This document shows, in pieces, positions 1 through 64,000 of a stretch of 64,000 nt of DNA (the first letter of the stretch is position 1; the number at the start of each line of letters is the position of its first letter). Made by a program: the position numbers and the translations under genes. The stretch lies in the NCBI GenBank assembly GCA_964497425.1, contig CAZCCR010000005.1:206-64205 (forward strand), written 5' to 3'. This DNA is from an uncultured Gaiellales bacterium (lineage in GTDB: Bacteria; Actinomycetota; Thermoleophilia; BMS3ABIN01). The notes under the pieces are model-generated. The model worked only from the letters and a program-made list of their open reading frames with translations, was not told the origin of the DNA and ran no database searches.

Positions 1-99
1 TTCACTATCCAGTACAACGTTCCCACCGGCGTAACGGCCTTCCAGACGACCATCTCTGCTGAAGGTTACGACCAGTGTGGAAACCACTACCTCTGGCCA
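1..99 (+). CDS. 3' end of an unidentified CDS (partial; continues upstream of the window)
   Basis: Frame-1 ORF runs from the window edge to TAG at 97-99. An intrinsic terminator follows on the same strand. Confidence 0.3.
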
Positions 100-173
100 T
101 AGAAGCACGACTGCCGAGCAGTACGAACAGTAAACCTGTTCAGGGATGACAACCTGACGGGTGAGAGACGAAA

Positions 174-209
174 GGGGCGCGGCGCCGAAGGCGCCGCGCC
201 CCTTTTCTG
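174..209 (+). terminator. Rho-independent terminator
   Basis: Perfect 13-bp GC stem GGGGCGCGGCGCC/GGCGCCGCGCCCC with GAAG loop, followed by TTTTCT. Confidence 0.7.
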
Positions 210-213
210 AATA

Positions 214-305
214 GGGACGTTCCTTAACGAATTAAGTTATTTTCCCGAAATCGATGCCGATGCTCTCATTACAGTCAAATTTGTTAATTCGTTAAGGAAC
301 GTCCC
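214..305. repeat. MITE-like palindromic element: perfect 22-bp inverted repeats (214-235 and 284-305) around a 48-bp core, lying just 3' of tRNA-Pro
   Basis: GGGACGTTCCTTAACGAATTAA at 214-235 and its exact reverse complement TTAATTCGTTAAGGAACGTCCC at 284-305. The same 26-nt motif recurs as solo copies at 1251-1276 and 8505-8529. Confidence 0.55.
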
Positions 306-314
306 CGAATATCT

Positions 315-390
<76 letters not shown>

Positions 391-405
391 GAATGCAGGT
401 GTGAA

Positions 406-858
406 TTATATCACAGAGCCCCCACCCTGGACCCCGCTGCTGCCGAAGCCGCCCTCACCACGGCCGCTGTCCGGCAACTCGTCCACTTCCTCGAACTGCA
501 CCTGCTCCACCGGCATGACCACCAGCTGGGCGATGCGGTCTCCCACCCTGATTTCGAAATCCGCATGACCCGTGTTCTGCATGATGACCTTTATCTCTCC
601 ACGATAGTTGCTGTCGATCAGGCCAGGTGAATTGGTGAGTGTTATACCATGCCTGGCCGCCAGACCCGAGCGTGGCTGGACAAAGCCGCCGAAGCCCTGG
701 GGGATGGCCACGGCGATGCCCGTGGGAACCAGCGCCCGTTCCCCTTCCCTCAGTGTCAGCTCCTCGACACTGGCGAGGTCAACCCCTGCGTCGCCGTCAT
801 CATAGGCATGCTCCGGGATGATCGCCGCTGGGTGCAGTTTTTTTATCGTTATGCGCAC
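406..858 (-). CDS. dut: dUTP diphosphatase
   Basis: 150 aa. Contains the dUTPase motifs RSGLAARHGITLTNSPGLIDSNYRGEIKV and a Gly-rich C-terminus. Confidence 0.9.
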   Translation of the reverse strand: MRITIKKLHPAAIIPEHAYDDGDAGVDLASVEELTLREGERALVPTGIAVAIPQGFGGFVQPRSGLAARHGITLTNSPGLIDSNYRGEIKVIMQNTGHADFEIRVGDRIAQLVVMPVEQVQFEEVDELPDSGRGEGGFGSSGVQGGGSVI

Positions 859-1250
859 GGCGCCAGTTTATCAGAACACAACTGCGCTTTGGCCGTAATC
901 GACCGAATATCTTTCCACTCAGCCCCTCTTTCCACCATGCACAGACCTGTGCCTTTGTATCTTCCCCCAGGGTATGATGCTCAGCCCCGGAGGAGCGTCC
1001 TCAGTAGCCCAACCGAGCAGATCCACGTAGAACTTCCTGGCCGCATCCACGTTTCCGGACATGAGTTCGTTCCGGCTGAACGTGCCATGCGGTATGATCC
1101 TCCATGGCCGCTCCGCCCATCGTTCGTCCCTGCGTGACCGATATTAAATCCGCGATGAAGCAAACATCGAACGATAGATATGACCCTCCGGTTTATTTTT
1201 GAACCGGAGAGAACCACGAGTGGTGGCGTCGAGTGATGACGTCCGACCGT

Positions 1251-1276
1251 TTGTTAATTCGTTAAGGAACGTCCCC
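1251..1276. repeat. Solo copy of the 26-nt motif TTGTTAATTCGTTAAGGAACGTCCCC; it overlaps the last codons and stop of the fusion gene
   Basis: Exact match to the right arm of the inverted pair at 281-306. It supplies the ...DVP-stop C-terminus of CDS 1262-3913. Confidence 0.6.
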
Positions 1277-3913
1277 GTCGTTGAGGACCTCCACCACGGC
1301 GGGACCGTCATGCCTGAGCGCCTCCCTGATAGCGCGGCGCAGGTCTCCTTTCTTCCGCACCCGCACGCCGAAGGCGCCGCAGGCCTTGGCATAGCGTGAG
1401 AAGTCAGGGTTCTTCAGGTCCGTCTCCCACGCCTCCTGCCAGCCAGCCTCACGTTGCTCTTTGGAGATCAGTCCCAGTTCACCGTTGTTCAGCACCAGGC
1501 AGGTGATATTCATGCCGTACTTGACCGCGGTGGTCAGCTCAGCCAGATACTGGCCGAAGCCCCCATCCCCCACCACAGCGATGATGGGCCGGTGGGGCCG
1601 TGCCGCCCAGGCGCCCATGGCCGCCGGGAAACCGAAGCCGATGGAACCCAGGTAGCCCGACATAAGGGTCACCTGGTTGTTCCTGCTCTCCAGGTACCGC
1701 CCGAAGGAATAGGTGTTGTCGCCTACGTCCACGGTGAAGATGGTGTCATCGGGAGCCACCTTCTCCAGGGCGGCGAACACCGCCGCCGAACTGATGCCCT
1801 TGCCCCTGTCCATCCGGGCCCTCTTCCGCTTCTCGCGGCGCCAGAGACGCCAGCGCTCAGCTATCTCCTCCCGCTGGTCCTCGGCCGCCGGGCCCGCTTC
1901 TCCACCCCCTTCTTTGCCACCCGTCTCAAGCCCGTCACAGATGAGCCCGGCAGTGACGCCGGCGTCACCCCACACGGGCACCGTCACCTGGTGAAAGCGC
2001 CCCAGGGGCATGCGTTCGAAGTCCACCTGGATGATCGGCTTATTGGGGTCTATGCCCGTATGCTCGGAGAAGGACGCACCGAAAACCAGCAACAGGTCCG
2101 CCCGGTTCATGAACCAGCTGGAGACCGGCGTTCCGCTCCGCCCCAGCACACCGGTTGCAAGGGGATGACTGTCCGCCAGCAACCCCTTGGCCTTGAAGGT
2201 GGTCATCACCGGCGCCCGCAGCCGCTCGGCCAGCCGCATCACCTGCGCCATCCCGCCACGGGCACCATGGCCTACGATTATCACCGGCCGCCCGGCTTCC
2301 CGCACCCGTATCACCGCCTCACGCAGCTGCTCCGCCGGGGGCGCGATGGCGGTAGGCCCTATACGCCCGCGCGGCTGGGAAGGAAGCTCCGTCGCTGCCG
2401 CTTCGAGTTCCTGAACAGAGTCGGGGAATATCAGGTGGGCGACATTGCGCTCGACCAGCGCCTGCTTGCACGCCAGCGTCATCAGTTCCGCGTGGTTGCT
2501 GTCCCTCAGCACCGGCTGGCTGAAGTCCGCCACTTCATTGAAAGCGCCGGCCAGGTCTATCTCCTGGAAGGTCCCCGGGCCCAGCACCTGAACCTTCACC
2601 TGTCCCGTCAGCGCCAGCAACGGCGCCCGGTCGGTGCGGGCGTCCCACAGGCCGGTGAGCAGGTTGGTGGCGCCGGGTCCGGCGATGGTCATGCAGGCCG
2701 CCGGGTAGCCGGTGAGCTTGGCGAAGGCTGAGCAGGCGAAGGCCGCGGCCCCCTCGTGCCTGATGCCGATATAGGCAAGGTTGCCCCTCTCCACCTGCCG
2801 CCGCACCGCATCCGCCATCCCCAGGATGGAAAAGCCCACCATGCCGAAAACATGGCTGATGCCCCAGTTGATCATGGTCTGCACCATGACATCGCTGACG
2901 GTGCGCCCGGTGGAGGTCACCACCTCCATCTGGACATAGACGCCGTCATCCCGCTCCTCAACGGGATATGTTTCCACAGGTTCGTGCACACCCCGGGGGT
3001 CCCGGCCGCTGAACGGGTCATAGCCCCATCCATGCCAGGGACAGACGAGCACGCCGTCCTCCAGCGACCCTTCCCCCAGGGGACCCCCCATATGGGCGCA
3101 GCGACCGTCCAGGGCTGCATATCTACCCCTGAGCCTGACCAGCGCCAGCTCCCTGCCGGCCGCCTCCACCTTCCTTACCTGCCCTTCCCTCAACTCGCCC
3201 TTGCCGCCGACACGGAGCCAGCGCAGCTCCTTCCCGGCGACGGTAGTCTTTTCCCTGTCGTCCTGGAAACCGACATGCCAGTGGCTGCCGTCGCAGAAAG
3301 GTTTGTTCTTCGACGCACCGCACCGGCAGAGCGTGTAGTGCTCCCGGGAGGCCCCACGGCCCCAACGCTCCCGGCTCTCCAGCATTATCCCGCCACGCAC
3401 GCGGTATGGACCGTTTTTCGAAACGACTATCTCAGGCGCGTTGTCGCGGTCGCGATACTCCTTGCCCTCAAATCTGTAGCTGAGCGCGCCAGAAGGACAT
3501 TTTTCGATCACTTCGATTATTTTCTTTACCGGCGACCCGTCCGGGTCTATCCAGGGCTCCACCCCCGTCTTCCATACCCTGGGGCCGCAGCTCGTACAGT
3601 AGCCGGCATGCGAACATATGCCGCGGTTGTCGTGTATGGTTATCCTGCCGTCTTTCGACTTGTAGTCCATCCTCCTGTCCAGTGAACCGTCGGTGATCCT
3701 TGCCGAGATGAAACCGTTCTTGTCATGTGTGCCGTCACAGAACGGTTTGTTGTGCGAGCCGCCGCACCTGCAGAGGAAGAGGTCGTCCCGCGTCTCTTCC
3801 TGCTCCCCTTCCGCATCCGTGAGCCTCTTCAGGCCCTTAACGTGATAGGGTCCGTTGCGAAGCGGCTCGATGGCGGGCTTTTTCTTACTGCCCTTCTTCT
3901 TTCGTGCCATCAC
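1262..3913 (-). CDS. Multi-domain redox fusion: CDGSH Fe-S domain / divergent 4Fe-4S mono-cluster (Fer4_19-like) / second CDGSH / Rieske [2Fe-2S] / TPP-dependent enzyme of the pyruvate-oxidase-acetolactate-synthase family
   Basis: 883 aa. CRCGGSHNKPFCDGTH and CRCGASKNKPFCDGSH are CDGSH motifs. GICSHAGYCTSCGP...CPSGAL is Fer4_19-like. CAHMGGP...CPWHGW is a Rieske CxH...CxxH motif. The C-terminal ~540 aa has the TPP N-domain, a central domain and GDGGF...NNGELG TPP-binding motifs. Confidence 0.85.
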   Translation of the reverse strand: MMARKKKGSKKKPAIEPLRNGPYHVKGLKRLTDAEGEQEETRDDLFLCRCGGSHNKPFCDGTHDKNGFISARITDGSLDRRMDYKSKDGRITIHDNRGICSHAGYCTSCGPRVWKTGVEPWIDPDGSPVKKIIEVIEKCPSGALSYRFEGKEYRDRDNAPEIVVSKNGPYRVRGGIMLESRERWGRGASREHYTLCRCGASKNKPFCDGSHWHVGFQDDREKTTVAGKELRWLRVGGKGELREGQVRKVEAAGRELALVRLRGRYAALDGRCAHMGGPLGEGSLEDGVLVCPWHGWGYDPFSGRDPRGVHEPVETYPVEERDDGVYVQMEVVTSTGRTVSDVMVQTMINWGISHVFGMVGFSILGMADAVRRQVERGNLAYIGIRHEGAAAFACSAFAKLTGYPAACMTIAGPGATNLLTGLWDARTDRAPLLALTGQVKVQVLGPGTFQEIDLAGAFNEVADFSQPVLRDSNHAELMTLACKQALVERNVAHLIFPDSVQELEAAATELPSQPRGRIGPTAIAPPAEQLREAVIRVREAGRPVIIVGHGARGGMAQVMRLAERLRAPVMTTFKAKGLLADSHPLATGVLGRSGTPVSSWFMNRADLLLVFGASFSEHTGIDPNKPIIQVDFERMPLGRFHQVTVPVWGDAGVTAGLICDGLETGGKEGGGEAGPAAEDQREEIAERWRLWRREKRKRARMDRGKGISSAAVFAALEKVAPDDTIFTVDVGDNTYSFGRYLESRNNQVTLMSGYLGSIGFGFPAAMGAWAARPHRPIIAVVGDGGFGQYLAELTTAVKYGMNITCLVLNNGELGLISKEQREAGWQEAWETDLKNPDFSRYAKACGAFGVRVRKKGDLRRAIREALRHDGPAVVEVLNDGDVP

Positions 3914-3979
3914 ATATCACTTCCCCTGGTGATTCCGCGTCTTGCCCTCAGATGATATCGGAATCATATTACTCGAATC

Positions 3980-4430
3980 ATCTTTTCCCGGGATATCCGT
4001 TTTGATACCAGGGTCTTAGTTTATTCCGGGATGATTGTTTTATCCGGGCTGATTGTTTATTCCGGTGTCATTTTTTCCGGTGTCATCCTACTACCTGGCT
4101 CCGTTATCTTGTCCCGGGGGTAATTGGTTCTATTCCTGGGTCATCTTTTTCCTTGCGTCATTCTTGCCCACCAGCCATTTCTATTTCCTGGATCTTTCTT
4201 TTTGGCGTCGCCTGCCTCCTGCGGGGTTGACGCCGGCACCGCACTTGAGCCTGACGCCGCTGGAACGAGTGTGGATTCAGGGAGGGTCTCAGGCTGCTCC
4301 CGGAGCCAATTCATTATCATGGCGTTATTGTCCTTTCCCGGAGCCATTGTCTCACCCGTGATCTGTTTTCCCGGGATCTTTTTCCCTGAGTTTTTCCCGG
4401 TAACTTCTTTCGAGGTCTTTTTCCCTTGAT
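3980..4430. repeat. Array of about 13 degenerate ~20-bp direct repeats (core TTYCCGGG..ATYnTT) in the 5' region of the fusion gene, followed by an AT-rich segment (4430-4584)
   Basis: Examples: tcttttcccgggatatccg, ttattccgggatgattgtt, ttatccgggctgattgttt, tattccggtgtcatttttt, gttttcccgggatctttttcc, tttttcccggtaacttcttt. Many contain the palindrome TCCCGGGA. Confidence 0.55.
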
Positions 4431-4584
4431 ATCATCTGCCTTGACCTTGTTTATCATAAGTAATAACATGTTTATATCTTTTATATTATTTCTGGCTAAT
4501 TATCCCAACTTCATTACTTTTGGTGTCTTTACATAATGTGATTAATAATGATACATATAGGAGATGTTATCAATTAATCTCTTT

Positions 4585-4953
4585 TTATCCTTTCTCCAGG
4601 ATCAGGCGGGCGATGTCCTCCCTGCCGCTCTCCCTGGCAAGATAGAGCGCATCGGCGTAGGGGATCACCTCATCCCCCCGTTCACTCTGTATCACGCAGA
4701 GTGAAGGGTCGGCGCCGCTTTCCAGCAGCAGCTCCACGCACTCCCTGCTGCCCGCCGCCACCGCAACGTGCAACGGCGTCCCTTTCAGGCCATGCCTGAT
4801 GATGATGTCCTCCAGTCCCCGGTATGGAGCATAGGTGTCGATATCCTCCCGCTTCCCGGAAAGAGCGCGCGACAGGGCGCGGTGATCCCCTTCCGCAGCC
4901 AGGCGATGTAGTACAGGCCCGGTCTTCGACATGACGCTCAGGGGGAGAACCAC
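4585..4953 (-). CDS. Ankyrin-repeat protein
   Basis: 122 aa; GTPLHVAVAAGSRECVELLLESGADP is a canonical ANK repeat. Confidence 0.8.
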   Translation of the reverse strand: MVLPLSVMSKTGPVLHRLAAEGDHRALSRALSGKREDIDTYAPYRGLEDIIIRHGLKGTPLHVAVAAGSRECVELLLESGADPSLCVIQSERGDEVIPYADALYLARESGREDIARLILEKG

Positions 4954-5591
4954 CCGGTCAGCGTCGCCTCATCCAGGATATGGCCGCCATATTCCTCCCG
5001 GAAGGAGCTACGGGTCACCGCCAGCCCAGCCGGCAGAGACGGCAGTTGCGCGTCGAGGGCGAAAACCGTGATGCTGTAGGTGTGCCTCGAGGGCGGACAT
5101 GGACCGGCGTATCCCTGCTTGCCGTCGTAGGCCATCCCGATGGTCACGCCTTCGATGACGTCGGGATCGACGCCTGCATCCAGGGTTGTGACCGCGGCGG
5201 GGATGTTGAACAGGGCCCAATGGCGGCAGGCGTCCGCCCCGGTGCCGCAAGGCGGGTCCTCGTCATCCATCACCACGGCGTACCCAGCCGTCCCCTCCGG
5301 CGCTCCGTTCCATGAGAGCTGGGGAGAACGGTTGTCTCCGCCCAGCCTCCCACATGCGATGGCGCGGGCGATCTCCCCCCCACTGCCAACGTCGTCGCTG
5401 GTGAGCGACATGCCGGCGGCGGATGTGTCCATGGTTCTCAGGCCCGGCGCCGGCGTTGTGGCATCATGGTTCCCGACGCCGCCCCCCTTCTCACCCTCTG
5501 CCTCGCCGCAGGCCGAAACAAGCAGCGTCATCAGAACCAATGCCGTCAATGCAACCGTCTTGAACACGCGACGAACGGAAACAGCGTGCAT
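4938..5591 (-). CDS. YbhB/YbcL (PEBP) family lipoprotein
   Basis: PEBP motifs: SPQLSWNGAPEGT, HWALFNIPA, YAGPCPPSRHTYSITVFALD. The start is placed at MHAVSVRR...LLVSAC (RR signal plus lipobox); the ORF track extends it to 5654. It overlaps the ankyrin gene by 16 nt. Confidence 0.75.
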   Translation of the reverse strand: MHAVSVRRVFKTVALTALVLMTLLVSACGEAEGEKGGGVGNHDATTPAPGLRTMDTSAAGMSLTSDDVGSGGEIARAIACGRLGGDNRSPQLSWNGAPEGTAGYAVVMDDEDPPCGTGADACRHWALFNIPAAVTTLDAGVDPDVIEGVTIGMAYDGKQGYAGPCPPSRHTYSITVFALDAQLPSLPAGLAVTRSSFREEYGGHILDEATLTGWFSP

Positions 5592-5697
5592 CCGGCCTCC
5601 TGGATTTGTCCCTTGTCTTTCGCCGCCAACCGCGAGAGTCCGGGACGGCGGCATCCGGCCTCTTGCCTATAGTCAATGATATCCTCAAGCCGCCGGG

Positions 5698-7104
5698 TCA
5701 AAACCCTGTGTTGGAGGGCCTGTCCCGGTTCTGTGACCAGTATCGCCTGAGCACATCCAGGCAGTCGCTTTCCTCGACCCGGTCATGGTTCTGCGGGTCG
5801 GCGCCGTGAAGCAGGTTGAAATCGTCGTTATAATAGCCGTCAAGGAAGGCGGGGCTCCATTCCCAGACGGCGGTGCCGACGCCCAGACGGTCGAATTGGG
5901 CCAGCTGGTCCGACATGAAACGTTCCGCCCCCGGCTCGTAGCGTATCAGGCCGGTCTCGGTGACGGCCAGGGTCATGCCGTCTTCCTCCTGGAACCTGCG
6001 CATGCCGCCATAGATGGTTTCCGTGATGAAAGCGGTATCGAACGAGTCCTCCTCGCCGTCGCCGTCCAGGTCCATCGTCCCTGGATACCGAATATCGAGA
6101 GGCGGTTCCTGGTGGGTGTAATCCAGTGGTTCATACTGATGCACCGAGTAGATCACCAGCGGGTCGGTTGAAAGGGTCAGCTCGGACAGCCAGCTGAGAC
6201 TGCTGTAGGACATGGGGCTGACCAGGATCGGGGTGCGGTCGTCGACCTCCCTGATGGCCTGGACCATGGTCGGATATATGTTGTTCCAGTCGGATACCTC
6301 CCCCGCATGCTCCCGGTAGTAGCTTTCCGCGTCCCACTGGTCGTAGAGGACCTCGTTGGCGTTGGGTTCCACCATCAGCTCATAGCCAGCCACCACCGGG
6401 TTTTCGCGGTAACGTTCGGCGGTATGACGCCACATGCGGGCCCATGCCGCCTGCGCCTCCCTGTCCTGCCAGACACGGTCGTTGTAATCGCTGCGGTGGA
6501 ACCAGCCCACTTCATCTCCGGCTTCCTCAAGGGACTCTCCGTAATTGAATGTGAACTCGGCCCTGCCGGGACCGGTGCGAAAGGCGATGACGGCGAACAT
6601 GTCGGCGTTGGCGATCATTTCAAGCAGGCGGTCCAGGTTCGCCTGGGCATCCTCATCCAGCCCATAGGGCGGATCCTCTGAGAACAGGCCGGGGTGGGAG
6701 ATGTTGACATAGTTGGCCCCCAGGGCCGACAGGCGGTTGAAATCCTCCTGGGTGAAAGGTGGACCGACAGGCGAGCTCCCGTATACCCCCTCGTAGACAG
6801 AGTGGTCCACATGGGCCTGCCAGATGTTCGCGCCCCTGAGCCTGGCCCCTCCCCGCCACAGGTCGATCTTCGCCCCGGCCGGTAACGTCTCGCTGCCGTC
6901 CGCTGTGGGCGCCGGCGAGGACGACGCCGCCCGATCGTCAGCAGGCGTGCGGGCGCCGGTACCGGCCGCTTCATCACTGCCGCCGCAGGAGACCGCCCAC
7001 GACGCCAGAACCATGAGCGAAAAAAGGAGGAGCAGGAGCAGGCCCGTCGCCGGTGCCTTCCCTGCAGTTCCCGGGTCATCGCCAGCGAGCGGCGGCGGCA
7101 TCAT
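5698..7104 (-). CDS. Glycoside hydrolase family 5 (cellulase-like) lipoprotein
   Basis: 468 aa with a signal peptide ending VSCGG. GH5 catalytic NEP motif in GYELMVEPNANEV; low-complexity S/A linker. Confidence 0.8.
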   Translation of the reverse strand: MMPPPLAGDDPGTAGKAPATGLLLLLLFSLMVLASWAVSCGGSDEAAGTGARTPADDRAASSSPAPTADGSETLPAGAKIDLWRGGARLRGANIWQAHVDHSVYEGVYGSSPVGPPFTQEDFNRLSALGANYVNISHPGLFSEDPPYGLDEDAQANLDRLLEMIANADMFAVIAFRTGPGRAEFTFNYGESLEEAGDEVGWFHRSDYNDRVWQDREAQAAWARMWRHTAERYRENPVVAGYELMVEPNANEVLYDQWDAESYYREHAGEVSDWNNIYPTMVQAIREVDDRTPILVSPMSYSSLSWLSELTLSTDPLVIYSVHQYEPLDYTHQEPPLDIRYPGTMDLDGDGEEDSFDTAFITETIYGGMRRFQEEDGMTLAVTETGLIRYEPGAERFMSDQLAQFDRLGVGTAVWEWSPAFLDGYYNDDFNLLHGADPQNHDRVEESDCLDVLRRYWSQNRDRPSNTGF

Positions 7105-8297
7105 CCATCATCCCTGTACCTGAAGCGTGAGTAACGCCCGGCCTCTTCCCGGGGGATTCTCGCCCTGATGATTACCCCTTCCTGGGTGCTGTCAATCTCC
7201 ACATCCGCACCGATCCGATACACCTCGCCGATAGCCTTGCCGTCGCCATAGGGGAACAGCAGGCTGACCCGCACAAGGCGTTCATTGAAATGGTCCCTGA
7301 CTTCCTCACGCAGCCCTTCCAGCCCCTCGCCGGTCAGAGCTGATACCAGCACCGCTTCCGGGTAGCGGCGCCTGAGGAATGACTCTTCATCAGCATCCAG
7401 CAGGTCTGCCTTGTTCAGCACCAGCAGGCGCGGTATGGAGGCCGCCTCGATCTCCTCCAGCACCATCTCCACAGAACTTATTGCGTCCTCGAGTTCAGAT
7501 TCAGGGATCGACGCATCCGCGACATGGAGTATCAGGTGCGCCACGAGGGTCTCTTCCAGCGTGGAATGGAAAGACTCGACGAGTTGATGAGGCAGCTTGC
7601 GGATGAAACCCACCGTGTCCGTCAACAGGAAGGTCTGACCGGAGAACTCATAGGCGCGGGTTGTAGGGTCGAGGGTCTCAAAAAGGCGGTCCCTGACGGA
7701 GACGTTGCTGCTGGTGAGCGCGTTCAGCAGTGTGGATTTTCCCGTGTTGGTATAACCAGCCAGAGCGATGAGAGGCAGGCGGGAAGCAAGCCTGGAGCGC
7801 CTCATCACATCCCGTGACGCCGACACCTCCCTCAGCCGCTTCCTTACCTTGCCTATGCGCTTGTGGGCGACACGGCGGTCCACCTCCAGCTGTGTCTCAC
7901 CCGGACCCCTGGTACCGATACCGCCACCGAGCCTTGACAGCTCTATGCCCTTGCCGGTCATACGGCTGAGATTGAACTCCAGTTGGGCCAGTTCCACCTG
8001 CAGCTTCCCTTCGGCGGTGTGGGCATGTTGGGCGAAGATGTCCAGGATGAGAGCGGTCCTGTCAATGACTCTCAGCCCCAGCCGGTCCTCCAGATTACGC
8101 TGTTGGTTGGGGGTAAGCTCGTCCTCAGCGACGATCAGGTCCGGCTCGAGTCGCCCCAGCTCGTTCTGTAGTTCCCGGAGCTTCCCTTTCCCGAAGTAGG
8201 TACGGGGATCCGGCCGTTCCCGGCGCTGTATCATCTGGCCCACAGGCTCCGCCCCGGCTGTTGCCAGTAGCTCCTTGAGCTCTGCCAGCTCGTCCAC
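7101..8297 (-). CDS. hflX: GTPase HflX
   Basis: 398 aa with GTP-binding motifs GYTNTGKSTLLNALT, DTVGF and NKAD. GTG start. There is a 4-bp overlap with the GH5 gene. Confidence 0.9.
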   Translation of the reverse strand: MDELAELKELLATAGAEPVGQMIQRRERPDPRTYFGKGKLRELQNELGRLEPDLIVAEDELTPNQQRNLEDRLGLRVIDRTALILDIFAQHAHTAEGKLQVELAQLEFNLSRMTGKGIELSRLGGGIGTRGPGETQLEVDRRVAHKRIGKVRKRLREVSASRDVMRRSRLASRLPLIALAGYTNTGKSTLLNALTSSNVSVRDRLFETLDPTTRAYEFSGQTFLLTDTVGFIRKLPHQLVESFHSTLEETLVAHLILHVADASIPESELEDAISSVEMVLEEIEAASIPRLLVLNKADLLDADEESFLRRRYPEAVLVSALTGEGLEGLREEVRDHFNERLVRVSLLFPYGDGKAIGEVYRIGADVEIDSTQEGVIIRARIPREEAGRYSRFRYRDDG

Positions 8298-8412
8298 ATC
8301 CTCGGCGGGGACCGGCCCAGGCAGGACCGCGATCAGATATGCGCTTTCAGGTGTTTGTCCGTTTCTTCTGTCCAGATCCGGCTCATTCCGCCTTTATGAG
8401 TACTCAGTATGT

Positions 8413-8455
8413 GAACCGGTCGACTTGTCTTGTCATCGATATACGAACCGGTTCG
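8413..8455. promoter_or_regulatory. Candidate operator upstream of hflX: perfect 12-bp palindrome CGAACCGGTTCG (8444-8455) with a related direct half-repeat GAACCGGTCGAC (8413-8424)
   Basis: Read directly from the sequence. Located 115-160 bp upstream of the hflX start. Confidence 0.3.
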
Positions 8456-8504
8456 ACTTTCCACGTCATCGGGTGCTGCTGGCCGGCAACGTCCCTGGTA
8501 AAGT

Positions 8505-8529
8505 TTGTTAATTCGTTAAAGAACGTCCC
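8505..8529. repeat. Solo (one mismatch) copy of the 26-nt motif, TTGTTAATTCGTTAAAGAACGTCCC, abutting the dapL stop codon
   Basis: Matches 1251-1276 at 24 of 25 positions. AACGTCCC also occurs as a direct repeat 34 bp away at 8488-8495. Confidence 0.6.
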
Positions 8530-9698
8530 TAAAGGTTTTGTTTTATGCGATCCAGCGCCTCGGCGATGCGATCGTCCGGGGCCGTCAGCGATATGCGTAC
8601 GAAGCCCTCGCCGCTGGGACCGTAGCCCGAACCGGGCGGCACCACCACGCCGCATTTCTCCAGCACCATGTCGGCGAAGGAACCGGAAGTGAAGCCGTCA
8701 GGCACCCTGATCCAGATATAGATGGTCCCCCGGGGCGGGGTGACCTCGATGCCGATCTCCCTGAGCGTCCCCACCACCAGGTCGCGCCGTCGCCGGTAGA
8801 TCCCGCACATGTCCTTGACGCATTGCTGTGACTGGGTGAGAGCATAGGCGGCCGTCTTCTGCAGCGCCGCGAACATGCCCGAGTCCATGTTGCTCTTCAG
8901 CGTCCAGTACTTGGCGATGATATCGGCGTTGCCCACGGCGGCGCCGATGCGCCAGCCGGTCATGTTATAGGTCTTGGAGAGGGAGAAGAGCTCGATGCCC
9001 GCATCCCGGGCGCCGTCAGCCTCCAGATAACTGGGCGCCACATAACCGTCGAAGGTTATCTCCGAATAGGCGTTGTCATGGATGATGGCGATATCGTGCT
9101 CCCGGCCGAAGGCGGCCAGCCGCTGGAAGAAGTCGTCTCCCGGCTCCAGTACGGCTCCGGTGGGGTTGTTGGGATAGTTGACGAACAGCATCCTGGAGCG
9201 TTCCAGGACGTCCGCCGGTATCGCGTCCAGGTCCGGTTTGAACCCCAGTTCCGGCACCAGGGGGATGGGATAGGGCTCTCCCCCGGCCAGGATGGGACCA
9301 CTGGTGTAGACCGGATAGCCCGGATCGGCGCTGAGACAGAGATCGCCCTGGTCGAGGAAGTTGAAACAGATATGGGCGATGGCCTCTTTGGCGCCGAGCA
9401 GGGGGAAGACCTCGGTCTCCGGGTCGAGACTGACTCCGAAACGGTCGCTGTAGAAACCCGCGACCGCCTGGCGGAACTCGTCGGTGCCGCGGTTGGTCGG
9501 GTACTGGTGGTTGGCCGCATCAGCCACCTGGCGCTGCATCTCTTCGACTATGTGGGGCGGTGTCGGCGTATCGGGGTCGCCGATGCCGAGACTGATCACG
9601 TCCACACCCTGTTTGCGCTTCTCGGCGATCCTGCGTTCGATCTCCGCGAAAAGGTACGGAGGCAGTCCATCCATGCGCCGCGAGTATCTCATCTTCAC
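8529..9698 (-). CDS. dapL: LL-diaminopimelate aminotransferase (DapL-type)
   Basis: 389 aa aminotransferase class I/II. N-terminus MRYSRRMDGLPPYLFAEI is typical of DapL. PLP-lysine region SLSKTYNMTGWRIG. Adjacent to dapF. Confidence 0.8.
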   Translation of the reverse strand: MKMRYSRRMDGLPPYLFAEIERRIAEKRKQGVDVISLGIGDPDTPTPPHIVEEMQRQVADAANHQYPTNRGTDEFRQAVAGFYSDRFGVSLDPETEVFPLLGAKEAIAHICFNFLDQGDLCLSADPGYPVYTSGPILAGGEPYPIPLVPELGFKPDLDAIPADVLERSRMLFVNYPNNPTGAVLEPGDDFFQRLAAFGREHDIAIIHDNAYSEITFDGYVAPSYLEADGARDAGIELFSLSKTYNMTGWRIGAAVGNADIIAKYWTLKSNMDSGMFAALQKTAAYALTQSQQCVKDMCGIYRRRRDLVVGTLREIGIEVTPPRGTIYIWIRVPDGFTSGSFADMVLEKCGVVVPPGSGYGPSGEGFVRISLTAPDDRIAEALDRIKQNL

Positions 9699-10552
9699 AG
9701 CTCCTTCATCCTCTTGATAAAAGCTCCGGACATGGCCCCGCTGAATATCTCCTCGGCCGGACCGGTCATGACCACATCGAGGTCATCGTCAACCTCGATC
9801 TCCAGGTCGCCGCCGGGGAGATGTACCACCACGGGACTCTCCGCCCGGCCGTTGCTGCATGCCGCCACGGCCACGGCGCAGGCGCCGGTACCGCAGGCGC
9901 GCGTCTCCCCCACGCCCCGCTCCCATACTTTCATCGTCAGTTCAGCCGGTCCATCGCTGCGGACGAACTCCACGTTGGTGCGGTTGGGGAAGAACTCATG
10001 GTTCTCGATGGGTGGTCCCTCCGCCGCCAGGTCCACCGAATCCAGGTCCGCAACCATGATCACACAATGGGGGTTTCCCATGTCCACGAAGGTGAAGGTA
10101 TATCCGACTCCACCGGCGTCGAGCTTCTCCAGCACCGCTTCGCCCTTCCCCTTGCTGCCGTCGAACCCCTTTATGGCCGGTCCCCCCAGCCTGGCGCGTC
10201 CCATCTCCACCCGCACCATCCCGTCAGCCTGCACCGTCGGCGTGATGATGCCCGCGTCCGTATCGATGCTGAAGGTGTCGCTGCCGGCAAGGCCCCCCTG
10301 GTGAAGATGCCGGGCCAGCATGCGGATGCCGTTGCCGCACATCTCCGCCCGGCTGCCGTCCGGGTTGTATATATCGAGCCGGAACTCGGCTATGGAGGAT
10401 TCACTCCAGGCCAGGATACCGTCCGAACCGATGCCGAAATGACGGTCACATATCGCCGTCACCCTTTCGGGCGTGAGTTCGAAGGGCAGGTCTGAGGATG
10501 CGACTATGACATAGTCGTTGCCGATACCCTGCCACTTGGAAAACTCTGCCAT
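9695..10552 (-). CDS. dapF: Diaminopimelate epimerase
   Basis: 285 aa. NPDGSRAEMCGNGIR and TRACGTGACAVAVAA are the two active-site Cys motifs. Confidence 0.9.
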   Translation of the reverse strand: MAEFSKWQGIGNDYVIVASSDLPFELTPERVTAICDRHFGIGSDGILAWSESSIAEFRLDIYNPDGSRAEMCGNGIRMLARHLHQGGLAGSDTFSIDTDAGIITPTVQADGMVRVEMGRARLGGPAIKGFDGSKGKGEAVLEKLDAGGVGYTFTFVDMGNPHCVIMVADLDSVDLAAEGPPIENHEFFPNRTNVEFVRSDGPAELTMKVWERGVGETRACGTGACAVAVAACSNGRAESPVVVHLPGGDLEIEVDDDLDVVMTGPAEEIFSGAMSGAFIKRMKEL

Positions 10553-11473
10553 TCAACCCTCGGTGCGGATACGCTCGATGATGGTTCCGGCGGCCGCCGC
10601 CACGTCGCCTGCAGACAGGTCGATTCTAGCAATATCAGGCATCTTTCGCATCCAGGTAAGCTGGCGCTTGGCGTAGCGGCGGCTGCGCTGCCTGATGGCG
10701 GCGATGGCATCCTCCAGGCTTGCATTGCCGTCCAGGTAGTCGCAGATATCCCGAAAGCCGATAGCCTGGGCCGCGGTCCTTGAGACGCCGCCCCGGCGCG
10801 TCCGGCGCACCTCTTCCACCGCCCCGCGCTCAAACATCTCCCCTACGCGCGCGTCGATCCGTCGGTAAAGCTCGCCCCGGTCCATCTCCAGCCCGAAGGA
10901 GAACGCTTTATAGGGAGAATCCGGCGACCACATGCGCTCCCTTTCCAGCATTGCCCCGCTGCGGCTTTCCAGGGCCGCCTTGGCCGCCTCCAGCGCCCGC
11001 GCCAGCCGCCGCGGGTTCTTGCGGTCTACGGCCGCCGCCGCCTCCGCGTCCATCTGCTCAAGCTCTTCCCATGCAGCCTCACAGCCCTCCTCGGCGATGA
11101 ACCGCTCCCAGCGGCGGCGGCTGCCCTCCTCTCCGGTTCCGGCGAACGAGAAGCCTCCCAGCAGCGCCCGCAGATAGAGGCCGGTGCCGCCGGCGAGCAC
11201 GGGCACAGCCCCGCGGGAGACGATTCCTTCCAGACACTTTTCCGCGTCCCGTACGAACAGGGCCGCGTTGTACTCCCGGTCCGGGGATATCGAGCCCACC
11301 AGGTGATGAGGAACAGCCTTGAGCAAGTCCGGCCCCGGCTGGTCCGTGAGGATGGAGAGGCCCCTGTAGACCTGCATGGAGTCGGCGGAGACGATCTCTC
11401 CCTTGCACCGCTTTGCCACCTCGACGGCGACACGGCTCTTTCCCACGGCGGTGGGACCGAAGATGGCGATCAT
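10553..11473 (-). CDS. miaA: tRNA dimethylallyltransferase
   Basis: 306 aa. P-loop IFGPTAVGKS plus SADSMQVYRGLSILTDQP. Confidence 0.9.
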   Translation of the reverse strand: MIAIFGPTAVGKSRVAVEVAKRCKGEIVSADSMQVYRGLSILTDQPGPDLLKAVPHHLVGSISPDREYNAALFVRDAEKCLEGIVSRGAVPVLAGGTGLYLRALLGGFSFAGTGEEGSRRRWERFIAEEGCEAAWEELEQMDAEAAAAVDRKNPRRLARALEAAKAALESRSGAMLERERMWSPDSPYKAFSFGLEMDRGELYRRIDARVGEMFERGAVEEVRRTRRGGVSRTAAQAIGFRDICDYLDGNASLEDAIAAIRQRSRRYAKRQLTWMRKMPDIARIDLSAGDVAAAAGTIIERIRTEG

Positions 11474-12195
11474 CAGTATTTTATCTCGAACCTGCAGCTG
11501 TCACCGCCTGTGGCGATCCCGGAACTGCTCGTCACCCTGGCCTTGCCGAAGATGGCTTCGCTCAACCCCAGGAACATGGAACGATGGATGGAACACACCA
11601 GACCACCATGCCGCGTGGACAGTTCACGGAAACAGCAGTTGTATATCAGCAGACGCAGATGACCCTCACCGCGCGATGAGACCTCGGCGAAAAGGCCCTG
11701 CTCCCCGGCGATTCTCTCAAAGAGTCCCACCAGTTCCTCGCGTTTCGCGTCATCCCTGTCGAGAGCAGCTTCCGTCAGCGCCGACTCCCCCAGCTCGAAA
11801 CCGTAGCTCCATGCAATGCTTTCCGGTTTCTTACCGGAGGAGAGGGAATCGAGGGTGATATCAGCCAGCAGCATGTAGTCGCGCGGCGGATATTGAATGG
11901 CTACCATGCCTCCTCCGGCGGAATAAAAACGCGCCGGCCGTCCGCCGCCGGCGGACTTGCGATATCCGGACCGGACAAGTCCGGCTCCAGCCAGCTTCTC
12001 CAGATGCATCCGCGCCACGTTGGCGTGGACCCCGAACCTGGCGGCCGCGTCGGCAGCGGTCATCCCTTCACCCCGGTTGGAGAGGATCGCCCGGAAAATC
12101 TTCAGCCTGGTGGCATCGGCAAGCAGTCTGATCGTGTCTTCGTTGTTCTGTTTCACACATCTCCTCGACTGGGTGGGAACCAACGCCTTTTCCAT
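11473..12195 (-). CDS. ArsR-like winged-HTH transcriptional regulator with a Cys-rich C-terminal (putative metal/redox-sensing) domain
   Basis: HTH in TRLKIFRAIL...MTAADAAARFGVHANVARMHLEKLAGAGLV. The C-terminus carries CCFRELSTRHGGLVCSIH...SCRF. The stop overlaps the miaA start. It is divergent from norCB. Confidence 0.7.
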   Translation of the reverse strand: MEKALVPTQSRRCVKQNNEDTIRLLADATRLKIFRAILSNRGEGMTAADAAARFGVHANVARMHLEKLAGAGLVRSGYRKSAGGGRPARFYSAGGGMVAIQYPPRDYMLLADITLDSLSSGKKPESIAWSYGFELGESALTEAALDRDDAKREELVGLFERIAGEQGLFAEVSSRGEGHLRLLIYNCCFRELSTRHGGLVCSIHRSMFLGLSEAIFGKARVTSSSGIATGGDSCRFEIKY

Positions 12196-12226
12196 CCATA
12201 AAATATCATATCAGGTAATTACCCTA

Positions 12227-12255
12227 TTGACACTGTGAATATAGTGATATATATT
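12227..12255 (+). promoter_or_regulatory. Sigma-70-like promoter: TTGACA, 17-nt spacer, TATATT
   Basis: Near-consensus -35 at 12227-12232 and -10 at 12250-12255, about 190 bp upstream of norC. Confidence 0.5.
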
Positions 12256-12446
12256 CCCAGGCTACATATGCATGGCTTCCGCCATCGCCGTTGGAACACC
12301 TTTTTCCGGGTGTCTGGATCACAAACATGGACATGAAAGGAGCGGCCCGTGGAACAACAGACCGGTACCAGTAAACCAGTGGTGATACAGCCGGTGCGAC
12401 CGCAGGATGCCCGGCATGGTACACACCGTCCGGGAGGTGCTTTTTC

Positions 12447-13151
12447 ATGAGCAAACGAGCCGCGTTCTGGATATTCATCATCGGCACCGCCTCCTCCCTG
12501 GCGATCTTCCTGTTCCTGACCTGGGACACTCACCACCAGGTCGATGTGCTCACCCACGCCGACAGGCTCAGCGAACAGGTGGTTGCGGGAAAGCACGTCT
12601 GGGAGAAGAAGAACTGCAACAACTGTCACACCATCCTCGGTTTCGGCGTCTATTACGCCCCCGACCTGACCAACGTATACCAGCGCATCGGCGCCGACGG
12701 CATCATCGCCTCCGTGCAACGCCCGGAGGAGGTATATGCCGGCTCCTTCCGCAAGATGCCCAACCTGGGCGTGACAGACCAGGAAGCGCAGGACCTGGTC
12801 GCCTTCCTGGAATGGACAGGCAACATCGAGAACAACGACTGGCCGCCACAGGACAGGAACCGGGCGCTCTCGTCGGAGGAGCGGCGGCTGGCAGGCACCG
12901 GCCTGTCCCTGGGAGCCATCGCCTTCAAACAGGAATGCATGGGCTGCCATTCCATCGGCGGCGTCGGAGGCGGCACCGGCCCGGCCCTCGACGATATCGG
13001 CGACAGGTACGACGCAGTGACCATCGCCAGGTATATCGGCGACCCGACGTCGGTGGACCCCGGCTCGAGAATGCCGGCGCAAAGCTCCGTCAGCGATGAC
13101 GACCGGACGGAGATCGGAATATTCCTGGCAAAACAGGGAGGTGATCGATAA
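12447..13151 (+). CDS. norC: Nitric-oxide reductase cytochrome c subunit, NorC-like, fused to a second class-I cytochrome c domain (diheme)
   Basis: 234 aa with an N-terminal TM helix. Heme motifs CNNCH and CMGCH. NorC-like GKHVWEKKNCNNCHT...APDL. The second domain has C.GCH...GP.L...MP. Confidence 0.75.
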   Translation: MSKRAAFWIFIIGTASSLAIFLFLTWDTHHQVDVLTHADRLSEQVVAGKHVWEKKNCNNCHTILGFGVYYAPDLTNVYQRIGADGIIASVQRPEEVYAGSFRKMPNLGVTDQEAQDLVAFLEWTGNIENNDWPPQDRNRALSSEERRLAGTGLSLGAIAFKQECMGCHSIGGVGGGTGPALDDIGDRYDAVTIARYIGDPTSVDPGSRMPAQSSVSDDDRTEIGIFLAKQGGDR

Positions 13152-14548
13152 TGGCAGCCAATGAAGCTGTGATCGCGAACAACGCTGCGGATGCTGGTTC
13201 CAGAGAGGACGGTTCTGTCCCCTACAGCTCACAGACCGTGGCCTACTGGTACTTCCTCATCGCCTTGGCCCTGTTCGTCCTCCAGATCGTCGTGGGCATC
13301 TGGCTGGCGATAAGTTACGCCTTCACCATCCCCCAGAACATAGTCGACGTCCTGCCTTTCGGCATGACCAGGGCCATGCATACCAACCTGCTGGTGCTGT
13401 GGCTGTTGCTGGGGTTCATGGGCGGAGCCTACTATCTTGTGCCAGAAGAGACCGAAAGAGAGATATTCAGCGTCAAGCTGGCCTATCTCCAGTTGATCAT
13501 CCTGGTAGTGACCGGTGTCGCCGCCCTTATCGGGTTCGCCTTCGGCTGGACCCAGGGGCGTCCCATCCTGGAGATACCCACCCTGCTGGATTTCTTCATC
13601 GTCATCGGCGCCCTCATCTTCCTGTTCAACGTCGGCATGACGGTCATCAAGGGTAAGAAGAACGCCATCACCGGCATGTTGCTGGGCGGCCTGGTCTTCC
13701 TGGCGTTGCTCTATCTGTTCGGCATGCCCTTCTACCGCAACCTCACCATCGACTGGTTCTACTGGTGGTGGGTGGTGCACCTGTGGGTGGAGGGCGCCTG
13801 GGAGCTGGTGACCGCCGCCATCCTGGCCTTCGTGCTGTACAAGGTGACCGGTGTCAGGCGACAGGTAGTGGAGAAGTACCTCTACCTGGAGACAGCGCTC
13901 TTTCTGTTCACCGGCATCGCCGGCACCGGTCATCACTACTACTGGCTGGGTACGCCCCGGGCCTGGCTCTGGGTCGGCGGCATCTTCAGCGCCATGGAGG
14001 TGATCCCCATCATCGCCATGGTGGTGGATACCTTCCTCACCCACCGGCGTGAGGGCACGCAGATCAGGAACAAGGTGGTCTGGACCTTCGCCGTAGGCAC
14101 GGCCGTGGGACACCTGATCGGCGCCGGCGCCTGGGGCTTCGTCCACACCCTGCCCCAGATCAACTACTACACCCACGGCAGCCAGGTGACTGCCAGTCAC
14201 GGACATGTAGCCTTCTACGGAGCCTATGTGCTGCTCAATCTGACCATGTTCTGGTATGCCATCCCCCGGCTGCGCGGCAGGATGAACTCCAGTACCGGAG
14301 GCGCCTACTGGGGCTTCTGGATCATGGGGCTGTCGGTGATCGGTCTGGGCACCGCCTTCGGCATCGCCGGCGTGCTGCAGACATACATCGAGCGTGTGAT
14401 GGGGCTGGGCTTCATGACCGCACAGGGCCAGATGCAGTTCTGGTTCAAGGTCGCCATCTTCTTCGGCGCCAGCCTGCTCATCGGCGCTCTGGTCACCTTC
14501 TGGAGCATGTTCCTCAGCAGGAGCACGAGTACGGATACGGCAGGCTGA
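13151..14548 (+). CDS. norB: Nitric-oxide reductase large subunit (heme-copper oxidase family, cNOR NorB-like)
   Basis: 465 aa, 12 TM helices. WWVVHLWVEGAWE, GHHYYW and HGHVAFYG are His ligand motifs. Start overlaps the norC stop. Confidence 0.8.
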   Translation: MAANEAVIANNAADAGSREDGSVPYSSQTVAYWYFLIALALFVLQIVVGIWLAISYAFTIPQNIVDVLPFGMTRAMHTNLLVLWLLLGFMGGAYYLVPEETEREIFSVKLAYLQLIILVVTGVAALIGFAFGWTQGRPILEIPTLLDFFIVIGALIFLFNVGMTVIKGKKNAITGMLLGGLVFLALLYLFGMPFYRNLTIDWFYWWWVVHLWVEGAWELVTAAILAFVLYKVTGVRRQVVEKYLYLETALFLFTGIAGTGHHYYWLGTPRAWLWVGGIFSAMEVIPIIAMVVDTFLTHRREGTQIRNKVVWTFAVGTAVGHLIGAGAWGFVHTLPQINYYTHGSQVTASHGHVAFYGAYVLLNLTMFWYAIPRLRGRMNSSTGGAYWGFWIMGLSVIGLGTAFGIAGVLQTYIERVMGLGFMTAQGQMQFWFKVAIFFGASLLIGALVTFWSMFLSRSTSTDTAG

Positions 14549-14560
14549 ACCACGGGAGAA

Positions 14561-14588
14561 GGGGGCGGCCCCTGACGGGGCCGCCCCC
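14561..14588. terminator. GC-rich hairpin between the convergent norB and AMMECR1 genes
   Basis: GGGGGCGGCCCC-TGAC-GGGGCCGCCCCC. The U-tract is weak on both strands. Confidence 0.45.
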
Positions 14589-14642
14589 TATGAACTCCCG
14601 CCCCTGCTATCCCGAGCAGGTACGCCGCCGCGGGCGCTTCCA

Positions 14643-15197
14643 TCAGTCCTGTTCTGTATAGCGCCTGACCGTGAACCGCCTGATATTGAAGTCCTCCCCC
14701 GCGCCGATGCCCGCCTTCTGGCAGGCGATGGACAGCTGGTCTTCCACCGTGTCCACTCCTTCCAGGTCGGGCAGGAGGACGCCACGGCGATAGCCGCTGC
14801 TCACGATCACGCCGTATTCCCTGCAGTCGAGCTGCTCGCGATCGGTCACTTCCTCCGGTTCGCTCAAAACATCGACACTGATGCTCAGCTCGTCCGTCTC
14901 CTCCGCCGTCACCGCCGGGAAGCGGGGATCGGCGAAGGCGGCGGACTGGGCGTTGCGGACTATCTCCCCGCCCAGGTCCTCCTCGGCCGGCTCCAGCGTG
15001 CCGATGCAGCCGCGCAGGTTGCCATGCTTCTTGATGCTGACGAAGCAGGCGGCGCGACGCCGGTAAAACCCCTCATCGGGAGGCTGTGGCAGCGGCCCGG
15101 CACCCGTCGCGGCTTCTATCACCGCGCGGGCGAAGGAGGCGGGATTGGTTCGAGGCGTGTCGTTGCCGCCGGCCAGGTTGTCATCTGTCCCGTTCAT
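14643..15197 (-). CDS. AMMECR1-domain protein (AmmeMemoRadiSam system protein A-like)
   Basis: 184 aa; ACFVSIKKHGNLRGCIGTLEP is the AMMECR1 signature. Confidence 0.85.
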   Translation of the reverse strand: MNGTDDNLAGGNDTPRTNPASFARAVIEAATGAGPLPQPPDEGFYRRRAACFVSIKKHGNLRGCIGTLEPAEEDLGGEIVRNAQSAAFADPRFPAVTAEETDELSISVDVLSEPEEVTDREQLDCREYGVIVSSGYRRGVLLPDLEGVDTVEDQLSIACQKAGIGAGEDFNIRRFTVRRYTEQD

Positions 15198-15212
15198 GGC
15201 GTCACCCTTCCT

Positions 15213-16031
15213 TCACCTGACGACGATACCGGCGTAACCCACGACCTGGCTGAAGTCACCGGTGACGTCACCCGACGTCTCGTAGCGCACCAGCTCGGCC
15301 CCGGAGGCCCCCATCATCCTGCAGGCGTGGAGCATGGCCGCCACGGGCGCAACACCGCACATGGTTATGCCATGCCTTTGTACCGTCTCCAGCAGACCGT
15401 CCGCATCCAGGGCCAGGATCATGTCGATAGCCATCCTGTCCTTGCGCCCGGCCTCCTCCTGGCTCTCGTAATGGGTCATGTCCGAGCTGGCCACGATCAG
15501 GACATCGTCCTCTGCCTCCCCGGCGGCGACGGCAACGGCCTCCCCGACCTGCCGGCAGTGGCCGGGATCTGCTGTCATCATGCAGACCGGCACAAACTCC
15601 ATCCCGTCCGCCAGGTACTGAAGGAACGGCAGCTGGACCTCGATGGAATGTTCATGGACGTGGGCCGAAGCATCCTCCGCCAGCACATCGCCGTTGCTGA
15701 GGATGGCTTCCGCCAGGTCCGTATCGATATCAGCTTCGCCTGCCGGCGTCAGCCAGCGTCCCCGCGTCATGATGGAAGCGGGCGTACCCAGCCCGGTGTG
15801 ATTGGGGCCGATGATGACGAACCTTTGCGGCATACGTACGGAGGCGTAAACCGCGCCCGCCACGGCGCCGGAATACATGTAGCCGGCGTGCGGCGCCATC
15901 AACCCCAGTGCCGCCCGCGCCGGTCCGTCCCCCAGCTTCTCCCTGATGGTGGCGGCGAGGGTCTCACCGTCGCCGGGATAGAACCGGCCCGCCACCGCCG
16001 GCTGGCGTGTTGCGAGCCCGGGAGGTTCCAT
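15213..16031 (-). CDS. MEMO1-family protein (AmmeMemoRadiSam system protein B-like)
   Basis: Memo motifs GPNHTG, HVHEHSIEVQLPFL and SSDMTHY. Start taken at MEPPGLAT (ATG 16029-16031); the ORF track extends to 16181 through a tandem repeat. Confidence 0.8.
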   Translation of the reverse strand: MEPPGLATRQPAVAGRFYPGDGETLAATIREKLGDGPARAALGLMAPHAGYMYSGAVAGAVYASVRMPQRFVIIGPNHTGLGTPASIMTRGRWLTPAGEADIDTDLAEAILSNGDVLAEDASAHVHEHSIEVQLPFLQYLADGMEFVPVCMMTADPGHCRQVGEAVAVAAGEAEDDVLIVASSDMTHYESQEEAGRKDRMAIDMILALDADGLLETVQRHGITMCGVAPVAAMLHACRMMGASGAELVRYETSGDVTGDFSQVVGYAGIVVR

Positions 16032-16071
16032 CGCTGCCTCTCTCCTTCCGCTTTTCTTCCCTGTGCCAGTC

Positions 16072-16190
16072 CGGAGGCGCATCGCCTTCGGCCTTCTCGC
16101 CGAAGAACAGCGTCTTGCATCCTTTGTCAGTCCTGAGGCGCATCGCCTTCGGCCTTCTCGCCAAAGAGCGGCGCCTCGCACCAGGTTTTT
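16072..16190. repeat. Tandem ~60-bp direct duplication in the leader of the Memo gene
   Basis: GAGGCGCATCGCCTTCGGCCTTCTCGCCGAAGAACAGCGTCTTGCATCC and GAGGCGCATCGCCTTCGGCCTTCTCGCCAAAGAGCGGCGCCTCGCACC. Each contains a hairpin-capable GGCGA..TCGCC segment. Confidence 0.6.
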
Positions 16191-16246
16191 TTGCTGATTA
16201 ATGATTCTACCCGCAACTGGCAGGTTTAATCTTGATATTCCAGCTG

Positions 16247-17584
16247 TCAGGGACCACCGGCAGCCACCTGGCGCCCCTTCAGCGTCGTGGATGTGACCGA
16301 TTCTATCAGTACGGATACGAGCGCGCCTTCCACGAGGGATGGTCCCGCACCGTCGGGACGGAAATTCACGATCTTGTTCGAGCGGGTCCTGCCCCTCAAC
16401 TGGCCACCGGCGAGACGGCTGGGGCCCTCGACCATCACCTCCATCTCCCTTCCCGACAGCGCCTGGTTGTTCTCCAGGGCCTTGGCCTGCGAGAGTTCGA
16501 CCAGTTCCTTCATCCGCCGTCGTACCGTTCCCCGGGGGACGGTCCCCGGCAGTCTGGCCGCCTCCGTTCCCGGCCGCGGGGAGAAGACGAAAGTGAAGGC
16601 CCCGTCGAAGCGACAGCGCTCTACCAGGGTCATGGTGCGATAGAAGTCGTCCTCTCTCTCACCGGGAAAACCCACGATCAGGTCCGTAGTGAGAGCAACG
16701 CCACCGACCTCCTGCCGGAGCCGGTCGGCCAGCTCCAGATATCTCTCCCGCGTGTACCTCCTCTTCATACGCTCCAGTATGCGCGTGGAACCGGACTGGG
16801 CAGGAAGATGCATATGCTCGCAGACCGACGGAAGGTCCCGCATAGCCTCTATCAGGTCCGGCCCCAGGTCCTTGGGATGGGAGGTAGTGAAGCGGATCCT
16901 CTTCAGGCCTGCGATGGCATCCAGACGCTCCAGGAGGGCGGCGAATGACGGCTTCCCCTCACCCGCCAGGTCGTTGCCGTATGCGTTGACGTTCTGGCCA
17001 AGGATGGTAATCTCGGTCACCCCGTCATCCACCAACTCCCTCACCTCACCTTCGATGTCGGAGGGGATGCGACTGCGCTCCGGCCCCCGCACCCTGGGGA
17101 CGATGCAATAGCTGCAACAGTTGGTGCAGCCGGTCATGGCCTGGACCCAGGCACGGGTCCTGCTCCCCCGCCGTGAGGGCAGGCTGGAGACCGGCGCGGC
17201 GGTGCCATCGAAAGAGGATGCATGCGCCTCACTGTCCGCTGCTTCCCCGACCAGATCCGGCAGCCGGGCGATATCCGCCGGGCCGAAGGCAATGTCGAGG
17301 AAGGGCAGTTGGCGGAAGATTCCGTCCTTCCGGGCCTGAGCGAAACATCCCCCAAGCGCCACCAGCCGTCCGGGTTTTATGGACTTCAGCCTGCGGGCTT
17401 CACCAAGCCTGCCCAGAAGTCTGCTCTCCGCACTCTCCCGCACAGCGCAGGTGTTGAAAACCAGCAGGTCGGCTTCATCCGGGGTCTCAGCTTCCTGCCA
17501 GCCTTCCGCCTCCAGCACGCCACGGATACGCTCCGAGTCATGCTCGTTCATCTGACAGCCGAATGTGGTGAGATGGTACAACAT
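16247..17584 (-). CDS. miaB: tRNA-2-methylthio-N6-dimethylallyladenosine synthase (radical-SAM methylthiotransferase)
   Basis: 445 aa. MTTase N-domain FGCQMNEHDSE; radical-SAM CTNCCSYCIVP; TRAM domain. Confidence 0.9.
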   Translation of the reverse strand: MLYHLTTFGCQMNEHDSERIRGVLEAEGWQEAETPDEADLLVFNTCAVRESAESRLLGRLGEARRLKSIKPGRLVALGGCFAQARKDGIFRQLPFLDIAFGPADIARLPDLVGEAADSEAHASSFDGTAAPVSSLPSRRGSRTRAWVQAMTGCTNCCSYCIVPRVRGPERSRIPSDIEGEVRELVDDGVTEITILGQNVNAYGNDLAGEGKPSFAALLERLDAIAGLKRIRFTTSHPKDLGPDLIEAMRDLPSVCEHMHLPAQSGSTRILERMKRRYTRERYLELADRLRQEVGGVALTTDLIVGFPGEREDDFYRTMTLVERCRFDGAFTFVFSPRPGTEAARLPGTVPRGTVRRRMKELVELSQAKALENNQALSGREMEVMVEGPSRLAGGQLRGRTRSNKIVNFRPDGAGPSLVEGALVSVLIESVTSTTLKGRQVAAGGP

Positions 17585-17656
17585 GGGTTATATGTTCAGT
17601 ATAACCGACAAACCTGTCATCTTGATAAAGGGGACGGCCGGACCCCGAGACGACAG

Positions 17657-17870
17657 GCCGATCGGCGGCCGGGGACTTCGACCGAGCACCGGCTCGATCA
17701 CAGCCGGCCGGGGACTTCGACCGAGCACTATCGGAGCGGATGCGGAGCGAGTGCGAGGGCGAACGTCCCCGGACGGACAAACAGACGCTGACCCCAAAAG
17801 GCGGCCGGGGTGCTGGACCGAGCGCTATCGGAGCGCGAGCGGAGCGAGTGCGAGGGCGAACGTCCCCGTT
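17657..17870. repeat. Nested palindromic repeat units between rny and miaB
   Basis: Three copies of unit A (GGCCGGGGACTTCGACCGAGCAC), two immediately followed by unit B (TATCGGAGCG..GCGGAGCGAGTGCGAGGGCGAACGTCCCC). Each A+B is a ~66-bp imperfect palindrome bounded by GGGGACTTCG / CGAACGTCCCC. Confidence 0.6.
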
Positions 17871-17892
17871 CCGCTCAAAGCACTCCAAATCA

Positions 17893-19425
17893 TCACTTGG
17901 CGTATTCCGTCGCCCTGCTCTCGCGGATGACCGTGACCTTGATCTGGCCCGGATAGTCCAGCTGCTTCTCTATCTCCTTGGCTATATCCCGTGAGAGGAT
18001 GGTCGCCTCGTCGTCATCGACCTCGCCCGGTTTGACCATGACCCTGATCTCCCGGCCGGCCTGCATGACGTAGCACTTCTCCACCCCGTCCTTGCTCACG
18101 GCGATGTTCTCCAGCGACTCCAGCCGCTTGATGTAGCTTTCCAGGCTGTCACGCCGTGCTCCAGGCCGGGCGGCGCTCACCGCGTCGGCGGCCTGCACCA
18201 GCACCGCCTCCACGGTCTGAGGCTCGATGTCGGAATGATGTGCTTCTATAGCGTGTACGACAGCCTTGGACTCCCTGTTCTTCTTGGCCAGGCTGGCCCC
18301 TATCTGCGTATGGGTCCCCTCCACCTGGTGGTCTACGGCCTTGCCGACATCGTGCAACAGGCCGGCGCGCCGGACTATCTTGGTGTTGGCGCCCAGCTCC
18401 GCTGCCATGATGCCGGCCAGATGGCTCACCTCCAGGGAGTGAGCCAGCACGTTCTGACCGTAACTGGTGCGATACTTCAGTCGGCCCAGCAGCTTGACCA
18501 GGTTGTCGGGCATCCCGTGGACGTTGGCATCCAGCGTGGCCTGTTCCCCGGCCTCCATGATGGTCTTGTCCACTTCGGCCTTGGCCTGCTTGTAGGTCTC
18601 CTCGATGCGCGCCGGATGGATGCGCCCGTCAGCCAGAAGCTTTGTCAGGGTCAGCCTCGCCGTCTCCCGCTTCACGCCGTCGAAACCGCTCAGGACCACA
18701 GCTTCCGGGGTGTCGTCGATGATGACATCGATGCCGCTGACGTTCTCCAGCACCCTGATGTTGCGGCCCTCGCGACCGATGATACGACCTTTCATCTCAT
18801 CAGAAGGGAGAGGAACCACCGATACGGTGGTCTCTGCGGAATGGTCCGCCGCCGTCCGCTGGATGCTGAGGGACAGGATGTTGCGCGCCCGGCGGTCCGC
18901 CTCCTTGCGGGCCTCCTCTTCCACGGCCCTGAGGGTACGCGCCATGTCGTGCCGGGCCTCCTCTTCCACCTGTTTCAGCAACATGTCTTTGGCCTGGACG
19001 CTGGAGATCCCCGAGATATTCTCCAGGTTCTGCCGTTGCTGCACCAATGTCTGCTGCAGCTCATCTTCCATCTTCTGGATGTTGGCCTCCCGGTCCCGCA
19101 GGGACTGTTCGCGCCTCTGCGTGTCCTTCTCACGCTCGGTGATGAGCTTGTCCTTCTCGTCCAGGCGCTCCTCGGCTTTCACCACCTCGGACCGGCGCTG
19201 CTTCAGCTCCGCCTCCACTTCATTGCGCATCTTGTGGACCTCATCCCTGGCTTCCACCAGAGCTTCACGTCTTACGCTCTCTACCTCCTTCTCCGCTTCC
19301 GCTCTGGCCCGTTCCAGTTCCCGTCTCATCTCCTCGACGGTGGCGCCGGACGTCAGTTTCCTCAGGAAGTAACCGGCAGGCAGGGCGATGACAGCGACTA
19401 TCACCGCGATCAATATTTCCGTCAT
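17893..19425 (-). CDS. rny: Ribonuclease Y
   Basis: N-terminal TM helix [15 protein letters not shown], coiled-coil, KH domain, and HD domain [21 protein letters not shown]. Start taken at ATG 19423-19425. Confidence 0.9.
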
Positions 19426-19507
19426 ATCCTCTCCAATCCCCGTTACAGCATCCGCATATGGCGGACGACTGCTCTTAACAACCGCTGCCCGGCTCTTTCC
19501 TGAACGT

Positions 19508-19531
19508 AAAAAAGCCGAGCATCTGCTCGGC
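19508..19531 (-). terminator. Rho-independent terminator (minus strand) downstream of recA
   Basis: Minus strand reads GCCGAGCAGATGCTCGGC followed by TTTTTT. Confidence 0.6.
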
Positions 19532-19837
19532 ACATAGGCTTCTTCGTCAAGCGCCCTTTCCGCGGATATCGCTTTTTTCCCAGCGATTCTGCGCCAGGGT
19601 ATGGGAATTTAGTGAATTGGCGTTGTTGCTTCTATCGCGTTTGGCCTGTCACTAAGCCCGTATGGCATTTACTTTTCTCACCACTATAGCTTGAAAACAA
19701 AGAAACCAGAGGTATCTTGTGTATGAGCAGAAAGCTTACTGTGTCATTCTAGCCCTGGTGCCCGGCCGATGTCAACGGAGCCCGTCGGTGACGGGCTCCG
19801 TTCATGATACGCTCACTGTAAACGCCAGATGTTAAAA

Positions 19838-20905
19838 CTATACATTTGCAGGCGTTTCTTCTGTTTCTTCCGTTTCTTCCTCTGCCCCGGAAGGCTCCTC
19901 CTCCACAACTTCTATACCGGCCGCATGCAGGACCTCCTTGAGGATGGCCCCGGCGATGACCTCGTTCTCCTTGAGGAAAGCCTTGGCGTTGTTGCGCCCC
20001 TGCCCCAGCCTCTCGTCGCCGTAGGAGAAGTAGGCGCCGCTCTTGGAGATGATACCGTGGGCCACGCCCATATCCAGTATGCTGCCCTCGCGGGAGATGC
20101 CCTCGCCGTACATCACGTCGAACTCAGCCTGGCGGAAGGGCGGCGCCATCTTGTTCTTGACCACTTTGGCTCGCACGCGGTTGCCGATAGCCTGGGTCCC
20201 CTCCTTCAGGGTCTCGATGCGCCGGAGGTCCAGACGCACCGAGGCGTAGAACTTGAGCGCCTTGCCGCCCGGGGTGACCTCCGGGTTGCCGAACATCACT
20301 CCTATCTTCTCCCTCAGCTGATTCGTGAATACGGCGACGGTGCCGGTCTTGTTGAGGGTTCCCGCCAGCTTTCTCAGCGCCTGGGACATCAACCTGGCCT
20401 GCAGGCCCACGTGTGAATCGCCCATCTCACCCTCGATCTCAGCTTTAGGTGTCAGGGCCGCTACCGAATCGACCGCGACGATGTCCATGGCGCCGCTGCG
20501 AATGAGCATTTCCGCAATCTCCAGCGCCTGCTCGCCGTAATCGGGCTGGGAAACCAGCAGCTCGTCCACATTGACCCCGATGCGGCGGGCGTATGCCGGA
20601 TCCATGGCGTGTTCGGCGTCTATGAAGGCGCAGATGCCGCCCTGTTTCTGTGCTTCGGCGATCAGATGGTAGACCATGGTGGTCTTGCCCGAGGCCTCCG
20701 GACCAAAGATCTCGATGATGCGGCCCCGGGGCATGCCCCCGACGCCGAGGGCGATGTCCAGCGCCAGGGAGCCCGTCGGTATGGAGCTCACCTCTATCGC
20801 CGAATCATCGCCAAGACGCATTATCGATCCCTTGCCGAACTGACGTTCGATCTGGCCCACTGCAACTTCCAGCGCTTTGTCCTTTTCCACTACTGCCTCC
20901 TTCAA
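19838..20905 (-). CDS. recA: Recombinase RecA
   Basis: 355 aa. Walker [10 protein letters not shown]; full RecA core; acidic C-terminus. Confidence 0.95.
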
Positions 20906-21474
20906 GTCAGTCGGACCGATTTGAGGGGCCGGTGCTCGGCCCCGCTTGGCTTGAGGATGCTATTATACAGCGTGACTCGGACAGCTGTAAATTTTACCGG
21001 CTCGGGAGTTATCCCGGCGGGTCTCAGGCGTGTACGGCCCCGGCTGCGGGCGATGGTTATATGGGGGAACCAGGGCCTTTTTTCCTTTTTATACAGCCTC
21101 TTCGCCGTCAGCCCTGCGGCCAGCTCGTCGTGCAGCTGGCGCGGGCGCTCGCCGGGCTCGCCGAAGGCGGCGGCCACCACCCGGGGGTTATGGCCCTTCG
21201 GAAGTCCCACCAGGCGATCCGCGGTCAGCTCGAAGGCACGCCGGTCCTCGATCCGCTCCAGTTGCGCAGCGCACCGCTCCAGGCGGCGCTCGTCCATCTG
21301 TCCCAGAAACACCAGCGTGACATGGAGCTGCTCCGCAGGGGTGAGCCTGAGAGTCCGGTCCCCGGCCAGATGCCGCTGCTGCCACTGAAGCAGCTCCGCC
21401 ACGGCCTCATCGGGGATGTCGATAGCGATGAAGAGCCGGTATGAATGCGGTCTGTCGCTGGGCCTGCCGCTCAT
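20902..21474 (-). CDS. thpR: RNA 2',3'-cyclic phosphodiesterase (2H family, ThpR/LigT)
   Basis: 190 aa; two H-x-T-x motifs ([14 protein letters not shown]). 4-bp overlap with recA. Confidence 0.8.
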
Positions 21475-21546
21475 GCCACCATGGTATCAGCATCCGGACG
21501 CAGGTTCATTCGCCCCGCCGGCGACCCGGGCCGCCGGGACGCTGCC

Positions 21547-23664
21547 TCAGTCGTAACTGAGCATGCGGGCGTTGACGGCCACTATCACCGTGCTCAGAGA
21601 CATCAGCGCCGCGCCGATGGCGGGAGAGAGCAGGATGCCCCAGGGGGCGAGGATGCCCGCCGCCAGGGGGATTGCGAAAGCGTTGTAGCCGGTTGCCCAG
21701 GCCAGGTTCTGGATCATCTTGCGATAGGTGGCGCGGGTGAGGCCCATCACCGCCTTGATGTCGCTGGGGTTGCTCCTGACCAGGATGATGTCCGCGGTCT
21801 CGATGGCCACGTCCGTGCCGGCGCCCACGGCGATGCCCACATCCGCCTGCGCCAGGGCGGGAGCGTCGTTCACCCCGTCGCCGGTCATGGCCACGATCAG
21901 CCCACGTGACTGCACTTCCTTTATCCTGTCCGCTTTTTCATGGGGAAGGACGCCGGCGATGTATTCATCCAGGCCGATCTCCTCCGCCACCCAGGCCGCC
22001 ACCTGCTCGTTGTCGCCGGTAAGCATTATGCAGCGGATCCCCGCCGCCCTGAGTTCGGCGATGGCGCCGGCCGATTCCTCGCGGATGATGTCCGCCAGAG
22101 CGATGGCGGCAGCGGCTTCCCCGTCCACCAGCAGGAAGACCACCGTCTTGCCCTGGGCTGAAAGACGCTCGAATCCTTCGGTATCCGGTATCTCAAGACC
22201 CTGTTCGCGCAGGTAGCCGGGGCTCACCACCTTGACGTCGTGGCCATCGACTGTACCTTCCGCACCCTTCCCGGGGATGGCCCTGAAGCCGCCGGCTCTC
22301 TCAGCGCCGGGGGCTGCCGCCACGATGCCCTGGGCGATGGGGTGCTCGGAGCTGGCTTCCACCGCGGCCGCCAGCTCCAGGACCGCCTGCCGGTCCAGGC
22401 CTCCGTCGGTGTCAGCGGTGAGGCCGTCCGCCCCACTGTCGAAGATGAGCACATCGGTGACGCCGAAGCGTCCCTCCGTCAGCGTGCCCGTCTTGTCGAA
22501 GACGATGGCCTGGGTGTCGCGGGCGCGTTCGAAGGCGGCGCGGTCGCGGATGAGCAGGCCGTTGCGCGCCGCCAACGCCGTGGAGACCGCCACCACCAGC
22601 GGCACCGCCAGCCCCAGGGCGTGGGGACAGGTGATCACCATCACCGTCACCGTACGCTCCAGGGCGAAGACGAAACTCTCCGTCGACAGGGTCAACCACA
22701 GGACGAGTGTGATGCCTCCGGCGGCGATGGCGATTATGGTGAGTACACGCGCCGCCCGGTTGGCCAGGTCCTGGGTCCTGGACTTGCTCTCCTGGGCCTC
22801 GCGCACCAGGTCGATGACCTGGGCCAGAAAGGAGTCGCTTCCCAGCTTGCTCACTTCCACGGTCACCGAGCCCTCGCCGTTGACGGAGCCGCCGATGACC
22901 TCGTCGCCGGCCGTCTTGCTGACCGGCTTCGATTCCCCCGTGAGCATGGCCTCGTTGACGGACGTCTGACCCTCGACCACCTCGCCGTCCACCGGGATCT
23001 TCTCACCCGGCTTGACCAGCACCCTGTCCCCCACCGCCAGCACGGAGACCGGCACCTCCTCGGTGCCGCCGCCGGGCAGCAACCGGTGGGCGTCCGACGG
23101 CATCAGAGCCGCCAGTTTCTCCAGGGCCATGGAAGCGCCCATCACCGAGCGCATCTCTATCCAGTGGCCCAGCAGCATGATGTCTATAAGGGTCACCAGC
23201 TCCCAGAAGAAGATCTTGCCCGAGAGACCGAAGACCACGGCGCTGCTGTAGAAATAAGCCACCGAGATGGCAAGGGCGATCAGCGTCATCATGCCCGGCT
23301 GACCCTCCTTCACCTCCTCGTAGATTCCCTTGAGGAAGGGCCAGCCACCCCAGAAGAAGACCGTGGAGGAAAGGGCCCATAGCAGATAGATATCGCCGCT
23401 GAAGGCTACCGAGTCGCGGATGCCCAGGAAATCCTGTATGGCCGGCGACAGCAGCAGGATGGGCGCGGTAAACGCCAGCGAGACCCAGAAGCGCCTGCGG
23501 AAGTCGGCCACCATGTGGGCGTGGTGGGAGGCGTGGCCGCCGTGACCGCCCCCGTGTGCGCTGTCATCATGGCCTCCACCCATATCGTGGCCTTCGTGAC
23601 CACCCATCCCGTGTTCATGGTCTTCGACATCGATCCCGCCGGCACTGTCCTGCACATCAGCCAT
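21547..23664 (-). CDS. copB: Copper-translocating P1B-3-type ATPase (CopB-like; His-rich N-terminus, CPH motif)
   Basis: 705 aa. His-rich N-terminus [19 protein letters not shown]; TM CPH in [10 protein letters not shown]; DKTGTLT; GDGVNDAP. Confidence 0.85.
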
Positions 23665-23811
23665 TCATACTCCTTCGAATACAAAAATACGGTTGTCCCC
23701 GCCGGCCCTGTAATATTGTACCGGCATCCATGACAACATACGAGAAAGTTATTATTGTAGTATGGTTAATATCCTGCCGGGCTGGTACAAAGATATCACC
23801 AAGGGAGGCAA

Positions 23812-24948
23812 TTGAAACACCCTGACCCGATCCTGCTCACCATAAACACCGGCAGCTCATCCGTTCGCCTGGCCCTGTTCCGGTGCGCCGGTGACGGGCC
23901 GCAACTGCTGGCCAGGTCTCACCACGACAGCGCAGATGAAATGCAGGCGGCGGTTCTTCGTGATTTTTCCGGGGCATGGACCGACCATGTCGACCTTGTC
24001 GTCCATCGCGTCGTCCATGGCGGCAGTCACCTGGGAGAGGCTTGCGTCATCAATGAGGCAGTTGAACATGAGATCGAGAGGATGGTGCCGGTTGCGCCCC
24101 TGCACAACCCCATGGCGCTGGACTGGATCCGCGCCGGCAGGACCGCCTTCGGCGCAGACATCAGACAGGTCGCGGTCTTCGATACCTCTTTTTTCACCGG
24201 CCTCCCCCTGGTTGCGTCCACCTATGCCCTGCCGCAGGCGTTATGCCGGGAGCTGGATCTGCGCCGGCACGGCTTCCACGGCATCGCCCACAGCTTCATG
24301 CTGCGCAGCTGGCAGGCCGCACGCCCTGACCTGCCCGGCGGCGGCAAGGTCATCACCATCCAGCTGGGATCGGGCTGTTCCATGGCGGCCGTCGACGGCG
24401 GCAGGGTCATGGATACCTCCATGGGCTTCTCTCCCATGGAAGGCCTGGTGATGGCCACCCGCTGCGGCGACCTCGACCCCGGACTGGTCATTTATCTGCA
24501 GCGGCACGCGGGCAGGACCGTCGAGGAGATCGACCGTCTGCTGAACGAGGAGAGCGGCCTTGCCGGCATATCGGAGCAGGGCGGCGACATGCGCCGACTG
24601 CTCGAATCAGACACTCCCGGGGCCGAGCTGGCGATAGATATCTACTGTTACCGGGTACGCAAGTATATAGGCGCCTACCTCGCGGTGCTGAACGGACTCG
24701 ACGGGATAGTGTTCGGAGGCGGCGTGGGTGAGAACAGCCCGGAGATACGGGAGGAGGTCATTGGCGCCATGGATTGGCTGGATACCTCACTGGATGCGAG
24801 CCGCAACGAGGACCTTGCGGGCGGCGAGGGTCTTATCAGCGCTGCCGGCGGCAGGGTCGAAGTACGGGTGGTGCACGTGGACGAGAGCACGGAGATGGCG
24901 CGTGTTGCTTCAGGGTTGACCGGCATATCGGACAACGGGAGACAATGA
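23812..24948 (+). CDS. ackA: Acetate (propionate) kinase
   Basis: 378 aa. [12 protein letters not shown]; [11 protein letters not shown] start as listed in the ORF track. Confidence 0.85.
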
Positions 24949-24955
24949 CAGGGGT

Positions 24956-27367
24956 GTGATGACAATGGGTGAAACAGTGGGATCCACAGCTTCAGGGCGT
25001 ACCTTGTCCCCGCGGGAGGTCGACAGGCTGAACGCCTACTGGCGGGCGGCCAACTACCTCTCGGTGGGACAGATCTACCTGCTGGACAACCCGATGCTGA
25101 AGGAGCCGCTGAGGCTGGAGCATGTTAAGCCGCGGCTGCTGGGACACTGGGGGACCACGCCCGGTCTGAACTTCATCTACGTCCATCTCAACCGCGTCAT
25201 CAAGGCGTATGACCTGAACATGATGTACATCACAGGCCCGGGCCACGGCGGCCCGGGCATAGTGGCGAACACCTGGCTGGAAGGCACCTACAGTGAACTC
25301 TATCCCCATATCCCGCAGGACACCGAAGGTATGAGAAAGCTTTTCAGACAGTTCTCCTTCCCCGGCGGCATACCGAGCCACGTATCACCGGAGACTCCCG
25401 GTTCCATCCACGAAGGCGGCGAACTGGGTTACTCCCTGGCCCACGCCAACGGCGCCGCCTTCGACAACCCCGATCTGATCGTCGCCTGTATCGTGGGCGA
25501 CGGCGAGGCGGAGACCGGCCCCCTGGCCACCGCCTGGCACTCCAACAAGTTCCTCGATCCCGCCGGCGACGGCGCCGTACTGCCCATCCTGCACCTGAAC
25601 GGCTACAAGATCGCCAATCCGACCATCCTGGCGCGCATAAGCAACGAGGAGTTGCACAACCTTTTTACCGGTTACGGCTACCAGCCATATATCGTCGAGG
25701 GATCAGACCCCGGGCAGATGCATCAGGACATGGCCACCACCATGGATACGGTAGTCGCCGCCATCAGGGATATCCAGCATGAGGCCAGGGTCAAGGGAAA
25801 CGGCACGCGGCCGCGCTGGCCCATGATCATCCTGCGCAGCCCCAAGGGCTGGACCGGGCCCAGGGAGGTGGACGGGAAGAAGGTTGAGGGCTACTGGCGC
25901 TCGCATCAGGTGCCCATCGCCCAGCTGTCGACCCGGCCGGACCATCTCAGGCTGCTTGAGGAATGGATGAAGAGCTACCACGCCGAGGAGCTGTTCGACG
26001 AGAACGGCAGGCCGGCGCCGGAGCTGTCGGAGCTGGCGCCGGCCGGCGAGCGGCGGATGAGCGCCAACCCTCACGCCAACGGCGGCGCTCTTCTCCAGGA
26101 CCTGGTATTGCCTGATTTCCGGGATTACGCGCTGGACGTCCCCCGTCCGGGCCGGACGCTGGGAGAGGCGACCCGCACCATGGGCAGGATGCTGCGCGAC
26201 GTGATGAGACTGAACATGAAGACACGCAACTTCCGCGTGTTCGGCCCCGACGAGACCGCCTCCAACCGCCTGGACGACCTGTTCGATGTGACCGACCGTT
26301 CATGGCAGGCGGAGACCCTTCCGGAAGATGACCATCTCGCCCGGGACGGCCGGGTCATGGAGATCCTCAGTGAGCACACCTGCCAGGGCTGGCTGGAAGG
26401 CTACCTGCTTACCGGCCGCCACGGCCTGTTCTCCTGCTATGAGGCCTTCGTCCATATCATCGACTCCATGTTCAACCAGCACGCCAAGTGGCTCAAGGTC
26501 GCCAGCGAAGATATACCATGGCGGCGCGATATTGCCTCGCTGAACTACCTGCTGACATCGCATGTCTGGCGCCAGGACCATAACGGCTTCTCCCATCAGG
26601 ACCCTGGTTTCATCGACCACGTGGTCAACAAGAAGGCAGATGTCATCCGCGTCTACCTGCCGCCGGACGCCAATACCCTGCTCTGCATCACCGATAAATG
26701 CCTGCGCTCGAGGAACCTGGTCAACGTCATTGTGGCGGGCAAACAGCCGGAACTGCAGTGGCTGGACATGGACGCGGCCGAAAGCCACTGCGCCGCCGGC
26801 ATCGGCACCTGGGAATGGGCCGGCAGCGGCCGTGGCGGGAAACCGGATGTGGTGATGGCCTCTGCCGGCGACGTGCCCACACTCGAGATTCTTGCAGCGA
26901 CGGCTATCCTGCGAAAATACCTGCCCGAGCTTAAAGTGCGGGTAGTCAATGTCGTGGACCTGATGACGCTGCAACCGCCGAGCGAACACCCCCACGGACT
27001 GCCGGACGAAGAGTTCGACAAGCTCTTCCCCGATGACACGCAGGTGATTTTCGCCTTTCACGGCTACCCCTGGCTTATCCACCGCCTTACCTACCGCCGG
27101 CTGTTCCACCCCCAGCTGCATGTACGCGGGTACAAGGAGGAGGGTACCACCACCACGCCTTTCGACATGGCGGTGCGCAACGACCTGGACCGCTTCCACC
27201 TGGTGAACGACGTACTGGAGCGGGTGCCGCAGGCAAGTGCCGACCCGGAGAGGGCGGTACGCGCCCGGGACCACGTCCGCGACAAGCTCGCCGAGCACAA
27301 GCGTTACATCGTCGAGCATGGTCAGGACATGCCGGAAGTACGTGACTGGAAATGGCCGGACGCCTGA
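24956..27367 (+). CDS. xfp: Xylulose-5-phosphate / fructose-6-phosphate phosphoketolase
   Basis: 803 aa. [21 protein letters not shown] and [12 protein letters not shown] are phosphoketolase signatures. Confidence 0.9.
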
Positions 27368-27403
27368 CCTCCATGAGAGCATGCCCTTGCGGAAGCTGAC
27401 AAT

Positions 27404-30400
27404 ATGACATGCAACTGTCCAGTCTTCACGCTCACGCCCCGGGATTATGACGCCGTCCTCTTCGACCTTGACGGCGTCCTTACCCGCACGGCGAGCGTGC
27501 ATGCCGCAGCCTGGAAGAGACTGTTCGACGCCTTCCTAAGGCAACGCTCCGCTGATACGGGCGCACCCTTCGTGCCCTTCGACATCGAAGCGGATTACCA
27601 GCGCTATGTCGATGGCAAGCCACGATACGCCGGCGTGGCCGACTTCCTCAAGTCACGTGGCATCGAGCTGCCACCGGGCACGGACGAGGACGGTCCCGGC
27701 ACCCAAAGCGTCAGGGAGCTGGGCGACCGCAAGGACCGGTATTTTCTGGAGTACCTTGAGGAGCACGGTGCCGAGCCCTACAGTGAATCACTCTCGCTGG
27801 TGCGCAAGTTGCGGCTTCACGGCATCAGGACGGCAGTGGTCTCCTCCAGCAACAACTGCGAGGCGGTGCTTGTGGCTGCGGGCATCGCAGATCTGTTCGA
27901 CACCCGCGTGGACGGCAGGGATATCACCCGCCTCGGCCTCGAGGGCAAACCGGCACCCGACGCTTTCCTGGAGGCGACGCGCCGCCTGGGGTCCGAACCG
28001 GAACGGTCCATAGTCGTTGAGGATGCGGTCGCCGGCGTAGCCGCCGGCAGCGCCGGCGGCTTCGGCTGTGTCATCGGCGTCGACCGCAGCGGGCACGCGC
28101 AGCAGTTGCGCCAGGCAGGCGCCGACGTCGTCGTGACCGACCTGTCCCAGGTGCAGGTGACGGAGGAGCCCCCCTCTTCCTGGTCACTGGTCTTCGAGGA
28201 CTTCGATGCCGAGCGGGAAGGTATCCGTGAGTCCCTGTGTACCCTGGGCAACGGTTATTACGGGACACGTGGCGCTGCGGCCTGGGCGACGGCGGATGGT
28301 ATCCATTACCCCGGGACCTACCTGGCCTGCGGCTACAACCGGCTGCGCAGCACGGTCGCCGGCCGCGTATTGGAGAACGAGGACCTGGTCAACCTGCCCA
28401 ACTGGCTGGCGCTCGATTTCCGTATCGACGGAGGCGACTGGTTCGACGTGAACGCCGTGCGTATCATTTCTTATCGCCAGGAGCTCGATATCCGGCGGGG
28501 CATGCTGTTGCGGACCATCAGTTTCGAGGACAACCGGGGCAGACGCAGCACGCTGCGCACACGACGACTGGTTTCCATGGGCGATATGCATCTGGGCGCC
28601 ATGGAACTGTCGCTGACAGCCGAGAACTGGTCCGGAGAGGTCACTGTACGCTCCGCCATCGACGGCCGTGTGGTCAACGCCGGCGCCAGGCTTTACCGCA
28701 AATACAACAACCGCCACCTGGAGCAGCTAGCCGCCGAGGCCGTGGGTGGCGAACTCCTTTACCTGCAGGTGCGCACCAGCCAGTCCCACATCCATGTCGC
28801 ACAGGCCGCACGCACACAGGCTTTTATCGATGGCGGGCTCCTGCAGGCGGAACGCAGCATCATCAATGAGCCTGGTTATATCGCGCAGGAACAGAGGTTC
28901 GCGGTCGGGGAGGGCAGGACGCTGGTGGTGGAGAAGCTGGCCTCGTTCTACACTTCGCGGGACCATGCCATCTCGGAGTGCGGACTGGAGGCATGCAAGG
29001 CGGCAAGGCGGGCAGGTCGTTTCGACGCCGTCATGGCGGATCATGTCCTGGCCTGGCGGCACCTGTGGCGCCGTTTCGACGTGCAGATCCGGCCGGCGGA
29101 ACCCGGATTCAGGCTGAATATCCAGATGCTGCTGAGGCTGAACATGTTCCACCTGCTGCAGGTGGTTTCGCCCAATTCCTTCGGACTGGATATCGGCGTG
29201 CCCGCGCGGGGCTGGACCGGCGAGGCCTACCAGGGACACATATTCTGGGACGAACTGTTCATCTTCCCCTTTTTCAACCATCGCATGCCGGAGATAACCC
29301 GCACACTCCTGATGTACCGCTACCGGCGTCTGGGCGAGGCGCGCGCCAACGCCAGGAGCGCAGGTTTCCGGGGTGCGATGTTCCCGTGGCAGAGCGGCAG
29401 TGACGGCCGCGAGGAGACCGGAAAGCTTAACCTCAACCCGCGTTCCGGACGCTGGGTGCCTGACAATACCTACCTGCAGCGTCACGTAGGCAGCGCCATC
29501 GCCTACAATGCATGGCAGTACTTTCAGGTCACGCACGACATGGAGTTCATGAATTCCTACGGCGCCGAGCTGATCCTGGATATCGCCCGCTTCTGGTCGA
29601 GCATCGCCGTATTCAGCGAAGAGCGGCGGCGTTACGAGATCCGCGGCGTCATGGGACCGGACGAGTTCCACGACAGCTACCCGGACGCGTCAGAGCCGGG
29701 CATCGACAACAACGCCTATACCAACATCATGGCCGTATGGGTGATCTGCCGGGCCCTGGAGGTACTCGATATGCTTTCCGATATGCGTCAGGAGGAGCTC
29801 AGGGAACTCCTCGGTCTGTCTGCGGAGGAGATCACCCGCTGGGATGACATCAGCCGCAGGATGTATGTGCCCTTCCATGGCGACGGCATCATCAGCCAGT
29901 TCGAAGGCTATGAGGACCTGCTGGATTTCGACTGGCAGGATTATGAGACGCGGTATGGCAATATCCAGCGCCTGGACCTCATCCTCGAGGCGGAGAAAGA
30001 CAGCGTCAACCGCTACAAGGCCTCCAAGCAGGCCGATGTGCTGATGCTTTTCTACCTTTTTTCCTCGGAAGAACTGAGAGAACTTTTCGCGCGGCTGGAA
30101 TACCCCTTCGAATACGAGACCATCCCCAGGAACATCGCCTACTATGTCGGACGTATATCCCATGGCTCCACATTGTGCCGCGTGGTATTCTCCTGGGTGC
30201 TGGCGCGCTCCGACCGGCGGGGTTCGATGAACATGTTCGCCGAGGCGCTGCAGAGCGACATCAAGGATATCCAGCAGGGCACTACGGCCGAGGGCATCCA
30301 CCTGGGGGCGATGGCCGGCGCCGTCGACCTGGTGCAACGGGTCTGGACCGGGATCGAGGTCAAGGGGGACGTACTGCAGCTGACCCCGGAACTGCCCCGG

Positions 30401-30616
30401 GAGATCGATAGCCTCGACCTGCGCATCAGTTACCGCGGACACTCCATCGACCTGCGGCTCACGCACGACTCACTCGCTGTCGACGGACACGACACCCCCG
30501 CTGCCCCCATCACCCTTTCCGTCGACGACAGCGTCAGTGAATTCGTCAGCGGCACGACCAGCACCTACCGCTTCTCCGGCAAGGCCGCGGAGGAAGACCC
30601 TATCGACCGGGGATAG
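27404..30616 (+). CDS. Fusion of beta-phosphoglucomutase (HAD) with a glycoside-hydrolase-family-65 alpha-glucoside phosphorylase
   Basis: N-terminus LFDLDGVL...VEDAVAGV is HAD/PgmB. The remainder has the GH65 N-domain, the (alpha/alpha)6 catalytic domain with HIFWDELF, and the C-domain. 1070 aa. Confidence 0.85.
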   Translation: MTCNCPVFTLTPRDYDAVLFDLDGVLTRTASVHAAAWKRLFDAFLRQRSADTGAPFVPFDIEADYQRYVDGKPRYAGVADFLKSRGIELPPGTDEDGPGTQSVRELGDRKDRYFLEYLEEHGAEPYSESLSLVRKLRLHGIRTAVVSSSNNCEAVLVAAGIADLFDTRVDGRDITRLGLEGKPAPDAFLEATRRLGSEPERSIVVEDAVAGVAAGSAGGFGCVIGVDRSGHAQQLRQAGADVVVTDLSQVQVTEEPPSSWSLVFEDFDAEREGIRESLCTLGNGYYGTRGAAAWATADGIHYPGTYLACGYNRLRSTVAGRVLENEDLVNLPNWLALDFRIDGGDWFDVNAVRIISYRQELDIRRGMLLRTISFEDNRGRRSTLRTRRLVSMGDMHLGAMELSLTAENWSGEVTVRSAIDGRVVNAGARLYRKYNNRHLEQLAAEAVGGELLYLQVRTSQSHIHVAQAARTQAFIDGGLLQAERSIINEPGYIAQEQRFAVGEGRTLVVEKLASFYTSRDHAISECGLEACKAARRAGRFDAVMADHVLAWRHLWRRFDVQIRPAEPGFRLNIQMLLRLNMFHLLQVVSPNSFGLDIGVPARGWTGEAYQGHIFWDELFIFPFFNHRMPEITRTLLMYRYRRLGEARANARSAGFRGAMFPWQSGSDGREETGKLNLNPRSGRWVPDNTYLQRHVGSAIAYNAWQYFQVTHDMEFMNSYGAELILDIARFWSSIAVFSEERRRYEIRGVMGPDEFHDSYPDASEPGIDNNAYTNIMAVWVICRALEVLDMLSDMRQEELRELLGLSAEEITRWDDISRRMYVPFHGDGIISQFEGYEDLLDFDWQDYETRYGNIQRLDLILEAEKDSVNRYKASKQADVLMLFYLFSSEELRELFARLEYPFEYETIPRNIAYYVGRISHGSTLCRVVFSWVLARSDRRGSMNMFAEALQSDIKDIQQGTTAEGIHLGAMAGAVDLVQRVWTGIEVKGDVLQLTPELPREIDSLDLRISYRGHSIDLRLTHDSLAVDGHDTPAAPITLSVDDSVSEFVSGTTSTYRFSGKAAEEDPIDRG

Positions 30617-30911
30617 TGTCCTCGCCGATCTTCCATCTGCCGTTCTTCCTGACCAGGCTGGTTGTCACCTCGAGGACCCTGTCCTCCCGCCCGGGATATT
30701 GATACCGCGATGACCGGGTGACCCTCGCCCTGTCCCCCTCGATCTCTTCCTTGATTATATCGACGTCCGTGATCTCCGTACCCTGCGGGAACAGCTGTTC
30801 TATCTGCTTCAGATAGACATCCTCTGTCGGCGGCAGCACGCCCGACGCATGGAGTTCGTAGAACTCATCGAACTTGCGCTCATTGAGAAGCCTGACATGC
30901 TCCCTGATCAC
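30600..30911 (-). CDS. Small hypothetical protein (possible lipoprotein; start uncertain)
   Basis: 103 aa from a GTG. The in-frame upstream sequence encodes a lipobox-like VFLVLVLAFPPAGC but has no canonical start codon after the preceding stop. Confidence 0.4.
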   Translation of the reverse strand: MIREHVRLLNERKFDEFYELHASGVLPPTEDVYLKQIEQLFPQGTEITDVDIIKEEIEGDRARVTRSSRYQYPGREDRVLEVTTSLVRKNGRWKIGEDTIPGR

Positions 30912-31010
30912 TTCCGAGGGCGTATCGACATCATTGCCGCAACCGGCCGGAGGAAACGCAAGGACGAGAACCAGAAAAACCCTCTATCGTTTATCTGAAA
31001 CGGGGCGGGG

Positions 31011-32699
31011 ATGGGGTATCCGTTAGACAACCATGACCGCAGACGCCGGTCTCGTGCTACCGCTATTATCTCTCTCGCCGCCATCGGCTTCATGCTGCTG
31101 CTGCCCGCCACGGCGCTGGGATCGGCCTCCTATACCATCAGTGACGACGCCACCGGCGGCGACTGCGTAGCCATCGGCAGCTGGGACCCCGTCAGCAAGA
31201 CCTGCACGCTGGCCGGGGACCTCATCGTTCCCGCAGGATATGACGGCATCGGGATTGCCTCGGACGGTATAACGCTGGACGGCGGCGGGCACAGCCTGAC
31301 AGGTGACATCGCCTCACCGGCGAAGGGGGTCATGCTGCTGTCCCGAAGCGGCGTCACGGTCAGAAACCTGAGGATTCATGATTTCTACCGCAGTATTCTC
31401 ATCGATGGCTCCGGCAACAATACCCTGACTTTCAACGACATCCAGCCCACCTGGGGCAGCAAGGCCATCGTCCTCGTCTCTTCCAACGGCAACGAGGTTT
31501 CCTCCAATCATGCCAGTGGCGATGACAATGGCATCGAGATGAGAAATTCTGATGGTAACAACGTGGTCGGCAACAGCGCATATGGCCAGGGCGACGGCGC
31601 GGGCATCTACCTCTACCAGTCGAACAACAACAGTCTTGATGTCAATATGGCTTCCAACGTGGAGGGTGGCGAGGGCATCATGTTGGAGGGATCCGGGGGA
31701 AACAGGCTCAGCGGCAACGCTGCGAACGGAGACGGCGAAGGAATACTGTTGTTGATGTCGGGAAACAATCGTCTCTGCTCCAATCATGCCACCGGCATCA
31801 ACGATACGGGCATATTCCTGAACAGCGCCGGCGGTAACAGACTCACCGGCAATACTGCCGAGGGCAGATGGGTCGGCATCGATCTTAACCAGGCTTCCGA
31901 CAACACCCTGAGCGGCGGCAGCACCTTCGGGAACAGCCATGGCATCGAGGTCACGGGGTCATCAGGCAACCACCTCGTCGGCATCACCGTGGATGGCAAC
32001 CCGGAAAACGGCATAGGGCTCTACCAATCGAACGACAACCTCATAACCAACAATGTCTTATCCAACAACGGCTTGTCGGCAACGTGGAGCGGTTGGCCCG
32101 CCTTGCTGTTGCATGAGAGCTGGAACAACATCGTCTACGCCAATGCCTTCATCGACAATTATGTCGGCTATACGATCTACCAGGCCGAAATCGACGGCGG
32201 CGGCGGCAACTCCTTCAACCTGCCGGCGCCCTGGGGCGGTAACTACTGGAGCAATTTCGATGAACCCTCCGAGGGCTGCTATGACAGCTCCCCCGCCGAC
32301 GGCTTCTGCGATGCTCCCAAGACCTTTCCCGGCGGCGCCGACAACCTGCCTCTGACAGCGGACCCGACGCCTTCGGGCTACAAACCGGTGCTGAACCTGA
32401 GCGCCCCCACGGCCTACTGGTCTTCACTGCGCGACTACGAAGCGGGCAACCTCAGCGTGGACTGGACCATCAACAACGACGGCGGTGAATGCGCCTATGG
32501 CTTCGAGCTGACCAGCGTCGTCAACAGCGGCCGCGTGACGGTGAACACACTCTTGCCGGTGTCCGGCGGCGACATCCCCAGCTGTGAAAGCAGCACCATC
32601 ACCCTCTCCTATCATGTGTCAACAGGTACGAGCAGCTTCGTCAGCGCCCTCCAGGGCCGGGCCCTGAACGGCTCGGGTCAGCGGTATACCTATCCCTGA
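31011..32699 (+). CDS. Secreted right-handed parallel beta-helix repeat protein
   Basis: 562 aa with a signal peptide. More than 10 tandem ~22-aa PbH1-like repeats (GNNTLTGN...). Confidence 0.7.
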   Translation: MGYPLDNHDRRRRSRATAIISLAAIGFMLLLPATALGSASYTISDDATGGDCVAIGSWDPVSKTCTLAGDLIVPAGYDGIGIASDGITLDGGGHSLTGDIASPAKGVMLLSRSGVTVRNLRIHDFYRSILIDGSGNNTLTFNDIQPTWGSKAIVLVSSNGNEVSSNHASGDDNGIEMRNSDGNNVVGNSAYGQGDGAGIYLYQSNNNSLDVNMASNVEGGEGIMLEGSGGNRLSGNAANGDGEGILLLMSGNNRLCSNHATGINDTGIFLNSAGGNRLTGNTAEGRWVGIDLNQASDNTLSGGSTFGNSHGIEVTGSSGNHLVGITVDGNPENGIGLYQSNDNLITNNVLSNNGLSATWSGWPALLLHESWNNIVYANAFIDNYVGYTIYQAEIDGGGGNSFNLPAPWGGNYWSNFDEPSEGCYDSSPADGFCDAPKTFPGGADNLPLTADPTPSGYKPVLNLSAPTAYWSSLRDYEAGNLSVDWTINNDGGECAYGFELTSVVNSGRVTVNTLLPVSGGDIPSCESSTITLSYHVSTGTSSFVSALQGRALNGSGQRYTYP

Positions 32700-32867
32700 G
32701 TCAGCCTGGGTCAGCTCTCCGCGTGAGGCTTGCCGCAGGGAGGAACCGGCGGTATGGGCCGGCGGCCGTTCCCTGGTCCTGGTGACAGGCATCGAGTCCC
32801 GCCTGTGTCGGTTATGCCTGTGCCGGATACGGATACCTCTGGTGAAAGATATCGAGTCTCACCGGTC

Positions 32868-34163
32868 TCAACCGCTATCAGACAGAAGCTTGCGGTGCAG
32901 CATATGCAGCGCGGCCCTGACAGCGGCGGCGCGCACGTCCTCCCGCCCGCCGGGAAAATCGTAGCGCTCGACCACATCCCCCTCTTCCGAGGAGGCGCAG
33001 ATGAACACCAGGCCCACGGGCTTCTCCGCCGTGCCGCCGGAGGGACCGGCGATACCGGTGACGCCCAGACCGTAATCGGCGCCAGTGAGCGCCCTCACCC
33101 CCAGGGCCAGCTGCTGGGCCACCGGCTCGGAGACGGCGCCCACATTGTCCAGCACCTCCCGGCGCACCTTCAGCACGGCGCGCTTCACCTCGTTGTCGTA
33201 TGCGGTCACTCCTCCCAGGAAGAACCCTGACGAACCGGGGACGCTGGTGATGGCACCCCCCAGGAGACCGCCGGTGCAGGACTCGCCCACCGCCAGGGTC
33301 CTCTTGTGCTCCATCAACAAACCGCCAACCACCTCTTCGATGGATTCGCCCGCTGAAAAATACCACTCATCGAGTTCCCGCCGGACAGCCGCCAGAGCGG
33401 CTTCCACCTTCTCCTCCGCCTCCACGGCGAACAGGACATCCAGGGTCACCTCACGATACGAAGCGCAGATGCCGACCTCGGCGCCGGTCCCCGCCAGCAG
33501 CCGCACCGCCGCTTCGCTCACCGGCGGCTCGCCGCAGCCGTAGAAGCAGAGCATCCGCCTCAGCCTCGGCGCAGCCTTCTCCATCACTGCCCGCACGTCA
33601 GGGACGGAAACGGCTTCCTCCCACATGGCCCGCATCTCCCAGGGGACCCCCGGCAGCGCCACTATCACGGCGCCGCCGCCGCTCACCACGAAGCCGGGCG
33701 CTGTCCCCGCCGGAGGCAGGGGCACACTGCCCGTGGGCATCTCCGCCTGTTTCCGCTGACAAGGCTCCAGGGAAGCGGCGGAAGCCGGGGACGGTCCGTT
33801 CACGCCTTCCCGTTCCAGCGCCGACCCTTTCTGCCTGTCGAGCCAGGCGGCAACCGCAGCCTCCACCATTGTCTCCGCCGCGGCGTTCAGCTCCAGCTCC
33901 AGCCCCAGGGCCGATGCCACCGCCGGGGCAGTCACATCGTCTCCGGTAGGACCCAGACCGCCGGTGACGACAACCAGCGACGGCTTGCGTGAGAGAGCAA
34001 GGACGAGCGCGTCCTCTATCGCCCCCGCTGAGTCGGGGACGGTCAACGACATCGCCACCGGCACGCCCTCCCTTTCCAGCCGGCTGGCGAGCCAGACACT
34101 GTTGGTATCGGTCACGTCACCGCGACACAGTTCGCTGCCCACCGTCAGGAGAACCGCGCTCAT
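32868..34163 (-). CDS. cinA: Competence/damage-inducible protein CinA (MoCF-binding N-domain plus CinA C-domain)
   Basis: C-domain LAVGESCTGGLLGGAITSVPGSS. Start taken at ATG 34161-34163 (MSAVLLTVGSEL), with a 4-bp overlap with pgsA. Confidence 0.85.
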   Translation of the reverse strand: MSAVLLTVGSELCRGDVTDTNSVWLASRLEREGVPVAMSLTVPDSAGAIEDALVLALSRKPSLVVVTGGLGPTGDDVTAPAVASALGLELELNAAAETMVEAAVAAWLDRQKGSALEREGVNGPSPASAASLEPCQRKQAEMPTGSVPLPPAGTAPGFVVSGGGAVIVALPGVPWEMRAMWEEAVSVPDVRAVMEKAAPRLRRMLCFYGCGEPPVSEAAVRLLAGTGAEVGICASYREVTLDVLFAVEAEEKVEAALAAVRRELDEWYFSAGESIEEVVGGLLMEHKRTLAVGESCTGGLLGGAITSVPGSSGFFLGGVTAYDNEVKRAVLKVRREVLDNVGAVSEPVAQQLALGVRALTGADYGLGVTGIAGPSGGTAEKPVGLVFICASSEEGDVVERYDFPGGREDVRAAAVRAALHMLHRKLLSDSG

Positions 34164-34786
34164 CGCCTGTCCGTCTCCAGGTATCGGCGGGCTCGGGAGA
34201 AATAATCGACACCCGATACCACCGTTATCAGGGTGGCGACGATGATCAGATACCAGCTGAGCGGTCGTTCCCACAGGTAGGCGAACCCTGGAACGATGAG
34301 TGTGACGATGGCCGCCATCTGGCTGGTGGTCTTGATCTTGCCCAGGCCGCTGGCGGGGATGACCACCTTCTCCGCCGCCGCCGCCATCCTGAGGCCGGAG
34401 ACGGCGAACTCGCGGGCGATGATTATCATCGCTATCCAGGGGGACAACCTGTCCAGCGAGACCAGTCCCACCAGGGCGGCGGATATGAGCAGCTTGTCCG
34501 CCAGCGGATCAAGGAACTGGCCGAACACGGTGACGGAATCACGCGAGCGGGCGAAGTAGCCGTCCAGGGTGTCCGTCGCCGACGCCAGCACGAATATGCC
34601 CGCCGCCAGCCAGTCGCCATGGGGGAACCGGGCCTGTTCCAACAGGAAGAATAGGAATACCGGGATGAGCAGCACCCGGATGACGCTGAGTCCGTTGGCC
34701 AGGTTCACCGCCGTCTTCCGGACCTTCCGGGAAGGTCCCGGGTCTGTCGACGCCTCCGGCTCCATGGCTTTTTCAGCTCCCTCCAC
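34160..34786 (-). CDS. pgsA: CDP-diacylglycerol--glycerol-3-phosphate 3-phosphatidyltransferase
   Basis: 208 aa. CDP-alcohol phosphotransferase motif DTLDGYFAR...GQFLDPLADK. Confidence 0.85.
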   Translation of the reverse strand: MEGAEKAMEPEASTDPGPSRKVRKTAVNLANGLSVIRVLLIPVFLFFLLEQARFPHGDWLAAGIFVLASATDTLDGYFARSRDSVTVFGQFLDPLADKLLISAALVGLVSLDRLSPWIAMIIIAREFAVSGLRMAAAAEKVVIPASGLGKIKTTSQMAAIVTLIVPGFAYLWERPLSWYLIIVATLITVVSGVDYFSRARRYLETDRR

Positions 34787-34789
34787 CCG

Positions 34790-35578
34790 TCAGGGCAGCT
34801 CGGCTACGCTATCGGGGGTAATGATATAGACTCCGCCATTCAGCCGTTGCGACTGGCCGTTGACCTCCACCAGCAATGTGTTTCCAATGTTGAGGATGAG
34901 CTTGTTGGAAGGAAGTTCGGACGGCGTGAAGGTGAAGGTCTTGCTCTCCCCCGCCGCCAGCACGTTCTCCCAGATGATCTCACCGTCCTCGTTGTCCTTG
35001 CGGATACGCACCCAGCTGTCCTCCACGTCCGCGGTGAGCACCAGGCTCTCCAGCTGCCGTGGCTGAGTCTGGGTAGGCGTCACCGCTGCAGCGGTCTCCG
35101 CCGGGACCGTGGCCGTAGCGACCGTATCGGCGCCCGTTGCCGTGGTGGTGACGAGCGTGGGCTTCTCACTGGTGGAGTTGCCCCAACCCAGATAGGCGAG
35201 CACGGCGATGATCAGCACCGCGAATATGGCCACGAACAGGTAGTTGGTCTGCTTGCGGGACTTGCGCTCGGCGCCGGACCTGCCACGCTTGCCCGGTTTG
35301 CGCGATTTGCCCGTCTGCACCACCAGGTGCTCCTTGTGGTCCCCGGTGCCGTAACGGTCGTTGTATTCGTCGAGGATGAGCTGATAATCGATTCCCAGGT
35401 ATTCGGCATAGGTCCTGAGGAAGCCCTTGACGTAGGTGCCGGCGGGCAACACGTCGAAGTCTTCATTCTCCATCGCCTGGATATACTTGACCCTTATCTT
35501 GGTGTCGGCTTCCGCTTTCTGCAGCGATATGTCGCGGCGCACGCGGGCGTCACGCAGGGTCGTCCCTATCTCAAACAT
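34790..35578 (-). CDS. rodZ: RodZ-like HTH/transmembrane cytoskeleton protein
   Basis: N-terminal HTH (TLRDARVRRDISLQKAEADTKIRVKYIQAMEN), basic linker, TM helix, and a C-terminal DUF4115-like beta domain. Confidence 0.7.
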   Translation of the reverse strand: MFEIGTTLRDARVRRDISLQKAEADTKIRVKYIQAMENEDFDVLPAGTYVKGFLRTYAEYLGIDYQLILDEYNDRYGTGDHKEHLVVQTGKSRKPGKRGRSGAERKSRKQTNYLFVAIFAVLIIAVLAYLGWGNSTSEKPTLVTTTATGADTVATATVPAETAAAVTPTQTQPRQLESLVLTADVEDSWVRIRKDNEDGEIIWENVLAAGESKTFTFTPSELPSNKLILNIGNTLLVEVNGQSQRLNGGVYIITPDSVAELP

Positions 35579-35686
35579 TCCTGACCATCCATATCAGAGT
35601 CCCCGGCCGGCCTGCCGTCCCGATGCAGGCATTCTATCAGCTAAGGATGTGTCCACGGTGGAAAAACTAACACTTTAACAGGGTCA

Positions 35687-35715
35687 TTGACAATATCAGC
35701 CAAACTGATAGTATT
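35687..35715 (+). promoter_or_regulatory. Candidate promoter (TTGACA, 16-17 nt spacer, TAGTAT) for the hydrogenase locus
   Basis: -35 at 35687-35692; -10-like at 35709-35715. Confidence 0.35.
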
Positions 35716-35816
35716 CAGGCGAAACCGACCTGGAAGGACAAATTGGATTCTTTTTGGGGAGGATACAACAGCGGAGACAGGGCCTGCAACGGGATTCGCA
35801 TGGCCGTAAGGACCAG

Positions 35817-35850
35817 GACCGGTGCGTGAAAAGCACCGGTCTTTTTCTTT
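35817..35850 (+). terminator. Intrinsic terminator/attenuator hairpin in the hydrogenase leader
   Basis: GACCGGTGC-GTGAAAA-GCACCGGTC followed by TTTTTCTTT, about 210 nt upstream of the small-subunit ATG. Confidence 0.55.
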
Positions 35851-36063
35851 GCCGTCTCCCCCGGGATGGCTGACAGGAAGGCATCGGTTCCCGGCCGGAG
35901 GACAGGAAGACGTCCACCGCTGGAGATGATGATTGCCCCAGGGGCAGGGAAAAGCCCCGGAGCCGTCAAAAATATATGAAACATGACTGGGAAAGGAGCC
36001 GCCTATGGCTGCATTCAAACGGCCGGTGTGTTTTTGGAAGAAGCATTGAAAGAGGAGAGCATT

Positions 36064-37128
36064 ATGCACTACAACATCAGCAGACGCGACTTCCTCAAGC
36101 TGTGTGGCGGTACAGCGGCGATGCTCGGACTCTCCCAGGCCTGGGTGCCGCAGATCGCCAGGGCACTGGAACAGGCGGCCAAACGTCCGCCGGTGGTCTG
36201 GCTGAGTTTCCAGGGCTGCTCCGGCTGCTTTGAATCACTGGCCAAGGCCCAGTACCCGGATGTGGCTTCCATCGTCCTTGACGTCATCAGCCTCAACTAC
36301 CAGGAAGTAATCATGGCGCCCGCGGGTTCCCTCGCTGAGAAGAACCTTGCGGACACCGTCGCCGCCGGCGGATACGTTACGCTGGTGGAGGGGGCCGTCG
36401 CCACCGAAATACCTGAGGCTATGATGGTCGCCGGCAGGACTTCCCAGGAGATAGTCAAGGAAGTGGCTGAAGGCGGCGCGGCTACTATCGCCGTGGGAAC
36501 CTGTGCGACCTACGGCGGGGTCCAGGCCATGAAGCCCAACCCCACGGGAGCCAAGGGCGTCAGGGACGTCATCAGCACCCCCGTGGTCAACGTCCCCGGC
36601 TGCCCGGTGAACCCGGATACACTCGTTTCCACCATCACCTACTACCTGCTGCACAAGCAGGCGCCGCCCATGGACGGTGAAGGCAGGCCCAAGTTCGCCT
36701 TCAGCCAGAAGGTGCACGAGAACTGCCAGCGCCGGGCCCATTTCGACGCCGGCGAGTACGTGGAGCAGTACGGCAGCGAGGAAGAGGCCAAACACTATTG
36801 TCTGTACAAGATGGGCTGCAAGGGTCCGGAGACCCACTCACCCTGCCCCCTGACACTGTGGAACAGCAAACAGAACTGGTGCGTCGGCTGCGGCAACGGC
36901 TGCATCGGCTGCATGGAGCCGGATTTCTGGGACAAGTTCGCCGGCTTCTATGAAAGGCTGCCCAACGTGCCGGTGCCCGGTTTCGTCGGCGTCAAGTCCT
37001 CGGCGGACTATATCGGTTCAACCCTGGTGACGGCCACCATGGCCGGTATCGGCATACATGCCATCGCCACCGCCGCCAAGGGCAGGTTCAAGGAAAAGGA
37101 TGACATATCGGAAGGGAGTGATAACTGA
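36064..37128 (+). CDS. [NiFe(Se)]-hydrogenase small subunit (Tat signal, C-terminal membrane anchor)
   Basis: Twin-arginine signal SRRDFLK; proximal-cluster motifs GCSGC and GTCATYGG...GCP; distal H..C..C. The medial region NWCVGCGNGCIGC has extra Cys. C-terminal TM helix. The ORF track starts upstream at 35983. Confidence 0.9.
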   Translation: MHYNISRRDFLKLCGGTAAMLGLSQAWVPQIARALEQAAKRPPVVWLSFQGCSGCFESLAKAQYPDVASIVLDVISLNYQEVIMAPAGSLAEKNLADTVAAGGYVTLVEGAVATEIPEAMMVAGRTSQEIVKEVAEGGAATIAVGTCATYGGVQAMKPNPTGAKGVRDVISTPVVNVPGCPVNPDTLVSTITYYLLHKQAPPMDGEGRPKFAFSQKVHENCQRRAHFDAGEYVEQYGSEEEAKHYCLYKMGCKGPETHSPCPLTLWNSKQNWCVGCGNGCIGCMEPDFWDKFAGFYERLPNVPVPGFVGVKSSADYIGSTLVTATMAGIGIHAIATAAKGRFKEKDDISEGSDN

Positions 37129-38744
37129 TGGCCAGAGTCGTAGTAGACCCGGTGACCAGGCTGGAGGGTCACCTGCGCATCGAGGTCGAAGTGGACAACG
37201 GCGTGGTCAAGGACGCCTGGGCCAGCACCACCCTCTTCCGTGGTTTTGAGATCTTCATCAAGGACCGCGACCCGCGGGACGCCTGGCATATCGCCCACCG
37301 CATCTGCGGTGTCTGCCCAACCTCTCATGGCATCGCCGCCACCCAGGGGCTGGAGGACTCCTTCGGAGTCACGCCTCCGGACAACGCGGTGCTTGTTAGG
37401 AACCTGATGGAGATAGCCCAGTACCTGCATTCCCATGTCCTCTGGTTCTACGGCCTCAACGCCTTCGACTATGTGGATGTGGTCAGCGCCCTGTCGGCCG
37501 AAGCTTCCACACCGGCGCTGAAGGCGGTGCAGGAGCGCCTGCAGGCCTTCGTCGACAGCGGCCAGCTGGGCTTTCTCGCCAACGGCTACTGGGGTCATCC
37601 GGCGATGCTGCTGCCGCCCGAGGTCAACCTGGAACTGGCCGCCCATTACCTGCAGGCACTGGACATCCAGGCCAAGGCGGCGCGGGCGCTTGCCGTTTTC
37701 GGCGGCAAGTTCCCTTACCACATGTCTACGCCTCCGGGCGGTGTCACCACCATCCCCACACTCGAGGATGTCAACAACTACGAGACCATCATGAAAGAGG
37801 TGAACGACTTCGTCCTCAACGTGATGGTGCCGGATACGCTGGCGGCGGGTGCCGCCTATATCGACCTGGCCAAGATCGGCTCCGGTGTAGGCAATTTCTT
37901 CACCTGGGGCGTACTGGAAGACGCCCAGAGCCGCGATCCCTACCAGCGGGCGCTGCCGCGCGGCGCCATCTTCGGCGGAAAGCTCGCCGTGGAACAGGTC
38001 ACTCCGGCGGACGCGGTGGAATACGTCAGCCACAGCTGGTACACACCGGACTCCGGCGGCGGCAAGAACCCGGGCGACGAGGACGCCACCACCGAACCTC
38101 AGTACACCGGCATGCCTGAGCAACTGACCCCGGATGACAAGTACACCTGGACCAAGACGACGCAGATAAAGGACAACCAGATGGAGGTAGGCACCCTGGC
38201 GCGCATGCTCATCGCTTACCTCTCGGACGCGCCCGGCGCCAAGAAGATCGTCGACGACGCCCTGGCTGCGCTGGGAGCCTCCGGCCAGCCGGAGATACTG
38301 GTATCGGCCCTTGGCCGCCTGGCGACCAAGCCGCTGGAAGCGGCGCTGATCACCCAGAAGATGGAGAAGGACCTGGCCATGCTCAAGGAGAACATCGTCG
38401 CCGGCAAGAGCGAATGGTTCACACCCAACGAGGTCCCCGACAGCGGTGAGGGGGTGGGCGCCTGGGACGCCCCGCGCGGCTCCCTGGCCCACTTCCACCG
38501 CATCGAGGACGGCAAGATCGCCAACTACCAGGCGACGCCGGCCTCCAACTGGAACTTCTCCGCCCGTGACGACAGCGGCGCGCGCGGACCGGTGGAGGAA
38601 GCGCTGGTCGGCACACCGGTGGCCGACCCGGAGAAACCGCTGGAGATACTGAGGGTTGTTCACACCTTCGACCCATGAATCGCCTGCGCGGTTCACGTGA
38701 TTGAACCGAAAAGCAACAAGGTCTACAAGTTCCAGGTCCGTTAG
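37128..38744 (+). CDS. [NiFeSe]-hydrogenase large subunit; selenocysteine encoded by in-frame TGA 38676-38678 (ORF track truncates at 38678)
   Basis: N-terminal Ni-binding RICGVC. Translation through the TGA gives DP-U-IACAVH followed by a 15-aa tail and TAG at 38742-38744, restoring the conserved DPCxxCxxH C-terminal motif with Sec. Confidence 0.75.
38679..38710 (+). other. Putative bacterial SECIS hairpin immediately 3' of the UGA-Sec codon
   Basis: GGTTCA-CGTGAT-TGAACC (38690-38707), a perfect 6-bp stem with a hexaloop, beginning 11 nt after the UGA. Confidence 0.45.
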
Positions 38745-38756
38745 GTGGTGGGAGAC

Positions 38757-39467
38757 ATGGAAGACCGGGTAAACGTAAAACAGAGACATTGGGTCTACAT
38801 CCTGCTCCACTGGCTGATAGTCAGCGTCGTCAGCCTGCTTGCCTTCACCGGTCTCTACATACACCGGCCCTTCTTCAGCCTCGGCTCCGCCGGGGAGCCG
38901 GTGCTTGTGATGTCGTGGATACGCTGGATCCATTTCATCGCTGCGGCCGTCCTGATAGAGACCGTCGCCATCCGGCTGGAACTGTCCTTCTTCTCGCACT
39001 TCGATGCCGACTGGAAGGACGTGGGTCCCAGCAGGAAGAACTTCAGGGCCCTGCCGGAAGCCGTATCCTACTACCTGTTCGCCAGGGATGACCATCGTTA
39101 CTGGCGGAAGCTGAACCCCATCATGAACACCATACTGATACCGATCGCCCTGCTTTTCTACCTGATCGCGATCCTGACGGGGTTCGCCCTCTTCCAGGGC
39201 TCATTCTTCTGGGGCCTGACGACAACCAATACCCTCTTCGGCTGGGTCTATTCGGTCTTCGGAGGCCAGCAGGCGACCAGGAACTGGCACTACTACCTGG
39301 TGTGGGTGTTCGCTATATACGCCGCGTTCCATGTATATCTCGCCATATTGCGGGCGACGAGGGAACGGGACAACACCTTCGGCAGCATGCTCAACGGGTG
39401 GAGACTGGTTCCGCGCAAGTATGCACCCATCAAGGGTGGTTCGGACAGGGAAGACAAGAGGAAGTGA
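38757..39467 (+). CDS. Ni/Fe-hydrogenase b-type cytochrome subunit
   Basis: About 236 aa, 4 TM helices, with conserved His/Trp (HWLIVS, WIHFIAA, YYLVWVF..FHVY). Start taken at ATG 38757, just after the extended large-subunit stop. Confidence 0.8.
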   Translation: MEDRVNVKQRHWVYILLHWLIVSVVSLLAFTGLYIHRPFFSLGSAGEPVLVMSWIRWIHFIAAAVLIETVAIRLELSFFSHFDADWKDVGPSRKNFRALPEAVSYYLFARDDHRYWRKLNPIMNTILIPIALLFYLIAILTGFALFQGSFFWGLTTTNTLFGWVYSVFGGQQATRNWHYYLVWVFAIYAAFHVYLAILRATRERDNTFGSMLNGWRLVPRKYAPIKGGSDREDKRK

Positions 39468-39482
39468 GGCTCAGAAGGACAG

Positions 39483-40031
39483 ATGTCCAGTATAGATGAA
39501 CTGGACGCCCCGGGACCAGGTCCCGGGGCGTCCCCCGGCATCGCAACATGTGACCTCCTGGTACTTGGTGTCGGCAACGTCATGATGGGAGACGAAGGCG
39601 TCGGCGTGAAGGTCGCCAGAAACCTCATCAAGGACTACGAGTTCCCGCCTGGCGTCGAGGTGGTGGACGGCGGCACCGGCGGACTCGCCCTGTTGTCATT
39701 TATCCTCCATGCCCGCGAGGTGCTGGTCATCGACGCAGTGGAAGCCGGAGCCGAGCCCGGGAGCATATTCATCTTTCCCGCCCGCAGCATACAGGAGCGC
39801 AAGGGCATCATGACCTCCCTTCACGATATGGGGATCCTCGACGTCCTCAGCACCGCCGGGCTCCTGGGCGGCAACCCCCCCGCCACCGTCATAGGCGTAC
39901 AACCGGCTAAGATGGACGAATTCGGCGGCGGTCTCTCTCCCCGGGTGGCGAACAAGATACCGCGGGTGACCGAACTCGTGCTTGAGCACCTGGAAAAAGC
40001 CGGCCATCCGGCCCGGGCAAAAGGAAGCTAG
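39483..40031 (+). CDS. hyaD: Hydrogenase maturation endopeptidase (HyaD/HybD family)
   Basis: LVLGVGNVMMGDEGVGV...DGGTGG...VIDAV is the family signature. Confidence 0.8.
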   Translation: MSSIDELDAPGPGPGASPGIATCDLLVLGVGNVMMGDEGVGVKVARNLIKDYEFPPGVEVVDGGTGGLALLSFILHAREVLVIDAVEAGAEPGSIFIFPARSIQERKGIMTSLHDMGILDVLSTAGLLGGNPPATVIGVQPAKMDEFGGGLSPRVANKIPRVTELVLEHLEKAGHPARAKGS

Positions 40032-40035
40032 TACC

Positions 40036-40377
40036 TTGCACGAGTACGCCGTCACCGAGAGCATCCTGAAGATAGTGCATGAGGAAGCCGGCAAGGCCGG
40101 TGGAGAGCGCGTCGAGAGCGTCACCATAGTCATCGGCGAGCTGTCCACCTTCGTGGACCAGTCCATCGAGTTCTATTTTCAGGCTCTTTCACAAGGAACT
40201 GTCGCCGAAGGGGCCCGGCTCATCTTCGAGAAGGTGAAGGCAAGGGCCGTCTGCGGTGACTGCGGCAAGGAATTCGAGCCCAGCCGCGTCTGCCTTACCT
40301 GCCCCCGATGCCATTCGCCCTTATTCGAGGTAAAGCAGGGCAGGGAGCTTTATATCGACAACCTGGAGATACACTGA
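40036..40377 (+). CDS. hypA: Hydrogenase nickel-incorporation protein HypA
   Basis: Begins MHEYAVTESIL from a TTG start. Zn-finger CGDCG...CPRC. Confidence 0.8.
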   Translation: MHEYAVTESILKIVHEEAGKAGGERVESVTIVIGELSTFVDQSIEFYFQALSQGTVAEGARLIFEKVKARAVCGDCGKEFEPSRVCLTCPRCHSPLFEVKQGRELYIDNLEIH

Positions 40378-40399
40378 CACCGGGAAGGGATGACTGAGC

Positions 40400-41053
40400 A
40401 TGAGGATCGATGTCAAGAAGAATATCCTGGAGAGCAACGATGCCCTGGCCGCCGCCAACCGCGAGAGATTGAAGCGACATGGCGCCAGCATGCTGAACCT
40501 GATGGCCTCCCCCGGCGCCGGCAAGACCAGCGTCATCATCAAGGCCATCGAAGGCGCTGCCGGCGACCCCGCCATTGCCGTCATCGAGGGAGACATCGCT
40601 TCCGAGATCGATTCCCTTGCCATCGAGGCCCTGGATATCCCCGCCATCCAGATAAACACGGGTGGGTCGTGCCACCTGACAGCGTCCATGATCGGTGCGG
40701 CCCTCGACCATCTGGACCTGGATGCCCTGGATATCATCATCATCGAGAACGTGGGCAACCTGGTCTGTCCCGCCGAGTTCGACCTTGGGGAGGATTTCCG
40801 GGTGATGATCTCCAGCATCGCCGAAGGACACGACAAGCCATACAAGTACCCCCTGATGTTCCGTGAAGTGGACGCGGTGCTGGTGAACAAGATCGACCTG
40901 GCCCCCTTCTGCGACTTCGACATGGGCCAGTTCCGCCGCGTCGTGGGCGAACTCAACCCCGAGGCGGCCATCATCGAGATGTCATGCACGGAGGGACAGG
41001 GCACGGATGAATGGAGCCGCTGGCTCTCGGGGATCTCAGCCACGGTCAGATAG
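40400..41053 (+). CDS. hypB: Hydrogenase nickel-incorporation GTPase HypB
   Basis: P-loop SPGAGKTS; ENVGNLVCP; NKIDL. Confidence 0.9.
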   Translation: MRIDVKKNILESNDALAAANRERLKRHGASMLNLMASPGAGKTSVIIKAIEGAAGDPAIAVIEGDIASEIDSLAIEALDIPAIQINTGGSCHLTASMIGAALDHLDLDALDIIIIENVGNLVCPAEFDLGEDFRVMISSIAEGHDKPYKYPLMFREVDAVLVNKIDLAPFCDFDMGQFRRVVGELNPEAAIIEMSCTEGQGTDEWSRWLSGISATVR

Positions 41054-41098
41054 TCGTTTCGAGTCCGGGCGCCAAGGCCCGGGAATACGGGGAAAGGG

Positions 41099-43465
41099 AT
41101 GTCAGCCACTGAGCAGTCCACAACCGGGAATGTCCGCTTCGCGGTCTCCGTCACCGGGGTCGTACAGGGGGTCGGTTTCCGTCCCTTCATCCACCAGCTG
41201 GCCACGGACAGCGGGCTGGCCGGTTTCGTGCTCAACACGTCCGGAGGCGTGACCATCGAGGTCGAGGGCTTACGGGACCGGATCGACGGTTTCATCACCG
41301 GTATCCGCGAGAAGGCTCCTCCCCTGGCCCGCATCACCGATATCAGTGTCGAGCCTGTCAAGGCCAGGGGTGGCGACGGTTTCTCCATCCTGCCATCCAC
41401 CGCCCAGCCGGGACAGCGCCAGCTGGTGAGCCCCGACAGCTGCACCTGCGACCTCTGCCTGGAGGAGATGCGTGACCCCGGCGACCGCCGCTACCGCTAT
41501 CCTTTCATCAACTGCACCAACTGCGGTCCCCGTTTCACCATCATCGAGGGTCTCCCCTACGACCGGCCCCTGACGACCATGCGCAAGTTCACCATGTGCC
41601 CCCAGTGCCTGTCCGAGTATGAGGACCCCGGCGACCGCCGTTTCCACGCCGAGCCCAACGCCTGTCCCAGCTGCGGGCCCAGCCTCTGGCTGGAGGACGG
41701 CTCCGGGACGATGGTGCCTGTCCGGGACGCCATCGAAGAGTCTGCGGCCGCTCTGTCCCGGGGACAGATAGTGGCCATCAAGGGCCTGGGCGGGTTCCAG
41801 CTGGCATGCCTGGCAACGGACGAGGAAGCCGTCAGACGCCTGCGGAGGCGCAAGCACCGGCCGCACAAGCCGTTCGCTCTCATGTCCGGCAGTGTGGAGG
41901 ATGTCTCCCTTTACTGCCGGATGTCCCCTGAAGAGGAAGAACTGCTGGCCTCCCCCCAGCGCCCTATCGTGCTGCTGGAGTCGCTCCCGGACAACGGCAT
42001 AGCAGCCTCCGTCGCCCCGGCGCTGGACCACCTCGGTTTCATGCTGCCCTGTACCCCCCTGCACTTCCTGTTGACGGACTCGGCGCCGGGTCCACTGGTG
42101 ATGACCAGCGGTAATATCAGCGATGAACCCATCTGCCGTACCAACACGGAGGCTGTCAGCAGGCTGAGCGGCATCGCCGACCTGTTCCTTCTGCATAACC
42201 GGGGGATACGTTCTACCTATGACGACAGTGTCGTGATGGTCGAGCAGGGCAGGACGGTGATGCTCCGGCGGGCAAGGGGTTACGCGCCGCTGCCGGTCAA
42301 ACTTCCCCATGGGTCGGGAGATACCATCCTCGCCACCGGCGCCGACCTCAAGAGCAGCTTCAGCCTCACGGTGGGTGACGACTGTTTCGTCTCCCAGCAC
42401 ATCGGTGACCTGGACAACGCCGAGACCCTCTTCCATCTGGAATATACCGAATCCCTCTACGAACAGCTCTTTCAGGCCCCGCCATCCCGTTTTGCCTGTG
42501 ACCGCCATCCCGGTTACCTCTCTTCCGCCTACTGTCTGGAACACTCCCCCTCGCCGCTGAAGATCCAGCATCACCGGGCTCATGTTGCTTCATGCCTTGC
42601 CGACAACGGCTGCTCCGGCGACGCGATCGGGGTGGCTATGGACGGCACCGGCTTCGGTGACGACGGCAGCATCTGGGGCGGCGAGTTCTTTACCGGCAGT
42701 ATCGCCGGCGGATTCGACCGCGCCGCACAGATCCAGGGTTTCCCCCTGCTGGGCGGTGAAGCAGCCATCCACGAACCCTGGCGTACCTCCCTGGCCCTTG
42801 TCTGGAAACATTCATCGGAGAACCTCGATCCCATAGCCGAACGTTTCCGCCTGGCCGGTCCAAGGAAGAAGCTACTGCTCAGGCAGCTGGAGGGAGGACT
42901 CAACTGCCCCACCACATCCAGCTGCGGCCGGCTGTTCGACGCCGTAGCAGCTCTGGCCCTGGGACGCACCGAGGTGAGTTTCGAGGCGCAGGCCGCCATG
43001 GAACTGGAGGTCGCCGCAAGGCGCTGCGCCGCCGCCGAAGGCGGCGGCGCAGCGCCCCCGTCCCTTTCAGAGTCCCTGCCCTACCGTCTCTCCCTGGACC
43101 GGCGGCCGGCCGTCTGGCGGCTCTCTCCTTCCCGCCTTGTCGCCCGGTTGATCGATGACCTTTTGTCGGACAAGGACCCCGGTTATATCGCCCTGCAGTT
43201 CCATCTTGCCCTCGCTGACGGCATCGTCCGCGTCTGCCGTCACCTGTCGGAGCGGAACGGACTCAATTCCGTCGCCCTTAGCGGTGGCTGCTTTCAAAAC
43301 AGATTACTGCTGCGCCTGGTATGCGCCGGACTCGAGCAAAACTCGCTTACGCCGCTACTTCACCGCCAGGTGCCTCCCAATGACGGTGGCATCACCCTGG
43401 GCCAGGCGGCGATCGCCGCCTGCGCGGACAAGGACCTTTCTTCTGGAAAGTCCTCTCCGAAATGA
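41099..43465 (+). CDS. hypF: Carbamoyltransferase HypF
   Basis: 788 aa. Acylphosphatase domain; two CxxC...CxxC Zn fingers; YrdC domain; Kae1-like carbamoyltransferase domain. Confidence 0.9.
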   Translation: MSATEQSTTGNVRFAVSVTGVVQGVGFRPFIHQLATDSGLAGFVLNTSGGVTIEVEGLRDRIDGFITGIREKAPPLARITDISVEPVKARGGDGFSILPSTAQPGQRQLVSPDSCTCDLCLEEMRDPGDRRYRYPFINCTNCGPRFTIIEGLPYDRPLTTMRKFTMCPQCLSEYEDPGDRRFHAEPNACPSCGPSLWLEDGSGTMVPVRDAIEESAAALSRGQIVAIKGLGGFQLACLATDEEAVRRLRRRKHRPHKPFALMSGSVEDVSLYCRMSPEEEELLASPQRPIVLLESLPDNGIAASVAPALDHLGFMLPCTPLHFLLTDSAPGPLVMTSGNISDEPICRTNTEAVSRLSGIADLFLLHNRGIRSTYDDSVVMVEQGRTVMLRRARGYAPLPVKLPHGSGDTILATGADLKSSFSLTVGDDCFVSQHIGDLDNAETLFHLEYTESLYEQLFQAPPSRFACDRHPGYLSSAYCLEHSPSPLKIQHHRAHVASCLADNGCSGDAIGVAMDGTGFGDDGSIWGGEFFTGSIAGGFDRAAQIQGFPLLGGEAAIHEPWRTSLALVWKHSSENLDPIAERFRLAGPRKKLLLRQLEGGLNCPTTSSCGRLFDAVAALALGRTEVSFEAQAAMELEVAARRCAAAEGGGAAPPSLSESLPYRLSLDRRPAVWRLSPSRLVARLIDDLLSDKDPGYIALQFHLALADGIVRVCRHLSERNGLNSVALSGGCFQNRLLLRLVCAGLEQNSLTPLLHRQVPPNDGGITLGQAAIAACADKDLSSGKSSPK

Positions 43466-43496
43466 TATATGGTCATAGGAACAACGGAGGCGTCCC

Positions 43497-43730
43497 ATGT
43501 GCCTGGCAGTCCCGGCGAGGATAACCAAGATCGACGACCAGATGGCCACCGTCGAGGTGGGCGGGATAACCCGTGATGCTTCTACCGTCCTCCTGCCCGA
43601 TGCAGGCGTCGGCGACTATGTATTGATACACGCCGGCTTCGCCATCTCCCTCGTTGACGAGGACGAGGCCCTTGAGACCATCAGGCTGTTCGACGAGATG
43701 GCCGCCGCCGGCGACACCGATCCGGACTGA
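43497..43730 (+). CDS. hypC: Hydrogenase assembly chaperone HypC
   Basis: 77 aa starting MCLAVP. Confidence 0.85.
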   Translation: MCLAVPARITKIDDQMATVEVGGITRDASTVLLPDAGVGDYVLIHAGFAISLVDEDEALETIRLFDEMAAAGDTDPD

Positions 43731-43734
43731 GACC

Positions 43735-44823
43735 ATGCCCCTCACCTTTCTCGACGATTTCCGCAGCGCTCCCCACGTCCAGCGCATGCTCCAGGAGCTG
43801 GACGGCCACACCGGCCTGGAGCTGAAGATCATGGAGGTCTGTGGCACCCATACCATGGCCATCTCCCGCCATGGCATCCGCCAGGCGGTGCCGGAAGGAA
43901 TCACCCTCATATCAGGGCCCGGCTGTCCCGTCTGCGTCACCGCCAACGCCGATATCGACCGATTCATCGAGACGGCCCTCATACCCGGCGTCATCGCCGC
44001 TTCCTTCGGCGACATGCTGCGGGTGCCCGGAACCAGGATGGGCCTGGCGGAAGCACGCAGCCACGGCGCCGACGTGCGCATCGTCTACTCCCCCCTGGAT
44101 GCCCTCGCCATGGCGCGCGACAACCCGGGCCGCGACGTGGTCTTCTTCGGCGTCGGCTTCGAGACCACGGCGCCCACGGTAGCCGCCACGGTGATGGCGG
44201 CTCGGGAGCAGGGCCTGGACAACTTCTACATCCAGCCGGTACACAAGCTGGTCCCTCCCGCCCTGGAGGCCCTCTGCGCCCTTCCCCGGCTGGCCATCGA
44301 CGCCTTCCTCTGTCCCGGTCACGTCAGCGCCATCATCGGGCCCGGTGCCTATGAGGCGATCGCGTCGGAACATGAGGTCCCCTGCGTCATCGCCGGCTTC
44401 GAACCTGTGGATATACTTCAGGCCCTGTCCATGCTGGCTGTGCAGGTCGAAAGCGGCCGCGCCGATGTCGAGCTGCAATACACACGGGGTGTCAGGGCCG
44501 CGGGCAACCCGGAGGCGATGGCGCTCATGTACCAGGTATTCGAGACCGCCGACGCGGAGTGGCGCGGGCTGGGGACCATCCCCGGCAGCGGTCTGGTTCT
44601 CAGGGAAGAGTACTCCGGCTTCGACGCCGGCGTGCACTATCAGGTTGATACCAGCTACTCTCGCGAGCCCAGGGGATGCATCTGCGGTGAGATACTGACC
44701 GGCCTGAAGACGCCGCGGCAATGCGGCCTGTTCCGCAAGGCTTGCGACCCGGATCACCCGGTTGGGCCGTGCATGGTATCCTCCGAGGGCACCTGCGCCG
44801 CCTATTTCCAGTATGAAGACTGA
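43735..44823 (+). CDS. hypD: Hydrogenase maturation factor HypD
   Basis: CGTHT, GPGCPVCV and FGVGFETTAPT motifs. ATG at 43735; the ORF track extends it upstream to 43654. Confidence 0.9.
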   Translation: MPLTFLDDFRSAPHVQRMLQELDGHTGLELKIMEVCGTHTMAISRHGIRQAVPEGITLISGPGCPVCVTANADIDRFIETALIPGVIAASFGDMLRVPGTRMGLAEARSHGADVRIVYSPLDALAMARDNPGRDVVFFGVGFETTAPTVAATVMAAREQGLDNFYIQPVHKLVPPALEALCALPRLAIDAFLCPGHVSAIIGPGAYEAIASEHEVPCVIAGFEPVDILQALSMLAVQVESGRADVELQYTRGVRAAGNPEAMALMYQVFETADAEWRGLGTIPGSGLVLREEYSGFDAGVHYQVDTSYSREPRGCICGEILTGLKTPRQCGLFRKACDPDHPVGPCMVSSEGTCAAYFQYED

Positions 44824-45829
44824 CGGGGGTGAAAAGGTCCTGCTGGCTCATGGCAGCGGCGGCCGCCTGACCCAGGAGCTGATCCGGTCCCGCTTCAGCC
44901 CCGCTCTGTCCAACCCCATCCTCGACCGCATGGAGGATTCCGCCACCATCGAGGCGCAGGGCAGGCTGGCCTTCACCATCGACAGCCATGTGGTCTCCCC
45001 ACTCTTCTTCCCCGGCGGTGATATCGGCCGCCTTTCCATCACCGGCACCGTCAACGACCTGGCCATGGCCGGCGCCCGGCCCCTTTACATCTCAGCCGGG
45101 TTCATCATCGAGGAGGGCCTGGGCCATAAGGAACTGGCACGCGTCGTCTCATCCATGAGCGGGGCCGCAGCGGAAGCCCGTGTCGATGTCGTCGCCGGTG
45201 ATACCAAGGTGGTGGAACGCGGCGCTGCGGATGGACTTTTCATCACCACCAGCGGTATCGGCATCATCCCCGACGGCGTCCGCCTCTCCGCCTCAGCCGT
45301 CTGCCCGGGAGACGCTGTCATCGTCAGCGGCACCATCGGCGACCACGGCGTCGCCATTCTCAGCCGGCGGCAGGGTATGGATTTCGAGGCGCCGGTAAGC
45401 AGTGACTGCGCTCCCCTCAACGACCTGGTGGAAGTGATGTTGGGAGCTTCCGGGAAGATACATGCTCTCAGGGACCCCACCAGGGGAGGCCTGGCGGCAA
45501 TACTCAACGAGATCGCCACCGCCTCTTCCGTAGCCATCGAGGTGGACGAGGGACTCATACCATACCGCTCAGAGGTCAGGGCCGCCTGCGAGCTGCTGGG
45601 ACTGGACCCCATGGTTCTGGCCAACGAAGGGAAACTGGTGGCCTTCGTCGCCGAGCAGGACGCCGGCAAGGTGCTGCGCGCGATGAAGGCACATGATCAT
45701 GGAACAGAGGCGGCCGTTATCGGAAGGGTGGAAAAGGCCGACAGGCCGCGGGTCTATGTGCGCACCCTGCTGGGCAGCCGCCGCGTCCTGGCCATGCCCA
45801 GCGGCGAACAATTGCCCCGCATCTGCTGA
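44813..45829 (+). CDS. hypE: Hydrogenase maturation factor HypE
   Basis: PurM-like fold with a C-terminal PRIC motif. ATG at 44813 overlaps the hypD stop. Confidence 0.9.
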   Translation: MKTDGGEKVLLAHGSGGRLTQELIRSRFSPALSNPILDRMEDSATIEAQGRLAFTIDSHVVSPLFFPGGDIGRLSITGTVNDLAMAGARPLYISAGFIIEEGLGHKELARVVSSMSGAAAEARVDVVAGDTKVVERGAADGLFITTSGIGIIPDGVRLSASAVCPGDAVIVSGTIGDHGVAILSRRQGMDFEAPVSSDCAPLNDLVEVMLGASGKIHALRDPTRGGLAAILNEIATASSVAIEVDEGLIPYRSEVRAACELLGLDPMVLANEGKLVAFVAEQDAGKVLRAMKAHDHGTEAAVIGRVEKADRPRVYVRTLLGSRRVLAMPSGEQLPRIC

Positions 45830-45871
45830 AGGTACCGCCATACCGGCGGAAGCCCGCATCACCTCCATCCG

Positions 45872-47419
45872 CTACACGCCCACCTCGAACAGCTGCACCG
45901 CCGCAGGATATGGCTCACCATGGGAGCGGTCCTGATAGGTGCGGCCCTTGATTCCCACCAGCACCGGCTCCGTCAGCGCCTTCAGGCCGCTTCTGTCCTC
46001 CAGGGGCAGGGTATGTGAATAATAGACCCGCCGCCCGCTGTCGGCATATCCTGTCATCTGCTCCCGCCAGCTGCGCGGCACCACCGACACTATCTCCAGG
46101 TCCGGCCTTTGCCCGTCGACCTTCTGGGCGTAGAGCAGCGCCGTGTAGCTCTCCCAGTCCGCCAGGACCACGGCGCCCTCATCCGCCTCCCTCATCACCA
46201 TGTCCGTATACTCCCTGGTCGTCACGTCGTTGCTGTGGTCTACGAAGTCCCATATGCGCCCCTGGCTGACCCCCAGCACCAGCACGCCCAGGTATATGGC
46301 AGCGGCGACCGCCGCTACAGCTGTGCCAAAGCGCGCCAGGTCCATTACCTCCGCCGCACGCAGGATGAGGAACACGGAGAACGCCACCCAGATGGAGAAA
46401 TACAGGAGCATGGGCATGTAATACTGGGTGAATTGCTGGCTCATGGCAAAGACGAAGAACATGTGCGCCACCATCCCCCCCGCCAGGAACAGCAGCCAGC
46501 GCCGAAGCGGCCGGAGCGACCTCAGTACCGGCGGGTAGAGCAGCAGGACGGCCGGACCGAAGACGAGGAAGGCATAGGAGGGGTAATAACCCTTCCGCAC
46601 CACCTGTGACAGGGCTGCTTTCAACTCGCTCTCTTCCGGGAAGGAGAAGGAGCCGTGGCCCGTGGGCCGCGTGTCACTGACCGAGACGAAATCATAGAAG
46701 GACCTGACCGAATCGACCCTGCTGTAGCGGATGGGCGGATCGGCGGCGCTCCTGAGCGGCAGGTAGGCATAAAAGGCGAAGCCCAGGGCGAAGAGAAGGA
46801 GCGTCAGCAGCAGGGGCCGGAGCGCCAGCAGCTTCCGCCAGGGCCCCAGCAGGAGCACCCCCGCCAGCAGCACCGGCAGGAAGAGTCCCAGGCTGGGGTG
46901 CCAGGTCAGCCCCAGGCCGAAAAGGAACGCCCCGCCGTATACCGGTCCCAGGTCCCCCCTCCTCTGCCAGAGCAGCAGCAGGATCAGCAGCACGGTTATC
47001 ATCAGCACCACGCCGCTGTAGGGCTGCGCCAGGGATGAATAGGACCACCACTGGGCGGCTACCATCAGGGAGACGGCGCCGATGGCGGCCGGCAACACCT
47101 TTCCCAGCAGCATCAGGGCGAACACATAGAATGTGACGACACCGGCGGCTCCGACCAGCACTGAAAGGTAGTTGACCCTCTCCGGGACGCTGCCCAGGGG
47201 CACCAGGCTCAGCAGCCAGCCGAGGAAGGTAAAGGAGGGGGAGCCGGGGTTATGGCTCAGCCCCAGCGTCGCCGCCCCTCCCTGCCAGTCGGCGATGTCG
47301 TGAGCGAGGATGTCCGGAGCCAGGGTGATGGTATAGAGTACGAGCGCCGTCAGCCCCAGAACTGCGCCGACGATGATCTCCGGCCGTTGCCAGCCCTTTC
47401 TGTCAGCACTCGCTTCCAT
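45872..47419 (-). CDS. DUF2723-family polytopic membrane protein (GT-C-like putative glycosyltransferase)
   Basis: 515 aa, more than 10 TM helices. LGLSHNPGSPSF resembles the DUF2723 (A/S)HPPGYP motif. Confidence 0.6.
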   Translation of the reverse strand: MEASADRKGWQRPEIIVGAVLGLTALVLYTITLAPDILAHDIADWQGGAATLGLSHNPGSPSFTFLGWLLSLVPLGSVPERVNYLSVLVGAAGVVTFYVFALMLLGKVLPAAIGAVSLMVAAQWWSYSSLAQPYSGVVLMITVLLILLLLWQRRGDLGPVYGGAFLFGLGLTWHPSLGLFLPVLLAGVLLLGPWRKLLALRPLLLTLLLFALGFAFYAYLPLRSAADPPIRYSRVDSVRSFYDFVSVSDTRPTGHGSFSFPEESELKAALSQVVRKGYYPSYAFLVFGPAVLLLYPPVLRSLRPLRRWLLFLAGGMVAHMFFVFAMSQQFTQYYMPMLLYFSIWVAFSVFLILRAAEVMDLARFGTAVAAVAAAIYLGVLVLGVSQGRIWDFVDHSNDVTTREYTDMVMREADEGAVVLADWESYTALLYAQKVDGQRPDLEIVSVVPRSWREQMTGYADSGRRVYYSHTLPLEDRSGLKALTEPVLVGIKGRTYQDRSHGEPYPAAVQLFEVGV

Positions 47420-47447
47420 CTCTCAGGCCGCCGGCGGGCGGCACGGC

Positions 47448-50000
47448 TCACTCATCCCCGTCATCAGCCGGGTGATCACCCATGGGCCCGGCGTCCTCAC
47501 CGGGACCGTCCTCCTCGAGCCCGTATTCATCAGGCTCCTCGCCACCGTCCGGCCTGAAATCATCCAGAGGGTATTCGTCCTCATCCTCCGGCTCCGTACC
47601 GGACGTGCCGGCGTCACTCCCCGGCTGAAGCAGTTGCTCGATGTCGTCCTCGCCCATCAGCACCCGGCGGGGCTTGCTTCCCTCATAACCGCTGATGACG
47701 CCACGCTTCTCCAGCATGTCGATCAGCCTGCCGGCACGGGTATATCCGACGCGCAGGCGCCGCTGCAGGAAGGAGACGGAAGCAGTGCCGGTGCCGACCA
47801 CCAGTTGCATGGCCTCGGGCAGCAGCTCGTCCTCGTCGGCCTGAAGCACCTCCCCGCCCTCTTCCTCCTTGCCGGCCAGTAACTCTTCCCGGAACTCGGG
47901 CTTACGCTGCGCCTTGCAGCGGTCCGTCAAGAGTTGTATCTCCTCTTCCGAGATGAAAGCGCCCTGGATCCGCTGGATGCGCGAGGAGCCCAGGGGCCGG
48001 AACAGCATGTCTCCCTGTCCCAGCAGGCTCTCGGCGCCCGAGGTATCGAGGATTACCCGCGAATCGATCTGCGAGGAGACGGCGAAGGCTATGCGTGAGG
48101 GGACGTTCGCCTTGATCATACCGGTGATCACATCCACCGATGGCCGCTGCGTCGCCAGTACCAGGTGGATGCCCACCGCCCGCGATTTCTGGGCCAGGCG
48201 GATGATGGCGTCCTCCACTTCCGTGGGCGCCACCATCATCAGGTCCGCCAGTTCGTCCACAACCAGCAATATATAGGGTAGCGTCTTCTGGCCCCGTCCG
48301 GCCCGGACGCGGTTGAGCTCTTCCAGATGCCGCGCCTTGGCCAGCTGCATCTTGCTGTAGCGGGATTCCATCTCTGTGATGAGGTTGGCCAGCACGTTGG
48401 CCGCCTCCTTCATCACCGTCACCACCGGCGTCAGCAGGTGGGGGATCCCCTCGAAATGGCTGAGCTCGACACGTTTGGGATCGATAAGGATCATGCGCAC
48501 CTCATCGGGAGAGCATCTGAGCAGGATGGATGAGACCATGCAGTTGATGCTGCCGCTCTTGCCTGAGCCGGTTGTGCCCGCAACCAGCAGGTGCGGCATC
48601 TGCGCCAGGTCCGCATAAACGGGCTTGCCGGCGATATCCTTGCCCAACCACACCATCAGCGGACCGGAACCCTTGGGAAAATCGCGGAAGATATCACCCA
48701 GCGTCACCATGTCGGGACGCATGTTGGGCACCTCCACACCCACCGCCGACTTGCCCGGGATGGGGGCGAGGATTCTGATATCGGTAGTGGCCAGGGCATA
48801 GGCCAGGTCGTTCTTCAGGTTGCTCACCTTGGACACCTTGATGCCGGGCGCAAGCTGCAGCTCGTAACGCGTGACACGAGGTCCGGAGACAGTGCCGATC
48901 ACCGCCGCCTCGATGCCGAAGCTGGCGAGGGTCTCCACCAGCACGCGGCTGATACGGTCACGGCCGGCGTCCGATTCCCCCTCCTGTCCACTGCTCTTCT
49001 TCAGCACATGCGCGTCGGGGGGGACGTACACATCAGCCTCCGCCTCCCGGTCGCGCGGAAAGAGTTCGGCCTGGTGCGGTTCATCCCCCCTTTCCAGCAC
49101 CGCCGTCGCCGGCCCGGCCTCTGCCCCGGCCTGACCCTGAGCGCTTTCGTCGCCCTCGTCCACATCGACGGCCTTCTCCGCCCCCCCTTCGGAAGAATAG
49201 ATATCGGGAAAGTCGCTGGCTCCGTTGAGAAGGACGCCGCCCGCCGCCGGGTCTGCAGTCATGCCGGACGCACCCACCTTGTCCGAACCGGTTTCGACAC
49301 CATAGGGCGCCGCCGTGGCGTCTATCCCACCGCCGGAAGCGCCTGCCGCGACCGCCCGCCTTTCCGAGATCTGCTGCCCCAGAGTCCGCGTGGTCCTGCC
49401 CGCGCTCGCCGCAGCTCGCCTCGCTCCCTTCCCCGACGCAACCAGTACAGCCTTGACCGATGCGCCGGTTATCAGGAAGACGGATGCCATCAGCATGAAC
49501 ACCGCCGCTATTGCGCTTCCCACATCACCTGTCAGCAGGCTGGTGAGCCAGTAAAGACTTTCGCCCACTACACCGCCATGGGCGCTGATATAGTCACCGA
49601 CGAAGAAGGACACATGGACAGATCCTCCCCCCAGCAGCGAGAAGGTGTCAGCTCCGGCAAAGAGGAAAAGCGAAGCAGCCAGCAGCGCCACGCCCGCCTG
49701 CAGCGGCCTGGAGCCGCGGGGGAGTTCGGGGAAGACGAGATAGATTCCCAGGGCGATGAGCGCCGGCGGCGCCAGGTACGCCATCACCCCGAAGAGCAGT
49801 CGCAACAGTTGCTCCAGGGCCGAGCCGATGATGCCGCCGGACCAGCCCAGGTAGAACACAAGGGCCATGAAGCATCCGGAAGCGAAGAGCGCCAGACCAC
49901 CCAGCTCCCGCAGGCGGCGCATGTCGCGCCCGCCGCTGCGCTTTGCCTTGCGGCGCCCCTTCTTTCCCTTTTTGCCGTACCTGGCTGTCTTGCCTGCCAT
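47448..50000 (-). CDS. ftsK: DNA translocase FtsK/SpoIIIE
   Basis: 850 aa. N-terminal TM region, long linker, motor domain with Walker A GTTGSGKS, and a C-terminal gamma winged helix. Confidence 0.9.
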   Translation of the reverse strand: MAGKTARYGKKGKKGRRKAKRSGGRDMRRLRELGGLALFASGCFMALVFYLGWSGGIIGSALEQLLRLLFGVMAYLAPPALIALGIYLVFPELPRGSRPLQAGVALLAASLFLFAGADTFSLLGGGSVHVSFFVGDYISAHGGVVGESLYWLTSLLTGDVGSAIAAVFMLMASVFLITGASVKAVLVASGKGARRAAASAGRTTRTLGQQISERRAVAAGASGGGIDATAAPYGVETGSDKVGASGMTADPAAGGVLLNGASDFPDIYSSEGGAEKAVDVDEGDESAQGQAGAEAGPATAVLERGDEPHQAELFPRDREAEADVYVPPDAHVLKKSSGQEGESDAGRDRISRVLVETLASFGIEAAVIGTVSGPRVTRYELQLAPGIKVSKVSNLKNDLAYALATTDIRILAPIPGKSAVGVEVPNMRPDMVTLGDIFRDFPKGSGPLMVWLGKDIAGKPVYADLAQMPHLLVAGTTGSGKSGSINCMVSSILLRCSPDEVRMILIDPKRVELSHFEGIPHLLTPVVTVMKEAANVLANLITEMESRYSKMQLAKARHLEELNRVRAGRGQKTLPYILLVVDELADLMMVAPTEVEDAIIRLAQKSRAVGIHLVLATQRPSVDVITGMIKANVPSRIAFAVSSQIDSRVILDTSGAESLLGQGDMLFRPLGSSRIQRIQGAFISEEEIQLLTDRCKAQRKPEFREELLAGKEEEGGEVLQADEDELLPEAMQLVVGTGTASVSFLQRRLRVGYTRAGRLIDMLEKRGVISGYEGSKPRRVLMGEDDIEQLLQPGSDAGTSGTEPEDEDEYPLDDFRPDGGEEPDEYGLEEDGPGEDAGPMGDHPADDGDE

Positions 50001-50049
50001 CGACGCTCCTTGGCTTGAACCGCTCCCGCCGGGGGGCGGGGGCAGGAAA

Positions 50050-51711
50050 CTATACTTCGACCACCAGCGCCAGGATCAAAGGGCGTTTCTTGGTCTTCTT
50101 GAAGAGGAACTTCGCCAACCGGTTGTGTATATGTTCCTGCAGCAGTTCGGGATCACCGATACCCTTGCCGGCGCTCTCCTTTAATATATTCTCCACCAGG
50201 CCGGAAACCTCTTTCATCAGCTGGCGGCGGTTCCCCATGTAGACGAAACCCTTGGCGGTTATGTCCGGCTTCGATACCACCGAACCGTCCTGCTCCCGCA
50301 CCGGCGCCACCACGATGAAGGTGCCGTCACGCGACAGCTTCTGGCGATCGCGCAGGGTGACGTCTTTCAGATCACCCACCTCCAGGCCGTCGACGAAAGT
50401 CATGCCGGCGTCGATGCTGTCGACTATCTTCGCACGCCCCCCGGACAGCTCGATCACGTCGCCGTTGGAGGCAGTGATGATGCGCTTGGGACTCATGCCC
50501 AGTTCCCGCGCCAGCTGTGCGTGGAAATGCAGGTGACGGTACTCGCCGTGGATGGGCATGAAATACTCGGGCTGGGTCATGTTTATCAGCATCTTCAGCT
50601 CCTCCCGGGCGGCATGGCCGGAGACGTGGACATGGGCCACGGACTCGTATTTCACCGTCACCCCCGCCTTGAACAGCCGGTTGATCACCCGGTGGACGCT
50701 GACCTCGTTGCCCGGGACGGGACGCGCCGAGATGATCACCGTGTCCCCCGGTTCCAGCTTCACCTTCTTGTGGTTGCCCGCCGCCATGCGCGATAGCGCC
50801 GACAGCGGCTCCCCCTGGCTGCCGCTGGAGAGTATGACGACCTTGGAGGGACGGTAATCGTCTATCTCATTGAGGTTGATCAGCATCTCGTCCGGTATCT
50901 TCAGATACCCCAGCTCGCGGGCGATCTGTGAGTTGCGCACCATGGAACGCCCGACGATGGTCAGCTTGCGGCGGTGATGGCGCGCGGTGTCGACCACCTG
51001 CTGGATGCGATGGATATGGGAGGCAAAAGAGGCGGCGATGATGCGACCCGGCGCCTGGGTGAAGATCTCGTCCAGGGTCTTGCCCACAGACTTCTCCGGC
51101 CCGGTCACGCCCTCGTATTCGGCATTGGTGCTGTCGGAGAGGAGCAGCGACACCCCCTTGCTGCCAAGCTCGCCGAACTTTCCCATATCTGTCCGCCGCT
51201 TGTCGATGGGGTTGGGGTCGAGCTTGAAATCACCCGAGTGGATGACTGTGCCGGCGGGTGTGGTCACGGCAACGCCCACTCCGTCGGGGATGCTGTGGGC
51301 CACACTGATGAACTCGCAACGGAAGGGCCCGATCTCCTCGACCCTGCCTGCTTCGACCTCACGCAGGTCCGCCTCCGCCGCCAGGCCGTGCTCCTCCAGC
51401 TTGTTGGCCACCAGGCCCAGCGTCAGCCTGGTACCGTAGACGGGCACGTTCATCTGCCTGAGCAGGAATGGCAGAGCTCCCACGTGGTCCTCGTGGCCGT
51501 GGGTCAGCAGCACCGCCTCCACTTCATCCACCCTCTCCTTGAGGAATGTGAAATCGGGCAGAATCAGGTCTATACCCAGCAATTCGTCCTTTGGGAACAT
51601 GAGCCCGGCGTCGATGACAAGCAGGCGCCCGTTATACTCGAACACCATCATGTTCTTGCCGATCTCGCCCAGGCCGCCGAGGGGGATTATCCTCATGCTT
51701 TTTTTAGTCAT
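50050..51711 (-). CDS. rnj: Ribonuclease J
   Basis: 553 aa. Metallo-beta-lactamase HGHEDH, beta-CASP, and C-terminal domains. Confidence 0.9.
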   Translation of the reverse strand: MTKKSMRIIPLGGLGEIGKNMMVFEYNGRLLVIDAGLMFPKDELLGIDLILPDFTFLKERVDEVEAVLLTHGHEDHVGALPFLLRQMNVPVYGTRLTLGLVANKLEEHGLAAEADLREVEAGRVEEIGPFRCEFISVAHSIPDGVGVAVTTPAGTVIHSGDFKLDPNPIDKRRTDMGKFGELGSKGVSLLLSDSTNAEYEGVTGPEKSVGKTLDEIFTQAPGRIIAASFASHIHRIQQVVDTARHHRRKLTIVGRSMVRNSQIARELGYLKIPDEMLINLNEIDDYRPSKVVILSSGSQGEPLSALSRMAAGNHKKVKLEPGDTVIISARPVPGNEVSVHRVINRLFKAGVTVKYESVAHVHVSGHAAREELKMLINMTQPEYFMPIHGEYRHLHFHAQLARELGMSPKRIITASNGDVIELSGGRAKIVDSIDAGMTFVDGLEVGDLKDVTLRDRQKLSRDGTFIVVAPVREQDGSVVSKPDITAKGFVYMGNRRQLMKEVSGLVENILKESAGKGIGDPELLQEHIHNRLAKFLFKKTKKRPLILALVVEV

Positions 51712-51776
51712 TAGGATACTTTCGTGCGGGAAGACGGTATTCCTGCATCACAGCGGTTCTTTGGCGGGGCGGGACC

Positions 51777-52667
51777 TCACGCCTCCTGAGCCGCCAAGGA
51801 CATCTGTTCCAGTACCCGGCGCATGTGTTCTTCCTCGGCGGCGTTGGCCCGCACCAGGGGCAGCCTCAGACCACCCACATCATGTCCAAGCATGTTGAGT
51901 GCGGTCTTTACCATGATGGGATTGGCGGTGATGAAGAGGCTCTGGTACAGCGGCTTCAGCTCTTCGTCGATAGCGAGGGCGGCTTCCTCCTTTCCGGCCC
52001 GGTACAGCTCCACCATCTCCTTCATCCTGGGACCGGCCAGGTGTGAGGCGACGCAGATGCCTCCCCATGCGCCGTACCGGAGCATGGGAAAGAGCATGTC
52101 ATCGTTGCCTGCGTACAGGCCGATGTCACAGATCTCCGCCAGTCGCTGCGTCTGTTCCATATCCGGGTTCGCCTGCTTGACGGCGACTATGTTCTCGATG
52201 GCGTAAAGTTCGGCCAGTGTCTCCGGTTCGATATTGACGGCGCAGCGCCCGGGGATGTTGTAAAGGATGACCGGTTTGTCCGTCGCCTCGGCGACGGCGC
52301 TGAAATGTGCGATGATGCCCGCCACCGGCGGCTTGTTGTAATAGGGCGTCACCGCCAGGATCCCGTCCACGCCCAGCGCCGTCGCCTTCTCCGTCAGGTG
52401 GACGCTGTGGGCCGTGTCGTTGGAGCCTGTACCGGCGATGACAGCGGCCCTTTCCCCCACCGCGTCGCGGACGGCGCTGAAGAGGCCCAGCTTCTCCTCG
52501 TCGCTCAGGGTAGGTGATTCGCCGGTGGTGCCGCTCACCACCAGGCCGTCGGAACCGTTGTCCACCAGGAATCGGGCCAGCTGGGCGGTCCCGTCGTAAT
52601 CGACGGAGCCGTCCTCGTTGAAAGCCGTGACCATGGCGGTGATTATGTCTCCCAGCGATCTGTCCAT
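51777..52667 (-). CDS. dapA: 4-hydroxy-tetrahydrodipicolinate synthase
   Basis: 296 aa. GTTGESPTLS plus an active-site Lys region. Confidence 0.9.
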   Translation of the reverse strand: MDRSLGDIITAMVTAFNEDGSVDYDGTAQLARFLVDNGSDGLVVSGTTGESPTLSDEEKLGLFSAVRDAVGERAAVIAGTGSNDTAHSVHLTEKATALGVDGILAVTPYYNKPPVAGIIAHFSAVAEATDKPVILYNIPGRCAVNIEPETLAELYAIENIVAVKQANPDMEQTQRLAEICDIGLYAGNDDMLFPMLRYGAWGGICVASHLAGPRMKEMVELYRAGKEEAALAIDEELKPLYQSLFITANPIMVKTALNMLGHDVGGLRLPLVRANAAEEEHMRRVLEQMSLAAQEA

Positions 52668-52687
52668 GGGCGATAATTATGGCAGAT

Positions 52688-53461
52688 TCAGAAGAGCTTC
52701 TCCAGCCCGACCACCATGCCGTCGAGCTTCATCACCTTGTGCAGAGCCAGCAGCACGCCTGGCATGAACGACTGGCGGGAAAGGGAGTCGTGCCTGATAG
52801 TCAGGGTCTGCCCCAGGCCGCCGAAGACGACCTCCTCGTGGGCCACCAGCCCCGGCAGCCGGACACTGTGTATGGGAATACCCCGGTGGGTCCTGCCGCG
52901 GGAGGGCTCGCCCGCGGGACCCGGCGGATGCCGGGCGTCCCCCCTGGCCTCGGCGATGAGGTCGGCGGTTCTCAACGCCGTCCCCGAGGGCGCATCCAGT
53001 TTGCGGTCATGGTGCAGCTCGATGATCTCGCAGGCAGGCATCTGCCGCGCTACCATCCGCGCCGCCTCCATCAGCATCACCGCTCCCACGGCGAAGTTGG
53101 GGGCAAGGAAACAGTTTGCGCTGCCTGTCGTCGCCTTCCTCTCTATCTCCTCCAGCTGTTCGTCACTCAGACCCGTGGTGCCTACCACGCAATGGACGCC
53201 CCGGTCGAGACAGGCCATCACGTTGCCGAACACCGAATCCGGCGTAGTGAAGTCCACCGCCGCGTCCGGGCCCATCTCCAACCCTGCCTCCAGTGAAGCG
53301 TGACATGCCGCGCCCGCCAGCTCCGGCGCTTCCGCCTGCTCCCTCTCGCCGAACGCCGGGTCGACAGCCACATCCAGGCTCAGGCCCTTCTCCGCGGCTA
53401 CGGCTGCGCAGACGGTTCTTCCCATCCGCCCCGATGCTCCCACCACCATCACGCTTATCAT
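52688..53461 (-). CDS. dapB: 4-hydroxy-tetrahydrodipicolinate reductase
   Basis: 257 aa; NAD(P) motif VVGASGRMG. Confidence 0.9.
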   Translation of the reverse strand: MISVMVVGASGRMGRTVCAAVAAEKGLSLDVAVDPAFGEREQAEAPELAGAACHASLEAGLEMGPDAAVDFTTPDSVFGNVMACLDRGVHCVVGTTGLSDEQLEEIERKATTGSANCFLAPNFAVGAVMLMEAARMVARQMPACEIIELHHDRKLDAPSGTALRTADLIAEARGDARHPPGPAGEPSRGRTHRGIPIHSVRLPGLVAHEEVVFGGLGQTLTIRHDSLSRQSFMPGVLLALHKVMKLDGMVVGLEKLF

Positions 53462-53493
53462 GCTACCTCCCTGTCGAAACCTCTTGTCAAGGC

Positions 53494-54507
53494 CTATATC
53501 CTCCGGTCCACCGTAGCGGCGGCGATCAGCTCCAGGGGAGCTGTGTCGATGCTGCCGGCCGTCTCTGCCAGCGACTCCAGGGCCTTGCCCACATAGGCCT
53601 GGGCCTCTCTCCGGGCGCCTTCCAGCGCTCCGCTCGACCGCACCCTGTTTATGACCTCCGACACACGCCTGTCGTCCATCTCTCCCTCCAGAAGCCCGGC
53701 CAGGCTTTCGTCAAGTTCCATGGCGAGTATCAGCGGCAGGGTGACGGTACCGTCCCTCAGGTCGACACCGGTGCCTTTCCCGGTCAGCTCCGTCTCCTCC
53801 GAGAAATCAAGCATATCATCGGATATCTGGAACGCCAGACCGATGCAGCTTCCGAACGCCGCCATGGCCTCGACAACGTCACTGCTGCAACCCGACAGCA
53901 CCGCGCCCAGGCGGCAGGAGGTGGCGAACAGGCTTGATGTCTTCATGCGGCAACGCTCCTCATAGGAATCGCGGCCGAGAGAGAAATCACCGGCGGCGGC
54001 CATCTGCATCAACTCCCCCCTGCTCAGGTCCTCGCTGGTCTGCGTCAGCAGCGACACACAGCGGGAAGAACCCGTGGACGCCAGCACATCGAAGGCCGAG
54101 GCGAAAAGGTAATCCCCGGCCGCTATGCTCACTTCCCGCCCGTAGCGGGACACCACCGTAGGCTGGCCCCGCCTCAACTCGGCTTCATCGAGCACGTCAT
54201 CGTGTACCAGGGTTGCCATATGCACCATCTCCACAGCCGCCGCCGCAGCGTAGTGCTCATGGGAGAACTCGAAACCGGCGCGGGTCGAGAGGAAAACCAG
54301 CAGCGGCCGCAGGCGCTTGCCGCCGGCCTCGAGGGTCATCCCTGAGGACCGGGACAGCTTGCCGCCGGGCATATCTGTTATCTCCGCCATCCTCTGTTCG
54401 CTGCGAGCCAGGTGCGGCGCGTAGCGTTCCCAGTAGCGCTCCTTGAACAGCTCCAGGGCATCCCTGCCGCCGGCGACTTCACCCGCCTGCCTGCCGGCGC
54501 TGTTCAT
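53494..54507 (-). CDS. Polyprenyl diphosphate synthase (trans-IPPS)
   Basis: First Asp-rich motif LVHDDVLDE; second ISDDMLD. ATG 54505-54507 overlaps the ubiE stop; the ORF track extends to 54729. Confidence 0.8.
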   Translation of the reverse strand: MNSAGRQAGEVAGGRDALELFKERYWERYAPHLARSEQRMAEITDMPGGKLSRSSGMTLEAGGKRLRPLLVFLSTRAGFEFSHEHYAAAAAVEMVHMATLVHDDVLDEAELRRGQPTVVSRYGREVSIAAGDYLFASAFDVLASTGSSRCVSLLTQTSEDLSRGELMQMAAAGDFSLGRDSYEERCRMKTSSLFATSCRLGAVLSGCSSDVVEAMAAFGSCIGLAFQISDDMLDFSEETELTGKGTGVDLRDGTVTLPLILAMELDESLAGLLEGEMDDRRVSEVINRVRSSGALEGARREAQAYVGKALESLAETAGSIDTAPLELIAAATVDRRI

Positions 54508-55229
54508 GCCGTACCCCGGTGCAGGGCGATGATGCTTCCGGCCATCAGGCGGTACGAGACATCGGACAGTCCCGCCTCCGCCATCACCTGCGCCAGCCTG
54601 TCCGCCGGCGGGAAACGCCGCACCGAGGCCGGCAGGTAGGAATAGGCGCTCCTGTCCCTGGACACAACCCTGCCCAGAGCCGGGACAACACGGTCGAACC
54701 AGATGCCGAAAAAGCGGTTGAACGGCCACCGCGTCGGACTGGTTATCTCCAGGCAGACCACCCTGCCCCCGGGGCGGGTGACCCGCGCCATCTCGGAAAA
54801 GGCCTTTCCCAGGTCGGGGATGTTGCGTACGCCGAAGCCGACCGTGACGGCATCGAAACTGCCGTCTTCGAATTCCAGCGCCGTGGCGTCCCCCCAGCGG
54901 AAGTCGACCGGCGCCCCCCGTTCGCGGGATTTCTCCCGGGCCACATCGAGCATGGGGCGGCTGAAGTCCACGGCCACCACCCTGCCACCGGGGCCCGTCC
55001 TCTTCTCGAGCTCGAAGGCGAAGTCACCGGTGCCGCAACAGACATCAAGGACGCTGTCCCCCGGGAAGACCGCGGCGGCTTCCACTCCCAGACGGCGCCA
55101 CCTGCGGTGCATGCCCGCCGTCATCAGGCTGTTCATCAGGTCATAGCGGCGGGCGATGGCTCCGAACATGCCGCGGACCCGTTCGGGATCGGGACCGGCC
55201 AGCCCCGGCTGCCGGGCGCCCGCGCTCAT
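54504..55229 (-). CDS. ubiE: Demethylmenaquinone/ubiquinone C-methyltransferase
   Basis: 241 aa. SAM motif VLDVCCGTGD; UbiE/MenG family N-terminus. Confidence 0.85.
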   Translation of the reverse strand: MSAGARQPGLAGPDPERVRGMFGAIARRYDLMNSLMTAGMHRRWRRLGVEAAAVFPGDSVLDVCCGTGDFAFELEKRTGPGGRVVAVDFSRPMLDVAREKSRERGAPVDFRWGDATALEFEDGSFDAVTVGFGVRNIPDLGKAFSEMARVTRPGGRVVCLEITSPTRWPFNRFFGIWFDRVVPALGRVVSRDRSAYSYLPASVRRFPPADRLAQVMAEAGLSDVSYRLMAGSIIALHRGTA

Positions 55230-55831
55230 CCTGTCCCCTGCCAGCGCCGGAAGAGCTCATGGCTGACGCCGATGGAATCCAGCACCTTGCCGGCGACGAA
55301 ATCAGCCAGGTCTTCGATGGTCCGGGGGTGATGATAATAAGCCGGCATGGCCGGGATCAACAGGGCGCCGGCACGCCTCGCCGCCAGCATGTTCCGCAGG
55401 TGGATTTCACTCAGCGGCGTCTCGCGCGGCACCAGCGCCAGCGGCCGCGATTCCTTCAGCATCACATCAGCGACGCGGTGGATGAGGTTTCGGGTAATCC
55501 CGTTGGCGACCGAAGCCAGGGAGGACATGGAACAGGGACAGACGACGGCTGCATCCGCCATGGCGCTGCCGCTGGCGAACTCGTTTGCCATATCACCGGG
55601 TTCGACCAGGCGTTCCAGGGAGCGGGTAAGGCCGTGGCGTTCACCGAAGCCTTTGATCACGCCGGCACGGTCCATACCGCCTGTCGCGGACAGCTCCTCG
55701 GCTCGCATGACATCGACGGCGCCATCGGATATACAGGTGGTGACGTCCAGGTCCGGCCGCTCCAGGGCCCTCAGCAGGCGGCCACCGTAGATCACGCCGC
55801 TGGAGCCGGTGATTCCGACAAATATCCTCAT
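55226..55831 (-). CDS. ubiX: Flavin prenyltransferase UbiX
   Basis: 201 aa. GITGSSG...; PCSMSSLA. Confidence 0.85.
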   Translation of the reverse strand: MRIFVGITGSSGVIYGGRLLRALERPDLDVTTCISDGAVDVMRAEELSATGGMDRAGVIKGFGERHGLTRSLERLVEPGDMANEFASGSAMADAAVVCPCSMSSLASVANGITRNLIHRVADVMLKESRPLALVPRETPLSEIHLRNMLAARRAGALLIPAMPAYYHHPRTIEDLADFVAGKVLDSIGVSHELFRRWQGTG

Positions 55832-55857
55832 CAGACCTTAAAGTCTAGCACAACCGC

Positions 55858-57972
55858 TCAGGACTGCGGACCGGCCCTGGCAGCTACAACCACCCTCTCC
55901 TCGCTCTCCCGGGCCAGCCTCAACGCCTGTTCCGCCTTCTCCATCAATGCCGACGCGTCAGCGGCATGGGATGGGAAGCCGGCTATGCCGATGCGGATGT
56001 CTATCGTGGCAGGCTGCCCGCCGTCGCCGGGAATGCCGCCCATGGCATCCCTGACCCTGGCGGCAAGCTTCATGGCGTCCATGCCCTCACCGCCGCCGTC
56101 GACGGCCGTCTCCGGCATCAACACCGCGAACTCATCGGAGCTGTACCTGGCGACGATGTCCACCTGGCGCACGGCCGCCTCGAGCCTGGCGGCGACGAGT
56201 CTGACGATGTCTTCGTCCCAGACGCCCGTGGCCGTCGCGGCTTCCCCCTCCGGCACCCCCATCTCCGCGATGAGCATGGATACGGGACGCTGGAAACGCT
56301 CGCTCCTTGCCACTTCCCGCCTGGTGGCCTCGAAGAAGAAGCGATGGTTGTACAGGCCGCTGGAACTGTCCCTGAGGGCGCCGCTTCTCGCCTGCTGTAT
56401 CTGGCGGGCGCTGTCGAGCACCACTCCCAGTTGCCTGGTGAGCGGTATGAGCATATCCGCTTCCTCGCGGGTGAACCCGTCCTCGCTGAAGCTGCCCAGG
56501 TTCAGCGTCCCCAGCACCTCCCCCCTGGAGACCAGGGGGAAGACGGCATCGGAGCGGATACCCTCCTCCACCAGCAGCTTGTCCGCCGGATATTCCTTGC
56601 CGGTGATGCCATCGCGCAGGTGGAAGCGGCGCTCATCCATCACCTTGCCGTAAGGCAGCGCGTCCTTCGGCAGCCTCAGCCCGTCCACCAGCCATGTGCG
56701 GGGCGCGCTGGTATCCATGGCCACTATCTCGAACTCTCCCGTCTCCGGATGCCAGATGGCCAGACTGGCCCGGTCGAAATGAAGTATCTTGCCGGCGAGC
56801 CTGACGAAGGTGTGGTAGACGCTGACGATGCCTCCCGCGGTGTCCGCCCTCTCCGACAGCTCCGATATCATCTCCACCTGCTCCCGGTCGCGGTCCAGTT
56901 CACCCACCAGCGAGGCGTTCTCCACCGCCGCCGCTATGCGGTCAGCGGCTATACAGAGGGTGTTCTTCTCCTCCTCGGTGTAATGATGGGCAACCAGAGA
57001 AGCCAGGGTGAGCATCCCTAGCGGACCCTCGACTCCACGCAGGGGAATGGTGATGAGGGTCCTTGTCCCCATCTCACGCAGACAGGGGTTGATGATGCGC
57101 CGGTCGCCGGCGACATCTTCAGCCACTGACACCACGTCACCGGCGAAGGACTGGCCGACGATCCCCTCCCCGACCCGAGCGGTCAGCGCCGAGGCCGCCT
57201 CCCTCTCCAGGCCGAAGGTCGCCCTCACCACCAGCGACTCGCCGGACCTGTCCGGCAGTGATACGTAGCCCAGGTCGGCGCCGGCGAAGGATGCCACCGA
57301 TTCCAGAAGGTTCTGCAGCAGGTCGCTCAGCTGGATGGAGGAGACCGCCGCCTCGGACAGGGTGACGAGACCGGCGAGTTTCTCGCTGCGCGCCTGGGAG
57401 TTGGCGTAGGCCACTTCCAGTTCCTCCTCCCTCTCGCTGAGGAGGTAGCTCATGGCGTAGAAATTCTCCGTGATCTCCCTTACCGGGTCCCTGGTCGCTT
57501 CCCTGTAAACCTCGCAGAGGCGGCAGTCCTGGAGCTTTCTGGCGAACTTGCCCTGCACCTGGCCGCGGCAGAAGGTACCGGCGATGAGCCAGCATCGGGC
57601 GTTCTCCATACCGTGGACCGGGCAATCCTCGTAATCGCAGTCGAGCTTTCGCCAACAGGTACCCAGTGATTCGTCCTGGAGGACGGAGCCCCAGCTCTTC
57701 CTGGCGGTAGCCGTGAGCATCAGCTGGTTGACGCGGCTGCGCGCCTGGTCCATCCGGTTGCCCCAGCGGTACAGGGCGTTCTCCCTCAGCGCCAGCAGGA
57801 TGAATCCGGTGATGAAGAGGGGGATGAAAGCGGCGATGATGTAGTTGTGATAGGGGACGCCGAGATATTCCAGCAAAGCGTGCGTCGAGACCAGAACTAT
57901 CCCGATGACCACCCCGGAAAGGGCATATACCACCACTCGGGACCTGCCGAATCCTAGCTTCAAGACTCTCAC
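55858..57972 (-). CDS. Membrane sensor with a Cys-rich module, two GAF domains and a degenerate GGDEF domain (RYSSDEF)
   Basis: 704 aa, 2 TM helices. Cys-rich block CWRKLDCDYEDCPVHG...CWLIAGTFC...CRLC. GAF domains. GGDEF-like domain with SSDEF in place of GG(D/E)EF. Confidence 0.75.
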   Translation of the reverse strand: MRVLKLGFGRSRVVVYALSGVVIGIVLVSTHALLEYLGVPYHNYIIAAFIPLFITGFILLALRENALYRWGNRMDQARSRVNQLMLTATARKSWGSVLQDESLGTCWRKLDCDYEDCPVHGMENARCWLIAGTFCRGQVQGKFARKLQDCRLCEVYREATRDPVREITENFYAMSYLLSEREEELEVAYANSQARSEKLAGLVTLSEAAVSSIQLSDLLQNLLESVASFAGADLGYVSLPDRSGESLVVRATFGLEREAASALTARVGEGIVGQSFAGDVVSVAEDVAGDRRIINPCLREMGTRTLITIPLRGVEGPLGMLTLASLVAHHYTEEEKNTLCIAADRIAAAVENASLVGELDRDREQVEMISELSERADTAGGIVSVYHTFVRLAGKILHFDRASLAIWHPETGEFEIVAMDTSAPRTWLVDGLRLPKDALPYGKVMDERRFHLRDGITGKEYPADKLLVEEGIRSDAVFPLVSRGEVLGTLNLGSFSEDGFTREEADMLIPLTRQLGVVLDSARQIQQARSGALRDSSSGLYNHRFFFEATRREVARSERFQRPVSMLIAEMGVPEGEAATATGVWDEDIVRLVAARLEAAVRQVDIVARYSSDEFAVLMPETAVDGGGEGMDAMKLAARVRDAMGGIPGDGGQPATIDIRIGIAGFPSHAADASALMEKAEQALRLARESEERVVVAARAGPQS

Positions 57973-58155
57973 CCGCCCCTTTGCATCGGTCCTTTGCCGG
58001 TATTTTATCCCGAAAAGAGACGATTAGCAAATATAGATAGCTCTATTAGAAAATTTAATAGAGCAATCTATTGACGATACCTAACGGGGTATGGTATCTT
58101 ACGAGCCAGGAAGAAAGGTGCCCAAACCTTTCAACCCCCACCCCCCTAGTGGAAA

Positions 58156-58190
58156 GCCCCAGTGCCGGCTAGCCTGGGGCTTTTTCCTTT
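58156..58190 (+). terminator. Plus-strand intrinsic terminator in a minus-strand gene block (end of a candidate sRNA)
   Basis: GCCCCAG-TGCCGGCTAGC-CTGGGGC followed by TTTTTCCTTT. There is no plus-strand CDS upstream. Confidence 0.55.
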
Positions 58191-58201
58191 CCCTGAAAGG
58201 G

Positions 58202-60007
58202 TTATTTCCTGTCGATGTCCAGTACCGCCAGGAAAGCCTTCTGTGGTATCTCCACGTTACCCACCTGCTTCATCCGCTTCTTGCCCTCCTTCTGTTTCTC
58301 TATCAGCTTGCGCTTGCGGGTTATATCTCCGCCGTAACATTTGGCCAGCACGTCCTTGCGCTTGGCGGGGATGGTCTCGCGGGCCACCACCTTCTTGCCG
58401 ATGGCCGCCTGTACCGCCACCTCGAACAGCTGGCGTGGTATCTCCTTCCTCAGCCTCTCCACCATGCCCCGGCCCTGATGGTATGCCTTGTCACGATGTA
58501 CTATCAGCGAGAGGGCATCAACCGGTTCGCCGGCTATGAGGATGTCCAGTTTTATCAGGTCGCTCTCCCGGTAGCCGGACATCTCATAATCCAGGGAAGC
58601 ATAACCGCGGGTGCGCGATTTGAGCAGGTCGAAGAACTCCAGCACTATCTCCGACAGGGGCAGCAGGTAGTGCAGCTGTACCCGGTCCGTTGACAGATAC
58701 TGCATATCCTCGAACTCGCCCCTGCGGTCCTGGCACACCTCCATCACCGCACCGACGAAATCCCCGGGCACCAGTATGGATGCCCGGACGTAAGGCTCCC
58801 GCACGGTCTCGATCGAGCCCGGATCCGGCATCTCCGCCGGACTGCGCACTGTCACCTCCGAGCCGTCGATGAGATTGATGCGGTACTCGACGTTGGGTAC
58901 GGTCGCCAGCAGATCCAGGCCGTACTCCCGCTCCAGCCGCTCCCTGACTATATCCATATGCAGCAGGCCGAGGAAGCCGGTGCGAAAGCCGAAGCCGAGA
59001 GCCCGGGATGTCTCCGGCTCGAAATTGAGCGAGGCATCGTTGAGCTTCAGCTTGTCAAGGGCGTCCCTCAGCACCGGGTAGTCGTCCCCCTCGATTGGAA
59101 AGAGGCCGCAGAAGACCATGGGTTTGGCCTCGCGGTAGCCCGGCAGCGCCGCCGCCGCCGGCGAAGCGTCAGAGGTGAGGGTGTCCCCCACCCGCAGGTC
59201 GCGCACCGTCTTGATGCCTGTTATCACGTAGCCGACCTCTCCGGCTGAGAGCGAATCCGCGGGCATCATGTCCGGCGAGAAGATCCCCACCTCCTCGATC
59301 TCCACCTTGGTTCCCGTAGCCATGGCGCGGATGACCTCACCCTTGCGGAAGGAACCGTCCACCACGCGCACGTAGACTATGACGCCGCGGTACTGGTCGT
59401 AGACCGAGTCGAACACCAGCGCCCTGCCCGGAGCCGCCGGGTCTCCCGCCGGCGGTGGAATGCGGCCGACGATGGCCTCCAGGACCTGCCTGACGCCTTC
59501 ACCGGTCTTGGCGGATACCCTCAACACTTCGGACGGGTCCAGGGCGAAAAGTTCGGAGACTTCTCCGGCGACCCGGTCCGGCTCCGCCGCCGGCAGGTCG
59601 ATCTTGTTGAGCACCGGCACTATCTCCAGGTCGTTGTCGATTGCCAGGTATGTGTTGGCCAGGGTCTGTGCCTCAATGCCCTGGGCCGCATCCACCACCA
59701 GCAGAGCCCCTTCACAGGCCGCCAGGCTGCGTGAGACCTCATAGGAGAAATCCACGTGTCCCGGGGTGTCTATCAGGTGCAGCATGTATTCCCGGCCGTC
59801 ACCGGCCTGGAACAGCACCCTCGCCGCCTGGGCCTTGATGGTTATCCCCCGCTCCCGCTCCAGGTCCATCGTGTCCAGCATCTGGTCTGTTATCTCCCGG
59901 CCGCTGACCGTGTTGGTTATCTCCAGGATGCGGTCTGCCAGTGTCGATTTGCCGTGGTCGATATGGGCGATTATGGAGAAGTTCCTGATCAGGTTCTGGT
60001 CAGTCAA
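58202..60007 (-). CDS. lepA: Elongation factor 4 (LepA)
   Basis: G-domain [16 protein letters not shown] and LepA C-terminal domain. Start taken at TTG 60005-60007 ([10 protein letters not shown]); the ORF track extends to 60094. Confidence 0.9.
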
Positions 60008-60155
60008 GGCCGGCTCTCTTCCGCGCGCTCCCCTGGCGCTTTCAAAATGTCGATATCGGGTATGTGCAGGACCCTGCGACAGCAGTATCTGCACGGACCC
60101 TGCGATACCACCTACAATTATAGATTAACAGAAGGCCGGTCGTGGTCGCCGCCGG

Positions 60156-61757
60156 TTACCCCGCCTCCGGGCTTTTGAGCAGCCGGAACAGCCTCAGCTC
60201 CTGCATGCCGGCCAGCCGCGCCAGGGCCAGGAACACCAGCGCCCCGGCCGCCAGCGCCCCGGCCAGCGACGCCAACTGCGGCACCAGAGACCGCCCCAGC
60301 AGGCTGTCCAGGACCCGCCAGGCAAGCCAGGAGGCGCCGGCGGCCGGGGCGGCAAGAACGGTCGCCAGGAACACAGTCCTCATCACCTCCCTGCCGTCCA
60401 GCCTCCTTACCAGCCGCCTGAGCATGAAGAAAAGCGCCAGGAAGGTGAGGATGGACACCGCCGTAGTGGAGAGCGCGATGCCGCCCAGGTCGAACCAGCC
60501 AATGAACAGCCAGTTGAACAGGGCGTTCAGGCCCAGGTTGGCCAGGGCCAGCAGCGTCGGCACCCAGGGACGTTCCAGGGAGAAGAAACCGCGCGTCAGC
60601 AGGGTGCTGCCACCGCTGAAGGCGCTGCCGAAAGCGAAGAAGAAGAGTGTGGAGGCAACCAGTCCCGTGTCGGCGGCGCTGAACTCGCCATGCTGGTATA
60701 CCAGCCTGGTGATCGGTTCGGCCAGCGCCAGGATGAAGGCCGTTACCGGTATCAGGAGGAAGAAGATGACGCGGATGCCGGTGCTGACGGCGCCGCGGAA
60801 CGCCTGAAGGTCTTCACGGGCCGCCAGCTTCGACAGCGTCGGGAACAGAACGGTGCCCACGGCTATGGCGAACAGTGCCTCGGGCAACTGGTACAGGCGG
60901 AAGGCGTAGTTCATCGCCGCCACGCCGCCCCGGCCCAGGTAGGATGCGAACTGCACGTCCACCACGCCGTTGAGATTGATCAGGCCCAGGCTGATGCTCA
61001 CCGGCAGTATCAGCAGGCCCACCTGGCGCACGTTAGGGTTGCGCCAGGCCAGGCTGAACCCCAGCCTGCCCCCCCTGCCCCTGAGCCATGGCAGCTGGAC
61101 GGCCAGCTGCACCACCGTGCCCAGCAGCACACCCCAGGCCAGGGCCTCTATCCCCAACCGCCCGCTGGCAAAGACTATGGCCAGGATTATCACCAGGTTC
61201 CAGAAGACAGGCGCCAGCGCCGGCATGGTGAAATGTTCATAGGAGTTGAGGACGCTGGTTACGATGCCGGTCAGCGACAGAAGCAGGATGATGGGAAAGA
61301 GCATGCGCGACATGTCCACTATGCTTCCCATCATCTCCGGGTCGCCGCGGTAGCCCGGCGCGAAGACGGGCATAATCTGCGGAGCGAAAGCGATGAACAC
61401 CGCGACGAGGGCGCCCAGCACCAGCGTCACCAGGGTGAACACGGTCCGCGCCACCCTCCAGGCCTCCTCATCCCTGCCCTTCTCCAGTAACCCTGCGAAC
61501 ACCGGTATCAGTGCGGCGCTCAGCGCCGCCTGCGCCACCAGTATCTGGAACGTGGAAGGCACCAGGAAAGCCACATCGAAGGCGCTCTTCTCTGCACCGG
61601 CGCCGAAATAGGCGGCGGCGGCTATCTCGCGCACGTAACCGAAGACGCGCGAGACGGCCGTCGCCGCCATGACGGTCACGGCGGCGCCGGCCAGGTACCT
61701 GGCCGGCGCCGCCGTCCCTTTACTTTCGTTCATCCCCACATGCGCCATCGCACTCAC
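60156..61757 (-). CDS. murJ: Lipid II flippase MurJ (MviN)
   Basis: 533 aa, 14 TM helices. MurJ N-terminus VSRVFGYVREIAAAAYFGAG. Confidence 0.85.
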   Translation of the reverse strand: MSAMAHVGMNESKGTAAPARYLAGAAVTVMAATAVSRVFGYVREIAAAAYFGAGAEKSAFDVAFLVPSTFQILVAQAALSAALIPVFAGLLEKGRDEEAWRVARTVFTLVTLVLGALVAVFIAFAPQIMPVFAPGYRGDPEMMGSIVDMSRMLFPIILLLSLTGIVTSVLNSYEHFTMPALAPVFWNLVIILAIVFASGRLGIEALAWGVLLGTVVQLAVQLPWLRGRGGRLGFSLAWRNPNVRQVGLLILPVSISLGLINLNGVVDVQFASYLGRGGVAAMNYAFRLYQLPEALFAIAVGTVLFPTLSKLAAREDLQAFRGAVSTGIRVIFFLLIPVTAFILALAEPITRLVYQHGEFSAADTGLVASTLFFFAFGSAFSGGSTLLTRGFFSLERPWVPTLLALANLGLNALFNWLFIGWFDLGGIALSTTAVSILTFLALFFMLRRLVRRLDGREVMRTVFLATVLAAPAAGASWLAWRVLDSLLGRSLVPQLASLAGALAAGALVFLALARLAGMQELRLFRLLKSPEAG

Positions 61758-62252
61758 TTGCCTTTAGGTCCCCGACTCTTTCTCCGGTGCCGCCGCTCTT
61801 CCTTTGCCGGATGGGATGATCCCCTGTTTTAGAATCTTCTTGCGGGAGTTATAATATAGGTGAGTCCCAAGAGAGAGAAGGGCTGATAACTCTCACCGGC
61901 AGATTGTCCGGGTAAAGTTTGATCGTCAGCAAACCTCACTTGGGGCTCATTGTCTGAAAGGGCGCCGCCACCGGGCCCTGAACGATTCCTCTGCCGCAGA
62001 GTCCGTGTATTCGGGGCCGACCGGTTCGGTCCTGAAATGGCGCACCTTCTGATCGATCCCGGCGCCGGGAAATCTGGTTGTATCCCCTGGTAGGGAAAAC
62101 GCCACAGCTGTCGATATATATATCAGGAGCCCCGAGAGGTTCAAGGTAACGTACGGGCTTCCGGCAAGGTGGAGAAAAGGCGGTGAAGGAAGCCGCCGAG
62201 TACGATGAGACCGGCGCCGGGAGACAGTGTGGACCCGATATGTTGCCGGAGA

Positions 62253-64000
62253 TCACCCGGGGCTTTTCTCTGTCTGCATCTGTTGCAGTACCGCCGCCAG
62301 CTGGTCCAGCTCGGAACCGTAGGTGGCCCAGTCCCCGTTCTTCTGTGCCTCGATAGCCCTGTTGTAATGGTCCTGGGCCTCCGCCGCCAGCTCCTCCAGG
62401 CTCCTGCCGGCGGTAGCAGCCTCCCCGGCCGGAGCGGCCTCACCTGATCCCCCACCTCCCGTTCCGGGACCGGCGGCCGGCGCGCCGCTCACAGGAGCGG
62501 CGAATATCCTCTCCAGGGCCCCGGCCAGGTCCTCGTCCATGGCGATGCTGCTGCCGTAGGCCACCGTTACCCTCTTCAGTTCCGGTATCTGTCCCTGTTC
62601 CGCCTGCAGGTAAAGGGGCTCGACATAGAGAATGGACTGATCCACGGGTATGACCAGGAGGTTGCCGTGTATCACCTGGCTGCCCCGCTGGGCCCAGAGG
62701 GAGAGCTGTCGCGATATATCCGGATCCTGGTTTATCCGCGCCTGGATCTGCATGGGCCCGAACACCAGTTTCTCCTTGGGGAATTTGAAGACGATGCGCT
62801 GTCCGTAGTTCTCCGGGTCCGACTTGGCCGCCATCCAGGAGATCATGTTGTCCTTGGTGCTGGGAGTGAAGGGCAGCATCAGCATGAACTGCTCCTCCTC
62901 CTCACCGGGCAGGCCCATGATGACGTAATAGGGATCCATCACGCCCGACCTGCCGCCGGACTGCACGCGGGGCACGCTCCACTGGTCCTCCTTGTTGTAG
63001 AAGACCTGGGGATTGGTCATGTGGTACGTGGTATACATCTCCGCCTGGGCCAGGAACATGTCCTCCGGATAGCGGAAATGTTCGCGGATGCCCTCCGGCA
63101 CCTGGTCGCCGGGGGTGAACAGGTCCGGATAGATACTCTCGTAGGTCTTCAGCACCGGGTCGTCCTCGTCCACGGCGTAGAAGGTCATGTCACCGTTATA
63201 GGCGTCGATGACTATCTTCACCGAGTTGCGGATATAGTTATAGCCCGTGGACGTCGGCTGGGAATAGGGATAGTAGTCGGTGGTGGTATAGGCATCCTGT
63301 ATCCAGTACATGCGGCCGTCCACCAGGGCCATGTAAGGGTCATGGTCATAGCGAAGGAAGGGCGCCACCTTCTGCAGCCGCTCGTCTATCTTCCGGTAAA
63401 CGAGGATGCGCGTATCCTTGTTGATGGAGTCGCTCACCAGCATCTTCAGGCTGCCGAAGCGCCAGCTGAAGGCCAGCCGGTGCAGCAGCGGCGAAAGGCT
63501 TATGCCGCCGCCGCCGCTGTACCTGGTGAAGACGTTCTCGTCACCCTTGGGGTAATCGAACTCCTCCGTATCGCTGTCGACGATGGCATACTCGTTGGCC
63601 ATCTCGCCGAAATAGAGAGCCGGCTGGCTCACTTCCAGTTCCGGGCTGGAGGTCTGGGGCGGAAAATCCTTTACCAGCAGCTGTGGCAGGCCGGCGTCGC
63701 TGACCTCGGCCACGGGACTCATCACCAGCCCGTAGCCGTGGGTGAAGATCAGATGCTCGTTCTGCCATGTGCGCGACTCCAGCTGGCTGGTCGCCAGTTC
63801 CCGCGGCGAGAGCATCACCTGTTTGAGCCTGCCGCCCAGGCGGTAGCGGTCCACGTCCACGTCGACGAAGGTGTAGTAAGGCCGGATCACCTGTATCTGG
63901 CTGTAGGTCTGCGCCAGGGTGGCCGGGTCCCAGAGCCGGATGTTGCCGATGGTGTCGGCGTTTTCCCCCAGGGCCGCTGCGTTGAGAGTGTCCTCCGCCG
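62253..64000 (-). CDS. UPF0182-family protein (partial; N-terminus beyond window end)
   Basis: The C-terminal ~580 aa resemble actinobacterial UPF0182 proteins, with a Gly/Ala-rich tail. The reading frame stays open to position 64000. Confidence 0.65.
   Translation of the reverse strand, partial: AEDTLNAAALGENADTIGNIRLWDPATLAQTYSQIQVIRPYYTFVDVDVDRYRLGGRLKQVMLSPRELATSQLESRTWQNEHLIFTHGYGLVMSPVAEVSDAGLPQLLVKDFPPQTSSPELEVSQPALYFGEMANEYAIVDSDTEEFDYPKGDENVFTRYSGGGGISLSPLLHRLAFSWRFGSLKMLVSDSINKDTRILVYRKIDERLQKVAPFLRYDHDPYMALVDGRMYWIQDAYTTTDYYPYSQPTSTGYNYIRNSVKIVIDAYNGDMTFYAVDEDDPVLKTYESIYPDLFTPGDQVPEGIREHFRYPEDMFLAQAEMYTTYHMTNPQVFYNKEDQWSVPRVQSGGRSGVMDPYYVIMGLPGEEEEQFMLMLPFTPSTKDNMISWMAAKSDPENYGQRIVFKFPKEKLVFGPMQIQARINQDPDISRQLSLWAQRGSQVIHGNLLVIPVDQSILYVEPLYLQAEQGQIPELKRVTVAYGSSIAMDEDLAGALERIFAAPVSGAPAAGPGTGGGGSGEAAPAGEAATAGRSLEELAAEAQDHYNRAIEAQKNGDWATYGSELDQLAAVLQQMQTEKSPG

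Follow-up and report, generated by a model that had tools for sequence, protein, structure and literature searches.

A predicted selenocysteine-containing, membrane-anchored hydrogenase with a HyaC-family cytochrome b joins a widespread, mostly uncultured clade

The gene arrangement at positions 36064-39467 of the window (the whole 64-kb stretch of DNA analysed here, with all features below on its forward strand) is an intact operon for a selenocysteine (Sec)-containing, membrane-anchored, cytochrome-b-linked hydrogen-uptake enzyme. Three genes fill this interval and encode a small subunit with a Tat signal, a Sec-type large subunit and a HyaC-family cytochrome b. All four elements of the original prediction were located, at the coordinates given below, with profile and alignment matches far beyond chance, and the gene content, the motifs, the homology of each part and the conservation of the recoding hairpin are established for this operon. 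The operon very probably encodes a membrane-bound, outward-facing, respiratory H2-uptake hydrogenase with selenocysteine at its nickel site. The enzyme is, however, an ordinary new member of a widespread and mostly uncultured clade and not the unusual combination for which it was first taken.

The small subunit (354 residues, 36064-37128) is preceded by a Shine-Dalgarno sequence (AAGAGGAGAG) 6 nt upstream of its ATG at 36064. It matches PF01058 (E 1.4e-26), PF14720 (E 2.2e-29) and the hydA model TIGR00391 (363 bits, cutoff 179.5), and was aligned to the PDB chains 1H2A_S, 8POU_S and 4GD3_S. Residues 1-34 form a Tat signal (TIGR01409, 26.5 bits, cutoff 16.7) running from SRRDFLK to an AxA cleavage site between ARA and LEQ, and this site aligns with the mature start of D. 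vulgaris Miyazaki HynA (1H2A_S). Near the C-terminus, hydropathy reveals a transmembrane helix at residues 317-338 (encoded by 37012-37077, IGSTLVTATMAGIGIHAIATAA) that lines up with the anchor helices of HoxK (R. eutropha) and HyaA (E. coli), including the conserved His332. All of the other small subunits compared (17/17) have a similar tail whose helix contains a His.

In this subunit the distal cluster is formed by His218, Cys221, Cys246 and Cys252, and the medial cluster by Cys261, Cys273, Cys280 and Cys283. At the medial cluster, Cys273 stands where standard enzymes have Pro: in the alignment, NW-C273-V falls opposite NW-P-V of D. vulgaris Miyazaki and opposite the Pro/Cys position of the HoxK chains from R. 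eutropha. The medial cluster thus carries the fourth Cys characteristic of [NiFeSe] enzymes ([4Fe-4S] type, versus the Pro of a [3Fe-4S] cluster); this Cys is found in 10/10 other small subunits of the clade that were compared, versus Pro in 7/7 other group 1 small subunits compared. The proximal cluster has the standard four Cys only (Cys52, Cys55, Cys147 and Cys180), and alignment to HoxK shows that the two supernumerary Cys of the O2-tolerant, six-Cys [4Fe-3S] proximal cluster of group 1d are absent. Opposite CTCC and SWGCVQ of HoxK, the window has GCSGC and TYGGVQ, so that Gly is found at both of the extra positions.

The third gene (38745-39467) encodes a b-type cytochrome of 240 residues with a GTG start at 38745; an alternative ATG lies at 38757 with GGGAG 3 nt upstream. 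The protein matches PF01292 (64 bits, cutoff 30), scores 114.8 bits (E 3.7e-33) against TIGR02125, slightly under the cutoff of 121.5, and aligns over its full length to E. coli HyaC (PDB 4GD3_A residues 20-223, E 6.8e-11), which upholds its homology to HyaC. Four transmembrane helices are seen by hydropathy (residues 19-37, 53-71, 130-148 and 184-202), and the four candidate haem ligands (His22, His63, His182 and His196), all of them matched in the alignment to 4GD3_A, are kept in 15/16 homologs; the topology and histidines thus bear out the assignment. A twin-arginine signal, a small-subunit anchor and an adjacent HyaC-family cytochrome b together make up the membrane-bound layout of quinone-reducing group 1 uptake hydrogenases, as had been predicted. 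The further prediction, that a Sec large subunit is paired with such an exported, anchored small subunit and a HyaC-like cytochrome b, agrees with the motifs, profiles and alignments alike.

Sequence does not fix the catalytic direction, and the same architecture might instead be physiologically reverse or bidirectional, serving H2 evolution or hydrogen cycling by reverse electron transport from menaquinol. One source attributes enhanced H2-production activity to [NiFeSe] enzymes (PMC13582414), and an analogous three-gene cluster in S. schinkii is transcribed under H2-producing syntrophic conditions (PMC5113046). On established thermodynamics, however, the reducing power of menaquinol falls far short of that needed to reduce protons unless proton-motive force is spent, the characterised Tat-exported, cytochrome-b-anchored group 1 enzymes are all primarily uptake enzymes (HydDB Table 1, PMC5037454), and no syntrophy-type partner genes were found in the window. 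A reverse or bidirectional role is therefore unlikely, and hydrogen uptake is the preferred reading.

The large subunit (37128-38744, 538 codons including Sec) is of the [NiFeSe] type and matches PF00374 (E 1e-155), with NF033181 as the best NCBIfam match. Both nickel motifs are present, RICGVCPTSH in the N-terminal part and DP-U-IAC-AVH in the C-terminal part, where an in-frame UGA (38676-38678), the predicted selenocysteine codon, takes the first Cys position of the DPCxxCxxH nickel-binding motif. The remainder of the motif continues in frame after the TGA, as is general for [NiFeSe] enzymes, with IACAVH followed by VIEPKSNKVYKFQVR and then TAG; this 15-residue tail would be cut off by the maturation protease. 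Another 10 Sec-type loci have TGA here too, among them L001, L002, L003, L081/L082, L083/L084, L085, L086, L087 and L088.

Shortly downstream of the UGA, as expected of a bacterial SECIS stem-loop, lies a SECIS-like hairpin (38689-38708, CGGUUCA-CGUGAU-UGAACCG) recognised by its fold and its conservation across loci. It begins 10 nt past the UGA, and its 7-bp stem closes a 6-nt loop in which GU occurs. While the proteins are only about 50-60% identical, the core GGUUCA...UGAACC is identical in 9/10 Sec-type loci; the hairpin of L083 has a single stem change, a U-A pair becoming U-G. In the two Coriobacteriia loci, L002 and L003, the core is unchanged and the loop differs, and the bottom pair is G-C versus C-G in the window. 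Third-codon-position conservation is 0.9-1.0 within the hairpin versus a mean of 0.59 upstream. Because the hairpin region alone folds no better than shuffled sequence (z = -0.54), the support for the hairpin is its conservation and not its thermodynamics; none of the Rfam models matched the region.

The same conservation bears on whether the UGA could be read as Cys, by a non-canonical tRNA-Cys with SelB or by other readthrough, in which case the mature enzyme would be an ordinary [NiFe] hydrogenase. Neither tRNA-Sec nor selA, selB or selD was found within the 64-kb window, which favours a Cys reading and because of which Sec decoding by the organism is deduced solely from the conserved UGA and hairpin; a 2018 work by Vargas-Rodriguez et al., cited in PMC13582414, may also count in its favour. 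However, the UGA and hairpin are kept across several phyla beside lineages that simply use TGC or TGT, which implies that the recoded residue brings some selective advantage. The hairpin geometry likewise fits the bacterial SECIS expectation, judged against the E. coli fdhF element, and decoding as Cys is accordingly very improbable. Even though the public gene calls for all Sec-type relatives end at ...DP and the annotation of the named relatives reads simply nickel-dependent hydrogenase large subunit, the chance that the TGA is a genuine stop codon or arose through an assembly error, leaving a pseudogene or a truncated, inactive protein without two of the four metal ligands, is close to nil and already effectively refuted by the comparative data, given that the 21 in-frame codons past the TGA encode exactly the missing xxCxxH motif and a normal protease-cleaved tail, that third-position G+C stays at a coding level (0.76 after the TGA versus 0.85 before), that the accessory genes are all intact and that the same Sec arrangement occurs in independent NCBI, ENA, JGI and Logan assemblies.

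Directly downstream of the structural genes lie the protease gene and the full complement of hyp genes. A HyaD/HybD-type maturation endopeptidase (39483-40031; PF01750; TIGR00072, 140.6 bits, cutoff 47.45), an enzyme that takes off the C-terminal tail of the large subunit following metal insertion, is followed by hypABFCDE (39982-45829). Profile matches were obtained for HypA (ORF from 39982, likely start about 40036, end 40377), HypB (40400-41053) and HypF (41099-43465), and HypD was identified by its match at about 43735-44823. The ORFs for HypC (43497-43730) and HypE (about 44813-45829) were recognised from sequence by family features (LLAHGSGG and a C-terminal PRIC for HypE). The window also encodes a long-chain polyprenyl diphosphate synthase and a UbiX-type prenyltransferase, which is consistent with isoprenoid quinone synthesis.

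The original prediction held that the combination would be unusual in an organism of high G+C content. However, all of the other distinct Sec-type loci inspected (10/10) have the same order of small subunit, Sec large subunit and cytochrome b, 46 of the 120 closest large subunits end at ...DP, that is, at the Sec position, and corresponding Firmicute clusters are already published. The labelled loci come from an unclassified bacterium, Coriobacteriia, "Deltaproteobacteria", Fidelibacterota and Thermaerobacter, and the protease gene is also present on all 9 Sec-type contigs that reach far enough. High G+C (0.59-0.66 across the window) is not special either, given the Sec-type relatives in Coriobacteriia MAGs and in one Thermaerobacter MAG. 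Because the large subunit falls in a clade where Sec together with cytochrome b is the rule, the inference of an unusual combination fails. The window itself is actinobacterial-looking; it carries UPF0182, and its nearest labelled relative is a Gaiellales MAG.

Within this clade the window enzyme is somewhat removed from the available models. The large subunit scores 521 bits against NF033181 ('NiFeSe_hydrog'), under the cutoff of 600, while Cys-type clade members pass (612-625 bits) and Sec-truncated ones score 588-594 bits; the model is a broad one, as the HysA-type protein P0175 passes too (644 bits). Because they lie under the NF033181 and TIGR02125 cutoffs, respectively, the large subunit and the cytochrome b are considered divergent members, and the window branch is by its sequence a divergent neighbour of the NF033181 family. 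The best NCBIfam match, NF033181, and the four-Cys medial cluster point indirectly to a placement near HydDB group 1a. The next closest named relatives are the Coriobacteriia-type enzymes, which form a separate basal branch in a neighbour-joining tree and are 48-51% identical to the window enzyme. The Coriobacteriia MAG relatives L002 and L003 share the position of the TGA and the hairpin with the window and also carry a cytochrome b gene. The group 1i genes of Anaerosoma tenue and Parvivirga hydrogeniphila likewise form an actinobacterial cluster, with genes for a cytochrome b and a protease beside those for the large and small subunits; these enzymes are interpreted as cytochrome b/quinone-linked uptake enzymes thought to feed quinone (PMC9686372; HydDB, PMC5037454), and Sec is unmentioned for them in both sources.

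The closest published counterparts with Sec are in cultured Firmicutes, where a periplasmic [NiFeSe] cluster of Tat small subunit, large subunit and cytochrome b has been reported (PMC5113046; PMC3551663). A 2016 genome paper lists this three-gene cluster in Syntrophaceticus, Thermacetogenium, Carboxydothermus and Desulfosporosinus and reads it as a periplasmic [NiFeSe] hydrogenase with a cytochrome b subunit (PMC5113046). The clusters of Syntrophaceticus schinkii (SSCH_30031/33032/33033), Thermacetogenium phaeum (Tph_c06350-06370), Carboxydothermus hydrogenoformans and Desulfosporosinus orientis, compared by description, share with the window a Tat small subunit, a Sec large subunit and a cytochrome-b-like third subunit, and are read, as here, as an outward-facing, membrane-associated hydrogenase (PMC5113046, PMC3551663). 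They differ in phylum, being from Firmicutes versus the actinobacterial-looking window, and the maturation genes of S. schinkii are elsewhere in its genome, whereas in the window the protease gene and hypABFCDE follow directly.

Among standard [NiFe] enzymes, E. coli Hyd-1 (HyaABC, 4GD3) and the R. eutropha MBH (HoxKGZ, 8POU, 3RGW) share with the window operon a Tat signal, a dedicated endopeptidase, a C-terminal helix on the small subunit that can be aligned position by position, conserved His included, and a HyaC-type cytochrome b in which the four His align. Their large subunits are matched by that of the window at about 330-390 bits. They differ in having Cys versus Sec at the nickel site, a six-Cys, O2-tolerant proximal cluster versus Gly at both extra positions, and Pro ([3Fe-4S]) versus Cys at the medial cluster.

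HysAB enzymes, which are either soluble or held at the membrane as lipoproteins, have cytochrome c3 as their electron acceptor, and their small subunit has, like that of the window, a fourth Cys at the medial-cluster position. The HysAB of Desulfovibrio and Desulfomicrobium (PDB 2WPN, 5JSH, 1CC1, 4KL8; NF045518) has Sec at the same ligand position (DP-U-xxC-xxH) and, as in the window, a Tat-exported small subunit. Unlike the window operon, it has no cytochrome b gene, and the HysB chain (2WPN_A) aligns only to residue 297 and has no counterpart of the membrane anchor; the earlier statement that characterised [NiFeSe] enzymes are periplasmic or cytoplasmic and lack a cytochrome b partner is thus broadly right. 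A HysAB-type identity for the window enzyme was rejected, as the large subunit is only 34% identical to the HysA-family representative P0175 and the NF045518 and NF045520 cutoffs were missed. More specifically, the large subunit scores 390.5 bits against NF045518 (cutoff 780; P0175 itself scores 835), the small subunit scores 246 bits against the HysAB-type small-subunit model (cutoff 470), and the large subunit reaches about 280-294 bits to HysA PDB chains versus 466 bits to standard [NiFe] enzymes.

For a respiratory, hydrogen-oxidizing Sec enzyme, we infer Sec insertion, haem binding, quinone as acceptor and the catalytic direction, and the following sequence of events may be proposed. The ribosome would decode the UGA at 38676-38678 as Sec, the hairpin 10 nt downstream directing SelB-dependent recoding. 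HypABCDEF would build and insert the Ni-Fe(CN)2CO centre, after which the HybD-like protease would cleave the large subunit on the C-terminal side of the AVH histidine, with the loss of 15 residues. The Tat system would then export the small-large dimer by means of the twin-arginine signal of the small subunit, and the dimer would remain tethered through the C-terminal helix of that subunit. H2 would be split at the outer face of the membrane, and electrons would pass through three Fe-S clusters, all probably [4Fe-4S], to the dihaem cytochrome b and on to menaquinone, in a redox loop that would add to the proton-motive force.

A dihaem cytochrome c gene and a gene of the haem-copper-oxidase family are also present in the window. 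In the neighbour-joining tree the Sec-type lineages are basal and paraphyletic and the sampled Cys-type sequences form a single nested group, which suggests a history in which Sec is ancestral in the cytochrome-b-anchored clade and Cys came later. Combined with the idea that the actinobacterial/Thermaerobacter branch couples its Sec-hydrogenase to micro-aerobic or nitrogen-oxide respiration, an idea tied to the two genes just mentioned, this scenario is a speculative one with little probability. If such coupling is real, H2 oxidation in this branch would owe its resilience to O2 to selenium chemistry and not to a six-Cys proximal cluster.

The gene layout described here is standard for a large clade, and the combination has appeared in genome papers since at least 2012-2016. 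Because the gene calls of Sec-type relatives stop at the Sec codon, and named ones are called plain "nickel-dependent" or "[NiFe]", protein-based surveys undercount [NiFeSe] enzymes, and surveys of predicted proteins may score Sec-type proteins as defective. To our knowledge, the structurally or kinetically characterised [NiFeSe] hydrogenases are all HysAB-type or cytoplasmic methanogen enzymes, and we know of no quinone-linked Sec-hydrogenase with cytochrome b that has been purified; literature searches found no biochemical data on any clade member. Thus, this clade, with its near-invariant SECIS hairpin, would be the place to look for a quinone-linked Sec-hydrogenase, in which one could study how Sec affects O2 recovery and catalytic bias within a respiratory complex.

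The hydrogenase genes form a single compact cluster on the forward strand (36064-45829). The small-subunit gene (36064-37128, 354 aa; PF01058 and PF14720, TIGR00391 at 363 bits) begins at an ATG at 36064 preceded by a Shine-Dalgarno sequence, and its stop shares one nucleotide (TGATG) with the start of the large-subunit gene (37128-38744; PF00374, E 1e-155). These are followed by genes for a cytochrome b (38745-39467, 240 aa; PF01292, E 1.5e-17; TIGR02125, E 3.7e-33) and a HyaD/HybD-type endopeptidase (39483-40031; PF01750, TIGR00072), and then by hypA (an ORF from 39982, with a likely start near 40036, ending at 40377), hypB (40400-41053), hypF (41099-43465), hypC (43497-43730), hypD (likely start near 43735, ending at 44823) and hypE (likely start near 44813, ending at 45829). 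Judged from these sequence matches, the family assignment of both subunits, the cytochrome b and the protease is unambiguous.

The 485-bp leader ahead of the small-subunit gene (35579-36063) was compared with its counterparts in bacterium BMS3Abin01 (locus L081, 4490-4882) and in an uncultured MAG with 86% identity (locus L001, about 2490-2936). Three conserved elements were found: a promoter-like site of the extended -10 type (TTGACA-16-TAGTAT, 35687-35714), a block of 45 nt that hardly varies in these two close relatives, and a GC-rich 11-bp hairpin with TTTTT behind it (35815-35848), some 215 nt ahead of the start codon. A 145-nt stretch of the leader folds far better than shuffled sequences (z = -4.2), and no Rfam family matches the leader region. 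The leader may be a transcription attenuator or a leader RNA controlling the hydrogenase operon.

The small-subunit N-terminus (MHYNISRRDFLK...) fits the Tat signal model, and its ARA|LEQ site lines up with the N-terminus of mature HynA from D. vulgaris Miyazaki. The sole strong C-terminal hydrophobic segment spans residues 317-338, and this anchor, His332 included, matches position by position the helices that anchor R. eutropha HoxK and E. coli HyaA in the membrane. In contrast, the alignment with HysB (2WPN_A), a characterised [NiFeSe] small subunit without such an anchor, stops at residue 297. Questions of homology were settled by aligning the proteins over their full length with the solved chains of HyaC, HoxK and HyaA. 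In the cytochrome b, residues 20-221 align with E. coli HyaC (4GD3_A, E 6.8e-11), and His22, His63, His182 and His196 coincide with HyaC histidines. Hydropathy places four helices at 19-37, 53-71, 130-148 and 184-202, with one His each in TM1 and TM2 and two in TM4, and all four are kept in 15 of 16 cytochrome b homologs from related loci, including Salmonella Hyd-1. The alignment and the conserved His therefore exclude a cytochrome b that is non-homologous to HyaC. The related locus of a Fidelibacterota MAG (L088, 3677-5040) has a tandem pair of PF01292 cytochrome b genes (226 aa each) where the others have one.

The proximal cluster of the small subunit has the standard four Cys. Whereas O2-tolerant enzymes carry two extra proximal Cys, the window has Gly at both sites, and membership of the O2-tolerant group 1d was rejected for lack of these supernumerary Cys. 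At the medial cluster Cys273 stands where standard enzymes carry Pro; this residue is Cys in all ten other small subunits of the clade that were compared, whether Sec-type (UGA at the first Cys position of the C-terminal DPCxxCxxH nickel motif) or Cys-type (Cys there), and Pro in all seven other group 1 enzymes sampled. A fourth Cys at the medial cluster is also a feature of characterised [NiFeSe] hydrogenases. From the four proximal Cys and Cys273, therefore, the predicted relay probably consists of three [4Fe-4S] clusters. The medial motif, C-V-G-C-G-N-G-C-I-G-C (residues 273-283, nt 36880-36912), also holds an extra Cys276 beside the fourth ligand, which only L001, the closest relative, shares with the window; in the rest of the clade this position is Ser, Ala or Ile.

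Very likely the enzyme is an outward-facing, Tat-exported Ni-Fe-Se H2-uptake hydrogenase, whose electrons would travel by way of three Fe-S clusters and a dihaem cytochrome b to menaquinone. That it evolves H2 physiologically is improbable. A gene for a long-chain polyprenyl diphosphate synthase (HepT/solanesyl-like) near one for a UbiX-family flavin prenyltransferase (53494-55831, reverse strand) fits the making of isoprenoid quinones, and thereby a quinone as electron acceptor of the predicted uptake hydrogenase. On the forward strand at 12447-14548, the gene for a 234-aa dihaem c-type cytochrome directly precedes one for a 465-aa haem-copper-oxidase-family subunit I (PF00115, 214 bits; cbb3 CcoN model, only 42 bits), which is a divergent oxidase or NO-reductase-like enzyme. 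This pair is a hint of O2 or nitrogen-oxide respiration in the organism and might serve as a sink for H2-derived electrons. In an 883-aa fusion (1262-3913, reverse strand), a complete thiamine-diphosphate enzyme, best matched by pyruvate oxidase (390 bits, under cutoff), is joined to two CDGSH iron-sulfur domains, a Fer4_19 domain and a Rieske [2Fe-2S] domain; such a redox-domain extension on a TPP enzyme is unusual.

Read mechanically, the large-subunit ORF terminates ...RVVHTFDP at the TGA at 38676-38678. Beyond it the same frame reads IACAVH-VIEPKSNKVYKFQVR-TAG, and readthrough restores the C-terminal nickel-binding motif DP[C/U]xxCxxH together with a 15-residue tail of the kind cut off by the maturation protease. 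The hairpin CGGUUCA-CGUGAU-UGAACCG (38689-38708, forward strand) lies 10 nt past the UGA, and its geometry fits a bacterial SECIS, judged against the E. coli fdhF element. Because the folding energy of the hairpin region is unremarkable by itself (z = -0.54) and the same stretch in Cys-type genes folds equally well (mean -13.1 versus -11.9 kcal/mol), the SECIS call rests on conservation. Across ten Sec-type loci, with protein identities of only about 50-60%, the core GGUUCA...UGAACC is identical in sequence in nine; the hairpin of L083, from a "Deltaproteobacteria" MAG, has one stem change (U-A pair to U-G). In this core comparison those of two Coriobacteriia MAGs (L002 and L003) deviate in the loop only, and their bottom pair is G-C where the window has C-G. 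Third-codon-position conservation is 0.9-1.0 within the hairpin versus a mean of 0.59 over the 15 upstream codons, a pattern that reads as the signature of selection on RNA structure. Decoding of the UGA as Cys is a very improbable reading, and a pseudogene may be dismissed almost outright. With Sec retained at this codon, the motifs, alignments and hydropathy bear out the original prediction of a Sec large subunit joined to a Tat-exported, TM-anchored small subunit and a HyaC-like cytochrome b.

Rfam, run over the whole window at gathering thresholds, returned tRNA-Pro only, with no family matching the hairpin. Neither tRNA-Sec (by ARAGORN) nor sel genes were found within the 64-kb window; the ability of the host organism to decode Sec is therefore one that we infer. 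A scan of the window for further in-frame TGA selenoprotein candidates yielded this gene only, the remaining matches being adjacent-gene or wrong-frame artefacts. The large subunit of L002 (5555-5590; JAUSBS010000082.1) reads DP-U-VGC-GVQ, with Gln in place of the His that closes the nickel motif just before the protease cleavage site, and its hairpin loop is altered to match (CAG GTC, not CAC GTG). It may reflect true variation, gene decay or a misassembly.

Against standard Desulfovibrio [NiFe] structures (1FRF, 1H2A) the large subunit reaches 466 bits, but against [NiFeSe] structures (5JSU, 1CC1, 2WPN) only about 280-294 bits, and it is 34% identical to P0175, a protein passing the HysA model. 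Its best NCBIfam match is NF033181 "NiFeSe_hydrog" (521 bits versus a cutoff of 600), a broad model that Cys-type relatives and HysA itself pass. Filing under HysAB, the characterised [NiFeSe] hydrogenases of Desulfovibrio and Desulfomicrobium, was rejected on the HysA-model score, the PDB bit scores and the identity to the HysA-type protein. The enzyme is therefore a [NiFeSe] hydrogenase as defined by its active site, but one that lies outside the HysAB family.

Large-subunit homologs were sought among 5.8 billion proteins, and of the best 120 matches examined 46 end ...DP and 74 have DPC. A genome-collection scan with large-subunit peptides gave mostly distant group 1 loci (39-45% identity), L001-L003 alone being informative. 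DNA was inspected for every reachable Sec-type lineage, comprising L001-L003, BMS3Abin01 (L081/L082), L083, a JGI metagenome (L085), a Thermaerobacter sp. MAG cluster (L086), an ENA metagenome (L087) and L088. In each of these loci the TGA precedes xxCxx[H/Q] and the hairpin, the gene for a Tat small subunit lies upstream and that for a PF01292 cytochrome b downstream, and the protease gene is also present in all nine Sec-type contigs long enough to show it. Synteny between the window and BMS3Abin01, the closest named genome (unclassified Bacteria at NCBI), begins upstream with the cinA, pgsA and HTH-protein genes and extends as far as hypD. The cytochrome b also occurs in L089, a Cys-type clade member. 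In a neighbour-joining tree (BLOSUM62 distances, without support values or the Carboxydothermus, Thermacetogenium and Desulfosporosinus genes), which serves grouping and not the direction of Sec/Cys change, the Sec-type lineages lie at the base as a paraphyletic set, with the sampled Cys-type sequences nested among them. Within a library clustered at 50% identity the window is matched best by P0091, a Cys-type clade member (52% identity), so this single cluster probably takes in much of the clade; Sec-type P0134 (49% identity) and HysA cluster P0175 are separate.

The same layout at every Sec-type locus inspected, together with published three-gene [NiFeSe] clusters (PMC5113046, PMC3551663), contradicts the expectation that this combination would be unusual. 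The periplasmic [NiFeSe] cluster of the S. schinkii genome encodes a large subunit, a small subunit with Tat signal and a third subunit resembling cytochrome b, with synteny reported for T. phaeum, C. hydrogenoformans and D. orientis (PMC5113046). For T. phaeum, a periplasmic [NiFeSe] hydrogenase of three genes is also listed (PMC3551663). HydDB notes [NiFeSe] variants within group 1a and defines group 1i as Coriobacteria-type (PMC5037454), and cultured Anaerosomatales have group 1i clusters of large and small subunit, cytochrome b and protease, which were read as quinone-linked (PMC9686372). A paper on Wood-Ljungdahl Actinobacteria contains nothing on this enzyme. In parts of the field [NiFeSe] enzymes are still described as restricted to a few sulfate-reducing deltaproteobacteria (PMC4730141), which explains the premise behind the original prediction.

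Gene calls stop at the TGA in all 46 Sec-type large subunits among the best 120 homologs (P0001-P0019 and 27 others), and those that are named are annotated plainly as 'nickel-dependent' or '[NiFe]' hydrogenase large subunit. In protein databases the members of this clade cannot be recognised as selenoproteins. The enzyme is a new and divergent representative of a hydrogenase type that is already known and widespread. It is probably actinobacterial, because the window holds a gene of the UPF0182 family, which is typical of Actinobacteria, and because the closest labelled relative is a Gaiellales MAG.

What the first reader, a model, noticed from the sequence alone, without database searches (positions are those of the whole stretch)
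38676..38744. In-frame UGA plus downstream hairpin: the hydrogenase large subunit is most likely a selenoprotein ([NiFeSe] type)
The six-frame track ends the large subunit at TGA 38676-38678, after ...LRVVHTFDP. Without the C-terminal DPCxxCxxH motif two of the four Ni/Fe cysteine ligands are lost, yet the rest of the 10-gene locus is intact, including the protease that processes that C-terminus. Reading through the TGA gives DP-U-IACAVH-VIEPKSNKVYKFQVR, ending at TAG 38742-38744. That is the DPUxxCxxH motif of known [NiFeSe] hydrogenases (Desulfomicrobium and Desulfovibrio Hys, methanococcal Vhu/Fru). The 15-residue tail after the His is the length of extension normally removed by HyaD/HybD. 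A perfect hairpin GGTTCA-CGTGAT-TGAACC starts 11 nt after the UGA, the position bacterial SECIS elements occupy. The next gene (cyt b) starts at 38757, immediately after the extended stop. An automated annotation would call this gene truncated or a pseudogene.
Basis: partly seen in the sequence, partly recalled or inferred. Interest (0 to 1): 0.85.

Follow-up and report, generated by a model that had tools for sequence, protein, structure and literature searches.

The report
Selenocysteine-containing membrane-bound [NiFeSe] hydrogenase gene
The apparent premature stop in this hydrogenase gene is very probably a conserved selenocysteine codon with its RNA insertion signal, so the enzyme is an intact nickel-iron-selenium hydrogenase that databases list as truncated; it is a new member of a known enzyme type.

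Summary
The large-subunit ORF (37128-38678) stops at TGA 38676-38678, exactly where the first Cys of DPCxxCxxH belongs. Read-through gives DP-U-IACAVH plus 15 residues and ends at TAG 38742-38744. A hairpin (stem 38689/90-38695 with 38702-38707/08, loop CGUGAT) starts 11 nt after the TGA.

70 of 149 related large subunits stop at the same position. All 21 distinct DNA sequences examined carry TGA, keep the downstream frame and have the same hairpin. Synonymous sites inside the hairpin are 95-100% conserved, against 44-68% in Cys-type relatives. Three of seven stem pairs show compensatory changes. All four constraints of the published bacterial SECIS model are met. One relative (L133) has selB and tRNA-Sec directly upstream of its operon.

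Two things could not be checked: the Sec machinery in this organism's own genome, and selenium incorporation.

The enzyme is not a HysA orthologue. It is Tat-exported, membrane-anchored and linked to a cytochrome b. It comes from a probable Thermoleophilia/Gaiellales-like actinobacterium, in a large all-Sec clade whose database entries are truncated. I rate it a new member of a known kind, of moderate interest.

The parts
35983..37128 (+). Hydrogenase small subunit. The start is either 35983 or Met28 at 36064. It has a Tat motif SRRDFLK (36079-36099), Cys300 (36880-36882) at the position of the medial-cluster Pro, and a hydrophobic C-terminal anchor.
   Evidence: Pfam Oxidored_q6 and NiFe_hyd_SSU_C. 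TIGR00391 at 364 bits plus a Tat signal. Alignment to 1frf_S and 1h2a_S. Coordinates.
37128..38744 (+). Hydrogenase large subunit precursor of 538 aa, read through the UGA: M1...D515-P516-U517-I-A-C520-A-V-H523 plus a 15-residue extension.
   Evidence: Translation. PF00374 at 495 bits. Aligned end to end, including the extension, with 1frf_L and 1h2a_L.
37299..37328 (+). N-terminal Ni/Fe-binding motif R58-I-C60-G-V-C63-P-T-S-H67.
   Evidence: Translation. R58, C60, G61, C63, P64 and H67 are invariant in 46 relatives.
38676..38678 (+). In-frame TGA, the predicted selenocysteine codon (U517), at the position of the first Cys of DPCxxCxxH.
   Evidence: TGA at the same position in all 21 distinct relatives examined at DNA level. 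70 of 149 protein relatives end at ...DP.
38689..38708 (+). Predicted bacterial SECIS hairpin: a 7-bp stem (38689-38695 with 38702-38708) and a 6-nt apical loop CGUGAU (38696-38701). It lies over the codons A-V-H|V-I-E-P, the protease cleavage site.
   Evidence: Fold of -9.4 kcal/mol. 96.6% of cells paired, 3 of 7 pairs with compensatory change, and 0 of 500 shuffles reach the covariation score. Consensus constraints taken from PMC13188914.
38697..38741 (+). C-terminal extension VIEPKSNKVYKFQVR (15 aa), predicted to be removed by the maturation protease after His523. TAG stop at 38742-38744.
   Evidence: It aligns with the extensions of the 1frf_L and 1h2a_L precursors.
38757..39467 (+). b-type cytochrome membrane subunit.
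   Evidence: PF01292. TIGR02125 scores 114.9 bits, just under its cutoff of 121.5.
39483..40031 (+). HyaD/HybD-family maturation endopeptidase.
   Evidence: PF01750. TIGR00072 at 140.6 bits and TIGR00140 at 139 bits.
40036..40377 (+). HypA.
   Evidence: TIGR00100 at 103.9 bits.
40400..41053 (+). HypB-like GTPase.
   Evidence: PF02492. Same position as in the relatives' operons.
41099..43465 (+). HypF.
   Evidence: Five HypF domains.
43497..43730 (+). HypC.
   Evidence: TIGR00074 at 84.7 bits.
43735..44823 (+). HypD. The likely ATG start is 43735; the longest ORF begins at 43654.
   Evidence: PF01924 at 484 bits. Start candidates.
44813..45829 (+). HypE. The likely ATG start is 44813; the longest ORF begins at 44762.
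   Evidence: AIRS and AIRS_C. Start candidates.

Best explanation
The gene encodes the large subunit of a [NiFeSe] hydrogenase.

Decoding (inferred). When the ribosome reaches UGA 38676-38678, the hairpin 11 nt downstream acts as a bacterial SECIS. Its apical loop is CGUGAU, with G in second position. SelB carrying Sec-tRNA(Sec) binds the hairpin, selenocysteine is inserted as residue 517, and translation continues for 21 codons to UAG 38742-38744.

Maturation (inferred from established [NiFe] hydrogenase biology). U517 and C520, together with C60 and C63, ligate the Ni-Fe centre assembled by HypA-F. The HyaD/HybD-type protease then cuts after His523 and removes 15 residues.

Location and function (inferred). 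The large subunit is exported with the small subunit, which carries a Tat signal. The small subunit has three predicted [4Fe-4S] clusters and a C-terminal anchor helix. The complex sits on a b-type cytochrome, so electrons from H2 enter the quinone pool.

Shown here: the codon, the frame, the conserved and covarying hairpin, the intact operon, and selB plus tRNA-Sec beside a family member. Not shown: actual Sec insertion, the sel genes of this organism, and the direction and partners of electron flow.
For: Codon and product.
- The TGA sits exactly at the first Cys of DPCxxCxxH. The read-through product aligns to the end of the precursor forms of solved [NiFe] large subunits.

Conservation of the TGA.
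- 70 of 149 relatives end at ...[FY]DP.
- A neighbour-joining tree needs only about 4 Sec/Cys switches, and the window lies in a 42-cluster clade that is all Sec-type.
- All 21 distinct Sec-type DNA sequences, at 41-93% protein identity, have TGA rather than TAA or TAG. All keep the frame for at least 21 codons. 20 of 21 keep C..H; L002 has Gln for the His.

Hairpin.
- It is at the same place in 21 of 21 sequences, at -7 to -12 kcal/mol.
- Third-codon positions inside it are 95-100% conserved, against 44-68% in 25 Cys-type relatives. Third positions outside it are similarly variable in both sets.
- 96.6% of cells are paired. Compensatory changes occur in 3 of 7 pairs, two of them at the cost of amino-acid changes: Pro to Arg in L133 and Glu to Ala in L149. 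No shuffle out of 500 reaches the covariation score, and slid registers collapse.
- All four constraints of the consensus bacterial SECIS model are met: loop 6 nt, stem 6-7 bp, G at loop position 2 followed by U, 17 nt between the UGA and the loop, MFE -9.4.

Machinery and genetic code.
- L133 has selB (SelB-wing_2 and SelB-wing_3 domains) and tRNA-Sec (anticodon UCA) immediately upstream of its Sec-type operon.
- TGA is the normal stop of 27 of 40 window genes, so the code is standard.

Not an assembly artefact.
- The identical protein is found on five contigs from separate metagenomes.
Against: No selA, selB, selD or tRNA-Sec lies in the 64-kb window or in the ±10-kb flanks of the six closest relatives' loci. 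The machinery is therefore unverified for this organism.

The single-sequence fold is not better than shuffles.

Rfam has no matching family, though it holds few bacterial SECIS models.

There is no proteomic or selenium-labelling evidence.

Insertion of Cys at the UGA through a SelB-dependent tRNA(ReC) cannot be excluded from sequence alone; PMC13582414 notes this limitation.
Confidence: 0.9

Rival explanations
1. The TGA is a genuine stop: a nonsense mutation or pseudogene gives a truncated, inactive large subunit that lacks two metal ligands.
For: Gene callers and public records end the protein at ...FDP. Examples are P0002 'periplasmic [NiFe] hydrogenase large subunit precursor', 516 aa, and P0007, 512 aa. 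No sel genes are seen in the window.
Against: The same stop is kept in 70 of 149 relatives down to about 41% identity, with only about 4 switches on the tree. It is always TGA. The downstream 21 codons stay open and conserved, with C..H kept in 20 of 21. The hairpin covaries. The nine other operon genes are intact.
Confidence: 0.02
2. Sequencing or assembly error: the true codon is TGC or TGT.
For: Only one base separates TGA from TGC or TGT.
Against: The identical 516-aa product is called on five contigs from separate metagenomes. All close relatives from independent assemblies also have TGA.
Confidence: 0.01
3. The UGA is recoded through the same hairpin and SelB, but cysteine is inserted instead of selenocysteine. 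This could happen via a tRNA(ReC)-type tRNA or through selenium-limited misacylation, and would give an ordinary [NiFe] enzyme.
For: tRNA(ReC) systems are reported in bacteria and are flagged as a limitation of all sequence-only Sec predictions (PMC13582414).
Against: The tRNA next to selB in L133 is called tRNA-SeC by ARAGORN, with anticodon UCA. A TGA kept for this long when a one-base change to TGC would give Cys directly argues that the product differs from Cys.
Confidence: 0.05
4. UGA is generally reassigned in this organism to Trp or Gly (codes 4 or 25).
For: None beyond the in-frame TGA itself.
Against: 27 of 40 genes in the window end in TGA and have full-length family matches under the standard code. 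No other credible in-frame TGA was found in the window.
Confidence: 0.005

Closest known systems
Periplasmic [NiFeSe] hydrogenase HysAB of Desulfovibrio vulgaris Hildenborough and Desulfomicrobium baculatum (PDB 2wpn, 1cc1; HydDB group 1a)
   Same: Sec replaces the first Cys of the C-terminal DPCxxCxxH motif, a terminal Ni ligand. The UGA is decoded through a hairpin just downstream. The small subunit has Cys where standard enzymes have the medial-cluster Pro, predicting a medial [4Fe-4S] cluster. The small subunit carries a Tat signal, and a dedicated C-terminal protease is present.
   Different: It is not an orthologue. The large subunit scores 390 bits on the HysA model (cutoff 780), and about 290 bits against HysA chains compared with 465 against Cys-type HynB. 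The operon has a b-type cytochrome subunit and a small-subunit membrane anchor, whereas Hys enzymes are soluble or lipoprotein forms without a membrane subunit (PMC2628731). The host is a probable actinobacterium, not a sulfate reducer.
Cys-type [NiFe] hydrogenases HynAB of Desulfovibrio fructosovorans and D. vulgaris Miyazaki (PDB 1frf, 1h2a; group 1b)
   Same: These are the closest solved sequences, at 465 bits, aligned from residue 4 to 537 including the cleaved extension.
   Different: They have Cys at the U517 position and Pro238, giving a medial [3Fe-4S] cluster, where this small subunit has Cys300. Their redox partner is cytochrome c3, not a cytochrome b.
NCBIfam NF033181 'NiFeSe_hydrog' family of large subunits
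   Same: It is the best-scoring curated family. It covers the whole protein including the extension, and it contains both Sec-type (L149 762 bits, L089 631 bits) and Cys-type (P0034, P0052, P0076) relatives.
   Different: The window protein and its clade score 513-536 bits, below the cutoff of 600. They form a divergent sister group rather than members under NCBI's threshold.
Membrane-bound cytochrome-b-linked uptake hydrogenases (E. coli Hyd-1 HyaABC, Cupriavidus MBH HoxKGZ, Wolinella HydABC)
   Same: The architecture is the same: a Tat small subunit with a C-terminal anchor helix, a large subunit and a cytochrome b. The small subunit aligns through residue 375 with HoxK and HyaA.
   Different: Those enzymes are all Cys-type, and sequence similarity is lower (330-388 bits). 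A Sec version of E. coli Hyd-1 exists only as an engineered protein (PMC8020662).
Consensus bacterial SECIS element (bSECISearch model; E. coli fdhF as prototype)
   Same: It lies immediately downstream of the UGA inside the ORF. It has a small apical loop with G-U at loop positions 2-3, a 6-7 bp upper stem and 17-nt spacing. From my own knowledge, the minimal fdhF element is likewise a hairpin of about 17 nt set 11 nt after the UGA.
   Different: It is only a single short stem, with no lower stem, internal loop or bulged U. There is no sequence resemblance to fdhF and no Rfam family match.
Sec-containing group 4 [NiFe] hydrogenases found in silico (Takano et al. 2026, PMC13582414)
   Same: It is the same kind of finding: Sec variants overlooked because gene callers stop at the UGA, with a mosaic of Sec and Cys types, a conserved loop G and unchanged operon organisation.
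   Different: [quoted passage not shown] Here Sec is at the canonical C-terminal position of a group 1 uptake enzyme.

Membership tests
[NiFeSe] hydrogenase (Sec-containing [NiFe] large subunit) | Large subunit of the Ni-dependent hydrogenase family with the N-terminal RxCGxCxxxH motif. | tested here: met
   PF00374 at 495 bits. R58-I-C60-G-V-C63-P-T-S-H67, invariant across relatives.
[NiFeSe] hydrogenase (Sec-containing [NiFe] large subunit) | In-frame UGA at the first Cys of the C-terminal DPCxxCxxH motif, with the frame continuing to xxCxxH. | tested here: met
   DP-TGA-IACAVH at 38670-38696. It aligns with DPCIACGVH of 1frf_L and 1h2a_L.
[NiFeSe] hydrogenase (Sec-containing [NiFe] large subunit) | The UGA is conserved among orthologues, with Cys in the remaining homologues (a Sec/Cys pair). 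| tested here: met
   70 Sec-type and 79 Cys-type among 149 sequences, with about 4 switches on the tree.
[NiFeSe] hydrogenase (Sec-containing [NiFe] large subunit) | Selenocysteine machinery (selA, selB, selC, selD) in the same genome. | not testable with these tools
   None in the 64-kb window, and the rest of the genome is not available. A family member, L133, has selB and tRNA-Sec adjacent to its operon.
[NiFeSe] hydrogenase (Sec-containing [NiFe] large subunit) | Selenium is actually present at the active site. | not testable with these tools
   Needs 75Se labelling, mass spectrometry or a crystal structure.
[NiFeSe] hydrogenase (Sec-containing [NiFe] large subunit) | The medial Fe-S cluster of the small subunit is [4Fe-4S], with Cys in place of the Pro of standard enzymes. 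| tested here: met
   Cys300 (NWCVGC) aligns with Pro238 of D. fructosovorans (NWPVQA). The same holds for 23 of the 24 Sec-type loci in which the motif was found. The link between this residue and cluster type is from my own knowledge (P238C mutant; Dm. baculatum structure).
HysA orthologue group (NCBIfam NF045518 H2_NiFeSe_large) | Score at or above the curated cutoff of 780 bits. | tested here: not met
   390.5 bits. Relatives score 393-580 bits.
NCBIfam NF033181 NiFeSe_hydrog | Score at or above the curated cutoff of 600 bits. | tested here: not met
   521 bits. The window clade scores 513-536 bits, while neighbouring Sec-type and Cys-type clades pass at 612-762 bits.
Bacterial SECIS element (consensus model, PMC13188914 Fig. 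2) | Apical loop of 3-9 nt and upper stem of 4-16 bp. | tested here: met
   Loop 6 nt, stem 6-7 bp.
Bacterial SECIS element (consensus model, PMC13188914 Fig. 2) | G in one of the first two apical-loop positions, usually followed by G or U. | tested here: met
   The loop is C-G-U-G-A-U. The G is at loop position 1 or 2 in 21 of 21 Sec-type sequences.
Bacterial SECIS element (consensus model, PMC13188914 Fig. 2) | 16-37 nt between the UGA and the apical loop. | tested here: met
   17 nt (38679-38695).
Bacterial SECIS element (consensus model, PMC13188914 Fig. 2) | MFE of -7.5 kcal/mol or lower. | tested here: met
   -9.4 kcal/mol for the window. Three relatives reach only -7.1 or -7.2.
Bacterial SECIS element (consensus model, PMC13188914 Fig. 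2) | Binds SelB and is required for read-through. | not testable with these tools
   Needs a reporter assay or a SelB-binding assay.
HydDB subgroup (1a, 1i or other) | Assignment by the HydDB classifier or a reference phylogeny. | not testable with these tools
   No HydDB reference set was available. Indirect evidence only: the best curated family is NF033181, the closest solved structures are group 1b, and Coriobacteriia relatives (L002, L003) belong to the same radiation.

The most novel reading that the evidence does not exclude
The window represents a large lineage of [NiFeSe] uptake hydrogenases that has not been recognised. These enzymes are membrane-anchored, linked to a cytochrome b, and feed the quinone pool. 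They occur outside sulfate reducers and methanogens: in Thermoleophilia/Gaiellales-like and Coriobacteriia Actinomycetota, and in MAGs labelled Deltaproteobacteria and Fidelibacterota. The Sec state is old and stably inherited. Its SECIS overlaps the protease cleavage site and dictates the peptide there (VHVIEP). Public records systematically truncate the proteins. [quoted passage not shown] It would also supply natural counterparts of the engineered Sec variant of E. coli Hyd-1.
Probability: 0.4. Interest if true: 0.6.

Novelty: new member of a known kind. Interest (0 to 1): 0.5.

Why it matters
Annotation. The gene and at least 70 related database clusters are recorded as proteins that end at Pro516 and lack two metal ligands. 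Surveys of hydrogenases and of selenoproteins therefore misread or miss them.

Biology. Reading the gene correctly adds a cytochrome-b-linked, membrane-bound form in probable Actinomycetota to the known [NiFeSe] enzymes. Those known enzymes are described as soluble periplasmic enzymes of sulfate reducers and cofactor-coupled enzymes of methanogens.

Wider interest. [NiFeSe] enzymes are valued for high H2-production activity and fast recovery from O2. A natural respiratory version is a reasonable target for biochemistry.

Evolutionary detail. The near-identical hairpin across phyla, with amino-acid changes accepted to keep it paired, is a clear case of an RNA signal constraining a protein's processing site.

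None of this changes what is understood about how Sec hydrogenases work.

Tried and rejected
- Rfam scans of the window and of 38600-38800 found no SECIS family. This says little, because Rfam holds few bacterial SECIS models.
- The single-sequence fold significance was null (z = 0.14). I relied on comparative data instead.
- sel genes and tRNA-Sec were looked for by ARAGORN on the window and on 25 Sec-type loci, by Pfam on about 40 window genes, and by tblastn of all 170 loci. The tblastn probes were E. coli SelA, SelB and SelD sequences written from memory, used only as probes. Only L133 gave a hit, which I then confirmed with Pfam and ARAGORN.
- The window's own genome was not among the species representatives found by the genome-contig scan, so its sel genes could not be checked. 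I ran no further search on SelB. Its top 120 hits would have been close relatives of the L133 SelB used as query, which I took to be Coriobacteriia-like, and not this lineage.
- A scan of the window for other in-frame TGAs with coding signal on both sides gave only artefacts: antisense frames, and two adjacent genes that happen to share a frame at 34790.
- I considered a separately translated C-terminal peptide, as with VhuU of Methanococcus voltae. I rejected it because there is no start codon between the TGA and Cys520.
- Literature searches for [NiFeSe] together with Actinobacteria, Coriobacteriia, Thermoleophilia or cytochrome b found no description of this clade. The key review of [NiFeSe] phylogeny (Baltazar et al. 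2011) did not come up in these searches, and I did not try to fetch it.
Full report
**1. The observation**

- The ORF from ATG 37128 ends ...VVHTFDP at TGA 38676-38678.
- The same frame continues as I-A-C-A-V-H-V-I-E-P-K-S-N-K-V-Y-K-F-Q-V-R and stops at TAG 38742-38744.
- Read through, the product is 538 residues with U517, C520 and H523, and 15 residues follow the His.
- GGTTCA (38690-38695) and TGAACC (38702-38707) flank CGTGAT. C38689 and G38708 add a seventh pair. The stem begins 11 nt after the TGA.
- The cytochrome b gene starts at ATG 38757, behind a GGGAG.

The ten-gene operon is complete, with full-length family matches: small subunit, large subunit, cytochrome b, HyaD/HybD-type protease, HypA, HypB, HypF, HypC, HypD and HypE.

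On this sequence alone the hairpin is not thermodynamically remarkable. The 76-nt stretch folds no better than shuffles (z = 0.14). The case therefore rests on comparison with relatives.

**2. Is the TGA real and conserved?**

The identical 516-residue product is called on five contigs from separate JGI metagenomes. That excludes a sequencing error.

A search of the large protein collection returned 120 best relatives.
- All of the top 27, at 93-56% identity, end at ...[FY]DP.
- About half of the full list does the same.
- The rest continue DPC[IL]AC[AT]VH plus about 15 residues.

I fetched DNA for relatives from genomes, assemblies and metagenomes. In all 21 distinct Sec-type sequences (41-93% protein identity to the window):
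- the codon is TGA, never TAA or TAG;
- the frame stays open for 21-31 more codons;
- the peptide x-[AG]-C-[AGS]-V-H follows; in L002 the His is replaced by Gln.

A neighbour-joining tree of 149 large subunits has 70 Sec-type and 79 Cys-type leaves. It needs only about four Sec/Cys switches. The window lies inside a clade of 42 clusters that are all Sec-type. A nonsense mutation in a decaying gene cannot produce this pattern.

In the window, TGA is the ordinary stop of 27 of 40 genes. The genetic code is therefore standard, and this UGA is a local exception.

**3. Is the hairpin a SECIS?**

All 21 Sec-type sequences form a hairpin at the same position, at -7.1 to -12.2 kcal/mol. Most of the 25 Cys-type relatives do not.

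Third-codon positions inside the hairpin (alignment columns 18, 21, 24, 27, 30) are 95-100% conserved in the Sec set and 44-68% in the Cys set. Third positions outside it (columns 6, 9, 36, 45, 48) are about equally variable in both sets.

On the 21-sequence alignment the 7-bp helix behaves as follows:
- it is paired in 96.6% of cells;
- three pairs show changes on both sides: C-G to G-C at the outer pair in five sequences, G-C to C-G in L133, and U-A to G-C in L149;
- none of 500 shuffles reaches the covariation score;
- sliding the register by one to three columns leaves at most 57% of cells paired.

Two of the compensatory changes cost an amino-acid replacement: Pro to Arg in L133 and Glu to Ala in L149. 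There the RNA pairing was kept at the expense of the protein.

The element meets all four constraints of the published consensus model for bacterial SECIS (PMC13188914).

| Constraint | Model | Window |
|---|---|---|
| Apical loop | 3-9 nt | 6 nt |
| Upper stem | 4-16 bp | 6-7 bp |
| Loop G | in first two positions, followed by G or U | C-G-U-G-A-U |
| UGA to loop | 16-37 nt | 17 nt |
| MFE | -7.5 kcal/mol or lower | -9.4 kcal/mol |

A G at loop position 1 or 2 is present in 21 of 21 sequences. This is the feature Takano et al. found to distinguish Sec-type from Cys-type group 4 hydrogenases (PMC13582414).

**4. The selenocysteine machinery**

The window holds only housekeeping and metabolic genes: dut, hflX, miaA, miaB, rny, recA, ftsK, rnj, dapA, lepA, murJ and others. 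It has one tRNA, tRNA-Pro. No sel gene and no tRNA-Sec is present, either here or in the flanks of the closest relatives. The rest of this genome could not be reached. This defining feature remains untested for the organism.

One Sec-type family member supplies indirect evidence. L133 (metagenome contig Ga0123357_10004884, 42% identity) has the same hairpin with a compensatory change. Its gene order is:
- a selB gene with SelB-wing_2, SelB-wing_3 and SelB beta-barrel domains;
- 55 nt later, a tRNA-Sec with anticodon UCA;
- 300 nt further on, the small subunit, the TGA-containing large subunit, the cytochrome b and the protease.

This ties the family physically to Sec decoding.

**5. What kind of enzyme is it?**

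Large subunit:
- The closest solved sequences are Cys-type Desulfovibrio HynB (1frf, 1h2a; about 465 bits, aligned through the extension).
- The canonical [NiFeSe] HysA chains score about 290 bits.
- The HysA NCBIfam model gives 390 bits against a cutoff of 780.
- The best curated family is NF033181 'NiFeSe_hydrog', at 521 bits against a cutoff of 600. Neighbouring Sec-type clades (L149 762 bits, L089 631 bits) and Cys-type clades (612-629 bits) pass it. The window clade scores 513-536 bits and does not.

The enzyme is thus a divergent sister of the broad family in which Sec variants are known, and is not a Hys orthologue.

Small subunit:
- It has a twin-arginine motif, SRRDFLK (residues 33-39).
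- It has a hydrophobic C-terminal helix and aligns with HoxK and HyaA to residue 375.
- Together with the cytochrome b gene, this predicts an outward-facing, membrane-anchored complex that reduces quinone.
- Cys300 aligns with Pro238 of D. fructosovorans. From established knowledge (the P238C mutant and the Dm. baculatum structure), this predicts a medial [4Fe-4S] rather than [3Fe-4S] cluster, a hallmark of [NiFeSe] enzymes.
- The feature is clade-wide. It is found in 23 of the 24 Sec-type loci where the motif could be read, and in 48 Cys-type loci. Seventeen other Cys-type loci, mostly the more distant group 1 enzymes, have Pro.

**6. The organism**

- The closest named relatives are 'bacterium BMS3Abin01' (87% identity) and a 'Gaiellales bacterium' MAG (80%). 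Thermoleophilia MAGs follow at about 54%, and Coriobacteriia MAGs at about 50%.
- The Gaiellales MAG shares the surrounding gene order: recA-ligT ... cinA-pgsA-HTH, then the operon, then ftsK.
- The host is therefore probably a Thermoleophilia/Gaiellales-like member of the Actinomycetota. This is an inference from labels and synteny, not from a marker-gene phylogeny.

**7. Mechanism**

- SelB carrying Sec-tRNA(Sec) binds the hairpin while the ribosome is at the UGA and inserts Sec517.
- Translation ends at UAG 38742-38744.
- HypC-F build Fe(CN)2CO, and HypA and HypB deliver Ni.
- The protease cuts after His523.
- The dimer is exported by the Tat pathway and docks on the cytochrome b.

The hairpin loop and 3' arm are the codons for His523, Val, Ile, Glu and Pro, which span the cleavage site. 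The Sec-type sequences keep V-H-V-I-E-P almost without exception. The Cys-type sequences vary: VHIIHP, VHVIDP, VHVIHP.

Shown here are the codon, the frame, the hairpin with its covariation, the operon, and the selB/tRNA-Sec linkage in a relative. Sec insertion in this organism, the cleavage, and the electron path are inferred.

**8. Comparison with what is known, and novelty**

- Sec at this position of group 1 and group 3 [NiFe] hydrogenases is textbook knowledge (PMC13582414 citing Baltazar 2011; HydDB lists [NiFeSe] variants in groups 1a, 3a and 3c).
[quoted passage not shown] That was already inexact: Nautilia profundicola has a soluble Hys-type enzyme with no membrane subunit.
- I found no description of a cytochrome-b-linked, membrane-anchored Sec-type clade, nor of one in Actinomycetota, in the searchable literature. 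The 2011 phylogenetic review did not come up in these searches, and I did not try to fetch it.
- Public records for the relatives end at the TGA under ordinary names.

I therefore rate this a new member of a known kind. The mechanism is fully conventional. The subfamily, architecture and host are not the described ones.

**9. Verdict**

- Observation: confirmed.
- Interpretation: supported, with 0.9 confidence that this UGA is recoded through the hairpin, and most probably as Sec.
- Interest: 0.5. The finding is solid and useful for annotation and for hydrogenase surveys, but it would not surprise a specialist in mechanism.

Noticed in passing
window 36880-36882 (small subunit Cys300): Cys sits where standard [NiFe] small subunits have the Pro next to the medial cluster (NWCVGC against NWPVQA). 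This predicts an all-[4Fe-4S] wire. It is shared by 23 of the 24 Sec-type loci where the motif was read and by close Cys-type relatives. One Sec-type Thermoleophilia locus (L090) has Pro.
   Followed up: partly
window 38689-38708: The SECIS hairpin lies exactly over the codons of the maturation-protease cleavage site (A-V-H|V-I-E-P). Sec-type genes keep VHVIEP almost without change, while Cys-type relatives vary there, so the RNA signal appears to constrain the processing site.
   Followed up: partly
L133 1-1797: selB (ends at 1346) and tRNA-Sec (1401-1497, anticodon UCA) lie directly upstream of a Sec-type hydrogenase operon: small subunit, large subunit, cytochrome b, protease.
   Followed up: yes
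L002 11555-11580: A Coriobacteriia MAG has U-V-G-C-G-V-Q, with Gln in place of the conserved His of CxxH, and an altered hairpin loop (GUCA). The Coriobacteriia-like Sec-type genes also have a longer, different C-terminal extension (…GKSSFVMSKPTGR).
   Followed up: no
L169 4044-4070: A Cys-type relative ends immediately after the His (DPCLACSIH-stop). It has no C-terminal extension for a protease to remove.
   Followed up: no
L034 about 7521: A Desulfobacterales MAG carries, upstream of its Cys-type group 1 enzyme, a second hydrogenase large subunit with an in-frame TGA (RAYDP-U-MSCATH, resembling the group 3 type). Its downstream hairpin is different.
   Followed up: no
window 12375-14548 (+): A dihaem c-type cytochrome is followed by a very divergent haem-copper oxidase family protein. 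COX1 scores 214 bits, but the best NCBIfam model (ccoN) gives only 41.7 bits against a cutoff of 583. It could be an O2 or an NO reductase, which bears on what the hydrogenase's electrons might reach.
   Followed up: partly
window 1262-3916 (-): An 884-residue protein fuses two CDGSH iron-sulfur domains, a Fer4_19 domain and a Rieske domain to a pyruvate-oxidase-like thiamine-pyrophosphate enzyme. This domain combination is unusual.
   Followed up: no
window 23770-30616 (+): Acetate kinase, XFP phosphoketolase and a 1070-residue fusion of a beta-phosphoglucomutase-family hydrolase with a GH65 glycoside phosphorylase lie in a row. This suggests a disaccharide-to-acetyl-phosphate route.
   Followed up: no
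window 34160-35593 (-): The HTH/RodZ-like gene and the CDP-alcohol phosphatidyltransferase gene are in the same frame, separated by one TGA at 34790-34792. Relatives call them as two genes with a short gap, so this is taken as coincidence and not recoding.
   Followed up: partly
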